From positions 288,001-352,000 of the forward strand of contig JAFATB010000025.1 in assembly GCA_019244185.1 (NCBI GenBank): 64,000 nt of DNA, read 5' to 3'. Numbering within the stretch: position 1 is the first letter of the stretch; every line of letters begins with the position of its first letter. This document shows, one piece after another, positions 1 through 64,000 of the stretch. Origin of the DNA: Acidobacteriota bacterium. GTDB lineage: Bacteria; Acidobacteriota; Thermoanaerobaculia; Gp7-AA8. Below the pieces are notes generated by a model, which saw nothing but the letters and a program-made list of their open reading frames with translations, ran no database searches and was not told the DNA's origin. The translations under genes and the position numbers were made by a program.

Positions 1-766
1 CATCCCGCCGATCGCGTTTCTCATCACCGGCCGCATCCGCTGGCGCACGCCGAACGAGCGCTTTCCGTACGGCTATCACCGCAGCGTCACCATCGGCTAT
101 CTCTGCTCAGCCGTCGCGCTGCTCTCGCTCGGACTGCTGATTCTCTTCGAGGCGCTGATGACGCTCGTGCATCGGGAGCATCCGAGCATCGGCGTCCTCG
201 GTCTCTTCGGGCATCAGATCTGGATCGGCTGGCTCGCCTATCCCGTGCTGCTCTACTCGATCGCGTGCGAGTACACGATGGGTCGCATGAAGCAGCCGCT
301 CGCGAAGGAGCTGCACGACAAGACGCTCGCCGCCGATGGCCGGATGAACCGCGCCGACTGGATGACCGGCGTGGCGGCGATGCTCGGCATGACCGGCATC
401 GCGTTCGGGTGGTGGTGGGCGGACGCCGTGACCGCCGCGCTGATCGCGTTCGAGATCGTGCGCGACGGCTGGGAGAATCTGAAGGAAGTCCTCACGGACA
501 TCATGGATGAAGTGCCGACGAAAGCGGATGAGGAAGAGCGCGCGGACTGGGCCGCGAAACTGCGCGACCACGTGCGCGGCCTCGACTGGGTCCGCGACGC
601 CGACGTCCGCCTGCGCGAGGAAGGCAACCTCTTCACCGGCGAGGTGTACGTCGTCCCGCGCACGCTCGATCGCGCCGAGGAGCGCGGCGCGGAGCTGATC
701 CGCTCCGCGCGCGCGCTCGACTGGCGGTTTTACGAGCTGGAGCTCGTGCTCGTCGAGAAGCTATAG
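1..766 (+). CDS. Cation diffusion facilitator (cation efflux) family transporter, 5' truncated by window edge
   Basis: Frame is open from base 2 (IPPIAFLITGRIRWRTPNERFPYGYHR). FPYGY motif, TM helices, ADxxMNRADWM, WWWAD, and a C-terminal cytosolic domain (DVRLREEG). Confidence 0.85.
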   Translation, partial: IPPIAFLITGRIRWRTPNERFPYGYHRSVTIGYLCSAVALLSLGLLILFEALMTLVHREHPSIGVLGLFGHQIWIGWLAYPVLLYSIACEYTMGRMKQPLAKELHDKTLAADGRMNRADWMTGVAAMLGMTGIAFGWWWADAVTAALIAFEIVRDGWENLKEVLTDIMDEVPTKADEEERADWAAKLRDHVRGLDWVRDADVRLREEGNLFTGEVYVVPRTLDRAEERGAELIRSARALDWRFYELELVLVEKL

Positions 767-1204
767 CAGCAGCGCGCCGCGGCTCTCGAGGTACGCGCGC
801 GCCTCGCTTTCGGTGAAGCCGCCGCCACCGCCGCTCCCCGTCCAGCTGATCGTGACGGAATTCGTCGAGTTCGCCGGCAACGTGCCGATGGTCGACGACG
901 TGCCGTTGCTCGGCGTCATGGTCACGTTCACGACCTCGGGGATCGCCACGGCCGGCTGCAGCGTGCCGCTGAGCGACGTGCCGGGCACGTAGCCGTACGC
1001 CTGCACCGTCGTGCCGGCCGGCATCGAGAAATTGAACGTGTTGACGTAGGCGGTCCCGTTGCTGTTCCCGTTCGCGCCGGTGAACGTGAAGACGCCGCCG
1101 GAAATCGCCGTCGCCTCCTGGAAGGAGGTCAGCAGGCCCAACGCCGGCAGGCTCGCCGCGGTCAGCGCGATGTTGAGAAGGTTCGCTGTGGATTCGCTGG
1201 ACAT
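761..1204 (-). CDS. Hypothetical Thr/Ser/Gly/Asn-rich beta-type protein (147 aa)
   Basis: RBS GGAAAGGAG upstream, GC3-biased codons, co-oriented with 1220..1660 and sharing its C-terminal helix motif. Confidence 0.75.
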   Translation of the reverse strand: MSSESTANLLNIALTAASLPALGLLTSFQEATAISGGVFTFTGANGNSNGTAYVNTFNFSMPAGTTVQAYGYVPGTSLSGTLQPAVAIPEVVNVTMTPSNGTSSTIGTLPANSTNSVTISWTGSGGGGGFTESEARAYLESRGALLL

Positions 1205-1219
1205 GGCTGACTCCTTTCC

Positions 1220-1660
1220 TCAAGCGGCGTTGGCCGCGATGTCGGCGGCGAAGAAGGCCATCGCTTCTTCCGCCGTGTAGGTGCGTGCATCCGCCGGAAT
1301 CGTATAGGCGAACGTCATGTGCGTGTCACCGGCTGACAGCGTCGTCACAGGGTTGGGCGGGTTCGTGCCGATCTGCCGCAACGGGACGTCGACCGTCAGC
1401 GCGGACGACGCGGCGACCGTGCCGCCGATGAGCGTCACCGACGTCGGCACGGAGAAATTGAGCGACCCCTTATTCGTCCCCGACGGGAACACGAATCCGG
1501 CGTTCGACGGCGTGAGCATGACGCCGTAGGTCCCGACCGTCGTCGCGCTCCAGGAGCCGCCCGCCATCGGAGAGTTGTTCAGGTTGACGCCGATTCCGTT
1601 TTGAGCCGTCAGGTCACTCGATGGAACGGACAACTGAAACACATAGTAGGTGTTCGCCAT
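1220..1660 (-). CDS. Hypothetical Thr/Ser/Gly-rich beta-type protein (146 aa)
   Basis: Strong RBS GAGAGGAGGA, coding-like codon bias, no signal peptide. Confidence 0.75.
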   Translation of the reverse strand: MANTYYVFQLSVPSSDLTAQNGIGVNLNNSPMAGGSWSATTVGTYGVMLTPSNAGFVFPSGTNKGSLNFSVPTSVTLIGGTVAASSALTVDVPLRQIGTNPPNPVTTLSAGDTHMTFAYTIPADARTYTAEEAMAFFAADIAANAA

Positions 1661-1684
1661 GGCTAACTCGTCCTCCTCTCGTTC

Positions 1685-1716
1685 TAGGAGTGCCGGGCTG
1701 GACCGAAATCCCTACC
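1685..1716 (-). promoter_or_regulatory. Shared upstream motif copy 1 (GGTAGGGA-N13-CGGCACTCCT), candidate alternative-sigma promoter
   Basis: Minus strand ggtagggatttcggtccagcccggcactccta, about 25 nt before the 1660 ATG. Same boxes at 41247 and 59343. Confidence 0.55.
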
Positions 1717-1727
1717 CGCCGCGCGCG

Positions 1728-2057
1728 CTACCGCTTCACGCGATAGCCGAGCTTCGCCAGTTCCGCGGCCACTTTTTCCGCGTGATCGCCCTGGATCTCG
1801 ATCTCGCCATCCTTCGCGGTGCCGCCGGAGCCGCACTTTTTCTTCAGCGTCTTCGCGACTTGCTCGAGCGTCGACGGCGTGTGCTGGAATCCCGCGGCGA
1901 CGGTGACGGTCTTGCCGGCGCGGCGCTTGCGGTCGAGCGCGACGCGCACGGTCTGCTTCGACGGCTCGACGTCTTTCGGCGTCTCCAGCTTCCCTTCATT
2001 CCGCAACTGCTTCGCCGCCTCGGGATCGCTGGTCCAGACGAGCTTCGTATCGGCCAT
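1728..2057 (-). CDS. yciH: Translation initiation factor SUI1/YciH
   Basis: KRRAGKTVT...LKKKCGSGGTAKDGEIEIQGDH signature. Confidence 0.92.
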   Translation of the reverse strand: MADTKLVWTSDPEAAKQLRNEGKLETPKDVEPSKQTVRVALDRKRRAGKTVTVAAGFQHTPSTLEQVAKTLKKKCGSGGTAKDGEIEIQGDHAEKVAAELAKLGYRVKR

Positions 2058-2080
2058 ACCTTCGCTACTCTACGCGAAGC

Positions 2081-2917
2081 ATGGACGATCTCGATTCCTA
2101 TCGCGGCTGGCGACGTCCCGGTCCGCGTCCGCCCGGCGGCGTCGCGCCCGACGACGGCGAGACGCTCGATTTTCTCTGCGGACACTTCCGCATTTTTCAG
2201 TACACGAAAGGACATCGCTACTCGACCGACGACGTGCTCACCGCGTGGTACGGCACGACGCACGCGCCGCGCGTCGATCGCGCCGCGGACCTCGGCTCGG
2301 GCATCGGCTCCGTCGCGCTGATCTCCGCGTGGCGGCTGCCCGGCGCGCGCTTCTGCACGGTCGAGGCGCAGGAGCGTTCGCTTGCGCTCGCGAAGAAGAG
2401 CATCCGCTACAACGGTCTCGAAGATCGCTTCACGCTCTTTCACGGCGATCTGCGCGACGCATCCGTTCTCGCAAATGAAGCTCCGTTCGATCTCGTGACC
2501 GGATCGCCGCCGTACTTTCCGCCCGGCACCGCGACGGAAGCGCGGCATCCGCAGGCGGTGCCCGCGCGCATCGAAGTGCGCGGCTCGGTGGCCGATTACG
2601 CGGACGCGGCGGCGCGCATCCTCGCGCCGGGCGGCCTCTTCGCGTTCGTCTTTCCGACGGCGCAGCTCGCGCGTGTGCACGAAGCGGTCGACGCCGCGCA
2701 CCTCGCGCTCATCCGCCGCCGCGACATCGTCTTTCGCGACGGCGACGCGCCGCTGATCACGCTCTTCGCGGCGTCGCGCGCGATCGACATTCCGCCGACG
2801 TACCGCGCGTTCGTCGAGCCGCCGCTGACGATCCGCACGCGCGACGGCGGCGTCGATCCCGAGTACTCCGCGATCCGCATGAGCTTCGGCTTCCCGCCCG
2901 GCAACGTGCCGGCGTGA
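2081..2917 (+). CDS. SAM-dependent methyltransferase, tRNA1(Val) m6A37 (YfiC/TrmN6)-like
   Basis: FQYTKGHRYSTDDVL, DLGSGIG SAM motif, and SPPYF (NPPY-like) motif. Confidence 0.8.
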   Translation: MDDLDSYRGWRRPGPRPPGGVAPDDGETLDFLCGHFRIFQYTKGHRYSTDDVLTAWYGTTHAPRVDRAADLGSGIGSVALISAWRLPGARFCTVEAQERSLALAKKSIRYNGLEDRFTLFHGDLRDASVLANEAPFDLVTGSPPYFPPGTATEARHPQAVPARIEVRGSVADYADAAARILAPGGLFAFVFPTAQLARVHEAVDAAHLALIRRRDIVFRDGDAPLITLFAASRAIDIPPTYRAFVEPPLTIRTRDGGVDPEYSAIRMSFGFPPGNVPA

Positions 2918-2918
2918 G

Positions 2919-3371
2919 TCAGACGCCGCTCGTCGTCGGAACGCCGGGAAGCTCGGCCGGCAGCGTGAAGTGCGCGTGCTCGCGCTGCCACAGCATCGCG
3001 CTGATCCACCAGCGTCCGTGCTGCCGGTACAGTTGAATGCTTTTGATCGCGCGGCCGAGCGGCTCGCCGTCGCGCGACGTGCGCGTCGCGTAGCCGCTGA
3101 GCACGTGAGCGACGTCGCCGAACGCGTGCGTCTCGCGCGACACCTCGCCTTCCCAGAAACTGCGCAGCGCGCCGGACGCGATCTTCGTTTCGAGATCGCG
3201 GCGGAAGCTCCCCGGATCGAACGCGAACACGCCGTCAGCGGTCACGCGCACGAGCCGCGCGCCCGGCGCGAACAGCTCCGCGTGCGCCTCCCAATCGGGC
3301 TGGCTGCCTTCTTCAAAGCACATCGACGCGTACATCGCCGTGATGACTTCGTCGAGAGAGTTCGCGCGCAT
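2919..3371 (-). CDS. NTF2/SnoaL-like (DUF4440-type) protein
   Basis: LFAPGARL...FGDVAHVLSGY...KSIQLYRQHGRWWISAMLW pattern. Start placed at MRANSL. Confidence 0.7.
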   Translation of the reverse strand: MRANSLDEVITAMYASMCFEEGSQPDWEAHAELFAPGARLVRVTADGVFAFDPGSFRRDLETKIASGALRSFWEGEVSRETHAFGDVAHVLSGYATRTSRDGEPLGRAIKSIQLYRQHGRWWISAMLWQREHAHFTLPAELPGVPTTSGV

Positions 3372-3408
3372 CGCGGGCGCATCGTACAACGCGCCGCGGA
3401 GCGCTCAT

Positions 3409-4728
3409 TCACCCCGCGAAGATGCGCGCCAGCGCCGCGGCCTGCTCGCGAATCTCCGGAATGGCGATTGACTCCCAGAGCGCGGGGCGGCGCAGTGTGC
3501 CGAGGGTGAAGAGGCCTTCGACGGGGGTGCCGTGCACGTCGAGCAGGCGTCCGTCGGGATCGGTCTCGACGCCGAGGCCGTGCGGGTCGGGGACGAGCCA
3601 GCCGTTGCGGCGGAGCTGGACGACGAGCGGCAGATCGACGCGCGCGTAGTCGGTCGCGGGGCCGGTGCAGTTGATCGCGCGCGCGACGCGCAGCGTCGTC
3701 TCCTCATCGCTCCCCGCGCGGCGCCACGTCACGTCCAGCCCGCCGTCGACGGGCGTGAGGCGCACCAGGCGTCCACGCTCGATGCGCAGCGCGCCGCTCG
3801 CGAGCATTTCCTCCACCGCCTTCGCCACCTCGGGCGCCGCGCGCGAGCGATGCACGTCCCACAGGTTGCGCGCGTGCCGCAGGAACGACGCGCGCTGCGC
3901 GCGGCTCCAGCGCTGCCAGATGGCGGGCGTGTGCGAGCGGAGGCTGTCGACGACGGCGCGGAAGTCGTGTCCTTCCGCGAGGCGTTCGCGGATCCAGCGC
4001 AGCGCGGCGCGCGGCGACGCGAGGTCGGGCGTGCCTTCGATCGGCCGCGGCGGCGAGGTCGCGTGCGGACGCGGCAGACGTCCGCGCCGCGAGAGTGCGA
4101 TCAGCGGGCCGCGATGTCCTTCCGCGCGCAGCGCGAGCGCGAGGTCGACCATCGTGAGGCCCGTGCCGACGAGCAGCACCGGCGCGTCGGGCGCGAGTCC
4201 GTAGACCGCGCCCGCGCCCCATGGATCGCGCACGTACTCGACCGGCGCGTCGTCGCCGAGGTGCAGCGGATCGTGCGGCGGGAGATTGCCGAGGGCGAGG
4301 AGGACGTTGCGCGCCTCGAGCACGCGGCCGTCGCCGAGGTGCACGAGCCAGACGGACTCGCGGCGCGTGAGACCGATCGCGGTGCCGCCGACGCGCTCCA
4401 CGTGAGCGGCGATCGCCTCGTCGTGCAACAGTTCGGACAAATACGCGCCGTACAGCGGACGCGGTGCGAAGGTCGACGCGTTCGCGCCGGGCAGATGCGC
4501 GCGCAGCCAGCGCACGAAATGTTCGGGATCGTCGGGCAACGCGGACATGCGCGAGGCCGGCACGTTCAGCAGATGCGCGCCGTACGGCGTGCCGTAGGCG
4601 AGGCCGCGCGCGGCGCGTGCGCCGGCTTCGATGAGCGCGCCGCGCGCGCCCGGTTTCGCGGCGCGTCCATACTGGACGGCCGTCAGGGTTCCGCTCGCGC
4701 CCGCACCGATGATGGCCACGTCGAACAT
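3409..4728 (-). CDS. FAD/NAD(P)-binding oxidoreductase (YdhS-like)
   Basis: DVAIIGAGASG, GLAY...HLLNVPA..MS, second Rossmann motif VGTGLTMVD, INCTGP, WESIAIPEIREQA. Confidence 0.85.
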   Translation of the reverse strand: MFDVAIIGAGASGTLTAVQYGRAAKPGARGALIEAGARAARGLAYGTPYGAHLLNVPASRMSALPDDPEHFVRWLRAHLPGANASTFAPRPLYGAYLSELLHDEAIAAHVERVGGTAIGLTRRESVWLVHLGDGRVLEARNVLLALGNLPPHDPLHLGDDAPVEYVRDPWGAGAVYGLAPDAPVLLVGTGLTMVDLALALRAEGHRGPLIALSRRGRLPRPHATSPPRPIEGTPDLASPRAALRWIRERLAEGHDFRAVVDSLRSHTPAIWQRWSRAQRASFLRHARNLWDVHRSRAAPEVAKAVEEMLASGALRIERGRLVRLTPVDGGLDVTWRRAGSDEETTLRVARAINCTGPATDYARVDLPLVVQLRRNGWLVPDPHGLGVETDPDGRLLDVHGTPVEGLFTLGTLRRPALWESIAIPEIREQAAALARIFAG

Positions 4729-4782
4729 TCGGGAAGCGGATGATAAAGGTTCGCGGTTGTGATGCGTTCGACAGGAGGTGTC

Positions 4783-6282
4783 ATGAGAGCAGTCCGCATC
4801 GCAGTCCTGCTCCTGCTCGCGCCGCTGGCCGCGTTCGCGCAGGACCTCGCCTCATTCGAGAAACGGACGACCGTCCGCAAGCTCGACAACGGTCTCACGA
4901 TCATCATCACCGAACGCCACGACGCGCCGGTCTTCTCGTACGCGACGGTGGTCAACGCCGGCTCGGCGCAGGAGAGCGTCGGCATCACCGGCCTCGCGCA
5001 CATGTTCGAGCACATGGCCTTCAAGGGCTCGGACCGCATCGGCACGAGCGACTGGCCGGCCGAGGAGAAAGCGCTGGCGAAAGTCGAAGAGACGTACGCC
5101 GCGTACGACCGCGCGCGCCGTCAGGAAACGAACCGCGACGACGCGAAAGTCGCGGAGCTCGAGAAGGCGTGGCGCGATGCGCTGGCCGAGGCCGACAAGT
5201 ACGTCGTCGACAACGAATTCAGTCAAGTGGTTGACCGTGCCGGCGGCGTGGGCGTGAACGCCTTCACCGCGCAGGACATCACCGCGTACTTTTTCTCGCT
5301 TCCGTCGAACCGCTTCGAGCTGTGGGCGTTCCTCGAGTCGGAGCGCTTGCGCCATCCGGTGTTCCGCCAGTTCTACAAAGAGCGCGACGTGGTCACCGAA
5401 GAGCGGCGGATGCGCGTCGAGAGCGATCCGTTCGGACGTCTCGAAGAGGAGTTCGTCTCGGCGGCCTTCGTCGCGCACCCCTATGGCCTCAGCAGCGGCG
5501 TCGGCTGGCCGTCGGACCTCGCGAGCTTCTCCGCCACCGACGCGGCGGCGTTCTTCAAGAAGTACTACGTGCCGTCGAACATCGTCATCGCCCTCGTCGG
5601 CGACGTGAAGGCGAGCGATGCGATGCCGGTGCTCGAAAAGTACTTCGGCCGCCTGCCGAAGGCGCCCGCGCCGGAGCCGCTGCGCACGGTCGAGCCGCCG
5701 CAGCGCGCGGAACGCACGGTCGTGCTGCGCGAAAGCTCGCAGCCGATCTACATGGAGGGCTACCACCGCCCCGCGTCGACCGATCCGAACAACGCCACGT
5801 ACGACGTCATCTCGATGCTGCTGTCGAGCGGCCGCACGTCGCGGCTCTATCGCTCGCTCGTGCGCGACAAGAAGATCGCCGCGAACGCGGGCGGCGGCAG
5901 CGGCTATCCCGGCGAGAAGTATCCGAACCTCTTCGTCGTGCAGGCAGTGCCGACGCCCGGCCATACGCCTGATGAAGACGCGACGGCGATTCACGCGGAG
6001 CTCGAGCGCCTGAAGACCGAAGACGTTCCCGCGGACGAGCTGCAGTCGGTGAAGACGCGTGTGAAGGCGGGTCTCATCCGCGAGCTCGACAGCAACTCCG
6101 GACTCGCGCTGGAGCTGGCGAGCTATCAGACGTTGTATGGCGACTGGCGCGAGCTGTTCCGCGAAGTGGACCGCATCGATAAAGTCACCGCGGCGGACGT
6201 GAAGCGCGTCGCGACCGAGACGTTCGTGCCGCTGAACCGAACGGTCGGAAAACTCGAGTCGACGCGCGGAGGTGCCAAATGA
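4783..6282 (+). CDS. M16 (pitrilysin/insulinase) zinc peptidase, catalytic subunit, secreted
   Basis: RBS AGGAGG, signal peptide, TGLAHMFEHMAFKG (inverted HXXEH), NAFT, ERDVVTEERRMR. Confidence 0.92.
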   Translation: MRAVRIAVLLLLAPLAAFAQDLASFEKRTTVRKLDNGLTIIITERHDAPVFSYATVVNAGSAQESVGITGLAHMFEHMAFKGSDRIGTSDWPAEEKALAKVEETYAAYDRARRQETNRDDAKVAELEKAWRDALAEADKYVVDNEFSQVVDRAGGVGVNAFTAQDITAYFFSLPSNRFELWAFLESERLRHPVFRQFYKERDVVTEERRMRVESDPFGRLEEEFVSAAFVAHPYGLSSGVGWPSDLASFSATDAAAFFKKYYVPSNIVIALVGDVKASDAMPVLEKYFGRLPKAPAPEPLRTVEPPQRAERTVVLRESSQPIYMEGYHRPASTDPNNATYDVISMLLSSGRTSRLYRSLVRDKKIAANAGGGSGYPGEKYPNLFVVQAVPTPGHTPDEDATAIHAELERLKTEDVPADELQSVKTRVKAGLIRELDSNSGLALELASYQTLYGDWRELFREVDRIDKVTAADVKRVATETFVPLNRTVGKLESTRGGAK

Positions 6283-7715
6283 AAACGCTGCGAACGAGCC
6301 TCGCCCTACTGCTCGCCGCCGTGACCGCGTCCGCGTTCGCGCAGGCGACGAGCTATCGCGACATCAAGACGCCGCCGCTGCGCAGCTTCGCCATGCCGCA
6401 GCCGAAACGGATCGCGCTGCCGAACGGCATGGTGATCTTTCTCGAAGAAGACCACGAGCTGCCTTTGATCTCCGGACGCGCGCTCATCCGCGGTGGCGCG
6501 CGCGACGTCGCTCCCGACAAAGCCGGTCTCGCCGGCATTCTCAGCGCCTCCTGGCGCACCGGCGGCACGCAGTCGCAGACCGGCGATCAGCTCGACGACT
6601 TCCTCGCCGCGCGCGCCGCGTCCGTCGAGACGGGCGTCGGCAGCGACTCGGCATCCGTGTCGATGAGCCCCCTCAAGGGCGATCTCGACGCGGTCTTCCC
6701 GATCTGGCTCGACATCCTGCGCAATCCGGCGTTCCGCGCCGAGAAGATCGAGCTCGCGAAGACGCAGGCCGGCGCCGGCATCGCGCGCCGCAACGACAAC
6801 CCCGGCTCCATCGCCGGACGCGAGACGACGAAGCTCGGCTACGGCAGCAACTCGCCGTACGCGCGGCAGTCGGAGTACGCGACCCTCGCCTCAATCACGC
6901 GCGACGACCTCGTCGCGTTCCACCAGCGCTTCGTCCATCCGAACGACATCATCGTGTCGTTCATCGGCGACTTCGACGCCGCCGCGATGGAGCAGCGTCT
7001 GCGCGCCGCGTTCGCCTCGTGGCCGCGCGGACCGCAGGCGCCGAAAGCGCCGTCCGCGTTCGCGAACGCCGCGAAGCCGGGCCTCTACTTCATCGCGAAA
7101 GATGAAGTGACGCAGGCGAACATCTCGATGGTGCATCCCGGCACCACGCGCGACAACCCCGACTACCCCGCGCTCGCGGTCCTGAACGAGATCTTCAGCG
7201 GCGGCTTCTCGGGACGCCTGATGACGAACCTCCGCTCGCAGAAGGGGCTGACGTACGGCGTGGGCGGCGGCGTCGGCGCGAACTGGGATTACCCCGGCCT
7301 CTTCCGCGTGTCGATGGCGACCAAGAGCGGCTCGACGCTGGAGTCGCTCGCGGCGCTGCGCGCGGAGGTCGCGAAGCTGACCACCGCGCCGGTCACCGAA
7401 CAGGAACTGTCGCTGGCGAAGGAGTCGATCCTCAACGCGTTCGTCTTCCAGATGGACACGCGCGCGAAGGCGCTCTCGCAGCGCGTGCTGCTCGAGTTCT
7501 ACGGCTATCCCGCTGATTGGTACACCACGTATCCGGCGAAGATCGAGAAGGTCACCGCCGCCGACGTGCAGCGCGTCGCCAAAAAGTACGTGCATCCCGA
7601 TCAGCTGGCGGTGCTCGTGGTCGGCAACGAGGCCGACTTCGAGAAGCCGCTCGCGTCGGTCGGCACGATCACGCCGATCGACATCACCATTCCGGAGCCG
7701 CCGCAAACGCACTGA
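6279..7715 (+). CDS. M16 peptidase non-catalytic partner subunit
   Basis: ATGA overlap with the upstream gene, LPNGM, SGRLMTNLRSQKGLTYGV; lacks HXXEH. Confidence 0.88.
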   Translation: MKTLRTSLALLLAAVTASAFAQATSYRDIKTPPLRSFAMPQPKRIALPNGMVIFLEEDHELPLISGRALIRGGARDVAPDKAGLAGILSASWRTGGTQSQTGDQLDDFLAARAASVETGVGSDSASVSMSPLKGDLDAVFPIWLDILRNPAFRAEKIELAKTQAGAGIARRNDNPGSIAGRETTKLGYGSNSPYARQSEYATLASITRDDLVAFHQRFVHPNDIIVSFIGDFDAAAMEQRLRAAFASWPRGPQAPKAPSAFANAAKPGLYFIAKDEVTQANISMVHPGTTRDNPDYPALAVLNEIFSGGFSGRLMTNLRSQKGLTYGVGGGVGANWDYPGLFRVSMATKSGSTLESLAALRAEVAKLTTAPVTEQELSLAKESILNAFVFQMDTRAKALSQRVLLEFYGYPADWYTTYPAKIEKVTAADVQRVAKKYVHPDQLAVLVVGNEADFEKPLASVGTITPIDITIPEPPQTH

Positions 7716-7721
7716 CGCGGG

Positions 7722-8465
7722 TCACGCGTTCCAGCGCATCCGCAACGCACGCACACGCGTCCTGCCGACGGGAAGCAACGTCCCGTCGGCAAGACGCACC
7801 GCGTAGCGCGAGCCTTCCTGCGCGATGAGGCGCTCGATGTGGCGGACGTCGACGAGAAACGATTTGTGGATGCGCTCGAAGCGCGCCGGCAGCAGCTGCT
7901 GGATGCGGTCGAGCAATCGGTCATCGCGCACGACGCGGCCGCGCGTCAGTACGAGCTCGGAGTGCGGACCGGCGCCGCGCACGTAGACGATGTCCGCGAT
8001 GGCGACGAAGCGCGTTTCGCCGCCGTCGCGCACGCCGAAGAGCCGCGGTCGCCGCGGCGCGAATTCGAGCGCGCGGCGCAATGCGATCTCGAGCCGCTCG
8101 CGGCCGAACGGCTTCGGCACGAAGTCGCGGATGCCGAGCTCGAAGGCTTCGAGCGCGCGGTCGGTGTGCGCGGAGACGACGACCGTCGGACACGCGCGTA
8201 GCGCGGGATCGCGCAGCAGGTCGAAGCCGTCACGCCCTTCGAGATTGAGGTCGAGCACGAGGACGTCGGGCGCGACTTCGGCGACGGCCTCGCGCGCGTC
8301 GTCGATGCTGCCGGCGATGCGCACGGTCGCGGCGGGGCCGAGGATGTCGGTGGTGAGGCGCGCGACCCGGCGCGCGATCACTTCCTCGTCTTCGGCGATC
8401 ACTACACGGGAACTTCGATCGTCGTGCGCCAATGCGCTCCTTTCGCTTCGCTCGTGAGCGACCAC
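7722..8465 (-). CDS. LytTR-family response regulator (start uncertain, possibly GTG near 8402)
   Basis: IAEDEE, LVLDLNL, ALEAFELGIRDFVPKPF receiver domain; FERIHKSFLV...LPVGRT LytTR domain. Confidence 0.88.
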   Translation of the reverse strand: MVAHERSERSALAHDDRSSRVVIAEDEEVIARRVARLTTDILGPAATVRIAGSIDDAREAVAEVAPDVLVLDLNLEGRDGFDLLRDPALRACPTVVVSAHTDRALEAFELGIRDFVPKPFGRERLEIALRRALEFAPRRPRLFGVRDGGETRFVAIADIVYVRGAGPHSELVLTRGRVVRDDRLLDRIQQLLPARFERIHKSFLVDVRHIERLIAQEGSRYAVRLADGTLLPVGRTRVRALRMRWNA

Positions 8466-10081
8466 TTGCCGGGATAGCGTTCCTCGAGCCGCGCCTTCAC
8501 GTAGCGCAGGCCCGTCCCTTCCGGCGCCGCGTGCGCGGCAGGCGTGTCGCCGAGGGGCGCGTCGAAGACGTAGCGGCGCGCGTGGGGGCGGCGGTCGACG
8601 GAGAGGACGAACTCGACCTCGTCGGCGCGGTAGCGGTTGTGCGTGAGCGCGTTCTCGACGAGCGTGTGCAGCACCGCGGGCGGAATCGTGGCCGCGGCAT
8701 CGACACCGTCCGCGCGCAGGTGAAAGCGCTTCGCCTTGCGCGCGCTCATGACCGCGAGATGCGAGCGGCAGAGCGCGAGCTCGTCGGCCAGCGGAATCGC
8801 GGCGTCATGCGCAATCTTCGAGAAGAGCCGCAGCTCATCGGCGAATGCTTCGAGGAAACCGACGCCCGCCGCGGGATCGTGCTCGATCCACTCCATGACC
8901 GCGGTCAACGTGTTCATCACGAAGTGCGGCTCGATGGTCTTGCGCAGCAGCGCGAGCTCGAGGCTCGCGCGCTCGCGCCGTTCGCGCCGCAGCTCGATGG
9001 CCATGCTGACGAGGAGGCACGCGATGGCCGCGCAGAATGCGATGAAGAACGCGTTGTCGCTGAAGCGAAAGCCGAAGCGCACGAGCGCCGCGACGAGGAT
9101 CGCCAGCGCGACGATGCCCGGCACGGCGCGCCGCGTCTGCGCGCGCGCGGCGACGGCCAGCGCCGGCGCGGAGAGCAGCATCGACGTCTGAAACAGCAGC
9201 AGACAGCGGTCGTCGGATGCGTTCGGAATGAAGGCAACCGCCGCGAGCACGAGCGCGAAGGAGGTGAGCCAGACGCGCGGGCGGCGCAGCTCGAGCTCGA
9301 GCGCGAAGAACGCCGGCAGCAGCAGCGACACGCAGAACGTGAGCGCCGTGATGATCGCGATGCGCAGCGGCTGCACGTCGTACGCGTAGCCGACCGTCCA
9401 GCGCCACGTCTCCGCGACCGCGAGCAGCGCCGCGGCGAAACAGAGCAGCGCGAACGTCAGCATCGCGCCGCGGCGCCGGCTGGCGAAGCTCAGCGTGACG
9501 TAGTAGATGCCGATGACGACGAACACCGCGAAGCCGGACAGCGGCACGACTTGTCCGACGATGCGGCTGCGCAGCATCCGCTCGTAGTCGCCGATGACCA
9601 CGCCCTGAAACCACGTCACGCGCACATCGGGATGGGCGACGCGGATCTCGAGCGCGTGCGGCCCCGCCCTCGCGAGCGCGGCCGGCAGCACGTAGAAGTT
9701 GTCCAGCGGACCGGCCGCGTCGATCGTGCCGCTGCGGCCGATGCGCCGCCCGTCCCAGAACGTCTCGGAACGCGCGAGCATCGAGACGTACACGCAGCGC
9801 GTCCGCTCGGTGGTCGTTGTCAGCGTCACCGTCTGCCGCATCACGAACGCGTCCGCGCGCGGGCGCCAGACGTACGGCGAGGCGACCACGTTGTCGCTGT
9901 CGTCGCCAATGGTAAAGACGTTGACCGCCTGCTCCGCGCCGGCGAAACGGGTGGCCTGATCGCCCGACGGGGTGGGACCGACGATCAGCAGCCCGACCGC
10001 CGCGGCCAGCACGAGCGGCACGGCCGCGAGGATCGCCGGCGCGATGGTGCGAGACGTTCGTTTTCTCCACGAGCCGTTCAT
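8402..10081 (-). CDS. LytS-type membrane sensor histidine kinase
   Basis: Periplasmic domain, multiple TM helices, IEPHFVMNTL H-box, LHTLVENALTH, GTGLRYVKARL. Confidence 0.85.
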   Translation of the reverse strand: MNGSWRKRTSRTIAPAILAAVPLVLAAAVGLLIVGPTPSGDQATRFAGAEQAVNVFTIGDDSDNVVASPYVWRPRADAFVMRQTVTLTTTTERTRCVYVSMLARSETFWDGRRIGRSGTIDAAGPLDNFYVLPAALARAGPHALEIRVAHPDVRVTWFQGVVIGDYERMLRSRIVGQVVPLSGFAVFVVIGIYYVTLSFASRRRGAMLTFALLCFAAALLAVAETWRWTVGYAYDVQPLRIAIITALTFCVSLLLPAFFALELELRRPRVWLTSFALVLAAVAFIPNASDDRCLLLFQTSMLLSAPALAVAARAQTRRAVPGIVALAILVAALVRFGFRFSDNAFFIAFCAAIACLLVSMAIELRRERRERASLELALLRKTIEPHFVMNTLTAVMEWIEHDPAAGVGFLEAFADELRLFSKIAHDAAIPLADELALCRSHLAVMSARKAKRFHLRADGVDAAATIPPAVLHTLVENALTHNRYRADEVEFVLSVDRRPHARRYVFDAPLGDTPAAHAAPEGTGLRYVKARLEERYPGKWSLTSEAKGAHWRTTIEVPV

Positions 10082-10127
10082 TGCCTGTCGTTCGAGGTTT
10101 GCGCCCGATGCTCGCACAATCCCACGC

Positions 10128-11432
10128 ATGAATACGAAAACATTCGTCGTTAGTTTGCTCCTCGCGTTTCAGGCGCTCGCGGGAACGCCGACGACCGCGA
10201 AGATCGATGCCATCGTGAAGCCGCTCGTCGAGCGGAACGCCTTCAGCGGCGTCGTCCTCGCGGCCAAAGGCGACCGCGTGCTCGTGCAGAAGGCGTACGG
10301 CATGGCCAACTACGAATTCGGCGTGGCCAACGCGCCCGACACGCGCTTCGCCATCGCGTCGGTGACCAAGCGCTTCACCGCGGTCATCCTTCAGCATCTC
10401 TTCGACGAGAAGAAGCTCGCGCCGTCCGATCCGCTCGCGAAGTGGGTGCCGGACTTTCCGTCGGCGTCTGCGATCACGGTCGAGCAGCTGATGCGCCACC
10501 GCTCCGGCGTGCGCGATCCCGAGAAACTGCGCGGCATCATCCGCCAGAACTTCACGACCGCCGAGGTCGTCGACGCGCTGAAGAGCGAGCCGCTCGGCAG
10601 CAAGCCGGGCGAGGAGTATTCGTACACGACCGCGAACTACGCGATCCTCGCGCACATCATCGAGCGCGTCACCGGCAAGTCGTACGCGGCGGTCGCGCAG
10701 CAGTACATCTACGGCCCTGCTGGGATGAAAGACTCCGGCGAGCTGACGAGGACGACCGTCGTGCCGCGCCTCGCCACCGGCTACATGCCCGACGCGTTCG
10801 GAAACGGCATGTCCGTCTGCGGGCCGGAAGACACGTCGTGGAAGGCGGGCGGCGGCTCGTCGTACTCGACCGCCCCGGACCTGCATCGCTTCGCGCGCGC
10901 GCTCTATACGGGAAAGCTGCTGCCGATGAACGAGGTCGCGTCGTCGTGGCAGACATCGAAGATGTTCGACAAGCCGGTGATGAATCTCAGCGGCGCGTTC
11001 CCCGGCGCCGGCGCGAATGTTCTCTACTTTCCCGATGACGAGGTCACCGTCGTCGTGCTGACGAACAACTACGCGACGACGGCGGGCGGAGTCGCGCAGT
11101 CGATCGCCGCGATGCTGTTCGATCGGCCGTACACGATTCCGTCCGTCACGCTCGCCGCCGATCCCTACCGCCCGCCCGACCCGCGGCTCGAAGGCCACTA
11201 CCGCGTCGAGGGACATCCGTGGACGTTCACGCTGTCGATCCGCGACGGGCGCGGGCTCGTGACGTGGGCGCGCATCCGCCAGTCGGCGCTGCTGCGCGTC
11301 TCCGACGACACGTGGTTCGAGCCGCTCGACTGGGCCACGCTGCAGTTGAAGACCGACGCCGACGGCAACTTCAGTGAGGGGTGGTTCCGTTATCCCGGGC
11401 TCGAGCCGGCGAAGGTCGTGCGCGAGCCGTGA
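10128..11432 (+). CDS. Secreted serine hydrolase, beta-lactamase class C/AmpC-like family
   Basis: Signal peptide MNTKTFVV..., FAIASVTK (SxxK), YSYTTANY, LMRHRSG. Confidence 0.88.
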   Translation: MNTKTFVVSLLLAFQALAGTPTTAKIDAIVKPLVERNAFSGVVLAAKGDRVLVQKAYGMANYEFGVANAPDTRFAIASVTKRFTAVILQHLFDEKKLAPSDPLAKWVPDFPSASAITVEQLMRHRSGVRDPEKLRGIIRQNFTTAEVVDALKSEPLGSKPGEEYSYTTANYAILAHIIERVTGKSYAAVAQQYIYGPAGMKDSGELTRTTVVPRLATGYMPDAFGNGMSVCGPEDTSWKAGGGSSYSTAPDLHRFARALYTGKLLPMNEVASSWQTSKMFDKPVMNLSGAFPGAGANVLYFPDDEVTVVVLTNNYATTAGGVAQSIAAMLFDRPYTIPSVTLAADPYRPPDPRLEGHYRVEGHPWTFTLSIRDGRGLVTWARIRQSALLRVSDDTWFEPLDWATLQLKTDADGNFSEGWFRYPGLEPAKVVREP

Positions 11433-11441
11433 CGCTTCCCT

Positions 11442-11657
11442 CTACTGCGGCGCGCCGCCGCCGCGCGCGGCCTGGACTTCTTTCACGAGGCGCACGAGCG
11501 TCACCGTGACCTCGTGCAGCGCGTGGATCAACCCGACCTGGAACGCCGTCGGCGGCTCGCCGGCGGCGCACGCGCAGACGTTGCAGGGGCCGCCGCGCCC
11601 GCCGTCGTGGCCATCGATCGGATGTCCGCACGCACACGAATCTTTACCGAGTTGCAT
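11442..11657 (-). CDS. Small Cys/His-rich putative zinc-binding protein (71 aa)
   Basis: MQLGKDSCACGHPIDGHDGGRGGPCNVCAC..., RBS AGGGAGG 6 nt upstream. Fills the gap between two + strand genes. Confidence 0.65.
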   Translation of the reverse strand: MQLGKDSCACGHPIDGHDGGRGGPCNVCACAAGEPPTAFQVGLIHALHEVTVTLVRLVKEVQAARGGGAPQ

Positions 11658-11693
11658 CCGAGGCCTCCCTCCGCGGCCTCTAAGATACCTCGC

Positions 11694-14102
11694 ATGGACC
11701 GCCGCGGATTCGGCATCTTCCTCCTCGCGCTCGCCGCCTGCTCGACGACACCTTCTCATCCGCTCCACCTCGAGGACGAAGCCGATGCGGCCGCCGCCTA
11801 CGCCGCCGCGAAACGCAGCGGCACCGGCGATCTCGAACGCAGCTACGCCGTCGCGCGCGACGCCATGGCGCGCATGCCGCGCTACGCCACGGGCTCCGAG
11901 GAATCGACCGCGTCGCCCCGCGTCGCGACGAACGACTTCCGCCCTCTCAGCACCTGGACGTTCCTCGGCCCCGGCAACATCGGCGGGCGCACGCGCGCGT
12001 TCGTCATCGACCCGAGCGACACGTTGAGGCTGTACGCGGGCGGCGTCTCTGGCGGCATCTGGCGGACCAACAACGGCGGCGCGCAATGGACGCCGGTCGG
12101 CGACGCGCTGTCGAACATCGCCGTCAACGCTCTCGTCATGCATCCTGTGAATCACGACGTGCTCTACGCCGGCACCGGCGAGGGCTACTTCCGCGAGGAC
12201 GTGCGCGGGACCGGGCTGCCGCTGCGCGGCGACGGCATCTACGTGACGCGCGACCGCGGCACCACGTGGACGCAAATCCCATCGACCGCCAACGAGAACT
12301 TCTACTTCGTCAACAGCTTGACCATCAGCACGCACGATCCCTCGCGCATGTACGCGGCCACGCGCACCGGCGTCTGGCGCTCGAACGACGGCGGCGAGCA
12401 GTGGACGCGCGTCCTCGACCCGCACGTGAACGGCGGCTGCCTCCAGCTCGCGTTCCGCGGCGACACCGCCAACGACTTCCTCTTCGCCTCGTGCGGCACG
12501 CTCGCGCAGGCCACCGTCTATCGCGCGCGTGCCGCCGAGACCGAAGCGGCGTGGGAGCCGGTGCTGTCGAACACGAATCAGGGACTGACGTCGCTCGCCA
12601 TCGCGCCGTCGAATCCCTCCGTCGTCTACGCGCTCGCCGCGAGCAATCAGCCGGGCAACTTCAATCAGGGACTGCTCGCCGTCTATCGCTCCGAGCACGA
12701 AGGCGACGCCGGCTCGTGGGAGCCGCGCGCGACGAACAACGGCACGGACTTCGTGGCCACGATGCTGCTCACGAATCCGAGCGGGATGTGCGCACCCGAG
12801 CAGCAGTTCTATACGACCATGGGCTGGTACTGCAACGTGATCGCGGTCGATCCGGTCGACGCGAATCGCGTCTGGGCCGCGGGCGTCGATCTCTTCCGCT
12901 CCGACGACGGCGGCGTGACGTGGGGCCGCGCGTCATCGTGGGAAGCGGAAGGGAACCCATGGTTCGTGCACGCCGATCAGCACGCGATCGTTTTCGATCC
13001 GTACTACGACGGCGCGTCGAACCGCACGCTCTACACCACCAGCGACGGCGGCGTCTTCCGCACGCTCAACGCCGTGGCGCCCGTCGGCACCGGAAAGACG
13101 GCCGCCTGTAGTTCCGGAATGGAGCAGATGGAGTTCGAGTCGCTGAACCACAACTATGGCGTGACGCAGTTCTATCACGGCGCCGTGTTCCCCGACGGCA
13201 GGCACTTCGTCGGCGGCGCGCAGGACAACGGCACGCTCTTCGGGACCTTCGGCGAGGCAGATGACTGGCAGCGCTGGCTCGGCGGCGACGGCGGCTACGT
13301 GGCCATCGATCCGCAGGATCCGACGACGATGTACGCCGAGTCGCAGTGGGCCAACATCGAGAAGCTGACCCACAGCCTGCCGTTCTTCATCCCCGCCTCG
13401 GACGGTCTCTCCGACGATTTCCTCTTCGTGACGCCGTTCGTCCTCGATGCGAACGATTCGAAGCGCCTCTGGACCGGCGGGCGCCGCCTCTGGCGCACCG
13501 ACAACCGCGCGACGTTGTGGCGCGCCGCGTCCACCGCTCTTCCGGCGCAGGTCTCCGCGGTCGCCGTCGCGCCGGGCAACTCGAAGCGCGTGCTCGCCGG
13601 CACGACCGCCGGTCACATCGCGCGCAATGACACCGCAACCACCGCGAACGGTTTCACGACGTGGACGCTCGTGCAGCCGCGCGTGGGCTGGATCTCGTCG
13701 ATTACCTTCGATCCGTCCGATCAGAACGTCGTCTACGCGACGTTCGCCGGCTTCGGCGGTGGCGCGCACGTCTGGCGCTCGCTCGACGGCGGCGCGACGT
13801 GGAGCGCGCGCGACGGCAGCGGCGACGCCGCGCTGCCCGACATCCCCGTGCATTCGCTCGCCGTCGATCCCACTCACCGCGACCACCTCTACCTCGGCAC
13901 CGACCTCGGCGTCTTCGTCTCGCTCGACAGCGGCGACACCTGGGCCGTCGAGAACACCGGCTTCGCCGCGGTCGTCACCGAATGGGTCACCGTCGCTCCG
14001 GGCGCGCGCGGCCCCGCGGTCTACGCGTTCACGCACGGACGCGGCGCGTGGCGCGCGGAGCTCACGGCGACGGGTCCGCGGCATCGCGGCGTGCGGCACT
14101 GA
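11694..14102 (+). CDS. Lipoprotein with BNR/Asp-box (VPS10/GH74-like) beta-propeller repeats
   Basis: Lipobox LAAC, WTFLGPGNIGGRTRA, repeated SxDGGxTW, HADQHAI, GGAQDNGT, FTHGRGAW. Confidence 0.85.
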   Translation: MDRRGFGIFLLALAACSTTPSHPLHLEDEADAAAAYAAAKRSGTGDLERSYAVARDAMARMPRYATGSEESTASPRVATNDFRPLSTWTFLGPGNIGGRTRAFVIDPSDTLRLYAGGVSGGIWRTNNGGAQWTPVGDALSNIAVNALVMHPVNHDVLYAGTGEGYFREDVRGTGLPLRGDGIYVTRDRGTTWTQIPSTANENFYFVNSLTISTHDPSRMYAATRTGVWRSNDGGEQWTRVLDPHVNGGCLQLAFRGDTANDFLFASCGTLAQATVYRARAAETEAAWEPVLSNTNQGLTSLAIAPSNPSVVYALAASNQPGNFNQGLLAVYRSEHEGDAGSWEPRATNNGTDFVATMLLTNPSGMCAPEQQFYTTMGWYCNVIAVDPVDANRVWAAGVDLFRSDDGGVTWGRASSWEAEGNPWFVHADQHAIVFDPYYDGASNRTLYTTSDGGVFRTLNAVAPVGTGKTAACSSGMEQMEFESLNHNYGVTQFYHGAVFPDGRHFVGGAQDNGTLFGTFGEADDWQRWLGGDGGYVAIDPQDPTTMYAESQWANIEKLTHSLPFFIPASDGLSDDFLFVTPFVLDANDSKRLWTGGRRLWRTDNRATLWRAASTALPAQVSAVAVAPGNSKRVLAGTTAGHIARNDTATTANGFTTWTLVQPRVGWISSITFDPSDQNVVYATFAGFGGGAHVWRSLDGGATWSARDGSGDAALPDIPVHSLAVDPTHRDHLYLGTDLGVFVSLDSGDTWAVENTGFAAVVTEWVTVAPGARGPAVYAFTHGRGAWRAELTATGPRHRGVRH

Positions 14103-14111
14103 TCGTATGGA

Positions 14112-14876
14112 TTACCAGGCATCGGCGATGCGCCGCGCGATCAGCGCGTAGCCTTCGCCGTTCGGATGAAAGCGATCGGCGGACAGGCGGTCGCGATGCG
14201 CGAAGAGATCGGCGGTCGGCACGAGCGTGAAGTTCGGATCGCCGCCGAACCGCGTCGAGAGCCGCGCGTTCCAGCGGTTGACGAGCGGCGTGAGCGCGCC
14301 GCCCTGCGGCGTCAGCGCGAAGGGGTTGTAGAGACCGATGAAGAAAATCCGCGCGCGCGGGTTCGCGGCGCGGACGCGCGCCAGGATCGCCGCGATGCGG
14401 TCGAGCACCGCCGCCATCGTGCGCTCCGGATCGGGCGGCGGCGCGTTGCGCCAGTCGGTGCCGCCCCACAGATCGTTGCCGCCGATCGAGACGACGATCG
14501 CGTTCGAGTCGCGCATCAGCTGCTGCACGTTCGCGCGATTCACGACGGTCAGCAAGTCGGGCGTGCGCGCGCCGTTCACGCCGAGGTTCCAGCTGCGGCG
14601 CGCGCGGACGTGGCGGCGACGCAGCTCATCGTCGAGACGGCCACCGATGCCGAGTCCCGTTTCGTCGCCCGTGCCGTGCGCGAGCGAATCGCCGAGGATC
14701 AGCGGAGAGACGAGCGATGCGTTGGGCGCGGAGGTTTGTGCCGCGGCCGCCGCCATCGCGAGCTGCACCGGCTCGCCGGTATCGCCGCGCAGATAGCTCG
14801 CGAAACCGTAGCCGAACACCGCCACCGCGACGAGCGCGGCGACGAGAGGGAGGTACCAGAAGAGCGCGCGCCGCAT
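14112..14876 (-). CDS. SGNH/GDSL hydrolase with N-terminal membrane anchor
   Basis: ILGDSLAHGTG, NLGVNG, SIGGNDL, DRFHPNGEGY. Confidence 0.88.
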   Translation of the reverse strand: MRRALFWYLPLVAALVAVAVFGYGFASYLRGDTGEPVQLAMAAAAAQTSAPNASLVSPLILGDSLAHGTGDETGLGIGGRLDDELRRRHVRARRSWNLGVNGARTPDLLTVVNRANVQQLMRDSNAIVVSIGGNDLWGGTDWRNAPPPDPERTMAAVLDRIAAILARVRAANPRARIFFIGLYNPFALTPQGGALTPLVNRWNARLSTRFGGDPNFTLVPTADLFAHRDRLSADRFHPNGEGYALIARRIADAW

Positions 14877-14981
14877 CGCGGGCGACGGTACCACAGCGCT
14901 AAGGCGCCGCCCGCGTACGTCGGTGCGCGCCGACGCACGAAGAACTCCGCGTCGCGCGCGGCTTGCGATAACGTCCGCACG

Positions 14982-15899
14982 ATGGAATCGGGCGGGGACA
15001 CGGCGCTGGTCGCGGAGCACCTCACGAAAGTCATCGGCGACCGCACGATCGTCGACGACGTTTCGTTCGCGCTGCGCGGCGGCGAGGTGTTCGGCTTTCT
15101 CGGCCCGAACGGCGCGGGGAAGACCACCACGATCCGCATGCTGGTCGGCCTCATCGCGCCGACGCGCGGCAGCATCACCATCTGCGGCCACGACGTGCGG
15201 CGCGACTTCGAGCGCGCGCTGCGCTGCGTCGGCTGCATCGTCGAGAACCCCGATCTCTATCGCTTCATGACCGGACGCGAGAACCTCGAGCACTTCGCGC
15301 GCATGCTCGGCGTCGCATCCGGCGAGATCGAGCGCGTGGCGGCGCTCGTGAATCTCGCGCATCGGCTCGACCAGCGCGTCGGGACGTACTCGTTGGGCAT
15401 GCGCCAGCGGCTCGGCATCGCGCAGGCGCTCCTCGGCGATCCGCGCGTGCTGATCCTCGACGAGCCGGCGAACGGCCTCGATCCGGCCGGCATCCGCGAG
15501 ATCCGCGAGCTGCTGCGCGGCCTCGCCGCCGAGCGCGGCATGGCGGTCTTCGTGTCGAGCCATCTGCTGGCCGAGGTCGAGCTCACGTGCGATCGCGTGG
15601 CCATCATCCATAAGGGCCGGATTCTGAAGACGGGCAGCGTGCGCGAGCTGATCTCCAGCCAGCGCACGATGGAGTTTCGCGTCGACGACGTCGCCCGCGC
15701 GCACGAGCTCTTTCGCGCGCGCGGCGTCGAGGCGGAGTCGTACGACGACACGCTCGTCGCGGCCATCGACGAGACGCAGGCGCCGCCGCTCATCGCGGCG
15801 CTGGCCGAGCAAGGCGTCGGCGTGTTTCATGCGCGCGAGAAGGTGCACACGCTCGAGGAGCTGTTCCTCGAAGCCACGGGAGGAGAAACGGTCGGCTGA
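14982..15899 (+). CDS. ABC transporter ATP-binding protein
   Basis: GPNGAGKTT, YSLGMRQRLG, LILDEPANGLD. Confidence 0.92.
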   Translation: MESGGDTALVAEHLTKVIGDRTIVDDVSFALRGGEVFGFLGPNGAGKTTTIRMLVGLIAPTRGSITICGHDVRRDFERALRCVGCIVENPDLYRFMTGRENLEHFARMLGVASGEIERVAALVNLAHRLDQRVGTYSLGMRQRLGIAQALLGDPRVLILDEPANGLDPAGIREIRELLRGLAAERGMAVFVSSHLLAEVELTCDRVAIIHKGRILKTGSVRELISSQRTMEFRVDDVARAHELFRARGVEAESYDDTLVAAIDETQAPPLIAALAEQGVGVFHAREKVHTLEELFLEATGGETVG

Positions 15900-16873
15900 T
15901 GTTCATCGCCCTGGTCCGCAACGAAGTGCTCAAGCTCCTGCGACGCCGCCGCTTCGCGATCGTGGTGGGCATCCTCTTCGTCATCCTCGCGCTCGTGTCG
16001 TATTCGCAGTACCGGCAACTGCGCGAGTTGCGCACGCAGAACTGGCGCGCGGAGCTGCAGGAGCGCATCGCCCGCTACGAGAACCGCATGCGCCGCGGCG
16101 GTCTGAACGACTCGTGGGCGCGGTCGATGCGCGCGGAAGTGCGGCGGCTGCAGTTCTATCTCGACCGCGGGATCAACCCCGAACAGCCGACCGCGCCGCT
16201 CGTCGTGCGCACGTTCGCGAACGCCGCGGGGTTCCTGCTGCTGCCGCTGCTCATCGCCGTCCTCGGCAGCGACATCGTGTCGGCCGAGAACGCGGAAGGC
16301 ACCGACAAGCTGCTGCTGACGCGCGCGCGGCGGCGCTGGAAGATCCTCACCGCGAAGCTCGTCACGCTCTGGCTCTTCGCTTCGCTCACGCTGCTCCTCG
16401 GCGCCGTGATCTCGTACGCCGTCACCGCGCCGGTGCTCCCCGCCGGCGGCTGGGACCTGCCGTCGTTCAACGGCTTCTCGATGTCGGACACCGCGTTCCG
16501 CGTCGACAGCGTGCGCCAGCTGCCGCTCTGGAAAGACGCGCTGCTCGCGTACGGTCTCGAGTGGTACGCGCTCCTCGCCGTCGCCGCGATCGCGCTCATG
16601 CTGTCCGTGCTCTTCAAATCATCCGCGGCGTCGATCGGAACGATGCTCGCCTCGCTCATCGGCGGCACGATCCTCACGCGCGTCAGTCCCGACTGGACGG
16701 CGGGCAAATACCTCTTCATCAGCGCGCTGCCGCTCGCCGACTACTACAGCGGCCAGGCGCCGCCGTACGACGGCATGTCCATGACCTTCTGCATCACGCT
16801 CCTCGGCGCGTGGGCGCTGGCCGCGCTGGGCGTCGCGTACGCGCTCTTCACGCGGCGCGACGTGTTCGGGTGA
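15899..16873 (+). CDS. ABC-2 type transporter permease
   Basis: Stop/start overlap with the ATPase gene, multiple TM helices, DIVSAENAEGTDKLLLT motif. Confidence 0.87.
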   Translation: MFIALVRNEVLKLLRRRRFAIVVGILFVILALVSYSQYRQLRELRTQNWRAELQERIARYENRMRRGGLNDSWARSMRAEVRRLQFYLDRGINPEQPTAPLVVRTFANAAGFLLLPLLIAVLGSDIVSAENAEGTDKLLLTRARRRWKILTAKLVTLWLFASLTLLLGAVISYAVTAPVLPAGGWDLPSFNGFSMSDTAFRVDSVRQLPLWKDALLAYGLEWYALLAVAAIALMLSVLFKSSAASIGTMLASLIGGTILTRVSPDWTAGKYLFISALPLADYYSGQAPPYDGMSMTFCITLLGAWALAALGVAYALFTRRDVFG

Positions 16874-16904
16874 GTTGTGACGCGAGCCCGCTAGAATCGC
16901 CGTC

Positions 16905-17381
16905 ATGAAACTGCGCTCCGCGCTCGCGCTGCTGCTCCTCTGCACTCCCCTCTTCGCCGCCGCGCCCGCGCGCGTGGTCGTGCGCGGACCGTCCGGCGCG
17001 AAGACGTTCACGGCGGCGGAGCTCGCGGCGCTGCCGCAGACGACCGTGACGATCGACGAGCATGGGAAGCGCGGGACGTTTCGGGGAACGGAGCTCGCAC
17101 ATCTGCTGACGGCGGCCGGCGCGCCGTCGGGCGAGAAGCTGCGCGGCAAGGCCATCGCGAGCTACGTGCTCGTCGAAGCGGCCGACGGCTACCGCGCCGT
17201 CTTCGCCGCGACCGAGCTCGATCGCGGCTTCTCCGATCGCCCCGTGATTCTCGCGACGACGCGCGACGGCAAGCCGCTCGATGAGAAAGAAGGTCCGCTG
17301 CGCGTCGTCGTCTCGGGCGAGAAGCGTCCCGCGCGCTGCGTGCGACAGGTGACGCGCATCAGCCTCGTGACGGCGCCCTAA
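16905..17381 (+). CDS. Secreted molybdopterin-oxidoreductase-like domain protein
   Basis: Signal peptide, VEAADGYRAVF, RDGKPLDEKEGPLRVVV...ARCVRQV. Confidence 0.75.
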   Translation: MKLRSALALLLLCTPLFAAAPARVVVRGPSGAKTFTAAELAALPQTTVTIDEHGKRGTFRGTELAHLLTAAGAPSGEKLRGKAIASYVLVEAADGYRAVFAATELDRGFSDRPVILATTRDGKPLDEKEGPLRVVVSGEKRPARCVRQVTRISLVTAP

Positions 17382-18691
17382 GCCGCCGGCAGCCAGATCG
17401 TGACGGTCGTCCCCGCGTCGGGACGCGACTGCAGGCGCATGCGTCCGTCGTGCGCCTCGACGATCTCATTGCAGAGCGGCAGTCCGAGACCCGAGCCGCT
17501 CGTCTTGGTCGAATAGAACGGCACCAGCGCCTGCCGCAGCACCTCGTCCGTCATTCCGCGTCCCGCATCCGTCACGCGCAGGATCGCGCCGCCGTCGGTG
17601 CCGCGATGGATCGACACGACGATCGCATCGGGCGCGCTGCCCGACTCGTGCGCGTTCTTCACGAGATTGATGAGCACCTGCTGCAGTTGCGCGCGATCGG
17701 CGTTGAGCTCCGTGCGCGCATCGCCTTCGGTCGCGAACGCGTACAACGCGCGCACGTCGTCGAGCACCTCGCCGATCCGCAGGCGCTCTTTGCGCGGCGT
17801 CGGAATGCGCGCGAATTGCGCGTAGCCTTCGAGGAACGCGCGGAGAAACTGCAGCCGTTCCTCGATCGACTCGTAGATCTCGGCGAGCTTGTGCCGCCGC
17901 TCCGGCTGTTCCTGCGCGATGCGCGCGGAGTGAAACAGAGAGCTGATCGGCGCGATGGTGTTGTTCAGCTCGTGGTTGATCACGCGGATCGCTTTTTTCC
18001 ACACCGCCACTTCCTGCCGCCGCAGCTCGCTCGTCAGCCGCTCGGCGAGGATGAGGCGATGCTCGAGCGTGTTCAGGCGGAACGTGCGCTGCGTGAGGTG
18101 GAACGTCTCGTCCTGACCGGTGCCGTGCAGCGTCACGATCGCGTCCGCCTGCGCGGCCAGCGCGTCGCGCACCGGCGCCTCGAGGCGTGCCGCGATCCCG
18201 GCGAAGCGCGAGCCGTCGAGCCGCGCGCCGCCGGTGAAGAGCTCGCGCGCGGCGGCGTTCGAGTAGACGACGCGATCCGCGCCGTTGAGCAGCACGACCG
18301 CCATCGGCGTGCGCTGCAGGATCGTGTCGAGCAGCAGTTCCTTCTGATAGAGATCCGCGCGTTGCGCGCGCAGCACGTCCGCGACCTCGTTGTAGAGCTG
18401 CTTGATGCCGCCGGTCTCGCGGTCGGCGTGCACGGCCAGGCGCATGCTGAAGTCGCCGTCGCGGAACGCGCGCAGTCCGTCGTCGAGTCCCGTGAGCGCG
18501 ACGTCGACGTGCAGCGCGATGCGATGCGCGCTGCGCAGCATCACCGGAAAGAGAATGAGGAGCGTCGTCGCGCAGGCCGCCGCCTCGTGGATGCCGACGG
18601 CGCGCGCGACGCGCATCAACACGAACGCGAGCACGACCGCGGCGGCGACGTTGCCGAGGACTACCGCGAGGATGCGGGACGAGAGACGCAC
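17378..18691 (-). CDS. NtrY-like PAS sensor histidine kinase
   Basis: WKKAIRVINHELNN H-box, QVLINLVKNA, DAGRG, GSGLGL. Confidence 0.9.
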   Translation of the reverse strand: MRLSSRILAVVLGNVAAAVVLAFVLMRVARAVGIHEAAACATTLLILFPVMLRSAHRIALHVDVALTGLDDGLRAFRDGDFSMRLAVHADRETGGIKQLYNEVADVLRAQRADLYQKELLLDTILQRTPMAVVLLNGADRVVYSNAAARELFTGGARLDGSRFAGIAARLEAPVRDALAAQADAIVTLHGTGQDETFHLTQRTFRLNTLEHRLILAERLTSELRRQEVAVWKKAIRVINHELNNTIAPISSLFHSARIAQEQPERRHKLAEIYESIEERLQFLRAFLEGYAQFARIPTPRKERLRIGEVLDDVRALYAFATEGDARTELNADRAQLQQVLINLVKNAHESGSAPDAIVVSIHRGTDGGAILRVTDAGRGMTDEVLRQALVPFYSTKTSGSGLGLPLCNEIVEAHDGRMRLQSRPDAGTTVTIWLPAA

Positions 18692-18700
18692 GCCGACACG

Positions 18701-20044
<1,344 letters not shown>

Positions 20045-20065
20045 GACGACGTTCGCTTACGGCGT

Positions 20066-21271
20066 TCAGACGCTCCGGGTTGCGATCGCGGGCGAGACCG
20101 TCGCCGCGCGCATCGCCGGCGGCACGGTGGCCACGAGGCCGTTCAGCCACAGCAGCACCATGCCCACCGCGACCAGATACCACGGCAGCTTCGCATCCGT
20201 GAACTGGCTGACGAGGAAAAAGTTCAGCGCGTACGTCGCCGCGACGCCGAGCACGAGACCGATCGTCGTCACGATCCAGTTCTCGGCGAGGAAGTGGCGC
20301 AGGATGTCGCCCTTCGTCGCGCCGAGGGCGCGGCGCGTGCCGATCTGCTTCGTGCGCTCGGAGACGGACAGCGAGGTGATGCCGACGATGCCCAGCGCCG
20401 TGACGAAGACCAGCAGGACGATCACGCCCGTCATCGCGTTAACGACGAGCTTTCCCCCGCTGAAAAAACCCTCCTTCACCTCCGCGATCGTGCGCGAGCG
20501 GAAGACGCGGCCGCTGTTGACGGCGAGCAGCCGCGCCTCGACCTGCGAGGCGACGGACTTCAGCGCGCCCGGCTCGGTGCGGATCAGATACGCGCCGCCG
20601 CTTTCGTCCCACGCGCGTCCGGGCGTGAAGAGCACGTAATCGCCGATGTCCCAGGCGTACGGGTTGTAGAAGTTGTCGATCACGCCGATGACCGTGCGCG
20701 GGCGCGAGCCGTCGTCACCGGTGCTGATGACGTGGCCGATCGGATTCGCGTCGCCCCACAGCTTGCGCGCGAGTCCGCGGCTGATGATCGTCACCTTCGT
20801 CGACTCGTTCGGATCGGCGGGCGTGTCATTCGCGGTGAAGTTGCGGCCCTCGATGACCTTCACGCCGAGCGTGTCGAAGACATTTCGGGTGGCGGCGTAG
20901 AACTGCGCCTGGAACTTCTCCGGCGTGCCGTCCGCTCGGTACGTGCCGGAGCTGCCGCCGCCCTGCCACGGCAGCAAATGCGTCGCGGCCGCGGCCTTGA
21001 CGCCGGGGATCTTTTCCAGCGCGCGGATGTCGGCGTACGTGACGCTGTCGGAGTAACCCGGCTGCTTGAACTCCGGCGCGAACGGCGCGTACGAGACGGC
21101 GAGCAGGTTGTCGTCGTCGAAGCCTGATTTCTTGATCATCTTCTCGCGCTGGTCGAGGATCATGTTCACCGCGTTGGTGACGATGGCCAGCGTGATCGCG
21201 ATCTCGAGGATGATGAGCGCGAAGCGCGTGCGGTTGTGCCGCATCGCTCGAAGGATGGGTCCGATCGGCAT
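20066..21271 (-). CDS. MacB/FtsX-like ABC permease
   Basis: ERTKQIGTRRALGA, periplasmic domain plus C-terminal TM helices. Confidence 0.88.
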   Translation of the reverse strand: MPIGPILRAMRHNRTRFALIILEIAITLAIVTNAVNMILDQREKMIKKSGFDDDNLLAVSYAPFAPEFKQPGYSDSVTYADIRALEKIPGVKAAAATHLLPWQGGGSSGTYRADGTPEKFQAQFYAATRNVFDTLGVKVIEGRNFTANDTPADPNESTKVTIISRGLARKLWGDANPIGHVISTGDDGSRPRTVIGVIDNFYNPYAWDIGDYVLFTPGRAWDESGGAYLIRTEPGALKSVASQVEARLLAVNSGRVFRSRTIAEVKEGFFSGGKLVVNAMTGVIVLLVFVTALGIVGITSLSVSERTKQIGTRRALGATKGDILRHFLAENWIVTTIGLVLGVAATYALNFFLVSQFTDAKLPWYLVAVGMVLLWLNGLVATVPPAMRAATVSPAIATRSV

Positions 21272-21280
21272 GATGTCCTC

Positions 21281-22597
21281 CTATTGAATCTTCAGTTGCA
21301 TCGCGGGCGCGACCGAGCAGACGCGCCACGACGGGTAAACGCCGGCCATGAGTCCGGCCACGAGCGCGAGGAACAGCGACACCAGCACCATCTCTCCGTC
21401 GAAGCGGATCATCGCGCCGTTGTTCGGCGCGTACTTGCCGAGGAGATGGAGCAGGCCGACCGAGAGCGCGAGCCCGATCGCACCGCCGAGGATGCCGATC
21501 AGCTCGCACTCGACGACGTGCTGCAGGAAGACTTGCACGCGGCTCGCGCCGAGCGCGCGCCGCACGGAGACCTCCGGCACGCGCGCGAGGAACTTGCCGA
21601 GCAGCAGGCCGACGAGATTGAGCGAGCAGACGACGAGGAACAGCACCGACACGATGCTCATCGACTTCACGCCCGGCGGCGTGATCTGCATCGCTTCCAT
21701 CATCTCCGGCAGCGACGTCACTTCGTTGTGCAGCGGGCGCTGGAAGCGGCCGAGCTTCTTCTGATCGCGCACGTAGTTGTCGACATATTCGCGATACGCC
21801 GTCTGCTGCGCCGTCGTCGGCAGCTCGACCCAGAACTGGATCCAGCACGTCTCCGACTGCAGCCCCGCCTCGTATCCGCCGTCGAACGATTTCCAGCCGT
21901 CGCTGTTGCCCCACGTATAGATCTGCAGGATCGGCGCGATGTTGAACGGGATGAAGATCCCTTCCGTCGGCGAGGCGCCTCGGTGCGTGAGGTCGTACGG
22001 GGCGAAGCCCGGCTTCCAGCTCTCGTCGATGACGCCGACCACTTTGTAGTTGTGATCCTCGATGCGCAGCGTGCGGCCGACGCTGTTGGCGCCGCCGAAG
22101 AGCTTCAGGTTCTGGTCGTGGTCGAGCACGACCACATATTCGGGTTTCGCGTCGGCGCTCTTGTCCCAACCCGAGCCGTACTGGAACGGGAGGTCGAACA
22201 TCGGAAAGAAGTCGCTGAAGACGAGGCGCACCGGCTCGCGGAACGGCCGCGTGGTCTTCGACTCGGGGAAGATGAACATGCGCGACATGAACGAGCCGGT
22301 CTGGCGCGTCGGGATCGTCGAGCGCATCAAGCCGCGCATGTCGCGATACGTGATCTGCGTCGGCAGCGACTTCGGATCGTCGGCGTTGTACGCGCGCTGC
22401 GGATCCCAGTTGTCCATGCGGACGTAAAACAGTTTCTGGCTGTGCCCCGGAACGGGATCTTTCTCGAAGATGTGGCGCAGCGCGATGAACGTCGTGGAGA
22501 CGCAGATGCCGAGGGCGATCGCGCCAATCAGCAGCGACGTCAGGACCGGATTGCGGCGGAGGCTTTTGACCGCGGTGCGAAGGTAGTAAACGAACAT
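21281..22597 (-). CDS. MacB/FtsX-like ABC permease
   Basis: KSLRRNP, EVSVRRALGAS, AGVYPSWR. Confidence 0.88.
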   Translation of the reverse strand: MFVYYLRTAVKSLRRNPVLTSLLIGAIALGICVSTTFIALRHIFEKDPVPGHSQKLFYVRMDNWDPQRAYNADDPKSLPTQITYRDMRGLMRSTIPTRQTGSFMSRMFIFPESKTTRPFREPVRLVFSDFFPMFDLPFQYGSGWDKSADAKPEYVVVLDHDQNLKLFGGANSVGRTLRIEDHNYKVVGVIDESWKPGFAPYDLTHRGASPTEGIFIPFNIAPILQIYTWGNSDGWKSFDGGYEAGLQSETCWIQFWVELPTTAQQTAYREYVDNYVRDQKKLGRFQRPLHNEVTSLPEMMEAMQITPPGVKSMSIVSVLFLVVCSLNLVGLLLGKFLARVPEVSVRRALGASRVQVFLQHVVECELIGILGGAIGLALSVGLLHLLGKYAPNNGAMIRFDGEMVLVSLFLALVAGLMAGVYPSWRVCSVAPAMQLKIQ

Positions 22598-22609
22598 GAG
22601 CGTCTCCGT

Positions 22610-23338
22610 TCAGCGCAGCGTCGAGGCGACGCCAGCGGAAGCCTGCGGATGCGTGAGCGTGAGCGGCGGCAGGTCGAGATCGACGACGTGGCCGTCGAGC
22701 ACGTGGATCTGCCGCTGCGCGCGCACGGCGCATTCGGGGCTGTGCGTGACCATGACGATCGTCGTGCCGGCGGCGTTGATGCGGTCGAGCAGGTCCATGA
22801 TCTCGCGCGCCATGAGCGAGTCGAGGTTGCCGGTCGGCTCGTCGGCGAGGATGAGCTTCGGATCGCCGGCCAGGACGCGCGCGATGGCCACGCGCTGCTG
22901 CTGTCCGCCCGAGAGCTGCGACGGCAGATGGCGCGCGCGCGACGAGAGGCCGACCATCTCCAGCGCGCGCTCGATGCGCTGCTTGCGGTCGGACGCGCCG
23001 AGGCCGCGGTAGCGGAGCGGGACGTCGACGTTGTCGAAAACGTTGAGGTCGGGGATGAGATTGAACGACTGGAAGACGAAGCCGATGGCGCGGTTGCGGA
23101 TGCGCGACATCTCGCTGTCCGACAGGCGGCTGACGTCTTTGCCGTCGAGCGTGTACGTCCCCGACTCGAACGTGTCGAGCAGTCCCGCGACGTTGAGGAA
23201 CGTCGTCTTGCCGGAGCCGGACGGCCCCATGACGGAGACGAACTCGCCGGCCTCGACGTGCAGCGAAAAGTTCTCGAGCGCGTGCGTCTCGATCGTGGCG
23301 GTGCGGTAGATCTTCTTGATGTTCTTCATCGTGAGCAT
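22610..23338 (-). CDS. MacB/LolD-like ABC ATP-binding protein
   Basis: GPSGSGKTT, IGFVFQSFNL, LSGGQQQRVAIAR, ADEPTGNLD. Confidence 0.93.
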   Translation of the reverse strand: MLTMKNIKKIYRTATIETHALENFSLHVEAGEFVSVMGPSGSGKTTFLNVAGLLDTFESGTYTLDGKDVSRLSDSEMSRIRNRAIGFVFQSFNLIPDLNVFDNVDVPLRYRGLGASDRKQRIERALEMVGLSSRARHLPSQLSGGQQQRVAIARVLAGDPKLILADEPTGNLDSLMAREIMDLLDRINAAGTTIVMVTHSPECAVRAQRQIHVLDGHVVDLDLPPLTLTHPQASAGVASTLR

Positions 23339-23358
23339 GGCGTTCGTTCTCCTGTTTC

Positions 23359-24630
23359 CTAGCGCAGCAAAACCGTTTTCTTGTCTCCGAACGACGAGGT
23401 GTCGGAGAGGATGATGCGTTCCCCTTGTTCGAGCCCGCGCAGCACTTCCACTTCACTCGAGCTCGTGGCGCCGAGCGCGATCTCGCGCCGCGTGGCGATG
23501 CCGTTGTCGACCACGTACGCGGTGTGGCCGCCGCCGACGTCGACGAACGCGCCGCGCGCGACTTTGAGCACGTTCTTGCGCGACTCGTAGATCAGCCGCG
23601 TCGTCAGACGCTGGCTCTGTTTGAGCCCCGGCGGCAGCCCACCCTGAAACGCCACCGTGGCCGCAACCTGGCTGTTCGTCACCTCGGGTGACACCGCCGT
23701 CACGCGGCCCGTGTACTCGCGGCCGTTGAACGAGATGACCGCCGGCGTGCCGATCGCGGTCTGCCCCGCGTACTCTTCCGGCAGGTCGAGGTCGAGCTCG
23801 AGCGACGAGAGGTTGACGACCGTGAGCACGGCCTGATTCGGCGCGACCGCGTCGCGGTCCTGCACGGCCACCGCGGCGACCATGCCGTCGAACGGCGCGC
23901 GGATGGTCAAGTCGTTGACTCGTTTCTCGAGATCGGCCGTGACCGATTCCTGCGCGACGAGCTGCTGCTCGCGCGTCTGCAGTTCGAAGGAGAGCGTCTC
24001 GCGCGAGAGGTCGAGCTCCTTGCGCGCCTGCGCGAGCTGGAGCTGCGTCGTCTGCACGTCGTCCTGCGCGGACTCGAAGTCGGCGCGGTTCGTGAGACCT
24101 TCGTTGAACATCTTCTGATTCCGCGCGAGCGAGCGCTTCGCGGCTTCGAGACGCACCGCGAAGAGATCGACCTGCTGCTGCGCGCGGAGCTGCGTCTGCC
24201 GCGCGAGGATCTTCTGGCGCTCCAGCTCCGCGCGCATGGAGATGCGCTGCGCGCGCGCCTGCTCGAGCGACGACTGCAGGTCTTTGCCGTCGACCACCGC
24301 GAGGACGTCGCCCGCATGCACCTGCGAGCCCGCTTTCGTGCGCAGCGAGACGATGCCCTGTCCCGCGCTGAAGAGCGTCGGATGCAGCGCCGCGACCACG
24401 CGCCCTTGCACCGAGATATCGCTCTGCAAGTCGCCGCGCGCGACGGTCGCATAACGGAGCGTCGTGCCGTCGACCGCGCCGTCCGCGCTCAGCCAGCGAT
24501 GGATCGAGGGAAACAGCACGATGCCGACGAGCAGCACCGCGCCGATGACGATGGCCGCGACGATGGCCGGCGTCCGCAGATTGCGCGACGCGACCACCGG
24601 CCGGTCCATGGAAGACGTATCGTGAATCAT
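23359..24630 (-). CDS. Periplasmic adaptor (MacA/HlyD-like membrane fusion protein)
   Basis: N-terminal TM, lipoyl-like halves (TIRAPFDGMV), coiled coil, VEVLRGLEQGERII. Confidence 0.88.
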   Translation of the reverse strand: MIHDTSSMDRPVVASRNLRTPAIVAAIVIGAVLLVGIVLFPSIHRWLSADGAVDGTTLRYATVARGDLQSDISVQGRVVAALHPTLFSAGQGIVSLRTKAGSQVHAGDVLAVVDGKDLQSSLEQARAQRISMRAELERQKILARQTQLRAQQQVDLFAVRLEAAKRSLARNQKMFNEGLTNRADFESAQDDVQTTQLQLAQARKELDLSRETLSFELQTREQQLVAQESVTADLEKRVNDLTIRAPFDGMVAAVAVQDRDAVAPNQAVLTVVNLSSLELDLDLPEEYAGQTAIGTPAVISFNGREYTGRVTAVSPEVTNSQVAATVAFQGGLPPGLKQSQRLTTRLIYESRKNVLKVARGAFVDVGGGHTAYVVDNGIATRREIALGATSSSEVEVLRGLEQGERIILSDTSSFGDKKTVLLR

Positions 24631-24647
24631 GATCGCGGTCGCTTAGC

Positions 24648-24662
24648 GCAACCGCGATGCCA
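24648..24662 (-). promoter_or_regulatory. Sigma54 (-24/-12) promoter of the MacAB-like operon
   Basis: Minus strand TGGCATCGCGGTTGC = GG-N10-GC, just upstream of the 24630 start. A cognate sigma54 activator is in the same operon. Confidence 0.8.
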
Positions 24663-24678
24663 TGCACGCTTCCTTTGT

Positions 24679-24691
24679 TTTCAACGATTTA
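24679..24691. promoter_or_regulatory. Putative IHF site
   Basis: TTTCAACGATTTA, one mismatch to WATCAANNNNTTR, in an AT-rich patch between the promoter and the palindromes. Confidence 0.5.
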
Positions 24692-24706
24692 CAGAGTCCG
24701 GAAGTC

Positions 24707-24747
24707 TGTCCGCGTGACAGGTGTCCGCGGACAGATGTCCGCGGACA
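24707..24747. promoter_or_regulatory. Three tandem palindromes TGTCCGCG(T)GACA, candidate enhancer (UAS) for the sigma54 activator
   Basis: tgtccgcgtgaca 24707-24719, tgtccgcggaca 24722-24733 and 24736-24747. Confidence 0.65.
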
Positions 24748-24768
24748 CGCTGCGATCCCATTGCCGCG

Positions 24769-27700
24769 TCAGTGCGATCCATTCGGCTGCGGGTTGGTCC
24801 GCTTGTGCGGATCCTTGTCCCAGTCGTCGATGGTCCTCGGCTTTCCGTCAGCGTTCTTGAAGTCCAGAATGCCGTTCAATGCCTTGGCGAGGATGTCCGT
24901 ATAAATCGAGCAATCGCCCTGGTTCTTCGTGATGTCCCAGACCTTGTTGTTGTACCAGACGAGCCCGATCCCCTCAGCTGCTTTGACCACCGTATTCGAG
25001 CCGAAGGGCACCTTGTTGCCGTCCTTCATGACGTAGTTCTCGACCACCCCTCGTATCACCGTCGTCTTGCTGTTCCACAGGCCGCCGCCGGCCGCGTCGG
25101 AATTGGAGTTGACGATGATCGTCGAGTGCGGATCTTTCTCCGTCAGCAGGTGATCCGCACCTTCGACGCGCGCGGTCGGAATGGGAGCATTTTCAGTCAC
25201 GAAGGCTTCCATCACCCCATCCTCCTTGTTCTTGACGAAGCCAACCACGGTGCTCACATGGGCGACCGGATGCTCATGAGCCGCCCGGAATCCCAGCACG
25301 ACCACGTCGCCTGGATTGACGTCCCACATCTGCCCGTACAGTCGCGCGATGACCTCGCCTGTCGGATCCCAGGCGTTCATCGGATTGTTCAGAACGTACG
25401 TATACCGGTTCCACGACTGCGGCGTGACCGCGTTCCCCGGTTTCGGGTCGCCGGAGAGGAAACGTCCCAGCGCCGCCGCGTAATAGCGGGCATGCATGTA
25501 ATCGATGTCGCTCTCGTCCTGCGCCGTGCCGTCGTCGTCGCGCTCGTGACCCGTGAACGCCATCCGCTCCGGCAGTTTCTGGTCGAAGAAGAGATTGCCG
25601 AACGGCATGTACTTCGAGCCGGTCGAGGTCGTGTTCAGCAGTTCGCCCTGCTGTCCGGTGACGAACCGCACCGATCCGAGGTGATCGACGTGCACGTCGT
25701 GCACCTCGGCCTGCCCCGACGCGTTGCGGCTGATCGTGTTCGTGAGGATGTCGCCCGCGTAGACGAAATCCTCTTTCCACGTCCACGTCGACGGTGCGCC
25801 GGCGCTGTATCGGCGCTCGACGTCGCGTAGGACGCGATGTCCGCCGGAACGGAACGACCACAGCTCGCGCACGCCGCTCGAGGCCGTGAAGTCGAGCACG
25901 CCCACGCGCTCGTCGTTTACGTCGTAAACATAGATGCGTCCGATGTTCGTGCCTTCCGTGTACGTGGCGCGGTTGAACGCGTCGTACTCGAAGTTCAACG
26001 TTGCCGTCGGATTCGGTGGAGTGAACTTGCGGAGATCGGGCATCGTCTTGACGTTTCCCGCATCGTCGTACTCGACGCCTCGTGCGGCTTGACCGCCCGA
26101 CGCCACGTTCTGCAGCCGGCTCGTGGTCTTGTCGACCGTGTAATTTATCGTGCCGCGCTGCTTGAGATTGCCGAAGCCGTCGTACCTGTAGGTTTCCGAC
26201 AGTGACCCGACTGCAGCATTGGCGATACGCAATGCGTTGTCGTACTGATACGAATCGCTCATGCCGATCTTCGAGATGTTGCCGGCACCGTCATAGGCAT
26301 AAAGGCCGGTATCCGAGGAGCCGTTCTTCCAATGCCAGACGATCTCGCCCACACGGGCGAGCTTCGAGTCCGTCTCGAGCGAAATGTCGTCATGCACGTC
26401 GGCACTGGCGAATTGCACGCCCTTGCGCAGACCGTTGAGGTAGTACGACAGCGTTGCTCGCGGCGTGTGCCCGGCTCCCTCGTTGACGTCCGTCAGCACG
26501 TCCGCGGTGTAACCGTAATTGAAGAAACGCGTAGTCGCGTCCGAGAACGGCGTCGGGTAGTCGATGCGGGTGAGGTTCCCCCGCCCGTCGTAGTCGTATT
26601 TCACGGTTCCGCTGAGGAACGAGGCCTCGACGCCTGCGGAGGAGACGGTCGACATCGAGGTCGTGACCTGCGTCAGCATGCCGCAGCGCAGGCTGCCGAT
26701 GCCGCAGTCGTCGTACGCGTATGCGCTGCCGACCTTGTACGTCGCGGGCTTGGCGGTCGCCGCCGGATCGCGAACATAGTTGTAGCGGTAGGCGGCGGCG
26801 AGCTGATTGCGCGGTCCGGCCGCGTCGTCGTTGGTGAAGTAATCGAAATGCTTGAGGAGCGGCGCGTTGCCGCGCGGCGTCGCTGCCGGCTGCCATACGT
26901 CGCGCAGCCGCTCGGCGCGGTCGTAGGCCATGCGCAGGTTCCACTGATTCAACGACGGGAGCGTCGTCCCGCCACCCAACCATGCGTAATCGACGGCCGT
27001 GGCGTGCCCGCGCGCGTCGTACTGGCTCTTGACGAGCACCTGGCCGCTCGGGCTGCGCATTTCGGGATCGGTCTCACTGGTCAGGAACCCGCGTCCGTCG
27101 TAGTCCATGCGCCGGGTCTGTGTGTCGCCGGTATCGATGGTCGTCAGCGTGGCCACGGTGAGGTGCGACAGTGCGTCGTAGCTGTATTCGGCGCGCACCG
27201 CTCCATCGTTGACGCGGAAGAGACGGCCGAAGGAATCGAGGTCGTGCGACATCTGCACGTCGTGCGGATTCCCGTTGCCCGCGTATTCGGGGGCGAGCGC
27301 GATGTCGTGCATCAGGGTGACCGTGCCGCGTCCGCCGACGTAGCTCGTATCGGTCGTATGGCCGTCGGCCTCGCGCACGCTCTTCTCGCGGTCGAAGACG
27401 TCGTAGAAATGCTTGTTCGTCCGCACCGCCTGCGGCAGCGTTTCCTCGAATACCTTTCCCGTCGGCGTATAACTGAGGATCGTCTCCGCCTGGCCCGCCG
27501 GCGTGTCGCGCAGCGTCGACGTCAGTCGTCCGAGGTAGTCGTACGTAAAGTACGAGGAAGGGCCGCCCGCGCGGGAAACCGACAGTTGGTTGATGCCGCC
27601 CGTGCCCGTTTTGCTCTTGTAGCCGAACGTCTGCGGAGTGGCCACTCCCGGCGGCGTGACGGTCTTCACCCGACCCAGTGCGTCGTAGGTATAGCCCGTG

Positions 27701-30501
27701 GTCAGACCGGAGGCGTCGGTCATCGACGACGGCAGCCCCGCTCCATGCTCGATGTCCGCGCTGCTCGTTTGCACATAGGTGCCGGCGCCGCAGCCGCGGT
27801 ATTCGGTCGACGCGACGCTTCCGTAGCGCATCGTCGTTTCGATCGCGTAGTCGCTGGTGACGTTCTGGCCCGGGGAAATCTGGTTACCGGACCATGCGCA
27901 CTCGCCGCTTGCCGCGGTGCAGAGGCCGCCGCCGTCGCCGCCGTAGTTCTCTTCGCGAGTGACCACTTCGTACACGCTTCCGGGCACGGCGGGGCCGCGC
28001 CGCGTGTAGAGGGTCAGCAGGTCGTTGGCGCCGTCCGGTACATCGACATCGCGCAGCGACGGCAGCGCTCCTTGTGCGTTCGGCAGCAGATTAACGGATG
28101 CCGACAAGTAGCTTTCGGTGAGGTGCCGCGTGGCCTTGAGATATCCGCGCGTCGTGTCGTACAGCGTATGCGTGCTGCCGATCCGCCCGTTTTCGATGAC
28201 CTTCGCCCGCGACGAGAGCTCGATGAGCCACGCGTGGAGTCGGTCCGGCATGCCGGTCGGATTGTCCGCGTTCGCCTGCCACGAAACAGTCGGGTTGTAC
28301 AGCGTGTACTCGCCGCGCATGTCGAAGTCGTTGCCGTCGGGATGTCCTTTCGCGGCCGCGCGGAAATTGCCGTACGTGTTCGTCTGGCGGAAGTGTCCGA
28401 GGCCGTCGAAATCCGAGAACATCGCCTCGGTGAACGGTACCTGCGGGACAGTCGTATTGAAGTTCACCGTCGCCGGGTCGTCGAAGTAGCGCGTGTGCTC
28501 GCTCGTCTCGCGTAGATTGATCTGCCGGCAGTCCGACGGCAGCATGTCGCCGCCGCATTCGTACGAGCTCTCCTCGAAATTCGCATACTTCGCACGGAGC
28601 CGCGTTGCGGTGGTCGCATCTTCATTTTCGTGGCGGTATGTCGGGAACATCCGCCGCACGGCGTCCTTGAGGTTTGTCACGAACGGTGAGCTGGGGGCCA
28701 TGCTGACCGAATACGTCTCGGACGACAGATAACGGGCAGCCTGCGACCGATCGTGCCGCTGCACGGTGTCGACCTTCTCCAAGTCCGGCGTGAACGGCGC
28801 GCCGTACCACTGCAGGCCGTATTCGACGTTGTGATAGTTGACCGTCAGGAGGCCGTTCGGATCGAGCATCGTGGCCAGGAATTCCACCGGCGCGCGGCAC
28901 AAAAGCGGCTCGCCCAAATCCCATTGGCCGTTATGGTTCGGATCGCCGTCATCCCAGCCGTCGTGGTCCGTGTCGATGAACCACCGGTAGTACGCTTGTC
29001 CGGAATAGCGCCACGTCGCTTTCACGGCGCCGCCGGCGTCGATCTCCTCGCGTTTCGCGATTCCGACGACGTTGCCGCCGCCATAGGCGCCATCACGCAC
29101 GCTTCCGTGGCACAGACGGGTGGTCGTCCCTCGGCCCTCATACGAATACTTGTAGCCGCCGCCGGTCGGCGCTTTGACGGACAACAACGCGCCGGACAGA
29201 CGGCTCGTCGGATACGAGAATCCGTCGGGGCACGCCGTCGTGCTGTTCCAGTTCGGAGCCGTACAGTAGGTGTACGCGAATCCGTCGCCGTCGGCGGTAG
29301 TCCCCGGATAGTAATCGAACTTCCATTGCCCGCCGCCCTCGGGCAGCGTCATCGATTGCAGTACCTGAAACGTCGTCGTGTGGTCGTCGTTGTACGGAAA
29401 CAGCAGTCCGTCTTTCGTCCACGGCAGCACCGACGTGCGCAGCATCCGCAGCGGCGTGTAGTCGAAACTGAAGACCATCGAATAATCGCCCTGCGGACCA
29501 GCCAGTTCGGCGCGCGTCAGCCGCTCGCCGATCCACGGATAGTCCGTCGGCGCGTAGTTGCCGTAGATGTCGAAGACGAGCCGGTGCTGCCGGTTGACGA
29601 GCAGCGACGTGCGTTCCGGCGACGTGCCGTGATAGTACGGATCGTCGCGCGTCTCCGCATCCGGCAGCGTCCCTTCGACGAGCGTCCAGATCCACTGTCC
29701 CGATGCGGGCCGCGTGTCCGAGCTCCGCTCGATCAAGAGCACATTTCCGAACGAATCGGAGATCCAGCGCAGAATCCACTGCGCCTTCCGCTGGCCGCAG
29801 CCGCTCACGCACGAGAAGTGCTTGACGGTGCCGTCGGGAAAGTCGACCTCCCGCTCGTTCGTGTCGCCGCCAATTTTGCGCAGGCGGAGGTAGCTTCCGT
29901 CCTGCGTGAACGAGGCGCCGACGTCATTGAAGCTCGTCGAATGCATGGACGGCTTGAACTCGTGCGACGCGCCGTTCGGCTCGGTGTACGTTCCGCTGAG
30001 GTAACCCTCCGGCGTCGCCACCGCACCGAAGCTGCCGAAGCCGACGCTCCAGCCGACGCCGGCGTTGCCGGTCGGCACCGGCTCCGATCCCGCAAAACCG
30101 CTGCCCTCCGGCGCGTCGAGCGTGAAGGTCATGCGATACGTCCGGATGCCGGACGAGCCCTGCGTCGTCACCGCGTCGACGATCGTGGTCGAGATCGTCG
30201 ACGGTGCGGTGTTGACCGCGTATTTATCGACGAACGCCCAAACGTCCCGCGAATGCTGGAGCGTGAACTGATAGGACAACGCACCGTTCGTTTTGTACTG
30301 CGGTCCAATGGGGACGGTGACGCTCAGATCGCCGCTGAACAGATTCACGTTGTCGAACTGCGAGATCTGGTACGACGTATTCGGCTGAAACCCGTGCGCA
30401 AGGATCGTGTCGACGCCCGCATACAAAGGCGCGCCGAAGAGCAATACCACAAGGACTACGGTTGCACCGTGCAGTGCGCGAAGCGGTTTGATCGGTTTCA
30501 T
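24769..30501 (-). CDS. Signal-peptide RHS/YD-repeat protein A (1910 aa) with permuted NlpC/P60-like C-terminal domain
   Basis: Sec-type signal (…GAPLYA-G), YD repeats (YTYDALGR, YDGAGNI), RHS core FTGHERD…YMHARYY…GRFLSGDP…NRYTYVLNNPMNAWDPTG. Confidence 0.9.
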   Translation of the reverse strand: MKPIKPLRALHGATVVLVVLLFGAPLYAGVDTILAHGFQPNTSYQISQFDNVNLFSGDLSVTVPIGPQYKTNGALSYQFTLQHSRDVWAFVDKYAVNTAPSTISTTIVDAVTTQGSSGIRTYRMTFTLDAPEGSGFAGSEPVPTGNAGVGWSVGFGSFGAVATPEGYLSGTYTEPNGASHEFKPSMHSTSFNDVGASFTQDGSYLRLRKIGGDTNEREVDFPDGTVKHFSCVSGCGQRKAQWILRWISDSFGNVLLIERSSDTRPASGQWIWTLVEGTLPDAETRDDPYYHGTSPERTSLLVNRQHRLVFDIYGNYAPTDYPWIGERLTRAELAGPQGDYSMVFSFDYTPLRMLRTSVLPWTKDGLLFPYNDDHTTTFQVLQSMTLPEGGGQWKFDYYPGTTADGDGFAYTYCTAPNWNSTTACPDGFSYPTSRLSGALLSVKAPTGGGYKYSYEGRGTTTRLCHGSVRDGAYGGGNVVGIAKREEIDAGGAVKATWRYSGQAYYRWFIDTDHDGWDDGDPNHNGQWDLGEPLLCRAPVEFLATMLDPNGLLTVNYHNVEYGLQWYGAPFTPDLEKVDTVQRHDRSQAARYLSSETYSVSMAPSSPFVTNLKDAVRRMFPTYRHENEDATTATRLRAKYANFEESSYECGGDMLPSDCRQINLRETSEHTRYFDDPATVNFNTTVPQVPFTEAMFSDFDGLGHFRQTNTYGNFRAAAKGHPDGNDFDMRGEYTLYNPTVSWQANADNPTGMPDRLHAWLIELSSRAKVIENGRIGSTHTLYDTTRGYLKATRHLTESYLSASVNLLPNAQGALPSLRDVDVPDGANDLLTLYTRRGPAVPGSVYEVVTREENYGGDGGGLCTAASGECAWSGNQISPGQNVTSDYAIETTMRYGSVASTEYRGCGAGTYVQTSSADIEHGAGLPSSMTDASGLTTGYTYDALGRVKTVTPPGVATPQTFGYKSKTGTGGINQLSVSRAGGPSSYFTYDYLGRLTSTLRDTPAGQAETILSYTPTGKVFEETLPQAVRTNKHFYDVFDREKSVREADGHTTDTSYVGGRGTVTLMHDIALAPEYAGNGNPHDVQMSHDLDSFGRLFRVNDGAVRAEYSYDALSHLTVATLTTIDTGDTQTRRMDYDGRGFLTSETDPEMRSPSGQVLVKSQYDARGHATAVDYAWLGGGTTLPSLNQWNLRMAYDRAERLRDVWQPAATPRGNAPLLKHFDYFTNDDAAGPRNQLAAAYRYNYVRDPAATAKPATYKVGSAYAYDDCGIGSLRCGMLTQVTTSMSTVSSAGVEASFLSGTVKYDYDGRGNLTRIDYPTPFSDATTRFFNYGYTADVLTDVNEGAGHTPRATLSYYLNGLRKGVQFASADVHDDISLETDSKLARVGEIVWHWKNGSSDTGLYAYDGAGNISKIGMSDSYQYDNALRIANAAVGSLSETYRYDGFGNLKQRGTINYTVDKTTSRLQNVASGGQAARGVEYDDAGNVKTMPDLRKFTPPNPTATLNFEYDAFNRATYTEGTNIGRIYVYDVNDERVGVLDFTASSGVRELWSFRSGGHRVLRDVERRYSAGAPSTWTWKEDFVYAGDILTNTISRNASGQAEVHDVHVDHLGSVRFVTGQQGELLNTTSTGSKYMPFGNLFFDQKLPERMAFTGHERDDDGTAQDESDIDYMHARYYAAALGRFLSGDPKPGNAVTPQSWNRYTYVLNNPMNAWDPTGEVIARLYGQMWDVNPGDVVVLGFRAAHEHPVAHVSTVVGFVKNKEDGVMEAFVTENAPIPTARVEGADHLLTEKDPHSTIIVNSNSDAAGGGLWNSKTTVIRGVVENYVMKDGNKVPFGSNTVVKAAEGIGLVWYNNKVWDITKNQGDCSIYTDILAKALNGILDFKNADGKPRTIDDWDKDPHKRTNPQPNGSH

Positions 30502-30639
30502 CGCGTCAGTCTCTCCGTTGCGGCGATTGATTGCGTTACTCGACTTACTTATCGTTCGGGCGGAATCGTTGGACCAGCGGCCGCAGGTCGTCGGCCGATG
30601 AACTGCTGATGCGCAGCCAGTGCGGCTCCCCCGCGACTC

Positions 30640-33600
30640 TTACTGTGGCTCGTTGGGAGGATGCTCGCCTGGATTCGTCTCCTGCAAGACCGTCGGGCCC
30701 GTGCCTCTCTCATTCGCGAGATCAGCCGCCGCCTTCGCATCGCGGTTCGCAAAGAGGCTTAGCAGCGCAATGCCCAACCAGTTCTGGACATCACCCCCGC
30801 CGTTGATACCGCACCACGTAGTGGTTTTCGTACCGATCACTGGAATCCCAACATCATTCGCCAACTTCGCACCGGCACCGCCCGTATAACAGCCGGCTAA
30901 AATGATCGCGGATGGCTTCGAGACCACCAAACCCAGCTCGAGCGAGTTGAGAGAGACGTAGAAATTGTTCGCGTTCTGCGGAATCGCTCTGAATTGGTGA
31001 ACATCCTGAACAGGTGCGGCATTGAGGTTCAAAAACGACGTGCCATTCTGAAATCCGAAGTGCCCCCACAAAACGAGCACATCGTCACTGTGCAGCCCAC
31101 GCAGCTCATCCATCATTTGAGAATAGGCATAGATCGTCGGCTGGCGAACCTGCACCTCGTGGCCTGTTGAAGCTTCCATTCGCTCGATCCAGGCTTTACT
31201 CGGTCCGTCTCCGCTGAAGTGGTAAATGACGGCCCGTGGCTCTTTTCCGTTGGGATCGTGAAATGCCAGTGGGTTGTTACGTACGTACGAGAAGCGGTTC
31301 CATCCTTGCAGCAAATCGGGTGTTCCCGACGCAGCGTCTCTGGACAGGAATCTTCCCAGCGACGGCGCGTAATAGCGCGCGTGCATGTAGTCGATGTCGC
31401 TCTCGTCCTGTGCCGTGCCGTCGTCGTCGCGCTCGTGGCCGGTGAAGGCCATCCGCTCCGGCAGTTTCTGGTCGAACACGAGATTGCCGAACGGCATGTA
31501 CTTCGAGCCGGTCGAAGTCGTGTTCAGCAGTTCGCCCTGCTGCCCGGTGACGAACCGCACCGATCCGAGGTGATCGACGTGCAGGTCATGAACCTCGACC
31601 TGCCCTGACGACGCGTTGCGGCTGATCGTGTTGGTGATGATGTCGCCCGCGTAGACGAAGTCCTCTTTCCACGTCCATGTGGAGGGCCCGCCCGCGCTGT
31701 ATCGCCGCTCGACGTCGCGCAGCACGCGCCGGCCGCCGGAGCGGAACGACCACAATTCGCGAATGCCGTTCGAAGCCATGAAATCGAGCACGCCGACGCG
31801 CTCGTCGTTCGCGTCGTAGACGTAGACGCGCCCGATGTTCGTGCCTTCGGTGTAGGTCGCGCGATTGAACGCGTCGTACTCGAAATTCAGCACGGCCGTC
31901 GGATTCGCGGGACTGAGGGTCCGCAGGTCCGGCATGGTCTTGATGTTGCCGGAGTCGTCGTACTCGACGCCCCGCGGCTGCTGAGTCCCGGACTTCACCG
32001 CCTGGAGCCGGCTCGTCGTGTTGTCGACCGTGTACTTCATCGTGCCGCGCTGCTTGAGGTTGCCGAAGCCGTCGTAGGTATAGGTTTCCGACAGCGAGCC
32101 GACGGTGGCATTCGCGAGCCGCAGCGCTTTGTCGTACTGAAAGGAATCACTGTTGCCGATCTTCGAGATGTTGCCGGCGCCGTCGTAGGCATAGAGCCCC
32201 GTATCGGAGGAGCCGTTTTTCCAGTGCCAGACGATCTGGCCGACGCGCGCCAGCTTCGCGTCGCTCTCGAGCGAGATCTCGTCGTGGACGTCCACGCTGG
32301 CGAACTGCACGCTCTTGCGCAGGCCGTTGAGGTAATACGCGAGCGTGGCCCGCGGCGTATGCGCCGCGCCCTCATTGACGTCCGTCAGCACGTCGGCCGT
32401 GTAGCCGTAGTTGATGAAACGCGGTGCGGCGTCCGAGAACGGTGTCGGGTAGTCGATGCGCGTCAGGTTGCCGCGAGCGTCGTAGTCGTACTTGACCGTT
32501 CCGCTGAGGAACGTCGTTTCGGCGCCGCCGGCGACCTTCGACATCGACGTCGTCACCTGCGTCAGCATCCCGCAGCGCGCGCTGCCGGGGCTGCACGGGT
32601 CGTACGCGTAGGCGCTGCCAACCACGTACGTCGCGGGGCTCGCGGTCGCGGCCGGATCCTTGACGTAGTTGTAGCGGGAAGCGGCAGCGAGCTGATTGCG
32701 CGAACCGGAGGGATCGTCGTTGGTGAAGTAATCGAAATGCTTGAGGAGCGGCGCGTTGCCTCGCGGCGTCGCCGCCGGCTGCCACACGTCGCGCAGCCGC
32801 TCGGCGCGGTCGTACGCCATGCGCAAACTCCACGGATTCAGCGACGGCAGCGTCGCCCCGCCGCCCGACCACGCGTAATCCACCGCCGTGACATGCCCGC
32901 GCGCGTCGTACTGGCTCTTGATGAGCACCTGGCCGTTCGGCCCGCGCATTTCAGGATCGGTTTCGCTGGTGAGGAAGCCGCGCCCGTCGTGATCGAAGCG
33001 CCGCGTCTGCGTGTCGGGCGAGTGTGTAACGGGATTGTCTTCGGTGGCGGTCAGCGTGGCGACGGTGAGATTCGACAGTGCGTCGTAGCTATATTCCGCG
33101 CGCACGGCGCCGTCGTTCGCGCGGAACAGGCGGCCGAAGGAGTCGAGATCGTGCGACATCTGCACGTCGTGCGGATTGCCGCTTCCTCCATTGCCGGCCG
33201 CGAGCTCGACGTCGTGCATCAGCGTGACCGCGCCCCGCCCGCCCACATACGTCGTGTCCGTAATGTGGCCGTCGGCACGGCGCACGCTCTTCTCGCGGTC
33301 CAACGCGTCATAGGAATGCTTGTTCGAGCGCGTGGCCTGGGGCAGAAGCTCCTCCAGGACTTTGCCCGTCGCCGTGTAGGTGAGCGTCGTCTCCGCTGGG
33401 CCGGTCGGCGTATCGCGGAGGGTGGACTTCAGGCGTCCCAGATCGTCATACGTAAAGTACGAGGCCGCGCCGCCGGAGCGCGCGACGGACAACTGATTGA
33501 TGCCTCCCGTGCCGGTTTTGCTTTTGTAGCCATAGGTCTGCGGCGTGGCCGCGCCGGGAGGCGTCACGGTCGTCACGCGTCCCAATGCATCGTACGCGTA

Positions 33601-36387
33601 GCCGGTCGTCAGGCCGGACGCGCCCGTCATCGACGAGGCGAGCCCGGAGCCGTGGTCGATGACGGCGCTGCTGCTCTGTACGTACGTGCCGGTACCGCAG
33701 CCGCGATATTCCGTCAGCGCGGGGCTGCCGTAACGGAGTGTCGTCTCCAGCGCATAGTCGCTGGTGACGCCCTGTCCGACCGCAATCTGCCCGCCGGACC
33801 ACGCGCATTCACCGCTTGCCGCGGTGCAGAGACCTCCGCCGTCGCCGCCGTAATCCTCCTCGCGCGTGACCACTTCGTAAACGCTGCCGGGCGCGGCCGG
33901 GCCGCGGCGCGTGTACACGGTCAGCAGATCGTCCGCGCCATCGGGCACGTCCACGTCGCGCAGCGACGGGATCTCTCCTTGTGCGTTGGGAAGCAGCCAC
34001 ACCGAATTCGTGAGACTGCTTTCCTTCAGGCGACGCGTAGCTTTGAGATAGCCGCGCGTCTTGTCGTACAGCGTATGCGTACTGCCGATGCGGCCGTTCT
34101 CGATGATTTTCGTGCGGGACGAGAGCTCGATGAGCCACGCATGCAGACGGTCCGGCATGCCCGTGGGATTGTTCGCGTCCGGCTGCCACGTCACGTCGGG
34201 GTTGTAGAACGTGTACTCGCCGCGCATGTCGAAGTCGCCGCTGTCGGGATGCCCCTTGGCGGCCGCGCGAAAATTGCCGTAGCTGTTCGTCTGGCGGAAG
34301 TGACCGAGGCCGTCGAAATCCGAGAACATCGCCTCGGTGAACGGGATCTGCGTGGTGTTGTTGAAGGCGACCGTCGACGGGTCATCGAAATAACGCGTGT
34401 GCTCGCTGGTCTCGCGCAGGTTGATCTGGCGGCAGTCGGACGGCAGCATGTCGCCGCCGCATTCGTAGGCGCTCTCCTCGAAGTTTGCGTACTTCGCGCG
34501 CAGTTTGGTCGCGGTCGTCGCGTCTTCGTTGTCGCGGCGATACGTCCGGAAGAGCCTGCGCACGGCGTCGCTCAGATCGGTGACGAAGGGCGACGTCGCG
34601 GCCATGCTGACCGAATACGTCTCGGATGACAGATAACGCGCCGTTTGCGATTGATCGTGGCGCTGCACGGTGTCGACCTTTTCCAGATCGGGCGAGAACG
34701 GTGCGCCGTACCACTGCAGGCCGTAATCGACGTTGTGATAGTTGATCGTCAGGAGGCCGTTCGGATCGAGGGCGGTCGCCAGGAACTCCACCGGCGAGCG
34801 GCACAAGAGCGGCTCGCCCAGGTCCCATTGGCCATTGTGGTTCGTGTCGCTGTCGTCCCAGCCATCGTGGTTCGTGTCGATGAACCACTTGAAGTAGCCT
34901 TGTCCGGAATAGCGCCAAGTCGCTTTCACGGAGCCGTCAGCGTCGATCTCCTCGCGTTTTGCGACTCCGAGGACGGTGCCGCCGCCGTAGGACCCGGCAT
35001 CGCGTGCGTGTCCGCCGCAGAGGCGGATCGGCGTGCCGCGGCCTTCGTATGCATATTGATATCCGCCGCCGGTCGGCGCCTTGACGGAACGTAATGCTCC
35101 CGCGAGACGGCTGGTGGGATACGAATACCCGTTGGGACACGGCGTGGTGCTGTTCCAGTTCGGCGCCGTACAGTAGGTATACGAGATACCGTCGCCGTCG
35201 CTCGTGCTGCCGGGGTAATAGTCGAACTGCCATTTGCCCGCGCCTTCGGGCAGCGTCATCGACTGCAGCATCTGGAACGTGGTGGTGTGCGACGGGACGT
35301 TGTACGGAAACAGGAGCCCGTCTTTCGTCCACGGCAGGACCGTCGCCCGCAGCATGTTGACGGGCGTGTAGTCGAAGCTGAAAACCATCGAATCGTCACC
35401 CTGCGGGCCCGCCAGTTCCGCGCGCACCAGCCGCTCGCCGATCCATGGATACGGCGTCTGCCGGTAGTCGCCGTAGATGTCGAACACCAGCCGGTGCTGC
35501 CGGTTGACGAGGAGGGACGTCCGTTCCCCGGAGGAGCCGTGGTAATACGGATCGTCGCGCGTTTCCGCATCGGGCAGCGTGCCCTCGACGAACGTCCAGA
35601 TCCATTGTCCCGATGCCGGCCGCGTGTCCGAGCTGCGCTCGACCACCAGCACGTTGCCGAACGAGTCGGAAATCCAGCGAAGGATCCACTGTGCCTTCGC
35701 CTGGCCGCAGGCGCTCACGCACGAGAAGTGTTTGACGGTGCCGTTCGGGAAATCGATTTCGCGCTCGTTCGTATCGCCGCCGACTTTGCGCAGGCGGAGG
35801 TAGCTGCCGTCCTGCGTGAAGGACGCGCCGACGTCATTGAAGCTCGTCGAGTGCATGGACGGCTTGAACTCATGCTCGGCGCCGTCCGCCTCGGTGTACG
35901 TGCCGCTGAGATAGCCCTCCGGCACCGACACGGCGCCGAAACTGCCGAACCCGACGTTCCAGCCGACACCCGCGTTTCCCATCGGCACGGGCTCTGACCC
36001 GCCGTAATCGCTGGACGGCGCGTCGAGCGAAAACGTCGTCGTCTCGCGCACGGCCATCCAGCGGTGGCTGCCGGAGGCCGTGACGGTGTCGACGATCGTC
36101 GTGGTGTAGGAACTGGGCGCGGTATCGATGCCGTGCCAGTCGATGAACGCCCATACGGCGCGGGAATGCTGGAGCGAGAACTGATACGAGAGCGAGCCGT
36201 TCGTCTTGTACTTCGGTCCGATGGGGATATTGACATTGAGCTCGCCGCTATAGAGGTTCACGTTGTCGAACGGCGACACCTGATACGCGGTGTTCGGCTG
36301 AAAACCGTGCGCGAGAATCGTGTCGACGCCCGCGTGCAGCGGGGCCGCCAGGAGCAACATCCACAACAGCAGCACCGCGCGCTTCAT
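30640..36387 (-). CDS. Signal-peptide RHS/YD-repeat protein B (1915 aa) with caspase/clan-CD-like C-terminal domain
   Basis: Signal MKRAVLLLWMLLLAAPLHA-G. Collinear paralogue of RHS A up to GRFLS; core ends NNPLAFHDPNG. Confidence 0.9.
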   Translation of the reverse strand: MKRAVLLLWMLLLAAPLHAGVDTILAHGFQPNTAYQVSPFDNVNLYSGELNVNIPIGPKYKTNGSLSYQFSLQHSRAVWAFIDWHGIDTAPSSYTTTIVDTVTASGSHRWMAVRETTTFSLDAPSSDYGGSEPVPMGNAGVGWNVGFGSFGAVSVPEGYLSGTYTEADGAEHEFKPSMHSTSFNDVGASFTQDGSYLRLRKVGGDTNEREIDFPNGTVKHFSCVSACGQAKAQWILRWISDSFGNVLVVERSSDTRPASGQWIWTFVEGTLPDAETRDDPYYHGSSGERTSLLVNRQHRLVFDIYGDYRQTPYPWIGERLVRAELAGPQGDDSMVFSFDYTPVNMLRATVLPWTKDGLLFPYNVPSHTTTFQMLQSMTLPEGAGKWQFDYYPGSTSDGDGISYTYCTAPNWNSTTPCPNGYSYPTSRLAGALRSVKAPTGGGYQYAYEGRGTPIRLCGGHARDAGSYGGGTVLGVAKREEIDADGSVKATWRYSGQGYFKWFIDTNHDGWDDSDTNHNGQWDLGEPLLCRSPVEFLATALDPNGLLTINYHNVDYGLQWYGAPFSPDLEKVDTVQRHDQSQTARYLSSETYSVSMAATSPFVTDLSDAVRRLFRTYRRDNEDATTATKLRAKYANFEESAYECGGDMLPSDCRQINLRETSEHTRYFDDPSTVAFNNTTQIPFTEAMFSDFDGLGHFRQTNSYGNFRAAAKGHPDSGDFDMRGEYTFYNPDVTWQPDANNPTGMPDRLHAWLIELSSRTKIIENGRIGSTHTLYDKTRGYLKATRRLKESSLTNSVWLLPNAQGEIPSLRDVDVPDGADDLLTVYTRRGPAAPGSVYEVVTREEDYGGDGGGLCTAASGECAWSGGQIAVGQGVTSDYALETTLRYGSPALTEYRGCGTGTYVQSSSAVIDHGSGLASSMTGASGLTTGYAYDALGRVTTVTPPGAATPQTYGYKSKTGTGGINQLSVARSGGAASYFTYDDLGRLKSTLRDTPTGPAETTLTYTATGKVLEELLPQATRSNKHSYDALDREKSVRRADGHITDTTYVGGRGAVTLMHDVELAAGNGGSGNPHDVQMSHDLDSFGRLFRANDGAVRAEYSYDALSNLTVATLTATEDNPVTHSPDTQTRRFDHDGRGFLTSETDPEMRGPNGQVLIKSQYDARGHVTAVDYAWSGGGATLPSLNPWSLRMAYDRAERLRDVWQPAATPRGNAPLLKHFDYFTNDDPSGSRNQLAAASRYNYVKDPAATASPATYVVGSAYAYDPCSPGSARCGMLTQVTTSMSKVAGGAETTFLSGTVKYDYDARGNLTRIDYPTPFSDAAPRFINYGYTADVLTDVNEGAAHTPRATLAYYLNGLRKSVQFASVDVHDEISLESDAKLARVGQIVWHWKNGSSDTGLYAYDGAGNISKIGNSDSFQYDKALRLANATVGSLSETYTYDGFGNLKQRGTMKYTVDNTTSRLQAVKSGTQQPRGVEYDDSGNIKTMPDLRTLSPANPTAVLNFEYDAFNRATYTEGTNIGRVYVYDANDERVGVLDFMASNGIRELWSFRSGGRRVLRDVERRYSAGGPSTWTWKEDFVYAGDIITNTISRNASSGQVEVHDLHVDHLGSVRFVTGQQGELLNTTSTGSKYMPFGNLVFDQKLPERMAFTGHERDDDGTAQDESDIDYMHARYYAPSLGRFLSRDAASGTPDLLQGWNRFSYVRNNPLAFHDPNGKEPRAVIYHFSGDGPSKAWIERMEASTGHEVQVRQPTIYAYSQMMDELRGLHSDDVLVLWGHFGFQNGTSFLNLNAAPVQDVHQFRAIPQNANNFYVSLNSLELGLVVSKPSAIILAGCYTGGAGAKLANDVGIPVIGTKTTTWCGINGGGDVQNWLGIALLSLFANRDAKAAADLANERGTGPTVLQETNPGEHPPNEPQ

Positions 36388-39300
36388 CGCGAGGCCTCCG
36401 TTGCCGCGTCCGTATGTGCTTTGGCTCTGGCCGCGTACATGATCGAGTCCGGCTGCTGGAGCGCCGCCGAGGTGTCATAGGCGCGGAAGGTGGTCACGAT
36501 GCCGACCCACGAGCCGGTGCCGCCCGCGGAGACGGTATGTCCGTAGGCGCCGAGGGACGTGACCATGCGCTCGTGGACTGCGGTGGTCAGGATGTTGCCG
36601 GCGACGGTCTCGGCGATTTCCGTGAAGCCGTTGGTGGGCGACGAGAAGCTCGTATTGGCGGACGTCGCGATCGCGGTGACGACCACTTCCTTCGACTGGT
36701 AGGTCTGCGTCGTCAGGCCGCTCGAGAGCGTGCCGGACGAGGTCGCGGCGCCGTCGAGCGCGGTGCGATCCTCGGGCGACGCGGCGGCCATGTTGAGGTA
36801 TTCGATCAGCTGCAGGGTCTGGTCGCGATAATTGCCGATCGTGAACGTCTCCGTCGTCCTCCCGGCCGGACTGTTGGCGTAGTAGTACATCGACGTCTTG
36901 ACGTTGTTCCACTCGTACGTATTGGCCAGCTGCCAGCCCGCCGGCACCGTGTAGTTGCCGATCGGATAGCTGTTGTTCGAGGCGGAGACGACCGCCACGA
37001 GCAGCGAGCCGGCGCGCGTCGCCTTCGGCCATGTGCCCGTAATGGCCAGTTGCGAGTTCGCGCTGAACGCGGCGGTCTGCCGGTTCTTCATCTGGGACGT
37101 CACGGTGATCGTCGCCGTGGCGCTGCGCGCGAAGTAATTCGGATTACAGCCGCTCGTCACTTTCACCCAGTACGAGGTGGTCGTATTGAGCCCGCCGGTC
37201 GAATAGGTATCCGACGTCGCGCCCGTAATCGCCACGCTGGCCGGATCACCGCTGATTCCGCGGTACCACTGATAGAGGTAGTTGCCGTCGCCGGAGACCG
37301 TCACCCGCAGCGTCGACGAGCCTCCGGGCGAGGTGGAGTCCGACGACGGCGAGGTCACGACGAAGGGCGACTTGCAGACATAGACCTGCGCGACCGCGCT
37401 GTCGCTATAAAGGCCGCACGAATTCGAGACGCGCACGAAGTACGTCGTGGTCGAGGACGGATTCGCGTAATAGCTGCCGGTCGTCGCGCCGCTGATCAGC
37501 GTCGCGTTCTGCGGCGTGCCGGAGTACCACTGGTAGCTGATGTCGCCGTCACCCGACGCGGCGACGGTGAGGTTCGTCGACTCGCCGTAGTTGATCGTTC
37601 GCGACGTCGGCGAGCTGGTGACCGACGGCGTATGCGTGCAGACGTCGAGCGGCACGCTCCGCGTCGTATTGAGATAGGTCGCATTGATCTGCACCGGTGT
37701 GCGCGAAGCAACGACGCCGGGTGCGACGAGGAAGTTTACGGCGGTCTGATTGGCGCCGAGGGTCACGGTCGCCGGCACGTTCGCTGCGGACGTGTTGTCG
37801 GTCGACAGCGGGATCGCGACGGCACTCGTCGGCGCGACACTGACGGTGAGCGTGGCCGTGGTGGTGCTGCCCATCGACAATTTCGCCGGATTGAAGGTGA
37901 TGCCGGCGATCGGCGCCGGGAACGTGTGCGACGGCACGACGTCGTAATTCAGCGGCGCCGGACAGGCGCGCGTGTCGATGCCGTTGCCCATCATGCGCGT
38001 GATGAACACCGCCGCCTGCGCGCGGTCGACGAGATCGGAGGGACAGAACTGATACGGTCCGCAGCCGATGCTCACGCCGCGGTTCTTGACGTCGCTGATC
38101 CAGTTCGCGGCCCAATACGACGGGCACGGGACGTCCGAGAAATCATTGCCGCACGCGGGCGACGCATAGGACGGCCCGAGTTTGGTCCGCAGGACGAAGA
38201 TCGCCAGCTCGGCGCGCGTCAGCGTCTGATCGGGTGAATACGCGCCGCCGCCGGTGCCGGAGGTCAGGCCTTCTGCTTTCAGCTGCCCGATCCAGGTGGC
38301 GTATGCGTTCGTGCACGGCACGTCCGTGAACGGACCGGCTCCCGTGCACGCCGGCGGCTGGTATGTCGCGCCGTGTTCCGCCACGAGGAGCCACTTCGCG
38401 ATTTCGGCGCGCGTGAGGTTCGTCTGCGGGCAGAACTGCAGATGCGGGCTGCAGGCCGTGGCAACCCCGTTGTGCAGGACGGACTCGACGCTGCCGTACG
38501 CCCAGTGGCTCACCGGCACGTCGATGAAGCTCGAGCCGACGTGAATGGTCACGGGGCTGCCGGGCGTCGCCACTCCGTTCGACAGATACGTCTCGCGGAA
38601 CGTGATGTCATTGTGCGGCTGGCCGTTGCGGATGCCGGGGCTGGCCACGCGTAACGCGTAGCAGCGTCCGGCGGTCCAGCAATCCGAAATTCCGCTGGAA
38701 ATGTCGTAGCTCTGAACGGAGTCGACCAGCGTCGGGGCCGCGTAATACGAGTCCGTCGTGGTGAGGTTCCCTGCCGTCACCGCGACCAGCGTCGTGGACG
38801 CGGTCGTCCGCCACTGCGGCTCGACGACGACCGTCTCTCCCGGTTCGACGATGCCATTGAGATTGCCGTTGGTCGTGTTCCACGCCGAATTCGCGTACCA
38901 CGACTGCACGTGCGCGTCGACGAGCACGCCGCCCGCTTTCGCCGCGACCATCGGCCCCACGGGTACGGTCTGGTGCGCGCTGCCCGGTAATCCCGCGTCG
39001 TCGATCGTAGTGAGAGTGGCGTTGTAGCAGCCGGCCGCCGCGTATTGCTTCGTCGCGGTCGCCGTCGTCGCGGTCGTGTTGTCGCCGAAGTTCCAGTTCC
39101 ACGCCGTGATCTGGCCGTCGTCTTTGGAAGCCTCGCTGCCGAACGTGCAGTCCCGAACCTTACAGTTGACGCGGATGGCCGGAACGGGCGGCGTGTTCGA
39201 CACCACCACGTCCTGCGTGGCCGTCCCTTCCATGCCGTCCGCATCGCGCACGCTCGCGGCGACGCGATATGTGCCCGTCTTCGCAAACGTATGCTGCACG

Positions 39301-40475
39301 AAGGTATAGGGATTCTGCGTGTCGGTCTCGTTGTAGATCGTCCCGTCGCCGAAATCCCACGTAATACCGCTCCATGGGAACGGGCCGTCGTCCACAATGC
39401 GGCGCGTGAACGTGTAATCGCGACGGTTCGGGTCGGTCCGCGCGATGTCCATGGTCACGGTCGGACTGCTATTCGTCGCCACGACCGGGATCTGGAAGTC
39501 GGTCGGATCGTCGAAGTGCGTGCCGGGATTCCCATCGTCCGGCGGCTGATAGCGCAGCGTGGCGATGTACGTTCCGCTGCGCGCATAGAAGGTCCACGTA
39601 CGGCACGTGGTCGGACAGAGGCCGAGGGGGACGAAATTGAGCAGCGTCGGAGAGTTGCCGCAGCCGAGGTTGTAGCCGCGCGGCAACTGTGGCGGCACCG
39701 CGCAATCGGTGGAGACGGGGCTCCAGTTCATGTAAATCTGCGTTCCCGGCGGGAAGGTATCGAGGCCGCCGATGGTGATGGCCGGCGCGATACCGCCGTT
39801 CGGCTCGAGCGTCCACTGTCCCTGCCGGCCATACGCCACCTGGACGTCGACGCGGCCCGTGAGACTCTCGCCCGAGTAGTAATCGACCGTGCAGGAGACG
39901 CGATAGAGCCCGTCGATCGAATACACGTGCAGTTCGTTGGCGCGGTAGACGTAGCCGGGCAGGATCGGCTGCCAGTGATCGCCGAAGTCCCACGTGTACG
40001 ACTTGATGCCGGTGGTGACCTTCGGCGCCGCCGCGAAACGACAGACGCCGTTCGTGCACGAGTACGTGATCGTCACATCGCCCGATGGCGCGTGCACGTA
40101 CACGGTCGCCTCGGACGTCGTGCCCGGCTGGTTCGTGTCCGTGATCTGGTATTTGAACGTGTAGTCGGCCAGCGTCTGCGGGGGCAGGTAACTGATCGAC
40201 TTCTTGTCGTCGCTGATCGAAACGGTCCCGATCTGCGGCTGGCCCGGCGTCACGCCGGTGATCTCGAGATTTCCTGACGGATCGACAATGTCGTTCTGCA
40301 GCACCGGGATCGTGATCCGCTGGTTCGGCGCGCTCACGAACGCGGCGTCGTCGACCGCGCCGGGCGCGATCTGCGCGAAGTGTCCGCCGCCGCAGTAATT
40401 CGTATTGACCGCGGCACCACCACCCGTCGAAACAAGACTCAGCATCAGAATGAACACACCAAGGACACGCTTCAT
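36384..40475 (-). CDS. Large secreted surface protein: Ig-like (Big_9) + PKD domains + 3 SLH-like repeats + Ig domains
   Basis: Signal peptide; AVDDAA…IPVLQND; three W[DN]FGD PKD motifs; FxDVP…W…P…LTRAE SLH-like repeats x3; YQWY Ig repeats. ATGA overlap with RHS B. RBS GGGAGG favours the second ATG. Confidence 0.85.
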   Translation of the reverse strand: MKRVLGVFILMLSLVSTGGGAAVNTNYCGGGHFAQIAPGAVDDAAFVSAPNQRITIPVLQNDIVDPSGNLEITGVTPGQPQIGTVSISDDKKSISYLPPQTLADYTFKYQITDTNQPGTTSEATVYVHAPSGDVTITYSCTNGVCRFAAAPKVTTGIKSYTWDFGDHWQPILPGYVYRANELHVYSIDGLYRVSCTVDYYSGESLTGRVDVQVAYGRQGQWTLEPNGGIAPAITIGGLDTFPPGTQIYMNWSPVSTDCAVPPQLPRGYNLGCGNSPTLLNFVPLGLCPTTCRTWTFYARSGTYIATLRYQPPDDGNPGTHFDDPTDFQIPVVATNSSPTVTMDIARTDPNRRDYTFTRRIVDDGPFPWSGITWDFGDGTIYNETDTQNPYTFVQHTFAKTGTYRVAASVRDADGMEGTATQDVVVSNTPPVPAIRVNCKVRDCTFGSEASKDDGQITAWNWNFGDNTTATTATATKQYAAAGCYNATLTTIDDAGLPGSAHQTVPVGPMVAAKAGGVLVDAHVQSWYANSAWNTTNGNLNGIVEPGETVVVEPQWRTTASTTLVAVTAGNLTTTDSYYAAPTLVDSVQSYDISSGISDCWTAGRCYALRVASPGIRNGQPHNDITFRETYLSNGVATPGSPVTIHVGSSFIDVPVSHWAYGSVESVLHNGVATACSPHLQFCPQTNLTRAEIAKWLLVAEHGATYQPPACTGAGPFTDVPCTNAYATWIGQLKAEGLTSGTGGGAYSPDQTLTRAELAIFVLRTKLGPSYASPACGNDFSDVPCPSYWAANWISDVKNRGVSIGCGPYQFCPSDLVDRAQAAVFITRMMGNGIDTRACPAPLNYDVVPSHTFPAPIAGITFNPAKLSMGSTTTATLTVSVAPTSAVAIPLSTDNTSAANVPATVTLGANQTAVNFLVAPGVVASRTPVQINATYLNTTRSVPLDVCTHTPSVTSSPTSRTINYGESTNLTVAASGDGDISYQWYSGTPQNATLISGATTGSYYANPSSTTTYFVRVSNSCGLYSDSAVAQVYVCKSPFVVTSPSSDSTSPGGSSTLRVTVSGDGNYLYQWYRGISGDPASVAITGATSDTYSTGGLNTTTSYWVKVTSGCNPNYFARSATATITVTSQMKNRQTAAFSANSQLAITGTWPKATRAGSLLVAVVSASNNSYPIGNYTVPAGWQLANTYEWNNVKTSMYYYANSPAGRTTETFTIGNYRDQTLQLIEYLNMAAASPEDRTALDGAATSSGTLSSGLTTQTYQSKEVVVTAIATSANTSFSSPTNGFTEIAETVAGNILTTAVHERMVTSLGAYGHTVSAGGTGSWVGIVTTFRAYDTSAALQQPDSIMYAARAKAHTDAATEASR

Positions 40476-40691
40476 CGTCATCCTCCCGCGTGGTGGACCT
40501 ATGGACGTTTGTCTGGATGGATTGCCATCCGTCGATGCGCCACAATGAGGCGCAACGGGTGAGCTCGTCGAAGGTGTTGTGACGAATCAGCCGGATGTAG
40601 CCGCCGGTCCGCCGTTTCGCGTGACGAGCGGGAACGGCCCGGCAATGCAGACGGCCGCGAGCCCATCGAACGCCGTGCTATCGTCGGCGCG

Positions 40692-41246
40692 ATGAAGCAC
40701 GTCGTCCTCGCGCTCCTCGCCTTCGCCGCCCTCGCGTGCTCGCAGGAGCAGCCGGCCGTCACCGGCACGGTCGACACGCGGGAGCCGATCCGCGTGTCGT
40801 ACGTCGGCGCGCCTGAGCTGCCGGTGCATGCGAAGGCGGACGATCAGTCCGAGGTCATCGCGACGTATCAGAACGGCGAGGCGATGTCGGTGCTCTCGGA
40901 GAAAGGCGACTGGGTCGAGGTGCGCAGCGGCGACGGCTCGGGATGGGCGCACAAGACCGATCTCACGACCGCCGAAGCGAAGCGCTCGGCGGAGGAGAAC
41001 CCGGAGCCGAAGTTCCGGATCATGCCGCTCCCCGTCTCCGCGCCAGGCGCGCACGGCGAGGTCTACATCGAGGCGGACGTGAACACCGACGGCGACGTCA
41101 CCGCCACGCGCCTCATCAGCAACAGCACCGGCTCGACCGCGCTCGCGGCGCAGAACGAGAACGCGCTCAAGAGCGCGAAGTTCTACCCGATCATCGTCCG
41201 CAACGAACGGCGCGCGTTCAAGTACTACCACCGCGTGAGTTATTGA
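40692..41246 (+). CDS. Lipoprotein with SH3b domain and TonB C-terminal domain
   Basis: Lipobox ALAC; EKGDWVEVRSGDGSGWAH (SH3b); GEVYIEADVNTDGDV…ALKSAKFYP (TonB_C). Confidence 0.78.
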   Translation: MKHVVLALLAFAALACSQEQPAVTGTVDTREPIRVSYVGAPELPVHAKADDQSEVIATYQNGEAMSVLSEKGDWVEVRSGDGSGWAHKTDLTTAEAKRSAEENPEPKFRIMPLPVSAPGAHGEVYIEADVNTDGDVTATRLISNSTGSTALAAQNENALKSAKFYPIIVRNERRAFKYYHRVSY

Positions 41247-41277
41247 GGTAGGGAAAGCAGGCGTCCGCGGCACTCCT
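41247..41277 (+). promoter_or_regulatory. Shared upstream motif copy 2 (GGTAGGGA-N13-CGGCACTCCT)
   Basis: ggtagggaaagcaggcgtccgcggcactcct, followed by RBS AGGAGG and the GTG at 41299. Confidence 0.55.
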
Positions 41278-41298
41278 TCTTTCAGGAGGACCGCATCC

Positions 41299-43077
41299 GT
41301 GGAAACGCGTTTCACTCATCGTCCGCTCCGCGTCTACGCGTTCGATCCCAGCCAGGGCCGCGGCCTCGGCAACTTCATGACCGTCAAGCTGCCGTACGAG
41401 CAGCTGCAGCCCGGTCCGAGCGGCGCCTACATCTCCGTCATCGACTACGACGCGGCAAACGGCGTCTACTACCAGCCGGTCGACCTCAACGACTTCAGCG
41501 TCCTCCTCTACGGCGGCCTCGCGCCGACCGAGCTCGATCCGCGTTTCCACCAGCAGATGGTCTACGCCGTGGCGCGCGAGACGATGCATCACTTCGAGCG
41601 CGCGCTCGGGCGCCGCCTCAAGTGGGGCTTCCACAAGCGCGAGCCGCTGCGCATCTTCCCGCACGCGATGCAGGAGGCGAACGCGTACTACGACCGCAAC
41701 GTGCACGGGATCCTCTTCGGCTACTTCGCCGCGTCCGCGGAAGATCCCGGACGCAACCTTCCCGGACAGACGATCTACACGTGCCTCTCGCACGACATCA
41801 TCGCGCACGAGACGACTCACGCGATCCTCGACGGCCAGCGTCCGAACTTCATGCAGGACACGAACGCCGACGTCCCCGCCTTCCACGAAGCCTTCGCGGA
41901 CGTGGTCGCGCTCTTCCAGCACTTCAGCTACCGCGAGGCGCTGCGCGACACGATGATCCGCACGGGCGGCCAGCTCTTCCGCGACCGCGTCGATGCGAGG
42001 CTGCCGATCGCGAACGACGGCGACGCCGTCGTCGGCGCGCAGCTCGGCCGCAACAATCCGCTGATCGACCTCGCGCGCCAGTTCGGCGAGTCCACCGCGC
42101 GCCGCGGCGCCCTCCGCTCCGCCCTCGGCACCAAGCCGAACACGCGCGCGCTCGACTTCACCAGCGAGCCGCACGAGCGCGGCTCGATCCTCGTGGCGGC
42201 GATCTTCGACGCGTACTTTACGGCGCTGCAGAACCGCACGGCGGATCTCTATCGCATCGCGCGCGCGGGCGGAGCGTCCGTGACCACGAACGAGTTGCAT
42301 CCCGATCTCGCCGAGCGCCTCTGCGACGAGGCGGCGAAGACGGCCGAGCACTTCCTCACGTTGTGCATCCGCGCGATCGACTACTGCCCGCCGGTCGACA
42401 TCACGTTCGGCGATTACCTGCGCGCGCTCATCACCGCGGACACGGACGTCGAGCCGGAGGACCGTCACGACTACCGCGAGGCGCTCATCGAGGCGTTCCG
42501 CTCGCGCGGCATCACCATCGACAGCGCGGCCTCGCTCTCGCAGGACGCGCTGCGCTGGCGCGGCGTCAGCGTCGCGAAGGGCGAGCGGGAGCCGTGCTGC
42601 GAACCGCTCACATTCGATCTCAACAGCGAAGATCCTCGGAAAGACGAAAATTATCGCCGCGTATGGACGTTCGCCCAGGAGTTCTGGCGACCGCTCCGCC
42701 TCGCCGAAAAATATGACTCCAGGAAACCTGGAAACATCGCCTGTCAGGTGCAGTCGGTGATTCCGGTCGTACGGTCAGTGGAAGGACGCGCGCGCATCGA
42801 GATCGTTGCCGAGATCGTGCAGCGCGACGACATCCGGCTCGATCCGAACGATGATACAAGCCCGCTAATTCGCGTTTATGGTGGGTCCACCGTCCACCTC
42901 AACTACGACGGCTCCGTACGCTACATCATCCACCGCTCGCTCGACGACGACGAACGCCTCAGCAAGATCCGCGATTACTGGCAGACCAAGCGCGCGGGCA
43001 ACGCGCGGCTCACGTACGTCACTGATGACGCGATCGACACCACGTTGAAGTTCTGTGCGGTACACAGGGGGCTGTGA
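41299..43077 (+). CDS. Cytoplasmic thermolysin-like (M4/M36 gluzincin) metallopeptidase
   Basis: ANAYY, DIIAHETTHA (HExxH), downstream HEAFAD third ligand, EPHERGSI. No signal peptide. Confidence 0.82.
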   Translation: METRFTHRPLRVYAFDPSQGRGLGNFMTVKLPYEQLQPGPSGAYISVIDYDAANGVYYQPVDLNDFSVLLYGGLAPTELDPRFHQQMVYAVARETMHHFERALGRRLKWGFHKREPLRIFPHAMQEANAYYDRNVHGILFGYFAASAEDPGRNLPGQTIYTCLSHDIIAHETTHAILDGQRPNFMQDTNADVPAFHEAFADVVALFQHFSYREALRDTMIRTGGQLFRDRVDARLPIANDGDAVVGAQLGRNNPLIDLARQFGESTARRGALRSALGTKPNTRALDFTSEPHERGSILVAAIFDAYFTALQNRTADLYRIARAGGASVTTNELHPDLAERLCDEAAKTAEHFLTLCIRAIDYCPPVDITFGDYLRALITADTDVEPEDRHDYREALIEAFRSRGITIDSAASLSQDALRWRGVSVAKGEREPCCEPLTFDLNSEDPRKDENYRRVWTFAQEFWRPLRLAEKYDSRKPGNIACQVQSVIPVVRSVEGRARIEIVAEIVQRDDIRLDPNDDTSPLIRVYGGSTVHLNYDGSVRYIIHRSLDDDERLSKIRDYWQTKRAGNARLTYVTDDAIDTTLKFCAVHRGL

Positions 43078-43078
43078 A

Positions 43079-44353
43079 ATGACGACCAAATCGACTGCGA
43101 CGAAACTGCTTCCAAAGCACAAGCTGCGCGTGCGCATGTACCGCGTCGGCTTCGGCGACTGCTTCCTGCTATCGGTGCCGAACGCCGGCGGGCACGCGCA
43201 CATCCTCATCGACTGCGGTGTGCACTTCAACGGCGACATCCACAGCATGGGCGACGTCATCGACGACATCGCGAAGGTGACTGATAAGAAGCTGGCGCTG
43301 GTCATCGCCACGCACGCGCATCAGGACCACATCTCCGGCTTCGGCGCGTTTCCGGAGAAGTTCAGGGCGTTCGACGTCGGCGAGGTGTGGCTGCCGTGGC
43401 TGGAGAACACCAAGGACAAGGATGCGAAGAAGCTGCGCGCGAAACGCCTCGCGCTCGCGACAACGCTGCGCGCACACTTCACGGCTGCGCCACCGTCCGC
43501 CGCCGATGCCGCGGTCATCGAGGACATTCTCGTCAACGCCACCGGCATCACGAAAACGGGTGTCTCTGCAGCAGGAACGAATGCCGCAGCGATGGATCTG
43601 CTCACCTCCGGATTCCGTGGCCAGGCCAAAGTCCGCTATCTCGCCGCGGGGGAAGAGTTTGCGGACGTCGCCGGCATCAAGGGCTTTCGCGCACGCATCC
43701 TTGCGCCGTCGCGCGACACCTCGTTTCTGGACAAGATGGATCCGCCACTCAGCCAACGTTACAAGCTGAAACTCGGCGATGGCTCCGTCGAGGAACGCGG
43801 CGGCATCAAACCGTTCGACGCAGACTGGGTGTTTACAGACTTCCCAGACGGCAAACCGCCGCTCGATTCGAAAGGTCGTCTCCTATTGCAGAAGGCCATC
43901 GCCTCGCCGATGGACGCGTTCGCGCTCGCGCTCGACAAGGTGCTCAACAACACGAGCCTGGTCGTGCTCTTCCGCTGCGGCGACGAGGCGCTGCTCTTCC
44001 CCGGCGACGCGCAGTGGGGCAACTGGCTCTCGTGGCTCGACGAGAACGGCGACGACGTCCTCTCCGGCGTGACGTTCTACAAGGTCGCACATCACGGCAG
44101 CGTCAACGCGACTCCGAAGCGCGCGCTCGAGGCGATGCAGAAAGGCCGCTTCGCCGCGATGGCCTCGACGCAGAGCAAGCCGTGGCCGTCGATCCCCGCG
44201 CCGAAGCTCATCACCGCCATCGAAGACCGCACCGACGGCCGCTTCGTGCAAAGCGACTCCCTCCCGGTCGCGGACGCACCGGAAGGACCGAAGCTCGGCA
44301 AACTGCCGGCGGCGTTCACGAAGGGCGCGTTGTGGTTCGATTACATCGCATGA
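43079..44353 (+). CDS. MBL-fold metallohydrolase, ComEC/Rec2-like class
   Basis: YRVGFGDCFL, LIDCG, THAHQDH (HxHxDH), NNTSLV, FPGDAQ, KVAHHGSVN. Starts 1 nt after the peptidase stop. Confidence 0.85.
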   Translation: MTTKSTATKLLPKHKLRVRMYRVGFGDCFLLSVPNAGGHAHILIDCGVHFNGDIHSMGDVIDDIAKVTDKKLALVIATHAHQDHISGFGAFPEKFRAFDVGEVWLPWLENTKDKDAKKLRAKRLALATTLRAHFTAAPPSAADAAVIEDILVNATGITKTGVSAAGTNAAAMDLLTSGFRGQAKVRYLAAGEEFADVAGIKGFRARILAPSRDTSFLDKMDPPLSQRYKLKLGDGSVEERGGIKPFDADWVFTDFPDGKPPLDSKGRLLLQKAIASPMDAFALALDKVLNNTSLVVLFRCGDEALLFPGDAQWGNWLSWLDENGDDVLSGVTFYKVAHHGSVNATPKRALEAMQKGRFAAMASTQSKPWPSIPAPKLITAIEDRTDGRFVQSDSLPVADAPEGPKLGKLPAAFTKGALWFDYIA

Positions 44354-44400
44354 GAAGAGAATCACGTATCGTTGTCTCTCTGTAGAGCAGGAGGCTGATC

Positions 44401-45000
44401 ATGAGTACGATCATCGGAACTCGTCGCTGGACCGTTCTCGCCGCGCTTTTCCTCGCCTCGTTTTTCGGCTCGGCGCTCGTCGCGCAGGAGGTCGAAAGCA
44501 TCGAGGTCTCAGGGTTCGAAGGACACCAGCAGGAAGCCTCCAACTGGTGCTGGGCCGCATCGATCCAGTCGCTGTTCGCCTCGAAAGGCCTCGACGTCGA
44601 TCAGTCCGCGATCGTCGCGGCCGCGTACGGGCAGGTCGTGAACGCAACCGCTCCCGGATTCGAGGGAACCTTGCGCCTGCTCCATACGGTCGTCGTCGAT
44701 ATCGACGGGACTGAATGGGAGGTTCATGCCCGCGCGGGCGCCAGCTATCCCGACGCGCGATGGCTGTTGCAGCGCTTCCGCAACGACGAGCCGGTCATGA
44801 TCTGGTTTCACGACGAGTATGCGAACCATTCGATCGTGATCCACGGCGGCACGTACTATGTGAACGCGGCCGGATCGTTCATGGGCTGGCAGTCGATCGT
44901 CGCATACGATCCGCTGCTCGATACGGACATGACCATCGACGCACGCAACATTCCGCGCTATGTCTACGGCACGTTCGAGGTGTCGATCCGCGAACGCTAA
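44401..45000 (+). CDS. Secreted papain-like cysteine peptidase (C39/C70-like)
   Basis: Signal peptide, QQEASNWCWAAS, NHSIVI, YDP (Q/C/H/D); RBS AGGAGG. Confidence 0.75.
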   Translation: MSTIIGTRRWTVLAALFLASFFGSALVAQEVESIEVSGFEGHQQEASNWCWAASIQSLFASKGLDVDQSAIVAAAYGQVVNATAPGFEGTLRLLHTVVVDIDGTEWEVHARAGASYPDARWLLQRFRNDEPVMIWFHDEYANHSIVIHGGTYYVNAAGSFMGWQSIVAYDPLLDTDMTIDARNIPRYVYGTFEVSIRER

Positions 45001-46346
45001 CGCCACCGGCCGAGCGGTTGCGCCTCGGACCACCAAAGGCGCGCCAAGCGCGAGATCGACGGGTCGATCGCCGCGCCGAGTCCGAGACGCTCCAGCGCGT
45101 CGACGAACGCCGGCGCGACCTCGGGCGATCGCGGACGCATGAGCGGTGTCGCCGTCGACAGGAACAGCCGGAACCACTGGCGCGTGTGCCGTAATGCCTG
45201 CAGATCGGCCGGCGCGGGCGTGCCGGCCGCGAGCTCCATGAATTCCAGCGTCACCGCACCCGACGAATCACCACCGGTGCGATCCATCTCGACGAACGCG
45301 AACCGCTCGCCGTGCCGCGCGAAGATGCGCACAGGCGTCATCACCCGCAGTGACGCCCCTGCCGCTTCGCGAGGCGCGACACGGATGCCGTTGAGCCACA
45401 GAGCATCCGGCTCTTCACTCCAGCGGACGCGCACGCTGCGCAATTGTCCCGATACGATCTCCGGTTCGACGAGCGACGAAGGATCGCCGTCGTATTCATC
45501 ACCAGCCAGCTCGCGCAATTGATCGGCCCGCTCGGCGACCACGTCACGATCGGCGTCGCGCTGGGCGACGTCCCGCAGCCAGCGCAGCACCGCAAATGGC
45601 GCCGCGACGACACCCGTGCGTACCCGCGATTCCAGACTGTCCTCATCCTCGCCGCGCGGACGCTCCGGCGCCACGGCCAGCAGCAGCCGCCACGCCGTGC
45701 GATCCGCGGCGACCTCTTCGTCCACCGAATGCTCTTTCGCCGCGTGATGACCGGCGAGCACGTGCCCAACCTCGTGAGCCACGACGAAGCCGATCGTGCC
45801 GAGCAGCACGGTGGCCGCTTGCGGTCCGGCGCATTTCTCCACGGTCTGCGGACACCGAATGAGCTGCTGCGGAAGACGCCCGAGGAACAGTTCCGAGATC
45901 GAATTGAGGAGAGGCAGCACCGTACGTCTGCGGTACGGCGTCAGCAGCAGCGACTGCGGAATCGGCAACTCCCCATGGTGCAGCACGTAGAGATCGCGAC
46001 CGAGATACATCCCAAGTGCGATCAGCTGACTCAATGCGTCCTTGGAAACATAAACCGTCGTGCCATCGGTCCACGCCGGAGGTCCGTTGTCGTCATCGAT
46101 GGGTCGCACGACCATGCGCGCGAATCGCTTCTGCTCGGATGCGGTCATCCCGCTCGCCAGCATCTCGCGGGTCGTGGCGAGCATCGCGTCCTCGAACTCT
46201 TCGAAATCCGCCTGCGTCCACGCCGCGGGAGGCTTGTTCTGCAAGCGCTTCAGCCGTTCCTGAAGTGCGGGCGATGGCTGCGCACGAAGAGACGGTACGG
46301 CGAGCAGCGCCGCGATCAGCAACAGCGTCGTTCGAGCGAGTCTCAC
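44997..46346 (-). CDS. Secreted HExxH zinc metallopeptidase (M48/ImmA-IrrE-like) with C-terminal extension
   Basis: GTG start overlapping the upstream stop, signal peptide …VPSLRA-Q, PAWT, FVVAHEVGHVL, EVAADRTA. Confidence 0.7.
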   Translation of the reverse strand: MRLARTTLLLIAALLAVPSLRAQPSPALQERLKRLQNKPPAAWTQADFEEFEDAMLATTREMLASGMTASEQKRFARMVVRPIDDDNGPPAWTDGTTVYVSKDALSQLIALGMYLGRDLYVLHHGELPIPQSLLLTPYRRRTVLPLLNSISELFLGRLPQQLIRCPQTVEKCAGPQAATVLLGTIGFVVAHEVGHVLAGHHAAKEHSVDEEVAADRTAWRLLLAVAPERPRGEDEDSLESRVRTGVVAAPFAVLRWLRDVAQRDADRDVVAERADQLRELAGDEYDGDPSSLVEPEIVSGQLRSVRVRWSEEPDALWLNGIRVAPREAAGASLRVMTPVRIFARHGERFAFVEMDRTGGDSSGAVTLEFMELAAGTPAPADLQALRHTRQWFRLFLSTATPLMRPRSPEVAPAFVDALERLGLGAAIDPSISRLARLWWSEAQPLGRWR

Positions 46347-47452
46347 GGCTTCGGTACGTCGATCGGGATGCGCGCGTCGCGCGCGAGGTCGATTTCCGCG
46401 CTGTATACGATGCGCGTCCCGTCGGCGGCGCGAATCCCGTAATGTCCCGGTGGCAGCCGCAGAACGCAACGCGTGTAGCGAAGCCACTGCGTGCCGCGCG
46501 AACGCGGTCCGCGATCCGTGATGGTGATGAAAAGCGGCTTCCGCGCGTCGATGTCGATGATGCCCGAGGGTGTCTTCCAAAACTCCGCAACGCTGACGAG
46601 ATCCGTCATCAGCGCACCTGGACTGAGGTTCGGCGATTCCGCGGACACGCGTGCGGTGTGGAGCACCGCGGCGAGTGCGGCGCCCCCGGCCGCGCCGCTC
46701 GCTGGCTGGCCGTCGTGAATGGTCGAGTAGCGGACGGTGTCCAGCAGGGTCTCCGCGAGCTCACAGCGGTCGCCCTTCGGGACCTCCACGCGTTGCCGTG
46801 CAGCCATACGATTCACCAGCGCGATGGCATCCGCCTGCGCGCTCGACGGCAGTTCGACGGACCGCGACTTGGCCCAATCGCGGACGCAGCCGACAGAGGT
46901 TTGTGCCGATGCGACACGCGGTACGACAAGGGTGATGATGATCGCGGCCGCGACTGCGGCACGGCGCGGGCCCCGAAAGAGCGCGACCGCAATCACCATG
47001 ACCGCCACGAAGAGGAACCAGAACTGGCAGAGAATCGGGTAGTTCAGAATGGGTCCGAACATATCGTCGAGCGACGCCTCCATGCACCGGCTCGCGCCGA
47101 TCTGGTAAAGAAATGCGGCATACATCGCGCTGAGAAGAAGGCCCGCGGCGGAGAAGATCCCGCGCTCGACCGAGGCCGCACGTCGCGCGCCCGAAAGCAC
47201 GAAGGCCACGAGCGCGCCAAAGGCGGTGAAGGCAATCTTGAACAGGAGTTCGGACGTCGAGTTCCGTGATTCGAGATAGAGCTTCTGCACGTCCGTTGCG
47301 TTTCCCGTGTATGAGCGCGCAACGGCACCGGGTTTCGTCAGAAGCCCGGCGTCTGCGCAACGATAAAGCAGCGTCGCGATGCTCATTCCAACGAGCATCG
47401 TTCCGAAAAACAGGAGCAGCGGAGAACGCAGGCGCTCGCGCCATTTTCTCAT
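46343..47452 (-). CDS. Hypothetical multi-TM membrane protein with C-terminal soluble domain
   Basis: ATGA overlap with the upstream gene, 4-5 hydrophobic segments, LPPGHYGI beta-type C-terminus. Confidence 0.62.
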   Translation of the reverse strand: MRKWRERLRSPLLLFFGTMLVGMSIATLLYRCADAGLLTKPGAVARSYTGNATDVQKLYLESRNSTSELLFKIAFTAFGALVAFVLSGARRAASVERGIFSAAGLLLSAMYAAFLYQIGASRCMEASLDDMFGPILNYPILCQFWFLFVAVMVIAVALFRGPRRAAVAAAIIITLVVPRVASAQTSVGCVRDWAKSRSVELPSSAQADAIALVNRMAARQRVEVPKGDRCELAETLLDTVRYSTIHDGQPASGAAGGAALAAVLHTARVSAESPNLSPGALMTDLVSVAEFWKTPSGIIDIDARKPLFITITDRGPRSRGTQWLRYTRCVLRLPPGHYGIRAADGTRIVYSAEIDLARDARIPIDVPKP

Positions 47453-48270
47453 CGCTGGACCTCTCGCAATGCCGCGTCGTAGACGGATTTCGCCTGCTGC
47501 GCATCGGCATCGTTCATCGCCGCTCGCGCACCGGCGACCGCCGCCGCAACGCGTAGAAATTCGACGCGAAGCTCGATGTCGACGAGATCCGTTCCGGCGT
47601 CGCGCTCGATGTTCCGGATCAGGAGCCAGGCTTCCAGCGTTCTTCCGGCGGCGAGCCATGCGTGCGCCAGCAGAATCGCAGCCGCGAATGCATCGTGGAC
47701 GTTCTCCGCCTGACGCAGGCGATCTTCCAGGTGGGACGCCGCGGCCGCGGCGTTACCCGTCCCAATGCGTCCTTGGAGAACCACGTTCTCGGCCTGCCAG
47801 TAGCCACGACGCGCCAGCACATCGATCTCGCCTTCGACGAGAGGCCAGTGCGGCGACTTTGCGTCGAGCAAAGGCACGAGGGCCGTGATTGCGCGCAGTT
47901 TGACGAGCGAGTCCGCTGTATTCACGACTTCGACGAACTGCGCGATCGCCGCTGTCTTTTCACCGCGACGCGACGACTGGGCGGCGTACACGAGAGTCAG
48001 CGCGGCGTTGGTCAGCCCGAGGAGTTCCTCTTCTCGCAGCGACAACGCCGGACCGGCGAGAGAAGCCGCTGCCGCCTTCAACTCCGTCTCCGCTTCATCG
48101 AAGCAGCCGTAGTCATAGTGTTCGAGGCCGCGGCTGTATTGCACGAAAGCGGGCGTTCCGGTGAGGAGGTTCATCTGCACCTGCAGCTCCGGCGGCAGCG
48201 TACAGGCAGCTCGAAGCGGAGCGGCAATCCAGATGACGGCTGCGAGAACCGCGATCGGCAATATGCGCAT
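47449..48270 (-). CDS. Secreted alpha-helical (TPR-like) hypothetical protein
   Basis: Signal peptide MRILPIAVLAAVIWIAAPLRA, Ala-rich helical repeats (YSRGLEHYDYGCFDEAETELKAA). Confidence 0.65.
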   Translation of the reverse strand: MRILPIAVLAAVIWIAAPLRAACTLPPELQVQMNLLTGTPAFVQYSRGLEHYDYGCFDEAETELKAAAASLAGPALSLREEELLGLTNAALTLVYAAQSSRRGEKTAAIAQFVEVVNTADSLVKLRAITALVPLLDAKSPHWPLVEGEIDVLARRGYWQAENVVLQGRIGTGNAAAAASHLEDRLRQAENVHDAFAAAILLAHAWLAAGRTLEAWLLIRNIERDAGTDLVDIELRVEFLRVAAAVAGARAAMNDADAQQAKSVYDAALREVQR

Positions 48271-48365
48271 CGTGCTGGAGTTCCGAGCAGAGTGTAGCCG
48301 CTACAGGTGCCGGAGGAAGAACTTCATGGAGGCGGTTGTTGCGCACACACCACATTCTTCGCCCT

Positions 48366-49340
48366 ATGAACGACACTCCTTCGACTCACGAATTCTTCGT
48401 TCACGCATCGGATGGCCGCGACTACCCGACCGATCTCGCCGCACTCCGCGAATGGGTGCGTTCGAACCGAATACGCCCGGACCAGTACGTCTACTCCTCC
48501 GCGACTGGGCAGTGGATGCACGCACGCGACGTCGCGCAGTTACGCGATCTGTTTACGAGCCGTAGTCAAAACACGCGCTCGTCGCCACTGCCGATCGGTC
48601 TCCTTGCCACGATTGGAGTGATCGTCGCCGCCGGGTTCGCGATCATGCTCGGCTTCATCGTGCAGGGTTCGTCTCATTCGACCGGATCCGCGAGCCAATC
48701 GACGCCCCTTGCATCGCCTGAGACGATGGAGCCGCCGGCCGCACACACGACGCCTGCTCAGCAACGCGTCGCGGCCGCTGCTGCGCTCCAGCACATCTTC
48801 GACGAATCCGACTTCAAAGGATGGCAGCTCGCATTCGCCGCGCGCGGCAACCGCTGCGATGTATTGCACGTCGAAGGCGACGTCAATCTCTATCCCGAAA
48901 TGATGGAAGCGCTCGGCCACGGCACTGTCGCGTATGGCAAAGTGCTCCCCGGCGGCGTGAATCAATATGCGTTCAATGCCGGGTTTCGGGACGTCGTCTA
49001 TACGAATCCCGGCAACGCGAAATACCGAGCCTTCGGTTCCTCGAAGCTCACGGGCGCACACGCGCGGAAAGCAAGGCGCTGTACAGATGCCATCGCGGCC
49101 GCGCTCGATCCGGCGGCGGAGCAGCCGGTCGTTCGTCCTGAGGCGCCCGACTTCGTGCAGCTTTCATGGGACAACGCGGCGGTGGGCACGCGGCTGTACG
49201 ACGGCTCCTATCGCTACGACGCTACGATTCTCTCCCTCGATCGACCGAACGACCTGATGAAGGTTCGCTACCGCTCCGGTGCAGTCGAGCCGAAGCAGCT
49301 CTCTGCGGTCGCGCCGTACTGGTACGTGAATCAGAAGTAG
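48366..49340 (+). CDS. Membrane protein with N-terminal GYF_2-like domain
   Basis: FVHASDGRDYPTDLAALREWVRSNRIRPDQYVYSSATGQWMHA, single TM, extracytoplasmic C-terminal region. Confidence 0.65.
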   Translation: MNDTPSTHEFFVHASDGRDYPTDLAALREWVRSNRIRPDQYVYSSATGQWMHARDVAQLRDLFTSRSQNTRSSPLPIGLLATIGVIVAAGFAIMLGFIVQGSSHSTGSASQSTPLASPETMEPPAAHTTPAQQRVAAAAALQHIFDESDFKGWQLAFAARGNRCDVLHVEGDVNLYPEMMEALGHGTVAYGKVLPGGVNQYAFNAGFRDVVYTNPGNAKYRAFGSSKLTGAHARKARRCTDAIAAALDPAAEQPVVRPEAPDFVQLSWDNAAVGTRLYDGSYRYDATILSLDRPNDLMKVRYRSGAVEPKQLSAVAPYWYVNQK

Positions 49341-49432
49341 AACGGTCGCGCCGCGCCGTACGGCAGTTTGAAGCCGCGGCGTCGAGCTCCGCTCCGAGCC
49401 ATCGGGAACAATCCGTCCACTGCCGCGTCCTT

Positions 49433-49457
49433 CTGACTGAAAGCCGATTCCAGTCAG
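49433..49457. promoter_or_regulatory. Inverted repeat CTGACTG-N11-CAGTCAG, candidate TetR operator
   Basis: Palindrome directly upstream of, and overlapping the RBS of, the TetR gene. Confidence 0.5.
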
Positions 49458-49467
49458 GAGTCACGAC

Positions 49468-50082
49468 ATGCGTGGAGCGGTTGCCGTTCGGGAAGACGTT
49501 CGCGAGCTGATCCTCGACGCCACGGAGCGTCTGCTGGTCCGCTACGGGTACGCGAAGATGACGATGGACGATCTCGCACGCGAGGTCGGGGTCGGCAAGG
49601 GCACGCTGTACCTCCACTTCGCGAGCAAGGAAGAGGTCGTGCTGTCGCGCATCGACCGCATCGTCGCGCAGATCGTCGGGGAACTGCGTGCGATCGCGGC
49701 GCGGAAGCGCGATGCCGGCGCGCGGCTGCGGGAGATGCTCGCCGCGCGCGTGCTGCTGCGCTTCGACCGCGCGCGCGGCTACGCGCAGAGCATGGACGCG
49801 ATGCTCGCGGCCATCCGGCCCGGACTGCTCGCGCGGCGCGAGAAACATTTTGCGGCCGAGGCGGCGGTGTTTCAGGAACTGCTCGAAGAGGCCGCGCGCG
49901 ACGGGACGTTTCGCGTAGCGAATCCCGCGGCGGCGGCGCAGGCGCTGCTCATCGCCACGAACGCGCTGCTCCCCTACAGCCTCACCGCGCGCCAGCTCGG
50001 CAGCCGCCGCGCGATCGAGGAACGCGTCTCCACTCTCGCCACGCTGCTCGTCGACGGACTGCGGTCCCGGAGGAAATCATGA
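49468..50082 (+). CDS. TetR/AcrR family transcriptional regulator
   Basis: ILDATERLL..YGYAKMTMDDLAREVGVGKGTLYLHFASKEEV. Confidence 0.92.
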   Translation: MRGAVAVREDVRELILDATERLLVRYGYAKMTMDDLAREVGVGKGTLYLHFASKEEVVLSRIDRIVAQIVGELRAIAARKRDAGARLREMLAARVLLRFDRARGYAQSMDAMLAAIRPGLLARREKHFAAEAAVFQELLEEAARDGTFRVANPAAAAQALLIATNALLPYSLTARQLGSRRAIEERVSTLATLLVDGLRSRRKS

Positions 50083-51302
50083 TGCTGCATCGCCTCGTGT
50101 CGCTGCTCGCGCTCATCCCGCTGACACTGCTCGCACAAACGAACGACACGCCCTTCGACGCCGCCGCGCGCCGCGCGATCGCGGAGACGGTCGCGCGGAC
50201 GTTGGAGACGCGGTACGTCCTGCCGGAGAAGGGCGATGCGCTCGCGAAGGAGGTGCGCGCCGCGAGCGCGCGCGGTGACTACGATGCGGCGGCGACACCG
50301 GAGGCTCTCGCGAACTCGCTCAATCGCCTGCTCGCCTCGGCGAACGATCGCCATCTCGCGGTGCACGCGGCGATGCCGATGCGCCGCGACGGCGTGCTCG
50401 TCGCGGAGGACCTGCGCCGCGACAACTACGGCTTCCGCCGCGTCGAGCATCTCGACGCGAACATCGGCTACCTCGACCTCGGCGGCTTCACGCCGGGCGA
50501 CGAGGCGCAGCGCGTCGCGGCCGGCGCCATGGCCTTCCTCGCGAACAGCGACGCGATCATCGTCGACCTGCGCCGCTGTCCCGGCGGCGCGGCGGACGCT
50601 GTCAACTTTCTGGCCAGCTACTTCTTCGGACCGGAGAAACGCGTCCTCATGAATCGCTACCACCGGGCGACGAACACCTCGATGGAGAGCACGACCGTCG
50701 ACGTGCCCGGGAAGCGCCTGACGGACACGCCGCTCTACGTGCTCGTCGGCCCACATACGGCGTCGGCGTGCGAGTCGTTCTCGTACACGCTGCAGCAGTG
50801 GGGTCGCGCGAAGATCGTCGGCGAGCGTACGGCCGGCGCGGGCTACAACAACGAGCTCGTGCCGCTCGGCCACGGACTCGTGTTCTCCGTCTCCGCCGGC
50901 ACCGCCATCCATCCGCGCTCGAAGAGAGGATGGGAAGCCGTCGGCGTGCAGCCCGACCTCCCCGCGCCCGTCGACCGCGCGCTCGACTTCGCGCGCGCCG
51001 CGATCCTCGGCGTGAAGCCCGCCGCCGCCGAGCCGGTGCAGCCCGCGGCCGCGGTGCCGCCCATCCGTCCCGGCGATTACACCGGCACCTACGGCAACAA
51101 GGAGATCAGCATTCGCGAAGGGGCGCTCTACTACCAGCGCATCGGCGGAAGCGGCGGCACGCTGCATCCGCTCGGCAACGATCGTTTCGACCTCGGCGGA
51201 GAAGCGGTCGTCACGTTCTTTCGCGACGCGAGCGGCAAGGTCACGCGCCTCCGCCTCGAGTGGCCGGGACATCCGGTCGAGGAGTACGACCGCGCTCCGT
51301 GA
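50079..51302 (+). CDS. S41 family peptidase (IRBP-like), secreted
   Basis: NIGYLDL, IIVDLRRCPGG, TASACESF, VGERTAGA, WEAVGVQPD. Confidence 0.88.
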   Translation: MMLHRLVSLLALIPLTLLAQTNDTPFDAAARRAIAETVARTLETRYVLPEKGDALAKEVRAASARGDYDAAATPEALANSLNRLLASANDRHLAVHAAMPMRRDGVLVAEDLRRDNYGFRRVEHLDANIGYLDLGGFTPGDEAQRVAAGAMAFLANSDAIIVDLRRCPGGAADAVNFLASYFFGPEKRVLMNRYHRATNTSMESTTVDVPGKRLTDTPLYVLVGPHTASACESFSYTLQQWGRAKIVGERTAGAGYNNELVPLGHGLVFSVSAGTAIHPRSKRGWEAVGVQPDLPAPVDRALDFARAAILGVKPAAAEPVQPAAAVPPIRPGDYTGTYGNKEISIREGALYYQRIGGSGGTLHPLGNDRFDLGGEAVVTFFRDASGKVTRLRLEWPGHPVEEYDRAP

Positions 51303-51331
51303 GCATCGCGCGCCAATCGCGCACCGCATGC

Positions 51332-51532
51332 ATGCGACCGCGCATCGCATTCACGACATCGCCCCATATCATTCATCCCACCGCGCGACGCGTGAATGCG
51401 ATCGCGCATCGCATTGACGATATCGCCGCATATCCTTCATCCCATCGCGCGACGCATTCATGCGATCGCGCATCGCATTCACGAGATCGCCCTATATCCT
51501 TCATCCCATCGCGCGAAGCGTTCATGCGATCG
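51332..51532. repeat. Intergenic tandem repeat, 64-bp unit x3 plus a partial copy, with internal palindrome
   Basis: Units start at 51332, 51396, 51460 and 51524 (atgcgatcgcgcatcgcattcacga…catatccttcatcccatcgcgcg…). Confidence 0.85.
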
Positions 51533-51596
51533 ATCGCCGGCATTCAGCGTCGCAACGGCATTGCGTCATCTACCCTGCGCGCTTCAGAATCCGGCG

Positions 51597-52034
51597 ATGC
51601 CTGTGGATCTGACCAAGCTCTTTCAGATCGATGATGACGGGAAGCTCTTCATCTCTCCGGTTATCCGAGACTGGGCGATCGTCTCGTCGTACGGCGTCAA
51701 TACCGTGATCGACCTCGAGGGCGGCTTGGACGACTGCATCCCGACGGTACCGAACGGCTGCCTGTACGTGTACTTCCCGATCTACGACGAACAGCTGCCG
51801 GACCTGGCCCGCCTCGAGGCGATCGCAAACATGGGCGCGTACCTCATCGCCAACGGGCACGCGTTGCTTTCGCACTGCGGCATGGGCTTCAACCGGTCGG
51901 CGCTGATCGCGGGGCGCATCCTGCACCGGCTGGGCATGCCGGGCCCGGACGTCGTCGAGCGACTTCGCGAGCGGCGTCCCGGCGCGTTGTTCAACGACAT
52001 CTTCGCCGAGCACCTTCGAAGCCTGACGCAGTAG
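51597..52034 (+). CDS. Dual-specificity/protein-tyrosine phosphatase family protein
   Basis: VIDL, FPIYD, HCGMGFNRS (HCx5R). Confidence 0.85.
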   Translation: MPVDLTKLFQIDDDGKLFISPVIRDWAIVSSYGVNTVIDLEGGLDDCIPTVPNGCLYVYFPIYDEQLPDLARLEAIANMGAYLIANGHALLSHCGMGFNRSALIAGRILHRLGMPGPDVVERLRERRPGALFNDIFAEHLRSLTQ

Positions 52035-52072
52035 CGCGCCGCCAAACCCGTTAGAATCGGCCGCTCCGCTCC

Positions 52073-53038
52073 ATGACCGTCAGCCGCTCTGCCAGTTCCG
52101 GCGCACATTCGCATCCACACGAGCCGGCGTCTGCACGCGCGGCGCAGGAGCGGACGCCGTACGTATCCGTGCTGCTTCCGACGATGCAGGCGTGGCCGGC
52201 GGTGGCGCCCGCGCTCGAATCCCTCCTGACGCAGGGCACGACGGAGAACTTTGAGATCCTCGTCATCGACGGTCACGGCGGCCACGGCTCCGGGACGCAC
52301 GCATCAGGACATCCGCCGATGGTGCGTTGGCTGTCGCATCCCGGCCTCGATACGTTCGGCTTGCGCACCGCGGGTCTGATGGCGGCGAAAGGAACCGTCG
52401 TCGCGATCACGGAAGATCACTGTTTCGTGCCGTCCGACTGGGTCGACTCCATTGCGAAAGCGCATCGCGAGAATGACGCCGTCGCGCTCGTGGGCATCAC
52501 CAAAAATCATCCCGCGTCCGCCACGAGCGCGCTCGATCGCGCGAATTTCGTGCTCACGTTCGCGGGGCAGAACAACGTGCGGCTCGGCATCGACCGGCAA
52601 CGACTTCCGGTGCCGACGAATGTTTCGTTCAAGAGGTCGGCGCTCGCCGCGGCTGGTCTGCAGCCCGGCGATCTCGAATATTTCTGGCTGCACGAGCTGC
52701 GTCAGAGCGAGCAACTCGACACGGCGCCCGGCGTCGTGCTGGAGCACAAACAACGCTGGGGCCGCGCCACGCTCCGCGTGCATTTTGCGAGCGGCTGCTC
52801 CTACGGCGCGTCGGTCCGGCAATGGCCGTGGCGGCCCAGGGCGGCGTGGTGGTTGCGGCTTCCGCTGCTGCCGGTGCGGCTCTTCCGCATGGTCGGGCCG
52901 GATCTCTTCGGCGGCGCCGGCGGCACGGCCGCGGGTGCAGCGGACGTCTTCTGCGTGCTCGCGCTCATCACCGCGAACGTGGTGGGACAGCTGAAAGGTG
53001 CGTTGTTCGGCGCGGGTGCGAGTCGAGGCAAGCTGTGA
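52073..53038 (+). CDS. Glycosyltransferase family 2
   Basis: VSVLLPT, FEILVID, VAITEDHC (DxD-like), NVSFKR. Confidence 0.75.
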   Translation: MTVSRSASSGAHSHPHEPASARAAQERTPYVSVLLPTMQAWPAVAPALESLLTQGTTENFEILVIDGHGGHGSGTHASGHPPMVRWLSHPGLDTFGLRTAGLMAAKGTVVAITEDHCFVPSDWVDSIAKAHRENDAVALVGITKNHPASATSALDRANFVLTFAGQNNVRLGIDRQRLPVPTNVSFKRSALAAAGLQPGDLEYFWLHELRQSEQLDTAPGVVLEHKQRWGRATLRVHFASGCSYGASVRQWPWRPRAAWWLRLPLLPVRLFRMVGPDLFGGAGGTAAGAADVFCVLALITANVVGQLKGALFGAGASRGKL

Positions 53039-53071
53039 CGCGTGACGATGCGCACGATGCGTCTCAACGAA

Positions 53072-53665
53072 CTACGTCTCCTCGCGCGTGATCCACTTCT
53101 CGACGCGCGGCGGCGTCCACGCGTCGAAGCGCGCGAGGAGCGCGGCGGGGTCGCGATCGATAAGCGCGATCGCGCGGTGCGGGTCCTTCACGAACTGCTC
53201 GCGTACGGCGCGGTCGAGGAAGCCCATCAGCGGCTCGTAGAAGCCGTTGACGTCGAGGAAGCCGAGCGGTTTCGCGTGCAGGCCGAGCTGTGCCCACGTC
53301 CAGATCTCGAAGATCTCCTCGAGCGTCCCGAGTCCGCCGGGTAGGGCAATGAAGGCATCGGCGAGATCGGCCATCATCGCCTTGCGCTCGTGCATCGTGT
53401 CGACGATGTGGAGATCCGTCAGCCCTCGATGTCCGACCTCGCGCGCCCAGAGCGCATGCGGGATGACGCCGACCACGCGGCCGCCGCTGGCGAGCACGGC
53501 GTCGGCGAGCTCACCCATGAGACCGACGCTGCCGCCGCCATAGACGAGCGCGATGCCCTCGCGCGCGAGAAGCTGCCCGAGGGAACGCGCGGCTTCGACG
53601 TACGCGGGATCGGATCCGTTGTTGGAGCCGCAGAAGACGCAGATGCGGTCGATCACGGCGCGCAT
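53072..53665 (-). CDS. LOG family nucleotide 5'-monophosphate nucleosidase (TIGR00730-type)
   Basis: [38 protein letters not shown]. Confidence 0.93.
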
Positions 53666-53727
53666 TATGCCGGGAGTGCGGCCGGCGCGGCGGAATTCGC
53701 GGCGCATCCGCGCGTTAACCCGCGCGC

Positions 53728-55674
<1,947 letters not shown>

Positions 55675-55678
55675 GCGG

Positions 55679-56768
55679 TCAGATCGCGTCGGGATCGAAC
55701 TTCCGCTTGGTCCCCTGCTTTTCCTGCTTTTCCTTTTTCGCCTTTTCGGTGGCCAGCGTCGCTAGCTTCCGGCCGCCCTCCATCGCGGGCGCGTAAATCG
55801 GCTTGGTCACGAACAACTCTTTGAACGTGACGTCCTTCTTCTCCGTCGCCGCGAACGAGCGTGACCGTTTTCGCCTTCGCAATCGTGCCCGGCACATCGG
55901 TGGCTTTGTCGTCGTCGGAGTCCCAGTCGAGGAAGTTGTAGCTGGGCTCCGACGGGAGCGCGACCTTCTTCAGATCGGCGGGGAATGGGATGCGCGTCTT
56001 CTGCGTCTGCGTCTTCTTCGCGCCGCGACGGTGCCATGCATTCCAGAGTCCGCGCCGGTGAATTTCACCGTTGGCTTTATTCGCGATGTACGCCTTGACG
56101 GTTGCCGTGGTCACCTTGAACTTCAGGTTGTTCCTGAGCACGTACTGCTCCGCATGCAACATGAGCGGCTGAATGGCCACTGCATTCACCTCGCGCGCGA
56201 AGCGTTCCGCCTCCGCCTCGAGGAGCGCGCTGAAGACGACCGCGGTGCCGTCGCCGAATGGGTTCGCGACGCGGCCCGCACGCTGCTGCACGACGTGCGT
56301 CAGCTCGTGTGCGAGGAGCTGCCGTCCGCGCGGCGAATGCGGATCGTACTGGCCGGGCGCGAAGTGGATGTTCGAACCATGCGTGAAGGCGGTGGCGCCG
56401 AGGGTCTGGGCGGCGGTGCCGGTGTGCACGCGCACGTCGGCGAAGCTCGCGCCGAGCGCGTCTTCCATCCGCTGCCGCACGTCCGCGGGCAGCGGCTGGC
56501 CGGGCATCGGCGCAAAGCTCGCGAGCGCCGGCGGGAGCAGCAGAGCGGAACCGTGCGGCGTCGCGCGGAGCTGCAGCGCGGCGGCGGCTCCCGCGGCGGC
56601 GACGTGCGGCGCCTGCCGCGGCATGCGCGGCTGCGCGACCTGCGCGATGCGCTGCCGCACCCAGTCCGGATCCGCGCCGTGCGCGGCCGCGGCCGCCGCT
56701 CGCTGCAACGTCAGCTGCAACTGCGTCACGCCCGAAGGAAACGAATCCTGAATGACGGATCCGCGCAT
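55679..56768 (-). pseudogene. DUF4157 (eCIS core domain) protein with variable C-terminus, apparent frameshift near 55857
   Basis: GQPLPADVRQRMEDALGASFADVRVH…AFTHGSNIHF…LLAHELTHVVQQ. Coding-like frame switches after …KTVTL to FAATEKKDVTFKELFVTKPIYAP…FDPDAI*. RBS GAGGGGG. Confidence 0.72.
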
Positions 56769-56820
56769 CGCTACCCCCTCCGCCAGAATCCACGGCGGTG
56801 CACGACCCGCAACCGCATGA

Positions 56821-56849
56821 CGCGTGCGGAGCACAACGCTCCGCACGCG
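56821..56849. terminator. GC-rich hairpin CGCGTGCGGAGC-acaac-GCTCCGCACGCG downstream of IPT gene 1
   Basis: 12-bp perfect stem 8 nt after the stop codon, with an identical copy at 58044-58074. No U-tract. Confidence 0.55.
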
Positions 56850-56857
56850 CCCTCTGG

Positions 56858-57913
56858 TCAGTTCGGGGTAATCGTGGTGATGTGCTGGGTCTCGTTGTTC
56901 GTCACCGAGACGAACGCCCAGATCGGCATCGACGGCTGCCCTGCGCCGAGGCGCGGGACCTCGACTTTGACGCTGACGGTGTTCTGGCCGGAGGGCAGCG
57001 CAGCCGGCAGCGGGAAATCCTCGAAGACGCCGTACGCCGGCGTATAACGATCGGTCGCGGGCTGAAGCGGGACCTGAAAGATCTCGTTGTTCACGGTGAC
57101 GTTCACGTGGTCGAACTCATTCGAGAGTCCGTAGATGCGCAGCGTGTTGCGGAAACGCGTATCGATCGGAACTCCCAGGAGGACGATGCGCTCGTCGTCG
57201 AACTGGCTGCGGTGCACCACCGGGATCTCCGTCCCCTGATCGAGCGCGTCGCGGCTGACGTCCTGCACGCGGAGGTTTGCGGCGAGGTCGCCGCTCCTCC
57301 CCTTCTCGACGTAGAACAGTCGGCCGACGCTTTCGGTGCAGTTGGGGACGAGCCTGATTTCGGGGCCGATCGTCATGGCCATGTCCGGGTAGATCGGAGG
57401 ATCGAAGAGCGTGCAACTGGTGTCGTAGCCCCACAAGCGCACCGGCGTGTCCTTCGCCGCCACGCGCACGATCGTGACGAACTCCGAGCCGAAGCGGCCG
57501 TGGGTCGGTTCCGCGTAGATCGGGAAGAGGATCGGATCGAACGCGTCCTCGAACGTACCGGTGTACGTGAAGGCGTTCTCGAGAACCGAGTCGTTTGGAT
57601 CGGAACCGTCGATTTGCGAAAGGCTGACCGACACCGTGCCCGGCAGATGCGGCGGTGTCACGGCGATGACGGTCGTAGAATCGACGAACTCGACGCTTTG
57701 GGCTACCTCGCCGCCAAAGTAGACGGTAGGAGCCGCAAAAGGCGGCGTACAGATGATGCAGCTGTTCGAGAAGCCGGTACCGTGAATCGTCACCGCGGTG
57801 CCGCCTTCGGGCGGTCCCGAGGTCGGAGAAATGGACGTGATCACGGGGCTGGCGGCGGCAGTCAGCGAGAGGACGAGGGCTGCGAGTACGGCGAGGGCAC
57901 GGAGTTTGGGCAT
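56858..57913 (-). CDS. Secreted IPT/TIG domain protein, paralogue 1
   Basis: Signal MPKLRALAVLAALVLSLTAAA, PVITSISPTSGPPEGGTAVTIHGTGF, C-terminal WAFVSVTNNETQHITTITPN. Confidence 0.85.
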   Translation of the reverse strand: MPKLRALAVLAALVLSLTAAASPVITSISPTSGPPEGGTAVTIHGTGFSNSCIICTPPFAAPTVYFGGEVAQSVEFVDSTTVIAVTPPHLPGTVSVSLSQIDGSDPNDSVLENAFTYTGTFEDAFDPILFPIYAEPTHGRFGSEFVTIVRVAAKDTPVRLWGYDTSCTLFDPPIYPDMAMTIGPEIRLVPNCTESVGRLFYVEKGRSGDLAANLRVQDVSRDALDQGTEIPVVHRSQFDDERIVLLGVPIDTRFRNTLRIYGLSNEFDHVNVTVNNEIFQVPLQPATDRYTPAYGVFEDFPLPAALPSGQNTVSVKVEVPRLGAGQPSMPIWAFVSVTNNETQHITTITPN

Positions 57914-58043
57914 GTAGAAGCTCCTTCGATTGCGATTCACGCAATCATCCCGGCTTGATTTTCGATGCGATCACAGCATATTTGATCTAAACCGATCTCC
58001 AGGTGAACAACCCGCAACGCGTGATGTCGCTAATACAGCCTTT

Positions 58044-58074
58044 GCGCGTGCGGAGCACAACGCTCCGCACGCGC
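58044..58074. terminator. Second copy of the GC-rich hairpin, downstream of IPT gene 2
   Basis: gcgcgtgcggagc-acaac-gctccgcacgcgc. Confidence 0.55.
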
Positions 58075-58081
58075 GCTCTCA

Positions 58082-59134
58082 TCAGTTCGGGGTAATCGTG
58101 GTGATGTGCTGCGTCTCGTTGTTCGTGACCGAGACGAACGCCCAGATCGGCATCGACGGCTGCACTGCGCCGAGGTGCGGGACCTCGACTTTGACGCTGA
58201 CGGTGTTCTGGCCCGAGGGCAGTGCAGCCGGCAGCGGGAAATCCTCGAACACGCCGTACGCCGGCGTGTAACGATCGGTCGGCGGGTGAAGCGGGACCTG
58301 AAAGATCTCGTTGTTGACGGTGACGTTCACGTGGTCGAACGCGTTCGAGAGTCCGTAGATGCGCAGCGTGTTGCGGAAACGCGGATCGATCGGAACTCCC
58401 AGGAGCACGATGCGTTGGTCGTCGAACTGGCTGTGGTGCACCACCGGGATCTCCGTCCCCTGATCGAGCGCTTCCCGGCTGACGTCCATCACGCGGAGGT
58501 TTGCGGCGAGATCGCCGCTTTTCCCCTTCTCGACGTAGAACAAGCGGCCGACGCTTTCGTTGCAGTCGGGGACGAGCCTGGTTTCCTCGCCTACGATCAA
58601 CGGGATGTCGGGGTACGCGGGCGGATCGATGATCGAGCAACTGGTGTCGTATCCCCACAAGCGGACCGGCGTCTCCTTCGCCGCCACGCGTACGACGGTG
58701 ACGAACTCCGAGCCAAAGCGACCCGGCGTCGGTCGCGCATAGATCGGGAAGAGGATCGGATCGAACGCGTCCTCGAACGGATCCGTATAGGTGAAGGCGT
58801 TCTCGAGAACCAAGTCGTCCGGATCGGCTCCGTTGTTTTGCCAAACGCTGACCGTCACCGTTCCGGGCAGATGCGGCGGTGTTACGGCGATGACCGTCGT
58901 GGAGTCGACGAACTCGACGTGTGAGGCCATCACGTCGCCAAAAAAGACAGTAGGGTCCTGAATGGGCGGGCAGATGATGCAATGGGTCGAGAAACCGCTG
59001 CCGTGAATCGTGACCACCGTGCCGCCTTGGGCCGGCCCCGCGGTCGGAGAAATGGATGTAATGAGGGAGCTGGCGGCGGCAGTTAGCGAGAGAACGAGGG
59101 TTGCAAGAACGGCGAGGGCACGGAGTTTGGGCAT
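58082..59134 (-). CDS. Secreted IPT/TIG domain protein, paralogue 2 (tandem duplicate)
   Basis: Nearly identical C-terminal half to paralogue 1; upstream region also duplicated. Confidence 0.85.
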   Translation of the reverse strand: MPKLRALAVLATLVLSLTAAASSLITSISPTAGPAQGGTVVTIHGSGFSTHCIICPPIQDPTVFFGDVMASHVEFVDSTTVIAVTPPHLPGTVTVSVWQNNGADPDDLVLENAFTYTDPFEDAFDPILFPIYARPTPGRFGSEFVTVVRVAAKETPVRLWGYDTSCSIIDPPAYPDIPLIVGEETRLVPDCNESVGRLFYVEKGKSGDLAANLRVMDVSREALDQGTEIPVVHHSQFDDQRIVLLGVPIDPRFRNTLRIYGLSNAFDHVNVTVNNEIFQVPLHPPTDRYTPAYGVFEDFPLPAALPSGQNTVSVKVEVPHLGAVQPSMPIWAFVSVTNNETQHITTITPN

Positions 59135-59206
59135 GTAGACGCTCCTTCGATCGCGATCACGCAATCTTTCCGGCTGATTTTTGATGCGATAACAGCATAA
59201 TCCGAA

Positions 59207-59246
59207 CGAGCGCCTCTTCCGGTGAACAAACCGCAACCGCGTGACG
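59207..59246 (+). repeat. 40-bp perfect direct repeat, copy 1
   Basis: cgagcgcctcttccggtgaacaaaccgcaaccgcgtgacg, identical at 62054-62093. Degenerate copies near 56796-56822 and 57996-58026. Confidence 0.9.
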
Positions 59247-59342
59247 GAGTCGATCCGCATCTGCGAGCCGATGCTCGATCACTCGCGGTGTGCCGGCGAG
59301 GCGAAGAACGCGAAGAAGCGGCGGCGGCGGGTCAGCGGTCAG
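59241..59342 (+). pseudogene. Degenerate duplicate of the typA 3' end
   Basis: gtgacggagtcgatccgcatc…ctcgatcactcgcg…gaggcgaagaacgcgaagaagcggcggc…gg.t.agcggtcag matches 55567-55682. Confidence 0.85.
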
Positions 59343-59372
59343 GGTAGGGAACTTTTGATTCGCGGCTCTCCT
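59343..59372 (+). promoter_or_regulatory. Shared upstream motif copy 3 (GGTAGGGA-N12-CGGCTCTCCT)
   Basis: ggtagggaacttttgattcgcggctctcct, then RBS GAGAGG and the ATG at 59392. Confidence 0.5.
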
Positions 59373-59391
59373 AAAAGCGGGAGAGGAACAC

Positions 59392-62091
59392 ATGGCCTCA
59401 GCCGCGCTGTCGCTCGAAGACGAGATTCAGCGGATTTCCGAGTTGGATCAGGGTCGCGCACAGTTTCAGCAGTGGCGTTCATTAGGACACGAAGCACTGC
59501 GGCAGCTCGTGGTGTGTCTTGGCCCCCGCACGGACACGCATTGCGTGCGATGGAACCGCTCGCTCGACATCACCGACAAGGCTCTTCTCGTGAAAGCACT
59601 CTGCCGCCCGGGAAGCGACACCTCCTTTTATACACAGCCACTCTACGAGCTGCAGCACCAACAGCTCACGAGCATTCTCGGCGAGCCCGAGCAGAGTCCG
59701 CTTTTTTCGTCCGGATCGAAGCAGGCGATTTTTCTCGACGCGGCGTTTGCATTCGATGCGCTGGCAAGCGGCCCGGAAGCAGTGCTCGGACCCGGGACGA
59801 TGCATTACTGCTATGTCGTCCTGCGCGAGCTTTACTATCCGACAGCTCCCAACTGGACCGTAGGCGGTGCTCGGGCGGGCGTGGGCGGCAAGCCGTCGGC
59901 ATTCACGACAAGTCAGTTCGTCCGCAGTATCTTCAGCTTCGCGCGGATGCTCGAACGGACCGGACACTATCTCGACGCGCTCGCGGAAATGCAGCAGACC
60001 GGCCACACCGGTGTCGAAGCGTGGAATGTTCGCGACGCACGTCGCCGCGCACTCTCGCTCCATACCACGCTCGCGAAGCGCGCCTGGAATCTCGCGTTTC
60101 CCCTCAAGAACCTCGTGCCAGCTTCATTCGAAGATGACGCGCTGCGAGCGTTCGACTCTTCCGTACAACACGCGCTGCTAGTCGGACTGCAAAGTCTCGC
60201 AGACGCATTCACGAACGCGTGCACGACCGTACAGGAGTACCGCGAGCGCGAGGAGAAGGCGGCGGATACAGCCGAGAGAAAACTGAGGGTGCAATGGTCG
60301 GAAGGAGCGCACGGCATTGCGCTCGATGCATTGCAGGACGCCGCGCGGCGAGCGACGGAGGCGCGGCGTTCGTTCCCCGAGGTTCCACCCGATCCAAGCC
60401 GACCGATCTCAGCGTCGGAGCGCAAACAGTTCGCCGAACGTCTGCGCGCGATCAGCAGACAATTCACGGAAACATCGGTAGGAACTCGCTCGCTCGCGAA
60501 ACCTGCTCTCGATTATCTGTGGGGGGTCCTGGACCGCGAACTGATCGCCGCTTCCGCAGTCGGAGACGCGGTGAGCTTCGAAGCGTCGGAGATGGCTTCC
60601 GCGGCCGCAACCCTCGGCGCGGCCGGACACTGGGCGGATGAACGGCTGATGCGGGCAGCGCAATTGTTGGGCAACGCGATCACGCCGAGTGGCTTTGCCA
60701 TCGCGCGTCCATTTCATGCGGGAGGTGGTGCCTACTATCAGCCCGTCCAGCCGCACATTCTCGGCGCCTATGCGCAAATCGTCGAACACGTGCAGGCCGA
60801 CCTCTCGCCCACCGTGCTCCAGCGGATGGCGCAGTACTTTGCGACCACGCGCCGCGAAATCGACGCCACGCGCAGCAGTTGGAGGTGGGCGCACTCCTGG
60901 AACGACCACGACCTGCATTCTCCCTATCACACGGCGCTCTCGACCATCGCGCTCGATCGCATTTGCCGCATGCTGGACCGCCGCATCAATGAGCTCGTGC
61001 TCAATCACTTCACCTGGCGCCAGATGCCGAGCACCGCGCTCCGGCTGCAGGAGCTTTTCTATCCGGATTACGGCCTCGCCGCGATGTCGCCGGAATCGTC
61101 TGGAACACCTCGCATCGCAATCGCAGAGGCGCTCGAACGGATGCGCGCACATGTTTCCGACGTGAAACTTGCGAAGCAATTCGGACCGCGGCTGTATTCG
61201 GCCGTGTTTCACGGACCGCCGGGAACGGGGAAGACGACGCTGCTCGAAGCTTTGGCGGCGTCGGCGGATGTGCCGCTTGTAGAAGTCACGCCGAGTGACA
61301 TCATCGTCGCCGGCGCCGACCGCATCGAGGCACGTGCCCGAGCTGTACTGCGCGCATTGTCCTTTCTGACGAAGGCGGTCATTCTTTTCGACGAATTCGA
61401 CCCGGTCCTCAAGACTCGCGAAACCGGGGGCACACCGCAATCGATCTTCAACTTCCTGACATCAGGCATGCTGCCGAAGCTGAAGACTCTGTACGAGGCG
61501 GCGAAGGACCGCGCGGTCGCCTTCGCGCTCGTCACGAACATTCTGTCCGATCTCGATCCGGCGGCGATCCGGCGCGGACGTTTCGACGCGACGATCGGCG
61601 TGTACGCGCCTGACGCACTGTCGCGCTACGGCCGCCTGTTCACCGAGGTCAATGCATACCTCGAGCAACGCTCATGCATCGCTCCTCGAACACTCAACGA
61701 ACGTTTCCGAGCGGTGATACGGGCGACTGCTGCGATCTCGATGCAGGACGCCGGACGTCGAAACTGGTTCACGCGGCCGAAGCCGGACGATCCTCCCGAT
61801 GCCGACACGATCTTCGGCTACCTATTCTCGGAGGCAGACAATCCACGCCTGCCATCGCTGAGTACGGAGGGACAACGGCCGGAGAAGAAGAAACGGAAGA
61901 AGGCACAGGAGCACGAGGTCGGAAAACCGCAGCGCAGCTTCTGGTCGCCAACGGAGAAACAGGAATGGGAGAGAATCGAATCGCTGGAAAAGCGCGGCGG
62001 GCTACTTGGAGATGCAATTTGGGAAGGCGTCGAGAACGCCTTCCTAGGCCTATCGAGCGCCTCTTCCGGTGAACAAACCGCAACCGCGTGA
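59392..62091 (+). CDS. Large AAA+ ATPase (899 aa) with uncharacterised alpha-helical N-terminal region
   Basis: FHGPPGTGKTT (Walker A), VILFDEFD (Walker B), VTN…LDPAAIRRGRFD (SRH). Codon usage is less GC3-biased than the core genes. Confidence 0.85.
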   Translation: MASAALSLEDEIQRISELDQGRAQFQQWRSLGHEALRQLVVCLGPRTDTHCVRWNRSLDITDKALLVKALCRPGSDTSFYTQPLYELQHQQLTSILGEPEQSPLFSSGSKQAIFLDAAFAFDALASGPEAVLGPGTMHYCYVVLRELYYPTAPNWTVGGARAGVGGKPSAFTTSQFVRSIFSFARMLERTGHYLDALAEMQQTGHTGVEAWNVRDARRRALSLHTTLAKRAWNLAFPLKNLVPASFEDDALRAFDSSVQHALLVGLQSLADAFTNACTTVQEYREREEKAADTAERKLRVQWSEGAHGIALDALQDAARRATEARRSFPEVPPDPSRPISASERKQFAERLRAISRQFTETSVGTRSLAKPALDYLWGVLDRELIAASAVGDAVSFEASEMASAAATLGAAGHWADERLMRAAQLLGNAITPSGFAIARPFHAGGGAYYQPVQPHILGAYAQIVEHVQADLSPTVLQRMAQYFATTRREIDATRSSWRWAHSWNDHDLHSPYHTALSTIALDRICRMLDRRINELVLNHFTWRQMPSTALRLQELFYPDYGLAAMSPESSGTPRIAIAEALERMRAHVSDVKLAKQFGPRLYSAVFHGPPGTGKTTLLEALAASADVPLVEVTPSDIIVAGADRIEARARAVLRALSFLTKAVILFDEFDPVLKTRETGGTPQSIFNFLTSGMLPKLKTLYEAAKDRAVAFALVTNILSDLDPAAIRRGRFDATIGVYAPDALSRYGRLFTEVNAYLEQRSCIAPRTLNERFRAVIRATAAISMQDAGRRNWFTRPKPDDPPDADTIFGYLFSEADNPRLPSLSTEGQRPEKKKRKKAQEHEVGKPQRSFWSPTEKQEWERIESLEKRGGLLGDAIWEGVENAFLGLSSASSGEQTATA

Positions 62092-62093
62092 CG
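62054..62093 (+). repeat. 40-bp perfect direct repeat, copy 2 (encodes the AAA C-terminus and stop)
   Basis: Identical to 59207-59246. Confidence 0.9.
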
Positions 62094-62127
62094 CCGCTCA
62101 CGCAACCTTTGGCCGTGCGGCCCGAAT

Positions 62128-62373
62128 ATGCACAACGTCATGAGCTACACGGATTGGCTGCGACGGCAGGTGGAACGGCTGGAGGATGAAATCCGGCGGC
62201 ACTCGGTCTTCGACAGCGACCGCCCCGCGTCGATGGTTCAGCTGCGCGAGCTGCGCTCGAAGGTCGTGATTCACACGTACCTCCGGCAGCAACTGCTGCG
62301 GCGCGAGACGCCGGTGGTGCTCGACGAGGAGTACGACACGCAGGAGTTCGTGGTGGTGCGGCGCGCGCAGTAG
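62128..62373 (+). CDS. Hypothetical protein (~80 aa, coiled-coil like)
   Basis: Host-like codon usage; fills the gap before the metallophosphoesterase. Start may be 62140. Confidence 0.55.
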   Translation: MHNVMSYTDWLRRQVERLEDEIRRHSVFDSDRPASMVQLRELRSKVVIHTYLRQQLLRRETPVVLDEEYDTQEFVVVRRAQ

Positions 62374-62382
62374 CCTGTCCGC

Positions 62383-63531
62383 GTGCTCCTCTTTCTCGCG
62401 ATCGCGCTGGCGATCTTCATCCCGCTCAACTGGATCGTCTGGCGCGCGCTGACGCGCATCCATCCGCGACGGCGCCGCGCGATCGGCGTCGCGGTCGTCG
62501 CCGGCAATCTGCTCTGGCCGTTCATCCCGTTCCTGCGCCGCGACGCCGGCTGGATGCGCGTCTTTCGCGCGCTGGCCGGACCGGTGTGGGTTGGGTGGAC
62601 GGTGTTCGTGCTGCTGTACGCGATGCTCGTCGTCATCGTCGTGCTCGCGTGGCTGCCGTTCCGCCGGCGCGCGAGCTTCGCGCGTTTCGCGCATGCGCCG
62701 TCGACGATCGTGTTGTGGACGTTGCTCATCGGCTTCATCGCGGGCTGGATTCAGTGCGTCGTTCCGCTGCACGTCGCGCGCGTGCCGGTGACGATCGCAA
62801 ACCTGCCGCCGTCGCTCGACGGCGCGCGCGTCGTGGTGATGGGCGATCTGCACGTCGGCCTCTTCTCGCGGCCGTCGCGGCTCGCGCGGCTCTTCGCCAC
62901 CGCAGGCGCGCAGCATCCGCGCGCGGTCGTGCTCGCGGGCGATCTCATCGACGACGATCCCCATTACGTCCCGAAGCTGCTCGACGGCACGCGTGCGCTC
63001 GCGGCGGACATCCCGCTGTTCGCGGTGTACGGCAATCACGAGATGTACGGCGATCCGATCGAAGTCGCGTCGAAGCTGCGCGGCAGCCGGGTACGACTGC
63101 TCGTCAACGAAGGTGCGGCGGTGGGCGACCTCTGGATCGCCGGCGTCTCCGACTTTGCGGCGAGCGGCCGCAATCATCCCGACCTCGCGCCGAACCTCGA
63201 CCGCGCGCTCGCGTCGAAGCCGCGCGATGCGTTCCCGCTCGTTGTCGCGCATCAGCCGGAGATCGCGCGTGCGCTGCGCGCGCGGCAGCTGCCGCTCGCC
63301 GTCTGCGCGCACACGCACGGCGGCCAGTTCGGCATCCGCCCGCTGCACTGGTCGCTCGCGGGCGTCTTCCTTCCCTACCACATGGGTCTGTACAAGCTCG
63401 GCGCGTCGCAGCTCTACGTCAGCACCGGCGCGGGTTACTGGGTGCTGCCGTTCCGGCTCGGCATGACGCCGGAGATCGCGGTCATCGAACTGCGGCCGGC
63501 AGCACCTCGTCGCACTTCGCCTCGACCTTGA
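62383..63531 (+). CDS. Membrane-anchored metallophosphoesterase (YkuE-like)
   Basis: N-terminal TM helices, GDLHVG, AGDLID, GNHE, AHQP, AHTHGGQ. Confidence 0.9.
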   Translation: MLLFLAIALAIFIPLNWIVWRALTRIHPRRRRAIGVAVVAGNLLWPFIPFLRRDAGWMRVFRALAGPVWVGWTVFVLLYAMLVVIVVLAWLPFRRRASFARFAHAPSTIVLWTLLIGFIAGWIQCVVPLHVARVPVTIANLPPSLDGARVVVMGDLHVGLFSRPSRLARLFATAGAQHPRAVVLAGDLIDDDPHYVPKLLDGTRALAADIPLFAVYGNHEMYGDPIEVASKLRGSRVRLLVNEGAAVGDLWIAGVSDFAASGRNHPDLAPNLDRALASKPRDAFPLVVAHQPEIARALRARQLPLAVCAHTHGGQFGIRPLHWSLAGVFLPYHMGLYKLGASQLYVSTGAGYWVLPFRLGMTPEIAVIELRPAAPRRTSPRP

Positions 63532-64000
63532 GCGTGGCGAGATCGTCGGCGCGTGTCGGACCGATGTTCACGATCGCGATCGGCAGGCCGCGCTCGGCGG
63601 CGCGTTTGACGAAGCGATAGCCGGACCAGACCGTGAGCGACGAGCCGGCGACGAGCATCGCGTCCGCTTCCTCGACGCGGCGGAAGGCGTAGTCGACTTT
63701 GTCGCGCGGCACCGACTCGCCGAAGAAGACAACGTGCGGTTTGAGCACGCCGCCGCAGCGGTGGCATTCGGGCACTTCGAAGTCGCTGACGACGTCCGGC
63801 GCGACGTCGGCGTCACCGTCGGGAGCAAAGTCCGCGTCATCCGCGTGCAGGCGGTGCCACGGCGCGGCGGCGAGCCACTCCGCGTTGCGTTCCGCGAGGC
63901 GCGCCTGCATTTCTTCACGCGGAATGGTGCCGTTGCATCCGAGGCAGATGACGATGCGGTTGCGGCCATGGAGCTGGATGACGGCGCGGCTGCCCGCTTC
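63482..64000 (-). CDS. cobB: NAD-dependent protein deacylase (sirtuin, Sir2/CobB family), 5' end outside window
   Basis: AGSRAVIQLHG…CLGC…PDGDAD…CHRCGGVLKPHVVFFGESVP…GSSLTVWSGYRF…VNIGPTRADD. Confidence 0.9.
   Translation of the reverse strand, partial: EAGSRAVIQLHGRNRIVICLGCNGTIPREEMQARLAERNAEWLAAAPWHRLHADDADFAPDGDADVAPDVVSDFEVPECHRCGGVLKPHVVFFGESVPRDKVDYAFRRVEEADAMLVAGSSLTVWSGYRFVKRAAERGLPIAIVNIGPTRADDLATLKVEAKCDEVLPAAVR

Follow-up and report, generated by a model that had tools for sequence, protein, structure and literature searches.

Tandem RHS proteins with Sec-type leaders, a separately encoded SLH/PKD partner and no adjoining immunity gene in an acidobacterium

Two RHS proteins and an SLH/PKD protein encoded side by side in a genome of the Acidobacteriota (G000; 98.9% complete) are, on balance, probably a two-part extracytoplasmic toxin system that is independent of both a T6SS and TcA. 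All three proteins would be exported via Sec, and the C-terminal tip of each RHS protein would be cleaved at the DPxG core but remain caged, and thus be harmless while crossing the producer's periplasm. The SLH/PKD protein (P0001) would bind the RHS cocoon, its SLH and Ig/PKD modules conferring adhesion or targeting. The complex would then exit the cell and act on other organisms, with tip A attacking an envelope target as a Cys/His hydrolase and tip B, possibly, being a second such hydrolase. Related soil bacteria have the same arrangement, which resembles a toxin delivery kit that dispenses with the customary injection machinery and antidote genes.

The three genes are all located on the minus strand of the window (the whole stretch of 64,000 nucleotides that was analysed), in the order P0001, RHS B, RHS A, with P0001 and RHS B overlapping by 4 nt:

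36384..40481, minus strand: P0001, secreted accessory protein of 1365 aa (ORF list, Pfam; orthologue in G263)
30640..36387, minus strand: RHS B (P0002), 1915 aa, its start sharing 4 nt with the P0001 stop (ORF list, Pfam)
30502..30639, no strand: gap of 138 bp between RHS B and RHS A, without credible ORF
24769..30501, minus strand: RHS A (P0003), 1910 aa, 138 bp beyond the RHS B stop (ORF list, Pfam)
24631..24768, no strand: gap of 138 bp from RHS A to the HlyD/MacB-type ABC operon, with TGTCCGCGGACA-type palindromes and without credible ORF

The next gene, 138 bp past the RHS A stop, encodes an HlyD-type adaptor (23359-24630). These ORF coordinates confirm the layout described in an earlier note on this DNA (an SLH/PKD protein coupled to RHS B, with RHS A 138 bp further on). 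The same note had stated that PAAR, VgrG, Eag and TcA/TcB are lacking from the window, which was borne out by a Pfam scan: among 42 scanned ORFs of the window, there was no match to the PAAR, VgrG, DUF1795 or Tc families, nor was a TcA gene found. The T6SS genes of this genome, PAAR and VipB, lie on a different contig (C6). TcA_TcB_BD (PF18276) had no match in G000, but was silent in all 14 control genomes too.

RHS A and RHS B are identical in 1403 of 1715 residues (82%) and divergent thereafter; at the DNA level, identity is also 82%, across 5048 nt, and stops near codon 1684. The claim that both are collinear for ~1700 aa and then carry unrelated tips of ~200 aa was, thus, correct, as no identity is left after residue ~1715. 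Both contain RHS_repeat (PF05593), besides which Pfam detected nothing, as well as TIGR01643 and, at ~1630-1715, the TIGR03696 Rhs-associated core. The following parts were delimited:

36331..36387, minus strand: RHS B signal peptide, residues 1-19, cleavage site between LHA and G by eye
30418..30501, minus strand: RHS A signal peptide, residues 1-28, cleavage site between LYA and G by eye
35239..36246, minus strand: SpvB-N/TcB-N-like domain of RHS B, model residues 48-383, match to 6p0x_A
34819..34875, minus strand: Asp-rich DxDxDG-like loop of RHS B, residues 505-523, inside a low-confidence model insertion
31246..31500, minus strand: Rhs-associated core of RHS B, residues 1630-1714, with terminal DPNG motif
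25357..25611, minus strand: Rhs-associated core of RHS A, residues 1631-1715, with terminal DPTG motif

The leaders of P0001, RHS A and RHS B each consist of a basic n-region, a hydrophobic core (maximal KD10 2.8-3.2) and an A-x-A-like site; they were called by eye and with Kyte-Doolittle plots. This pattern supports the Sec-type leaders proposed previously for all three proteins and, together with the lack of PAAR, VgrG and TcA among the scanned window ORFs, Sec-type export independent of these components. The many cysteines reported earlier were counted (26, 15 and 14 across the three proteins); those of the RHS proteins are conserved which, like the leaders, agrees with an extracytoplasmic location. 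The DxDxDG-like loop is likewise present (DTDHDGWDDGDPNHNGQWD).

A structure model of RHS B residues 1-1000 (pLDDT 78.2, pTM 0.83) yielded 138 Foldseek matches at E<=1e-3, with Z up to 16.9 against RHS shells. It aligned with SpvB-N (6p0x_A; Z 10.5, rmsd 4.0, 236 of 320 residues) and with TcdB2-TccC3 (4o9x; Z 13.6, 675 residues, model 24-1000 versus chain 49-1400), while Pfam SpvB had no match in the RHS N-terminus at E<=5. The model contains low-confidence insertions (396-422, 458-469 and 501-528) where TcB is ~400 residues longer, and no β-propeller was predicted with confidence. According to this prediction, the N-terminal 1000 residues of RHS B build a shell that is collinear with TcB and opens with an SpvB-N-like domain. 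In both RHS proteins, the shell begins straight after the leader; adhesion modules are found on P0001 and not in the RHS N-terminus.

Among known systems, TcB-TcC (TcdB2-TccC3, YenB-YenC) resembles the RHS B model in its collinear shell and, putatively, in an SpvB-N-like first domain, and shares with RHS A and RHS B the Rhs-associated core with DPxG, a variable, presumably caged tip and the lack of an adjoining immunity gene. In contrast to TcB-TcC, RHS A and RHS B are each a single polypeptide with a Sec leader, RHS B is ~400 residues shorter over the aligned span and without a confidently predicted β-propeller, and the partner is an SLH/PKD/Ig or a ~220-aa protein instead of TcA. T6SS Rhs effectors (RhsA, Tse5, Tse15, RhsP) have the Rhs core and, in the structural comparison, matched the shell with the highest Z of all (16-17, over 365-485 aligned residues). 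However, they are devoid of signal peptides, their N-termini are of the PAAR or VgrG-binding type, and they come with chaperones and immunity genes, whereas RHS A and RHS B have Sec leaders and no PAAR, and the T6SS genes of the genome are on another contig. WapA, which likewise combines a signal peptide and RHS repeats with a polymorphic toxin tip, is a monoderm protein with wall-binding repeats in cis and an adjacent immunity gene, wapI; RHS A and RHS B, in contrast, belong to a diderm lineage, have their accessory encoded in trans and lack an adjoining immunity gene.

Sec-signal RHS toxins are already in print (PMC3482391): Sec/T2SS-class RHS polymorphic toxins also pair RHS repeats with a signal peptide and a C-terminal toxin that is polymorphic. 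The same holds for teneurin-like RHS toxins of the cell surface, which PMC13018210 (structure 9ifo) describes, from Acidobacteriota among others, as Sec-targeted YD-shell polymorphic toxins with caged tips of ~15-20 kDa and with adhesion, S-layer or wall-binding modules. The RHS B model matched 9ifo_A with Z 14.6, in the shell only (chain 722-1654). The adhesion modules of teneurin-like proteins reside in the same polypeptide, whereas here they are on a separate gene, P0001. Further, these proteins have TIP, FN-plug and NHL domains, while Pfam detected no NHL or FN-plug in RHS A or RHS B, and an immunity gene is situated behind almost all of their ORFs, whereas there is none behind RHS A or RHS B. 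PMC13018210 also reports that a YD shell gave E. coli no protection from chimeric tips, which counts against the two-part system favored here. The general class is known from these two sources; novel here are an accessory that has its own gene, in trans, and the lack of adjacent immunity genes throughout the clade.

P0001 comprises, in this order, a signal peptide, a Big_9/cadherin-like N-terminus, three PKD, a middle domain, three SLH, Ig-like repeats and a 235-aa C-terminal domain:

40410..40481, minus strand: signal peptide, residues 1-24, cleavage site by eye
38952..40094, minus strand: PKD repeat region, about residues 130-510 (PKD_4 three times, PKD twice)
37962..38528, minus strand: three SLH repeats, residues 652-840 (Pfam and motif)
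37092..37634, minus strand: Ig-like repeats, about residues 950-1130, with similar modules in RHS ORFs of 14 other loci
36387..37091, minus strand: C-terminal domain, residues 1131-1365, without family match and missing from the G103 homologue

The PKD and triple SLH make-up that had been assigned to it was recovered by Pfam (PKD_4 in three stretches, E 1.4e-29; SLH at 31.4 bits, over cut-off), with Ig_3 staying below threshold (23 bits; cut-off 30). By motif, the SLH repeats start at residues 652, 718 and 781; they align with the G103 homologue.

That P0001 belongs with the RHS genes had been proposed earlier as well, and the neighborhoods of relatives (80 metagenome loci were retrieved for the family survey) agree with this notion. 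A P0001-type partner adjoins the RHS clade in five loci, this one and four others, in both gene orders. In G263, an orthologue with PKD, SLH and Ig modules (40% identity over 1393 aa) is situated immediately upstream of a tandem RHS pair, and a PKD+SLH ORF in G371 stops just 5′ of its RHS. In G103 (L039, identical to L058) and L057, a Big_9+PKD+SLH homologue is directly downstream of the RHS gene (31% over 882 aa and 43% over 700 aa, respectively). PKD partners devoid of SLH were observed upstream of RHS in G383, in L056 and in this organism's own C26 locus. In a FastTree tree, all seven PKD-labelled rows group with L057 and L058 in a single set (SH-like support 100). Elsewhere, the modules are fused: the SLH region of P0001 was matched within the RHS ORF in 4 of 102 loci (L059, L069, L083 and L110; Pfam SLH over cut-off in three of the four), and its Ig-like region in 14 of 102. 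On sequence grounds, a functional link between the SLH/PKD protein and the RHS genes is, thus, supported by conserved adjacency and module fusions. In the wider family, whose N-terminal RHS module was detected in 64 out of 401 genomes from this class (a tally that takes in the unpublished G175), the usual partner is a different secreted protein of ~220 aa with its gene coupled upstream.

An unlikely explanation is that the SLH repeats of P0001 tie it to the wall of the producing cell, and that it presents the RHS cocoons on that cell's surface, as a contact weapon or for display. It would account for the SLH repeats being the best-conserved part of P0001 (50-68% identity to the G263 orthologue) and for the translational coupling of P0001 and RHS B; surface display via adhesion, S-layer or wall-binding domains was also proposed for bacterial teneurin-like RHS toxins in PMC13018210. 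However, only two SLH matches exist in the whole genome and, in a diderm, a wall-anchored protein lies beneath the outer membrane and not at the surface. Moreover, wall binding by SLH generally requires pyruvylated polymers made by CsaB. This pyruvyl transferase (PF04230) was not found in this genome, G263, G103 or G383, despite a control in which PF04230 was matched in 9 of 14 genomes (it is present in G347). The earlier description of the system as envelope-anchored is weakened by this result.

In the favored two-part system, the toxic moieties would be the tips:

30643..31242, minus strand: tip B (P0041), 200 aa, orphan sequence with WGH and AGC motifs, GC 0.567
24772..25353, minus strand: tip A (P0042), 194 aa, permuted NlpC/P60-like by motif, GC 0.591

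The GC of both is below that of the shell (0.646 for RHS B). Tip A had no Pfam match and only a weak Atlas lead (0.76). Its motif order, PGD followed by an invariant His32 and an invariant Asp147-Cys148 (alignment of three sequences), is retained in three further genomes (G147, G370 and G107) and identifies it, by motif, as a putative permuted NlpC/P60-like Cys/His hydrolase. For tip B, neither a Pfam match nor a homologue among 1.84 billion representatives was detected, and the single-sequence structure model had a pLDDT of 36.9. Two short motifs, the putative dyad LWGHFG and ILAGCYTG, together with a single Atlas lead (rank 6, CHAT cluster, 0.92) suggest that it may be a second Cys/His hydrolase, caspase/CHAT-like (clan CD).

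Neither 138-bp gap behind the tips contains an ORF with a coding look, as judged from ORF lists and GC3 only, in agreement with the earlier observation that no immunity gene adjoins either tip. An immunity-type ORF after the tip was also absent from the SLH/PKD-partner loci examined (both tips in the window, both in G263, and G103, L057 and G371); what follows the tip is the SLH/PKD partner itself in G103 and L057, and a subtilase in G371. As adjacent immunity genes are generally missing in this RHS clade, sibling cells are probably not what it usually targets. In contrast, an exported ORF of 340-440 aa, a candidate immunity protein, comes next to the tip A relatives in 3 of 3 other genomes (G147, G370 and G107), which argues that tip A is aimed at kin-like bacteria and that this strain should need protection, and which weakens the earlier suggestion of a cargo harmless to its producer. 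The three candidates had no match in this genome (tblastn, HMM). Whether cognate immunity genes lie elsewhere, a point raised earlier, is thus answered negatively for these three candidates.

The want of immunity genes could also mean that the targets are not exposed by the producer (eukaryotic grazers, fungi, or naked monoderm walls hit from outside), in which case no immunity gene would be needed and the SLH/PKD/Ig protein would be the target binder. Tc toxins, which represent the nearest collinear fold, hit eukaryotes and are not known to have immunity genes. As the producer lacks a detectable CsaB, the SLH ligand may, further, sit on other cells. In PMC3482391, no immunity family is given for several peptidase tips (Tox-NlpC/P60, Tox-PL1 and Tox-PL3), and missing immunity is tied to use against hosts. 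This explanation is unlikely: the candidate immunity ORFs behind the tip A relatives speak against it, the absence of ORFs rests on ORF lists and GC3, and the wider family has classical immunity genes (Imm32, Imm35, DUF4265, DUF4279 or DUF6843 as downstream ORFs, with tips including deaminase and RNase types).

Doubtful, and to be regarded as speculative, is a still more specific scenario, namely, a two-component RHS weapon of this class of Acidobacteriota that operates without a secretion system. A Sec-exported, TcB-like cocoon would be aimed by a separate secreted adhesin (SLH/PKD/Ig or, in most relatives, the conserved ~220-aa protein), in trans or fused to the shell. The adhesin of the SLH clade would read wall glycopolymers which the producer, lacking CsaB, does not itself make, and caged Cys/His hydrolases would be delivered to foreign cells, with no immunity gene needed.

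Although PKD, Ig and SLH are frequent in secreted proteins and adjacency by itself is weak evidence, it is very improbable that P0001 is some surface or adhesion protein without any relation to the RHS genes that it happens to adjoin, given the 4-nt start/stop overlap, which already disfavors this notion, the adjacency in five loci and two gene orders, the SLH and Ig modules fused into RHS ORFs, and another secreted partner occupying the same upstream slot in 53 of 68 family loci. Just as improbable is a decaying or silent duplicate array that has lost its immunity genes and has no current function. The absent immunity ORF and the frameshifts in the orthologous RHS ORFs of G263 would fit, and no RNA run was found to contain this DNA, which counts neither way; however, both 5.7-kb RHS ORFs in the window are intact (coding GC3 0.83), they are 82% identical with conserved cysteines and core motifs, and the tips are wholly different, as a diversified arsenal would predict.

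The locus is real and coherent. It is a new form of a known class, the Sec-dependent polymorphic RHS toxins, in which a TcB-like cocoon goes with an SLH/PKD/Ig accessory that has a gene of its own; the cocoon is present in two copies with unlike tips, and adjacent immunity genes are lacking. Its three ORFs are arranged head to tail, all on the minus strand:

36384-40481, minus strand: P0001, the secreted PKD/SLH/Ig protein (1365 aa)
30640-36387, minus strand: RHS B, P0002 (1915 aa)
24769-30501, minus strand: RHS A, P0003 (1910 aa)

The RHS B start and the P0001 stop have 4 nt in common, 138 bp separate the RHS B stop from the RHS A start, and another 138 bp separate the RHS A stop from the start of a gene for an HlyD-type adaptor, the first gene of a MacB-type ABC operon, after which come genes for a sigma-54 response regulator and a kinase. 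No coding-looking ORF fits into the 138-bp gap after RHS B or that after RHS A. The GC3 of the three genes (0.83-0.87) is like that of real genes. In P0001, Pfam found three PKD stretches, SLH above the cut-off, and Ig_3 below threshold; the three SLH repeats begin at residues 652, 718, and 781. Both RHS proteins contain RHS repeats and an Rhs-associated core at ∼1630-1715, and they are 82% identical across 1715 residues (DNA: 82% identity over 5048 nt, ending near codon 1684). GC of the tips (0.567 and 0.591) is lower than that of the shells (0.646 and 0.638), which is what one would expect if the toxin cassettes had been swapped in. Judged by eye and hydropathy rather than by a dedicated predictor, all three proteins have leaders that resemble Sec signal peptides. 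Locus anatomy, domain content, and Sec-like leaders therefore bear out what the earlier note had observed here, including the shared shells with divergent tips. PADLOC gave no match for tip A (P0042), tip B (P0041), or P0001. A scan for promoters and terminators was uninformative (no promoter-like site; 7 terminator-like sites versus 11.4 expected). The HlyD/MacB-type operon was set aside as the RHS exporter, such pumps being unlikely for 200-kDa proteins. Between this operon, which terminates in the sigma-54 activator and the kinase (17378-20044), and RHS A lie repeated TGTCCGCGGACA-type palindromes (24690-24760), which may be binding sites of the activator.

The earlier note had proposed a survey of gene neighborhoods, and SLH/PKD proteins were indeed found adjoining this RHS clade in other loci, in both gene orders. 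The RHS genes closest to those of the window lack the small partner, a ∼220-aa secreted protein encoded upstream of RHS in the wider family, and have a PKD-type partner in its place. In G263, another genome of the class Thermoanaerobaculia, an orthologue of P0001 (40% across 1393 aa; PKD, SLH, and Ig) lies upstream of a tandem RHS pair; in G371, a PKD+SLH ORF stops just ahead of its RHS. Big_9+PKD+SLH homologues are encoded directly downstream of RHS in G103 (L039, identical to metagenome locus L058) and in locus L057, and upstream PKD proteins without SLH in G383, in L056, and on contig C26 of the genome studied here. The rows with PKD-type partners, which are kin, form one set in a FastTree of 58 N-terminal halves (support 100, SH-like, not bootstrap). 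Both copies of the orthologous tandem pair in G263 (L036, G263:C4:86000-105999) are broken by frame changes and may be pseudogenes or assembly errors. The C26 locus (L001:4877-13185) is a second PKD-protein and RHS locus in the same genome as the window, where 20 bp separate the gene for an 826-aa PKD protein from the RHS gene downstream, whose 1803-aa product shares 30% identity with RHS B.

When RHS residues 1-880 were used as query in a word-indexed search, 39 proteins were found, the named ones being proteins of Thermoanaerobaculia or Acidobacteriota MAGs. Close relatives (41-83% identity) bear other tips, including a YwqJ-like deaminase and a barnase-type ribonuclease. In a six-frame search of 401 genomes of the class, 64 had the N-terminal module (the window's own genome and the unpublished G175 counted), most of the matches spanning only residues ∼1-270. 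From metagenomes, 80 loci were obtained, at 22-30% identity across the N-terminal 800 residues; the closest relatives (P0004 and P0010-P0012) are not among them, and the neighborhoods of those four lie outside the survey. The RHS start could be placed in 77 of the 80, and most open, by eye, with a leader and then a motif of the HPNxxRGF type. A separate contig scan with the RHS pattern gave 32 pattern matches, none of which was confirmed.

A partner gene upstream of RHS is the rule in this wider family. Among the 68 metagenome loci in which the sequence ahead of the RHS start is 700 nt or longer, 53 have a ∼220-aa ORF with a leader directly upstream, overlapping the RHS start by 4 nt in 31 of the 53. 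The HMM behind this count was derived from the same ORFs that it counts; a control HMM seeded with five genome-derived small partners recovered 42 of 44 others at E≤1e-3, and one of the two missed (L107) is a small SLH protein. No Pfam match was obtained in the 10 members scanned, and hhalign gave no homology beyond chance between small and PKD partners. The genome of the window also encodes a small partner (L002:7280-7981, contig C2:7280-7981, minus strand; E 3e-25), which precedes a third RHS paralogue with Ig_7 domains. The small partner may be the generic partner in this RHS family.

When P0001 was searched against 102 loci, its SLH region matched inside the RHS ORF of four (L059, L069, L083, and L110; Pfam SLH above the cut-off in three of them), and its Ig-like region (about residues 940-1130) matched inside the RHS ORF of 14. 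The modules encoded in trans here are therefore encoded in cis elsewhere. It is chiefly on these cis fusions, together with adjacency in two gene orders, that a joint function of P0001 and the RHS proteins is argued; P0001 would, we infer, physically bind to them. In the four SLH-fused RHS proteins, which are of the small-partner type, the SLH triple repeat interrupts the shell in its second half.

SLH repeats normally require pyruvylated wall polymers made by CsaB. PF04230 (CsaB) was not found in the window's own genome (98.9% complete), G263, G103, or G383, with 9 of 14 genomes positive in the control. This weakens the notion of P0001 anchoring itself by SLH and, with it, the envelope-anchored part of the display or delivery system that the earlier note had proposed. 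The ligand of the SLH repeats may be borne by other cells.

The predicted structure of RHS B residues 1-1000 is all-beta (pLDDT 78.2, pTM 0.83; 58 aligned sequences), and its top Foldseek matches are all RHS shells, namely T6SS Rhs, TcB-TcC, teneurins, and a bacterial teneurin-like protein (9ifo). T6SS Rhs shells gave the best Z (16-17), yet aligned over just 365-485 residues of the model; the longest, collinear alignments were with TcB-TcC (4o9x: 675 residues, model 24-1000 against chain 49-1400, Z 13.6; YenB, 9c4k_P: 653 residues). The SpvB N-terminal domain aligned to model residues 48-383 (Z 10.5, rmsd 4.0, 236 of 320 residues). From these alignments, the modeled N-terminal part of RHS B would therefore begin like TcB. 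Unlike TcB, RHS B is about 400 residues shorter over the aligned span and shows only low-confidence insertions, an Asp-rich loop among them, where the propeller of TcB sits. Pfam SpvB was not detected in the RHS N-terminus, and PDB sequence searches with the RHS N-terminal profile, P0002, and both tips gave no meaningful match. TcA_TcB_BD had no match in the genome, the control genomes being silent as well. A genuine SpvB-RHS gene lies elsewhere in the genome, on contig C7 (C7:6974-7468); its open frame of 2113 aa includes a bona fide SpvB domain, and it is a classical TcB/TcC-like RHS gene. Genes for a T6SS sheath and for PAAR are likewise on other contigs.

Relatives of tip A (194 aa) form the ends of P0004 and P0043, and more were found in 3 of 400 other genomes of the class. 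His32 and Asp147-Cys148, after a PGD motif, are invariant, a pattern that fits family motifs and on which tip A is read as a putative permuted NlpC/P60-like hydrolase; an Atlas lead to Peptidase_C92 was weak (0.76). Tip B (200 aa) had no Pfam match and no relative among 1.84 billion representatives, and its single-sequence model (pLDDT 36.9) was not usable for a fold search. Two motifs (LWGHFG and ILAGCYTG) and one Atlas lead to a CHAT cluster (0.92) suggest, as a lead only, a clan-CD-like peptidase. The tip of a PKD-partnered RHS in L056 (L056:9968-15388) has an H...G...S-x-G-C-x-R pattern, which we take to resemble the catalytic motifs of L,D-transpeptidases (YkuD), and a 192-aa ORF overlaps the end of that RHS.

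In the wider family, six of 25 downstream ORFs scanned belong to families that are immunity-associated or named as such (Imm32, Imm35, DUF4265, DUF4279 twice, and DUF6843, the last at the C26 locus), and four are orphan RHS C-terminal cassettes. At the C26 locus, the candidate immunity gene is a 140-aa lipoprotein-like ORF overlapping the RHS end. As judged from ORF lists, no immunity-type ORF follows the tip at loci with SLH/PKD partners, that is, after RHS A, RHS B, and both G263 copies, nor in G103 and L057, where the partner gene comes after the tip, or G371, where a subtilase does. In all three other genomes with tip A relatives, the tip is followed by an exported 340-440-aa ORF without family (L137:395-1705, L138:2001-3029, and L139:2061-3149); these ORFs share no significant similarity (best E 0.015), and none of these candidate immunity proteins was matched in the window's own genome. 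Since they are so diverged, an unlinked, diverged immunity gene may still exist there.

By what means RHS or teneurin-like cocoons arrive at their targets when they have no T6SS or TcA is an acknowledged question in the field, and the Discussion of PMC13018210 describes delivery of bacterial teneurin-like proteins (TLPs) as still to be elucidated. That paper describes YD-shell toxins that carry a Sec signal and to which adhesion or S-layer domains are fused, almost all TLP ORFs being followed by an immunity gene. The classes already listed in PMC3482391 include Sec/T2SS RHS toxins and a TcdB/TcaC class whose members have a signal peptide, an SpvB domain, and a propeller; for several peptidase tips in that paper, no immunity family is known. 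Among the papers listed by a full-text search that combined Rhs with S-layer homology and PKD domain, none has either of these two domain phrases. No description of a trans-encoded RHS partner was found in the literature searched; the supplementary TLP lists of PMC13018210 may include family members. With the present family, the range of Sec-leader, TcB-like cocoons reaches into a soil phylum that has received little study, and the near-constant coupling of a partner gene to RHS gives a concrete handle on delivery. With SLH and Ig/PKD modules in a partner that are elsewhere fused to the shell, a separate adhesin aiming the cocoon becomes a testable idea, and the clade-wide lack of adjacent immunity genes raises the question for whom the toxins are meant.

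Two further regions of the window carry toxin-related matches. About 15 kb from the RHS locus, a 412-aa eCIS_core ORF (PF13699, 103.9 bits), which may be another toxin-like gene, and two IPT/TIG-domain ORFs occupy 55608-56846, 56858-57940, and 58082-59260 (all minus strand). A 212-aa ORF at 51396-52034 (plus strand) scores 24.9 bits against Tc-R-P, a family of phosphatases from polymorphic toxin systems, and so stays below the cut-off of 27.
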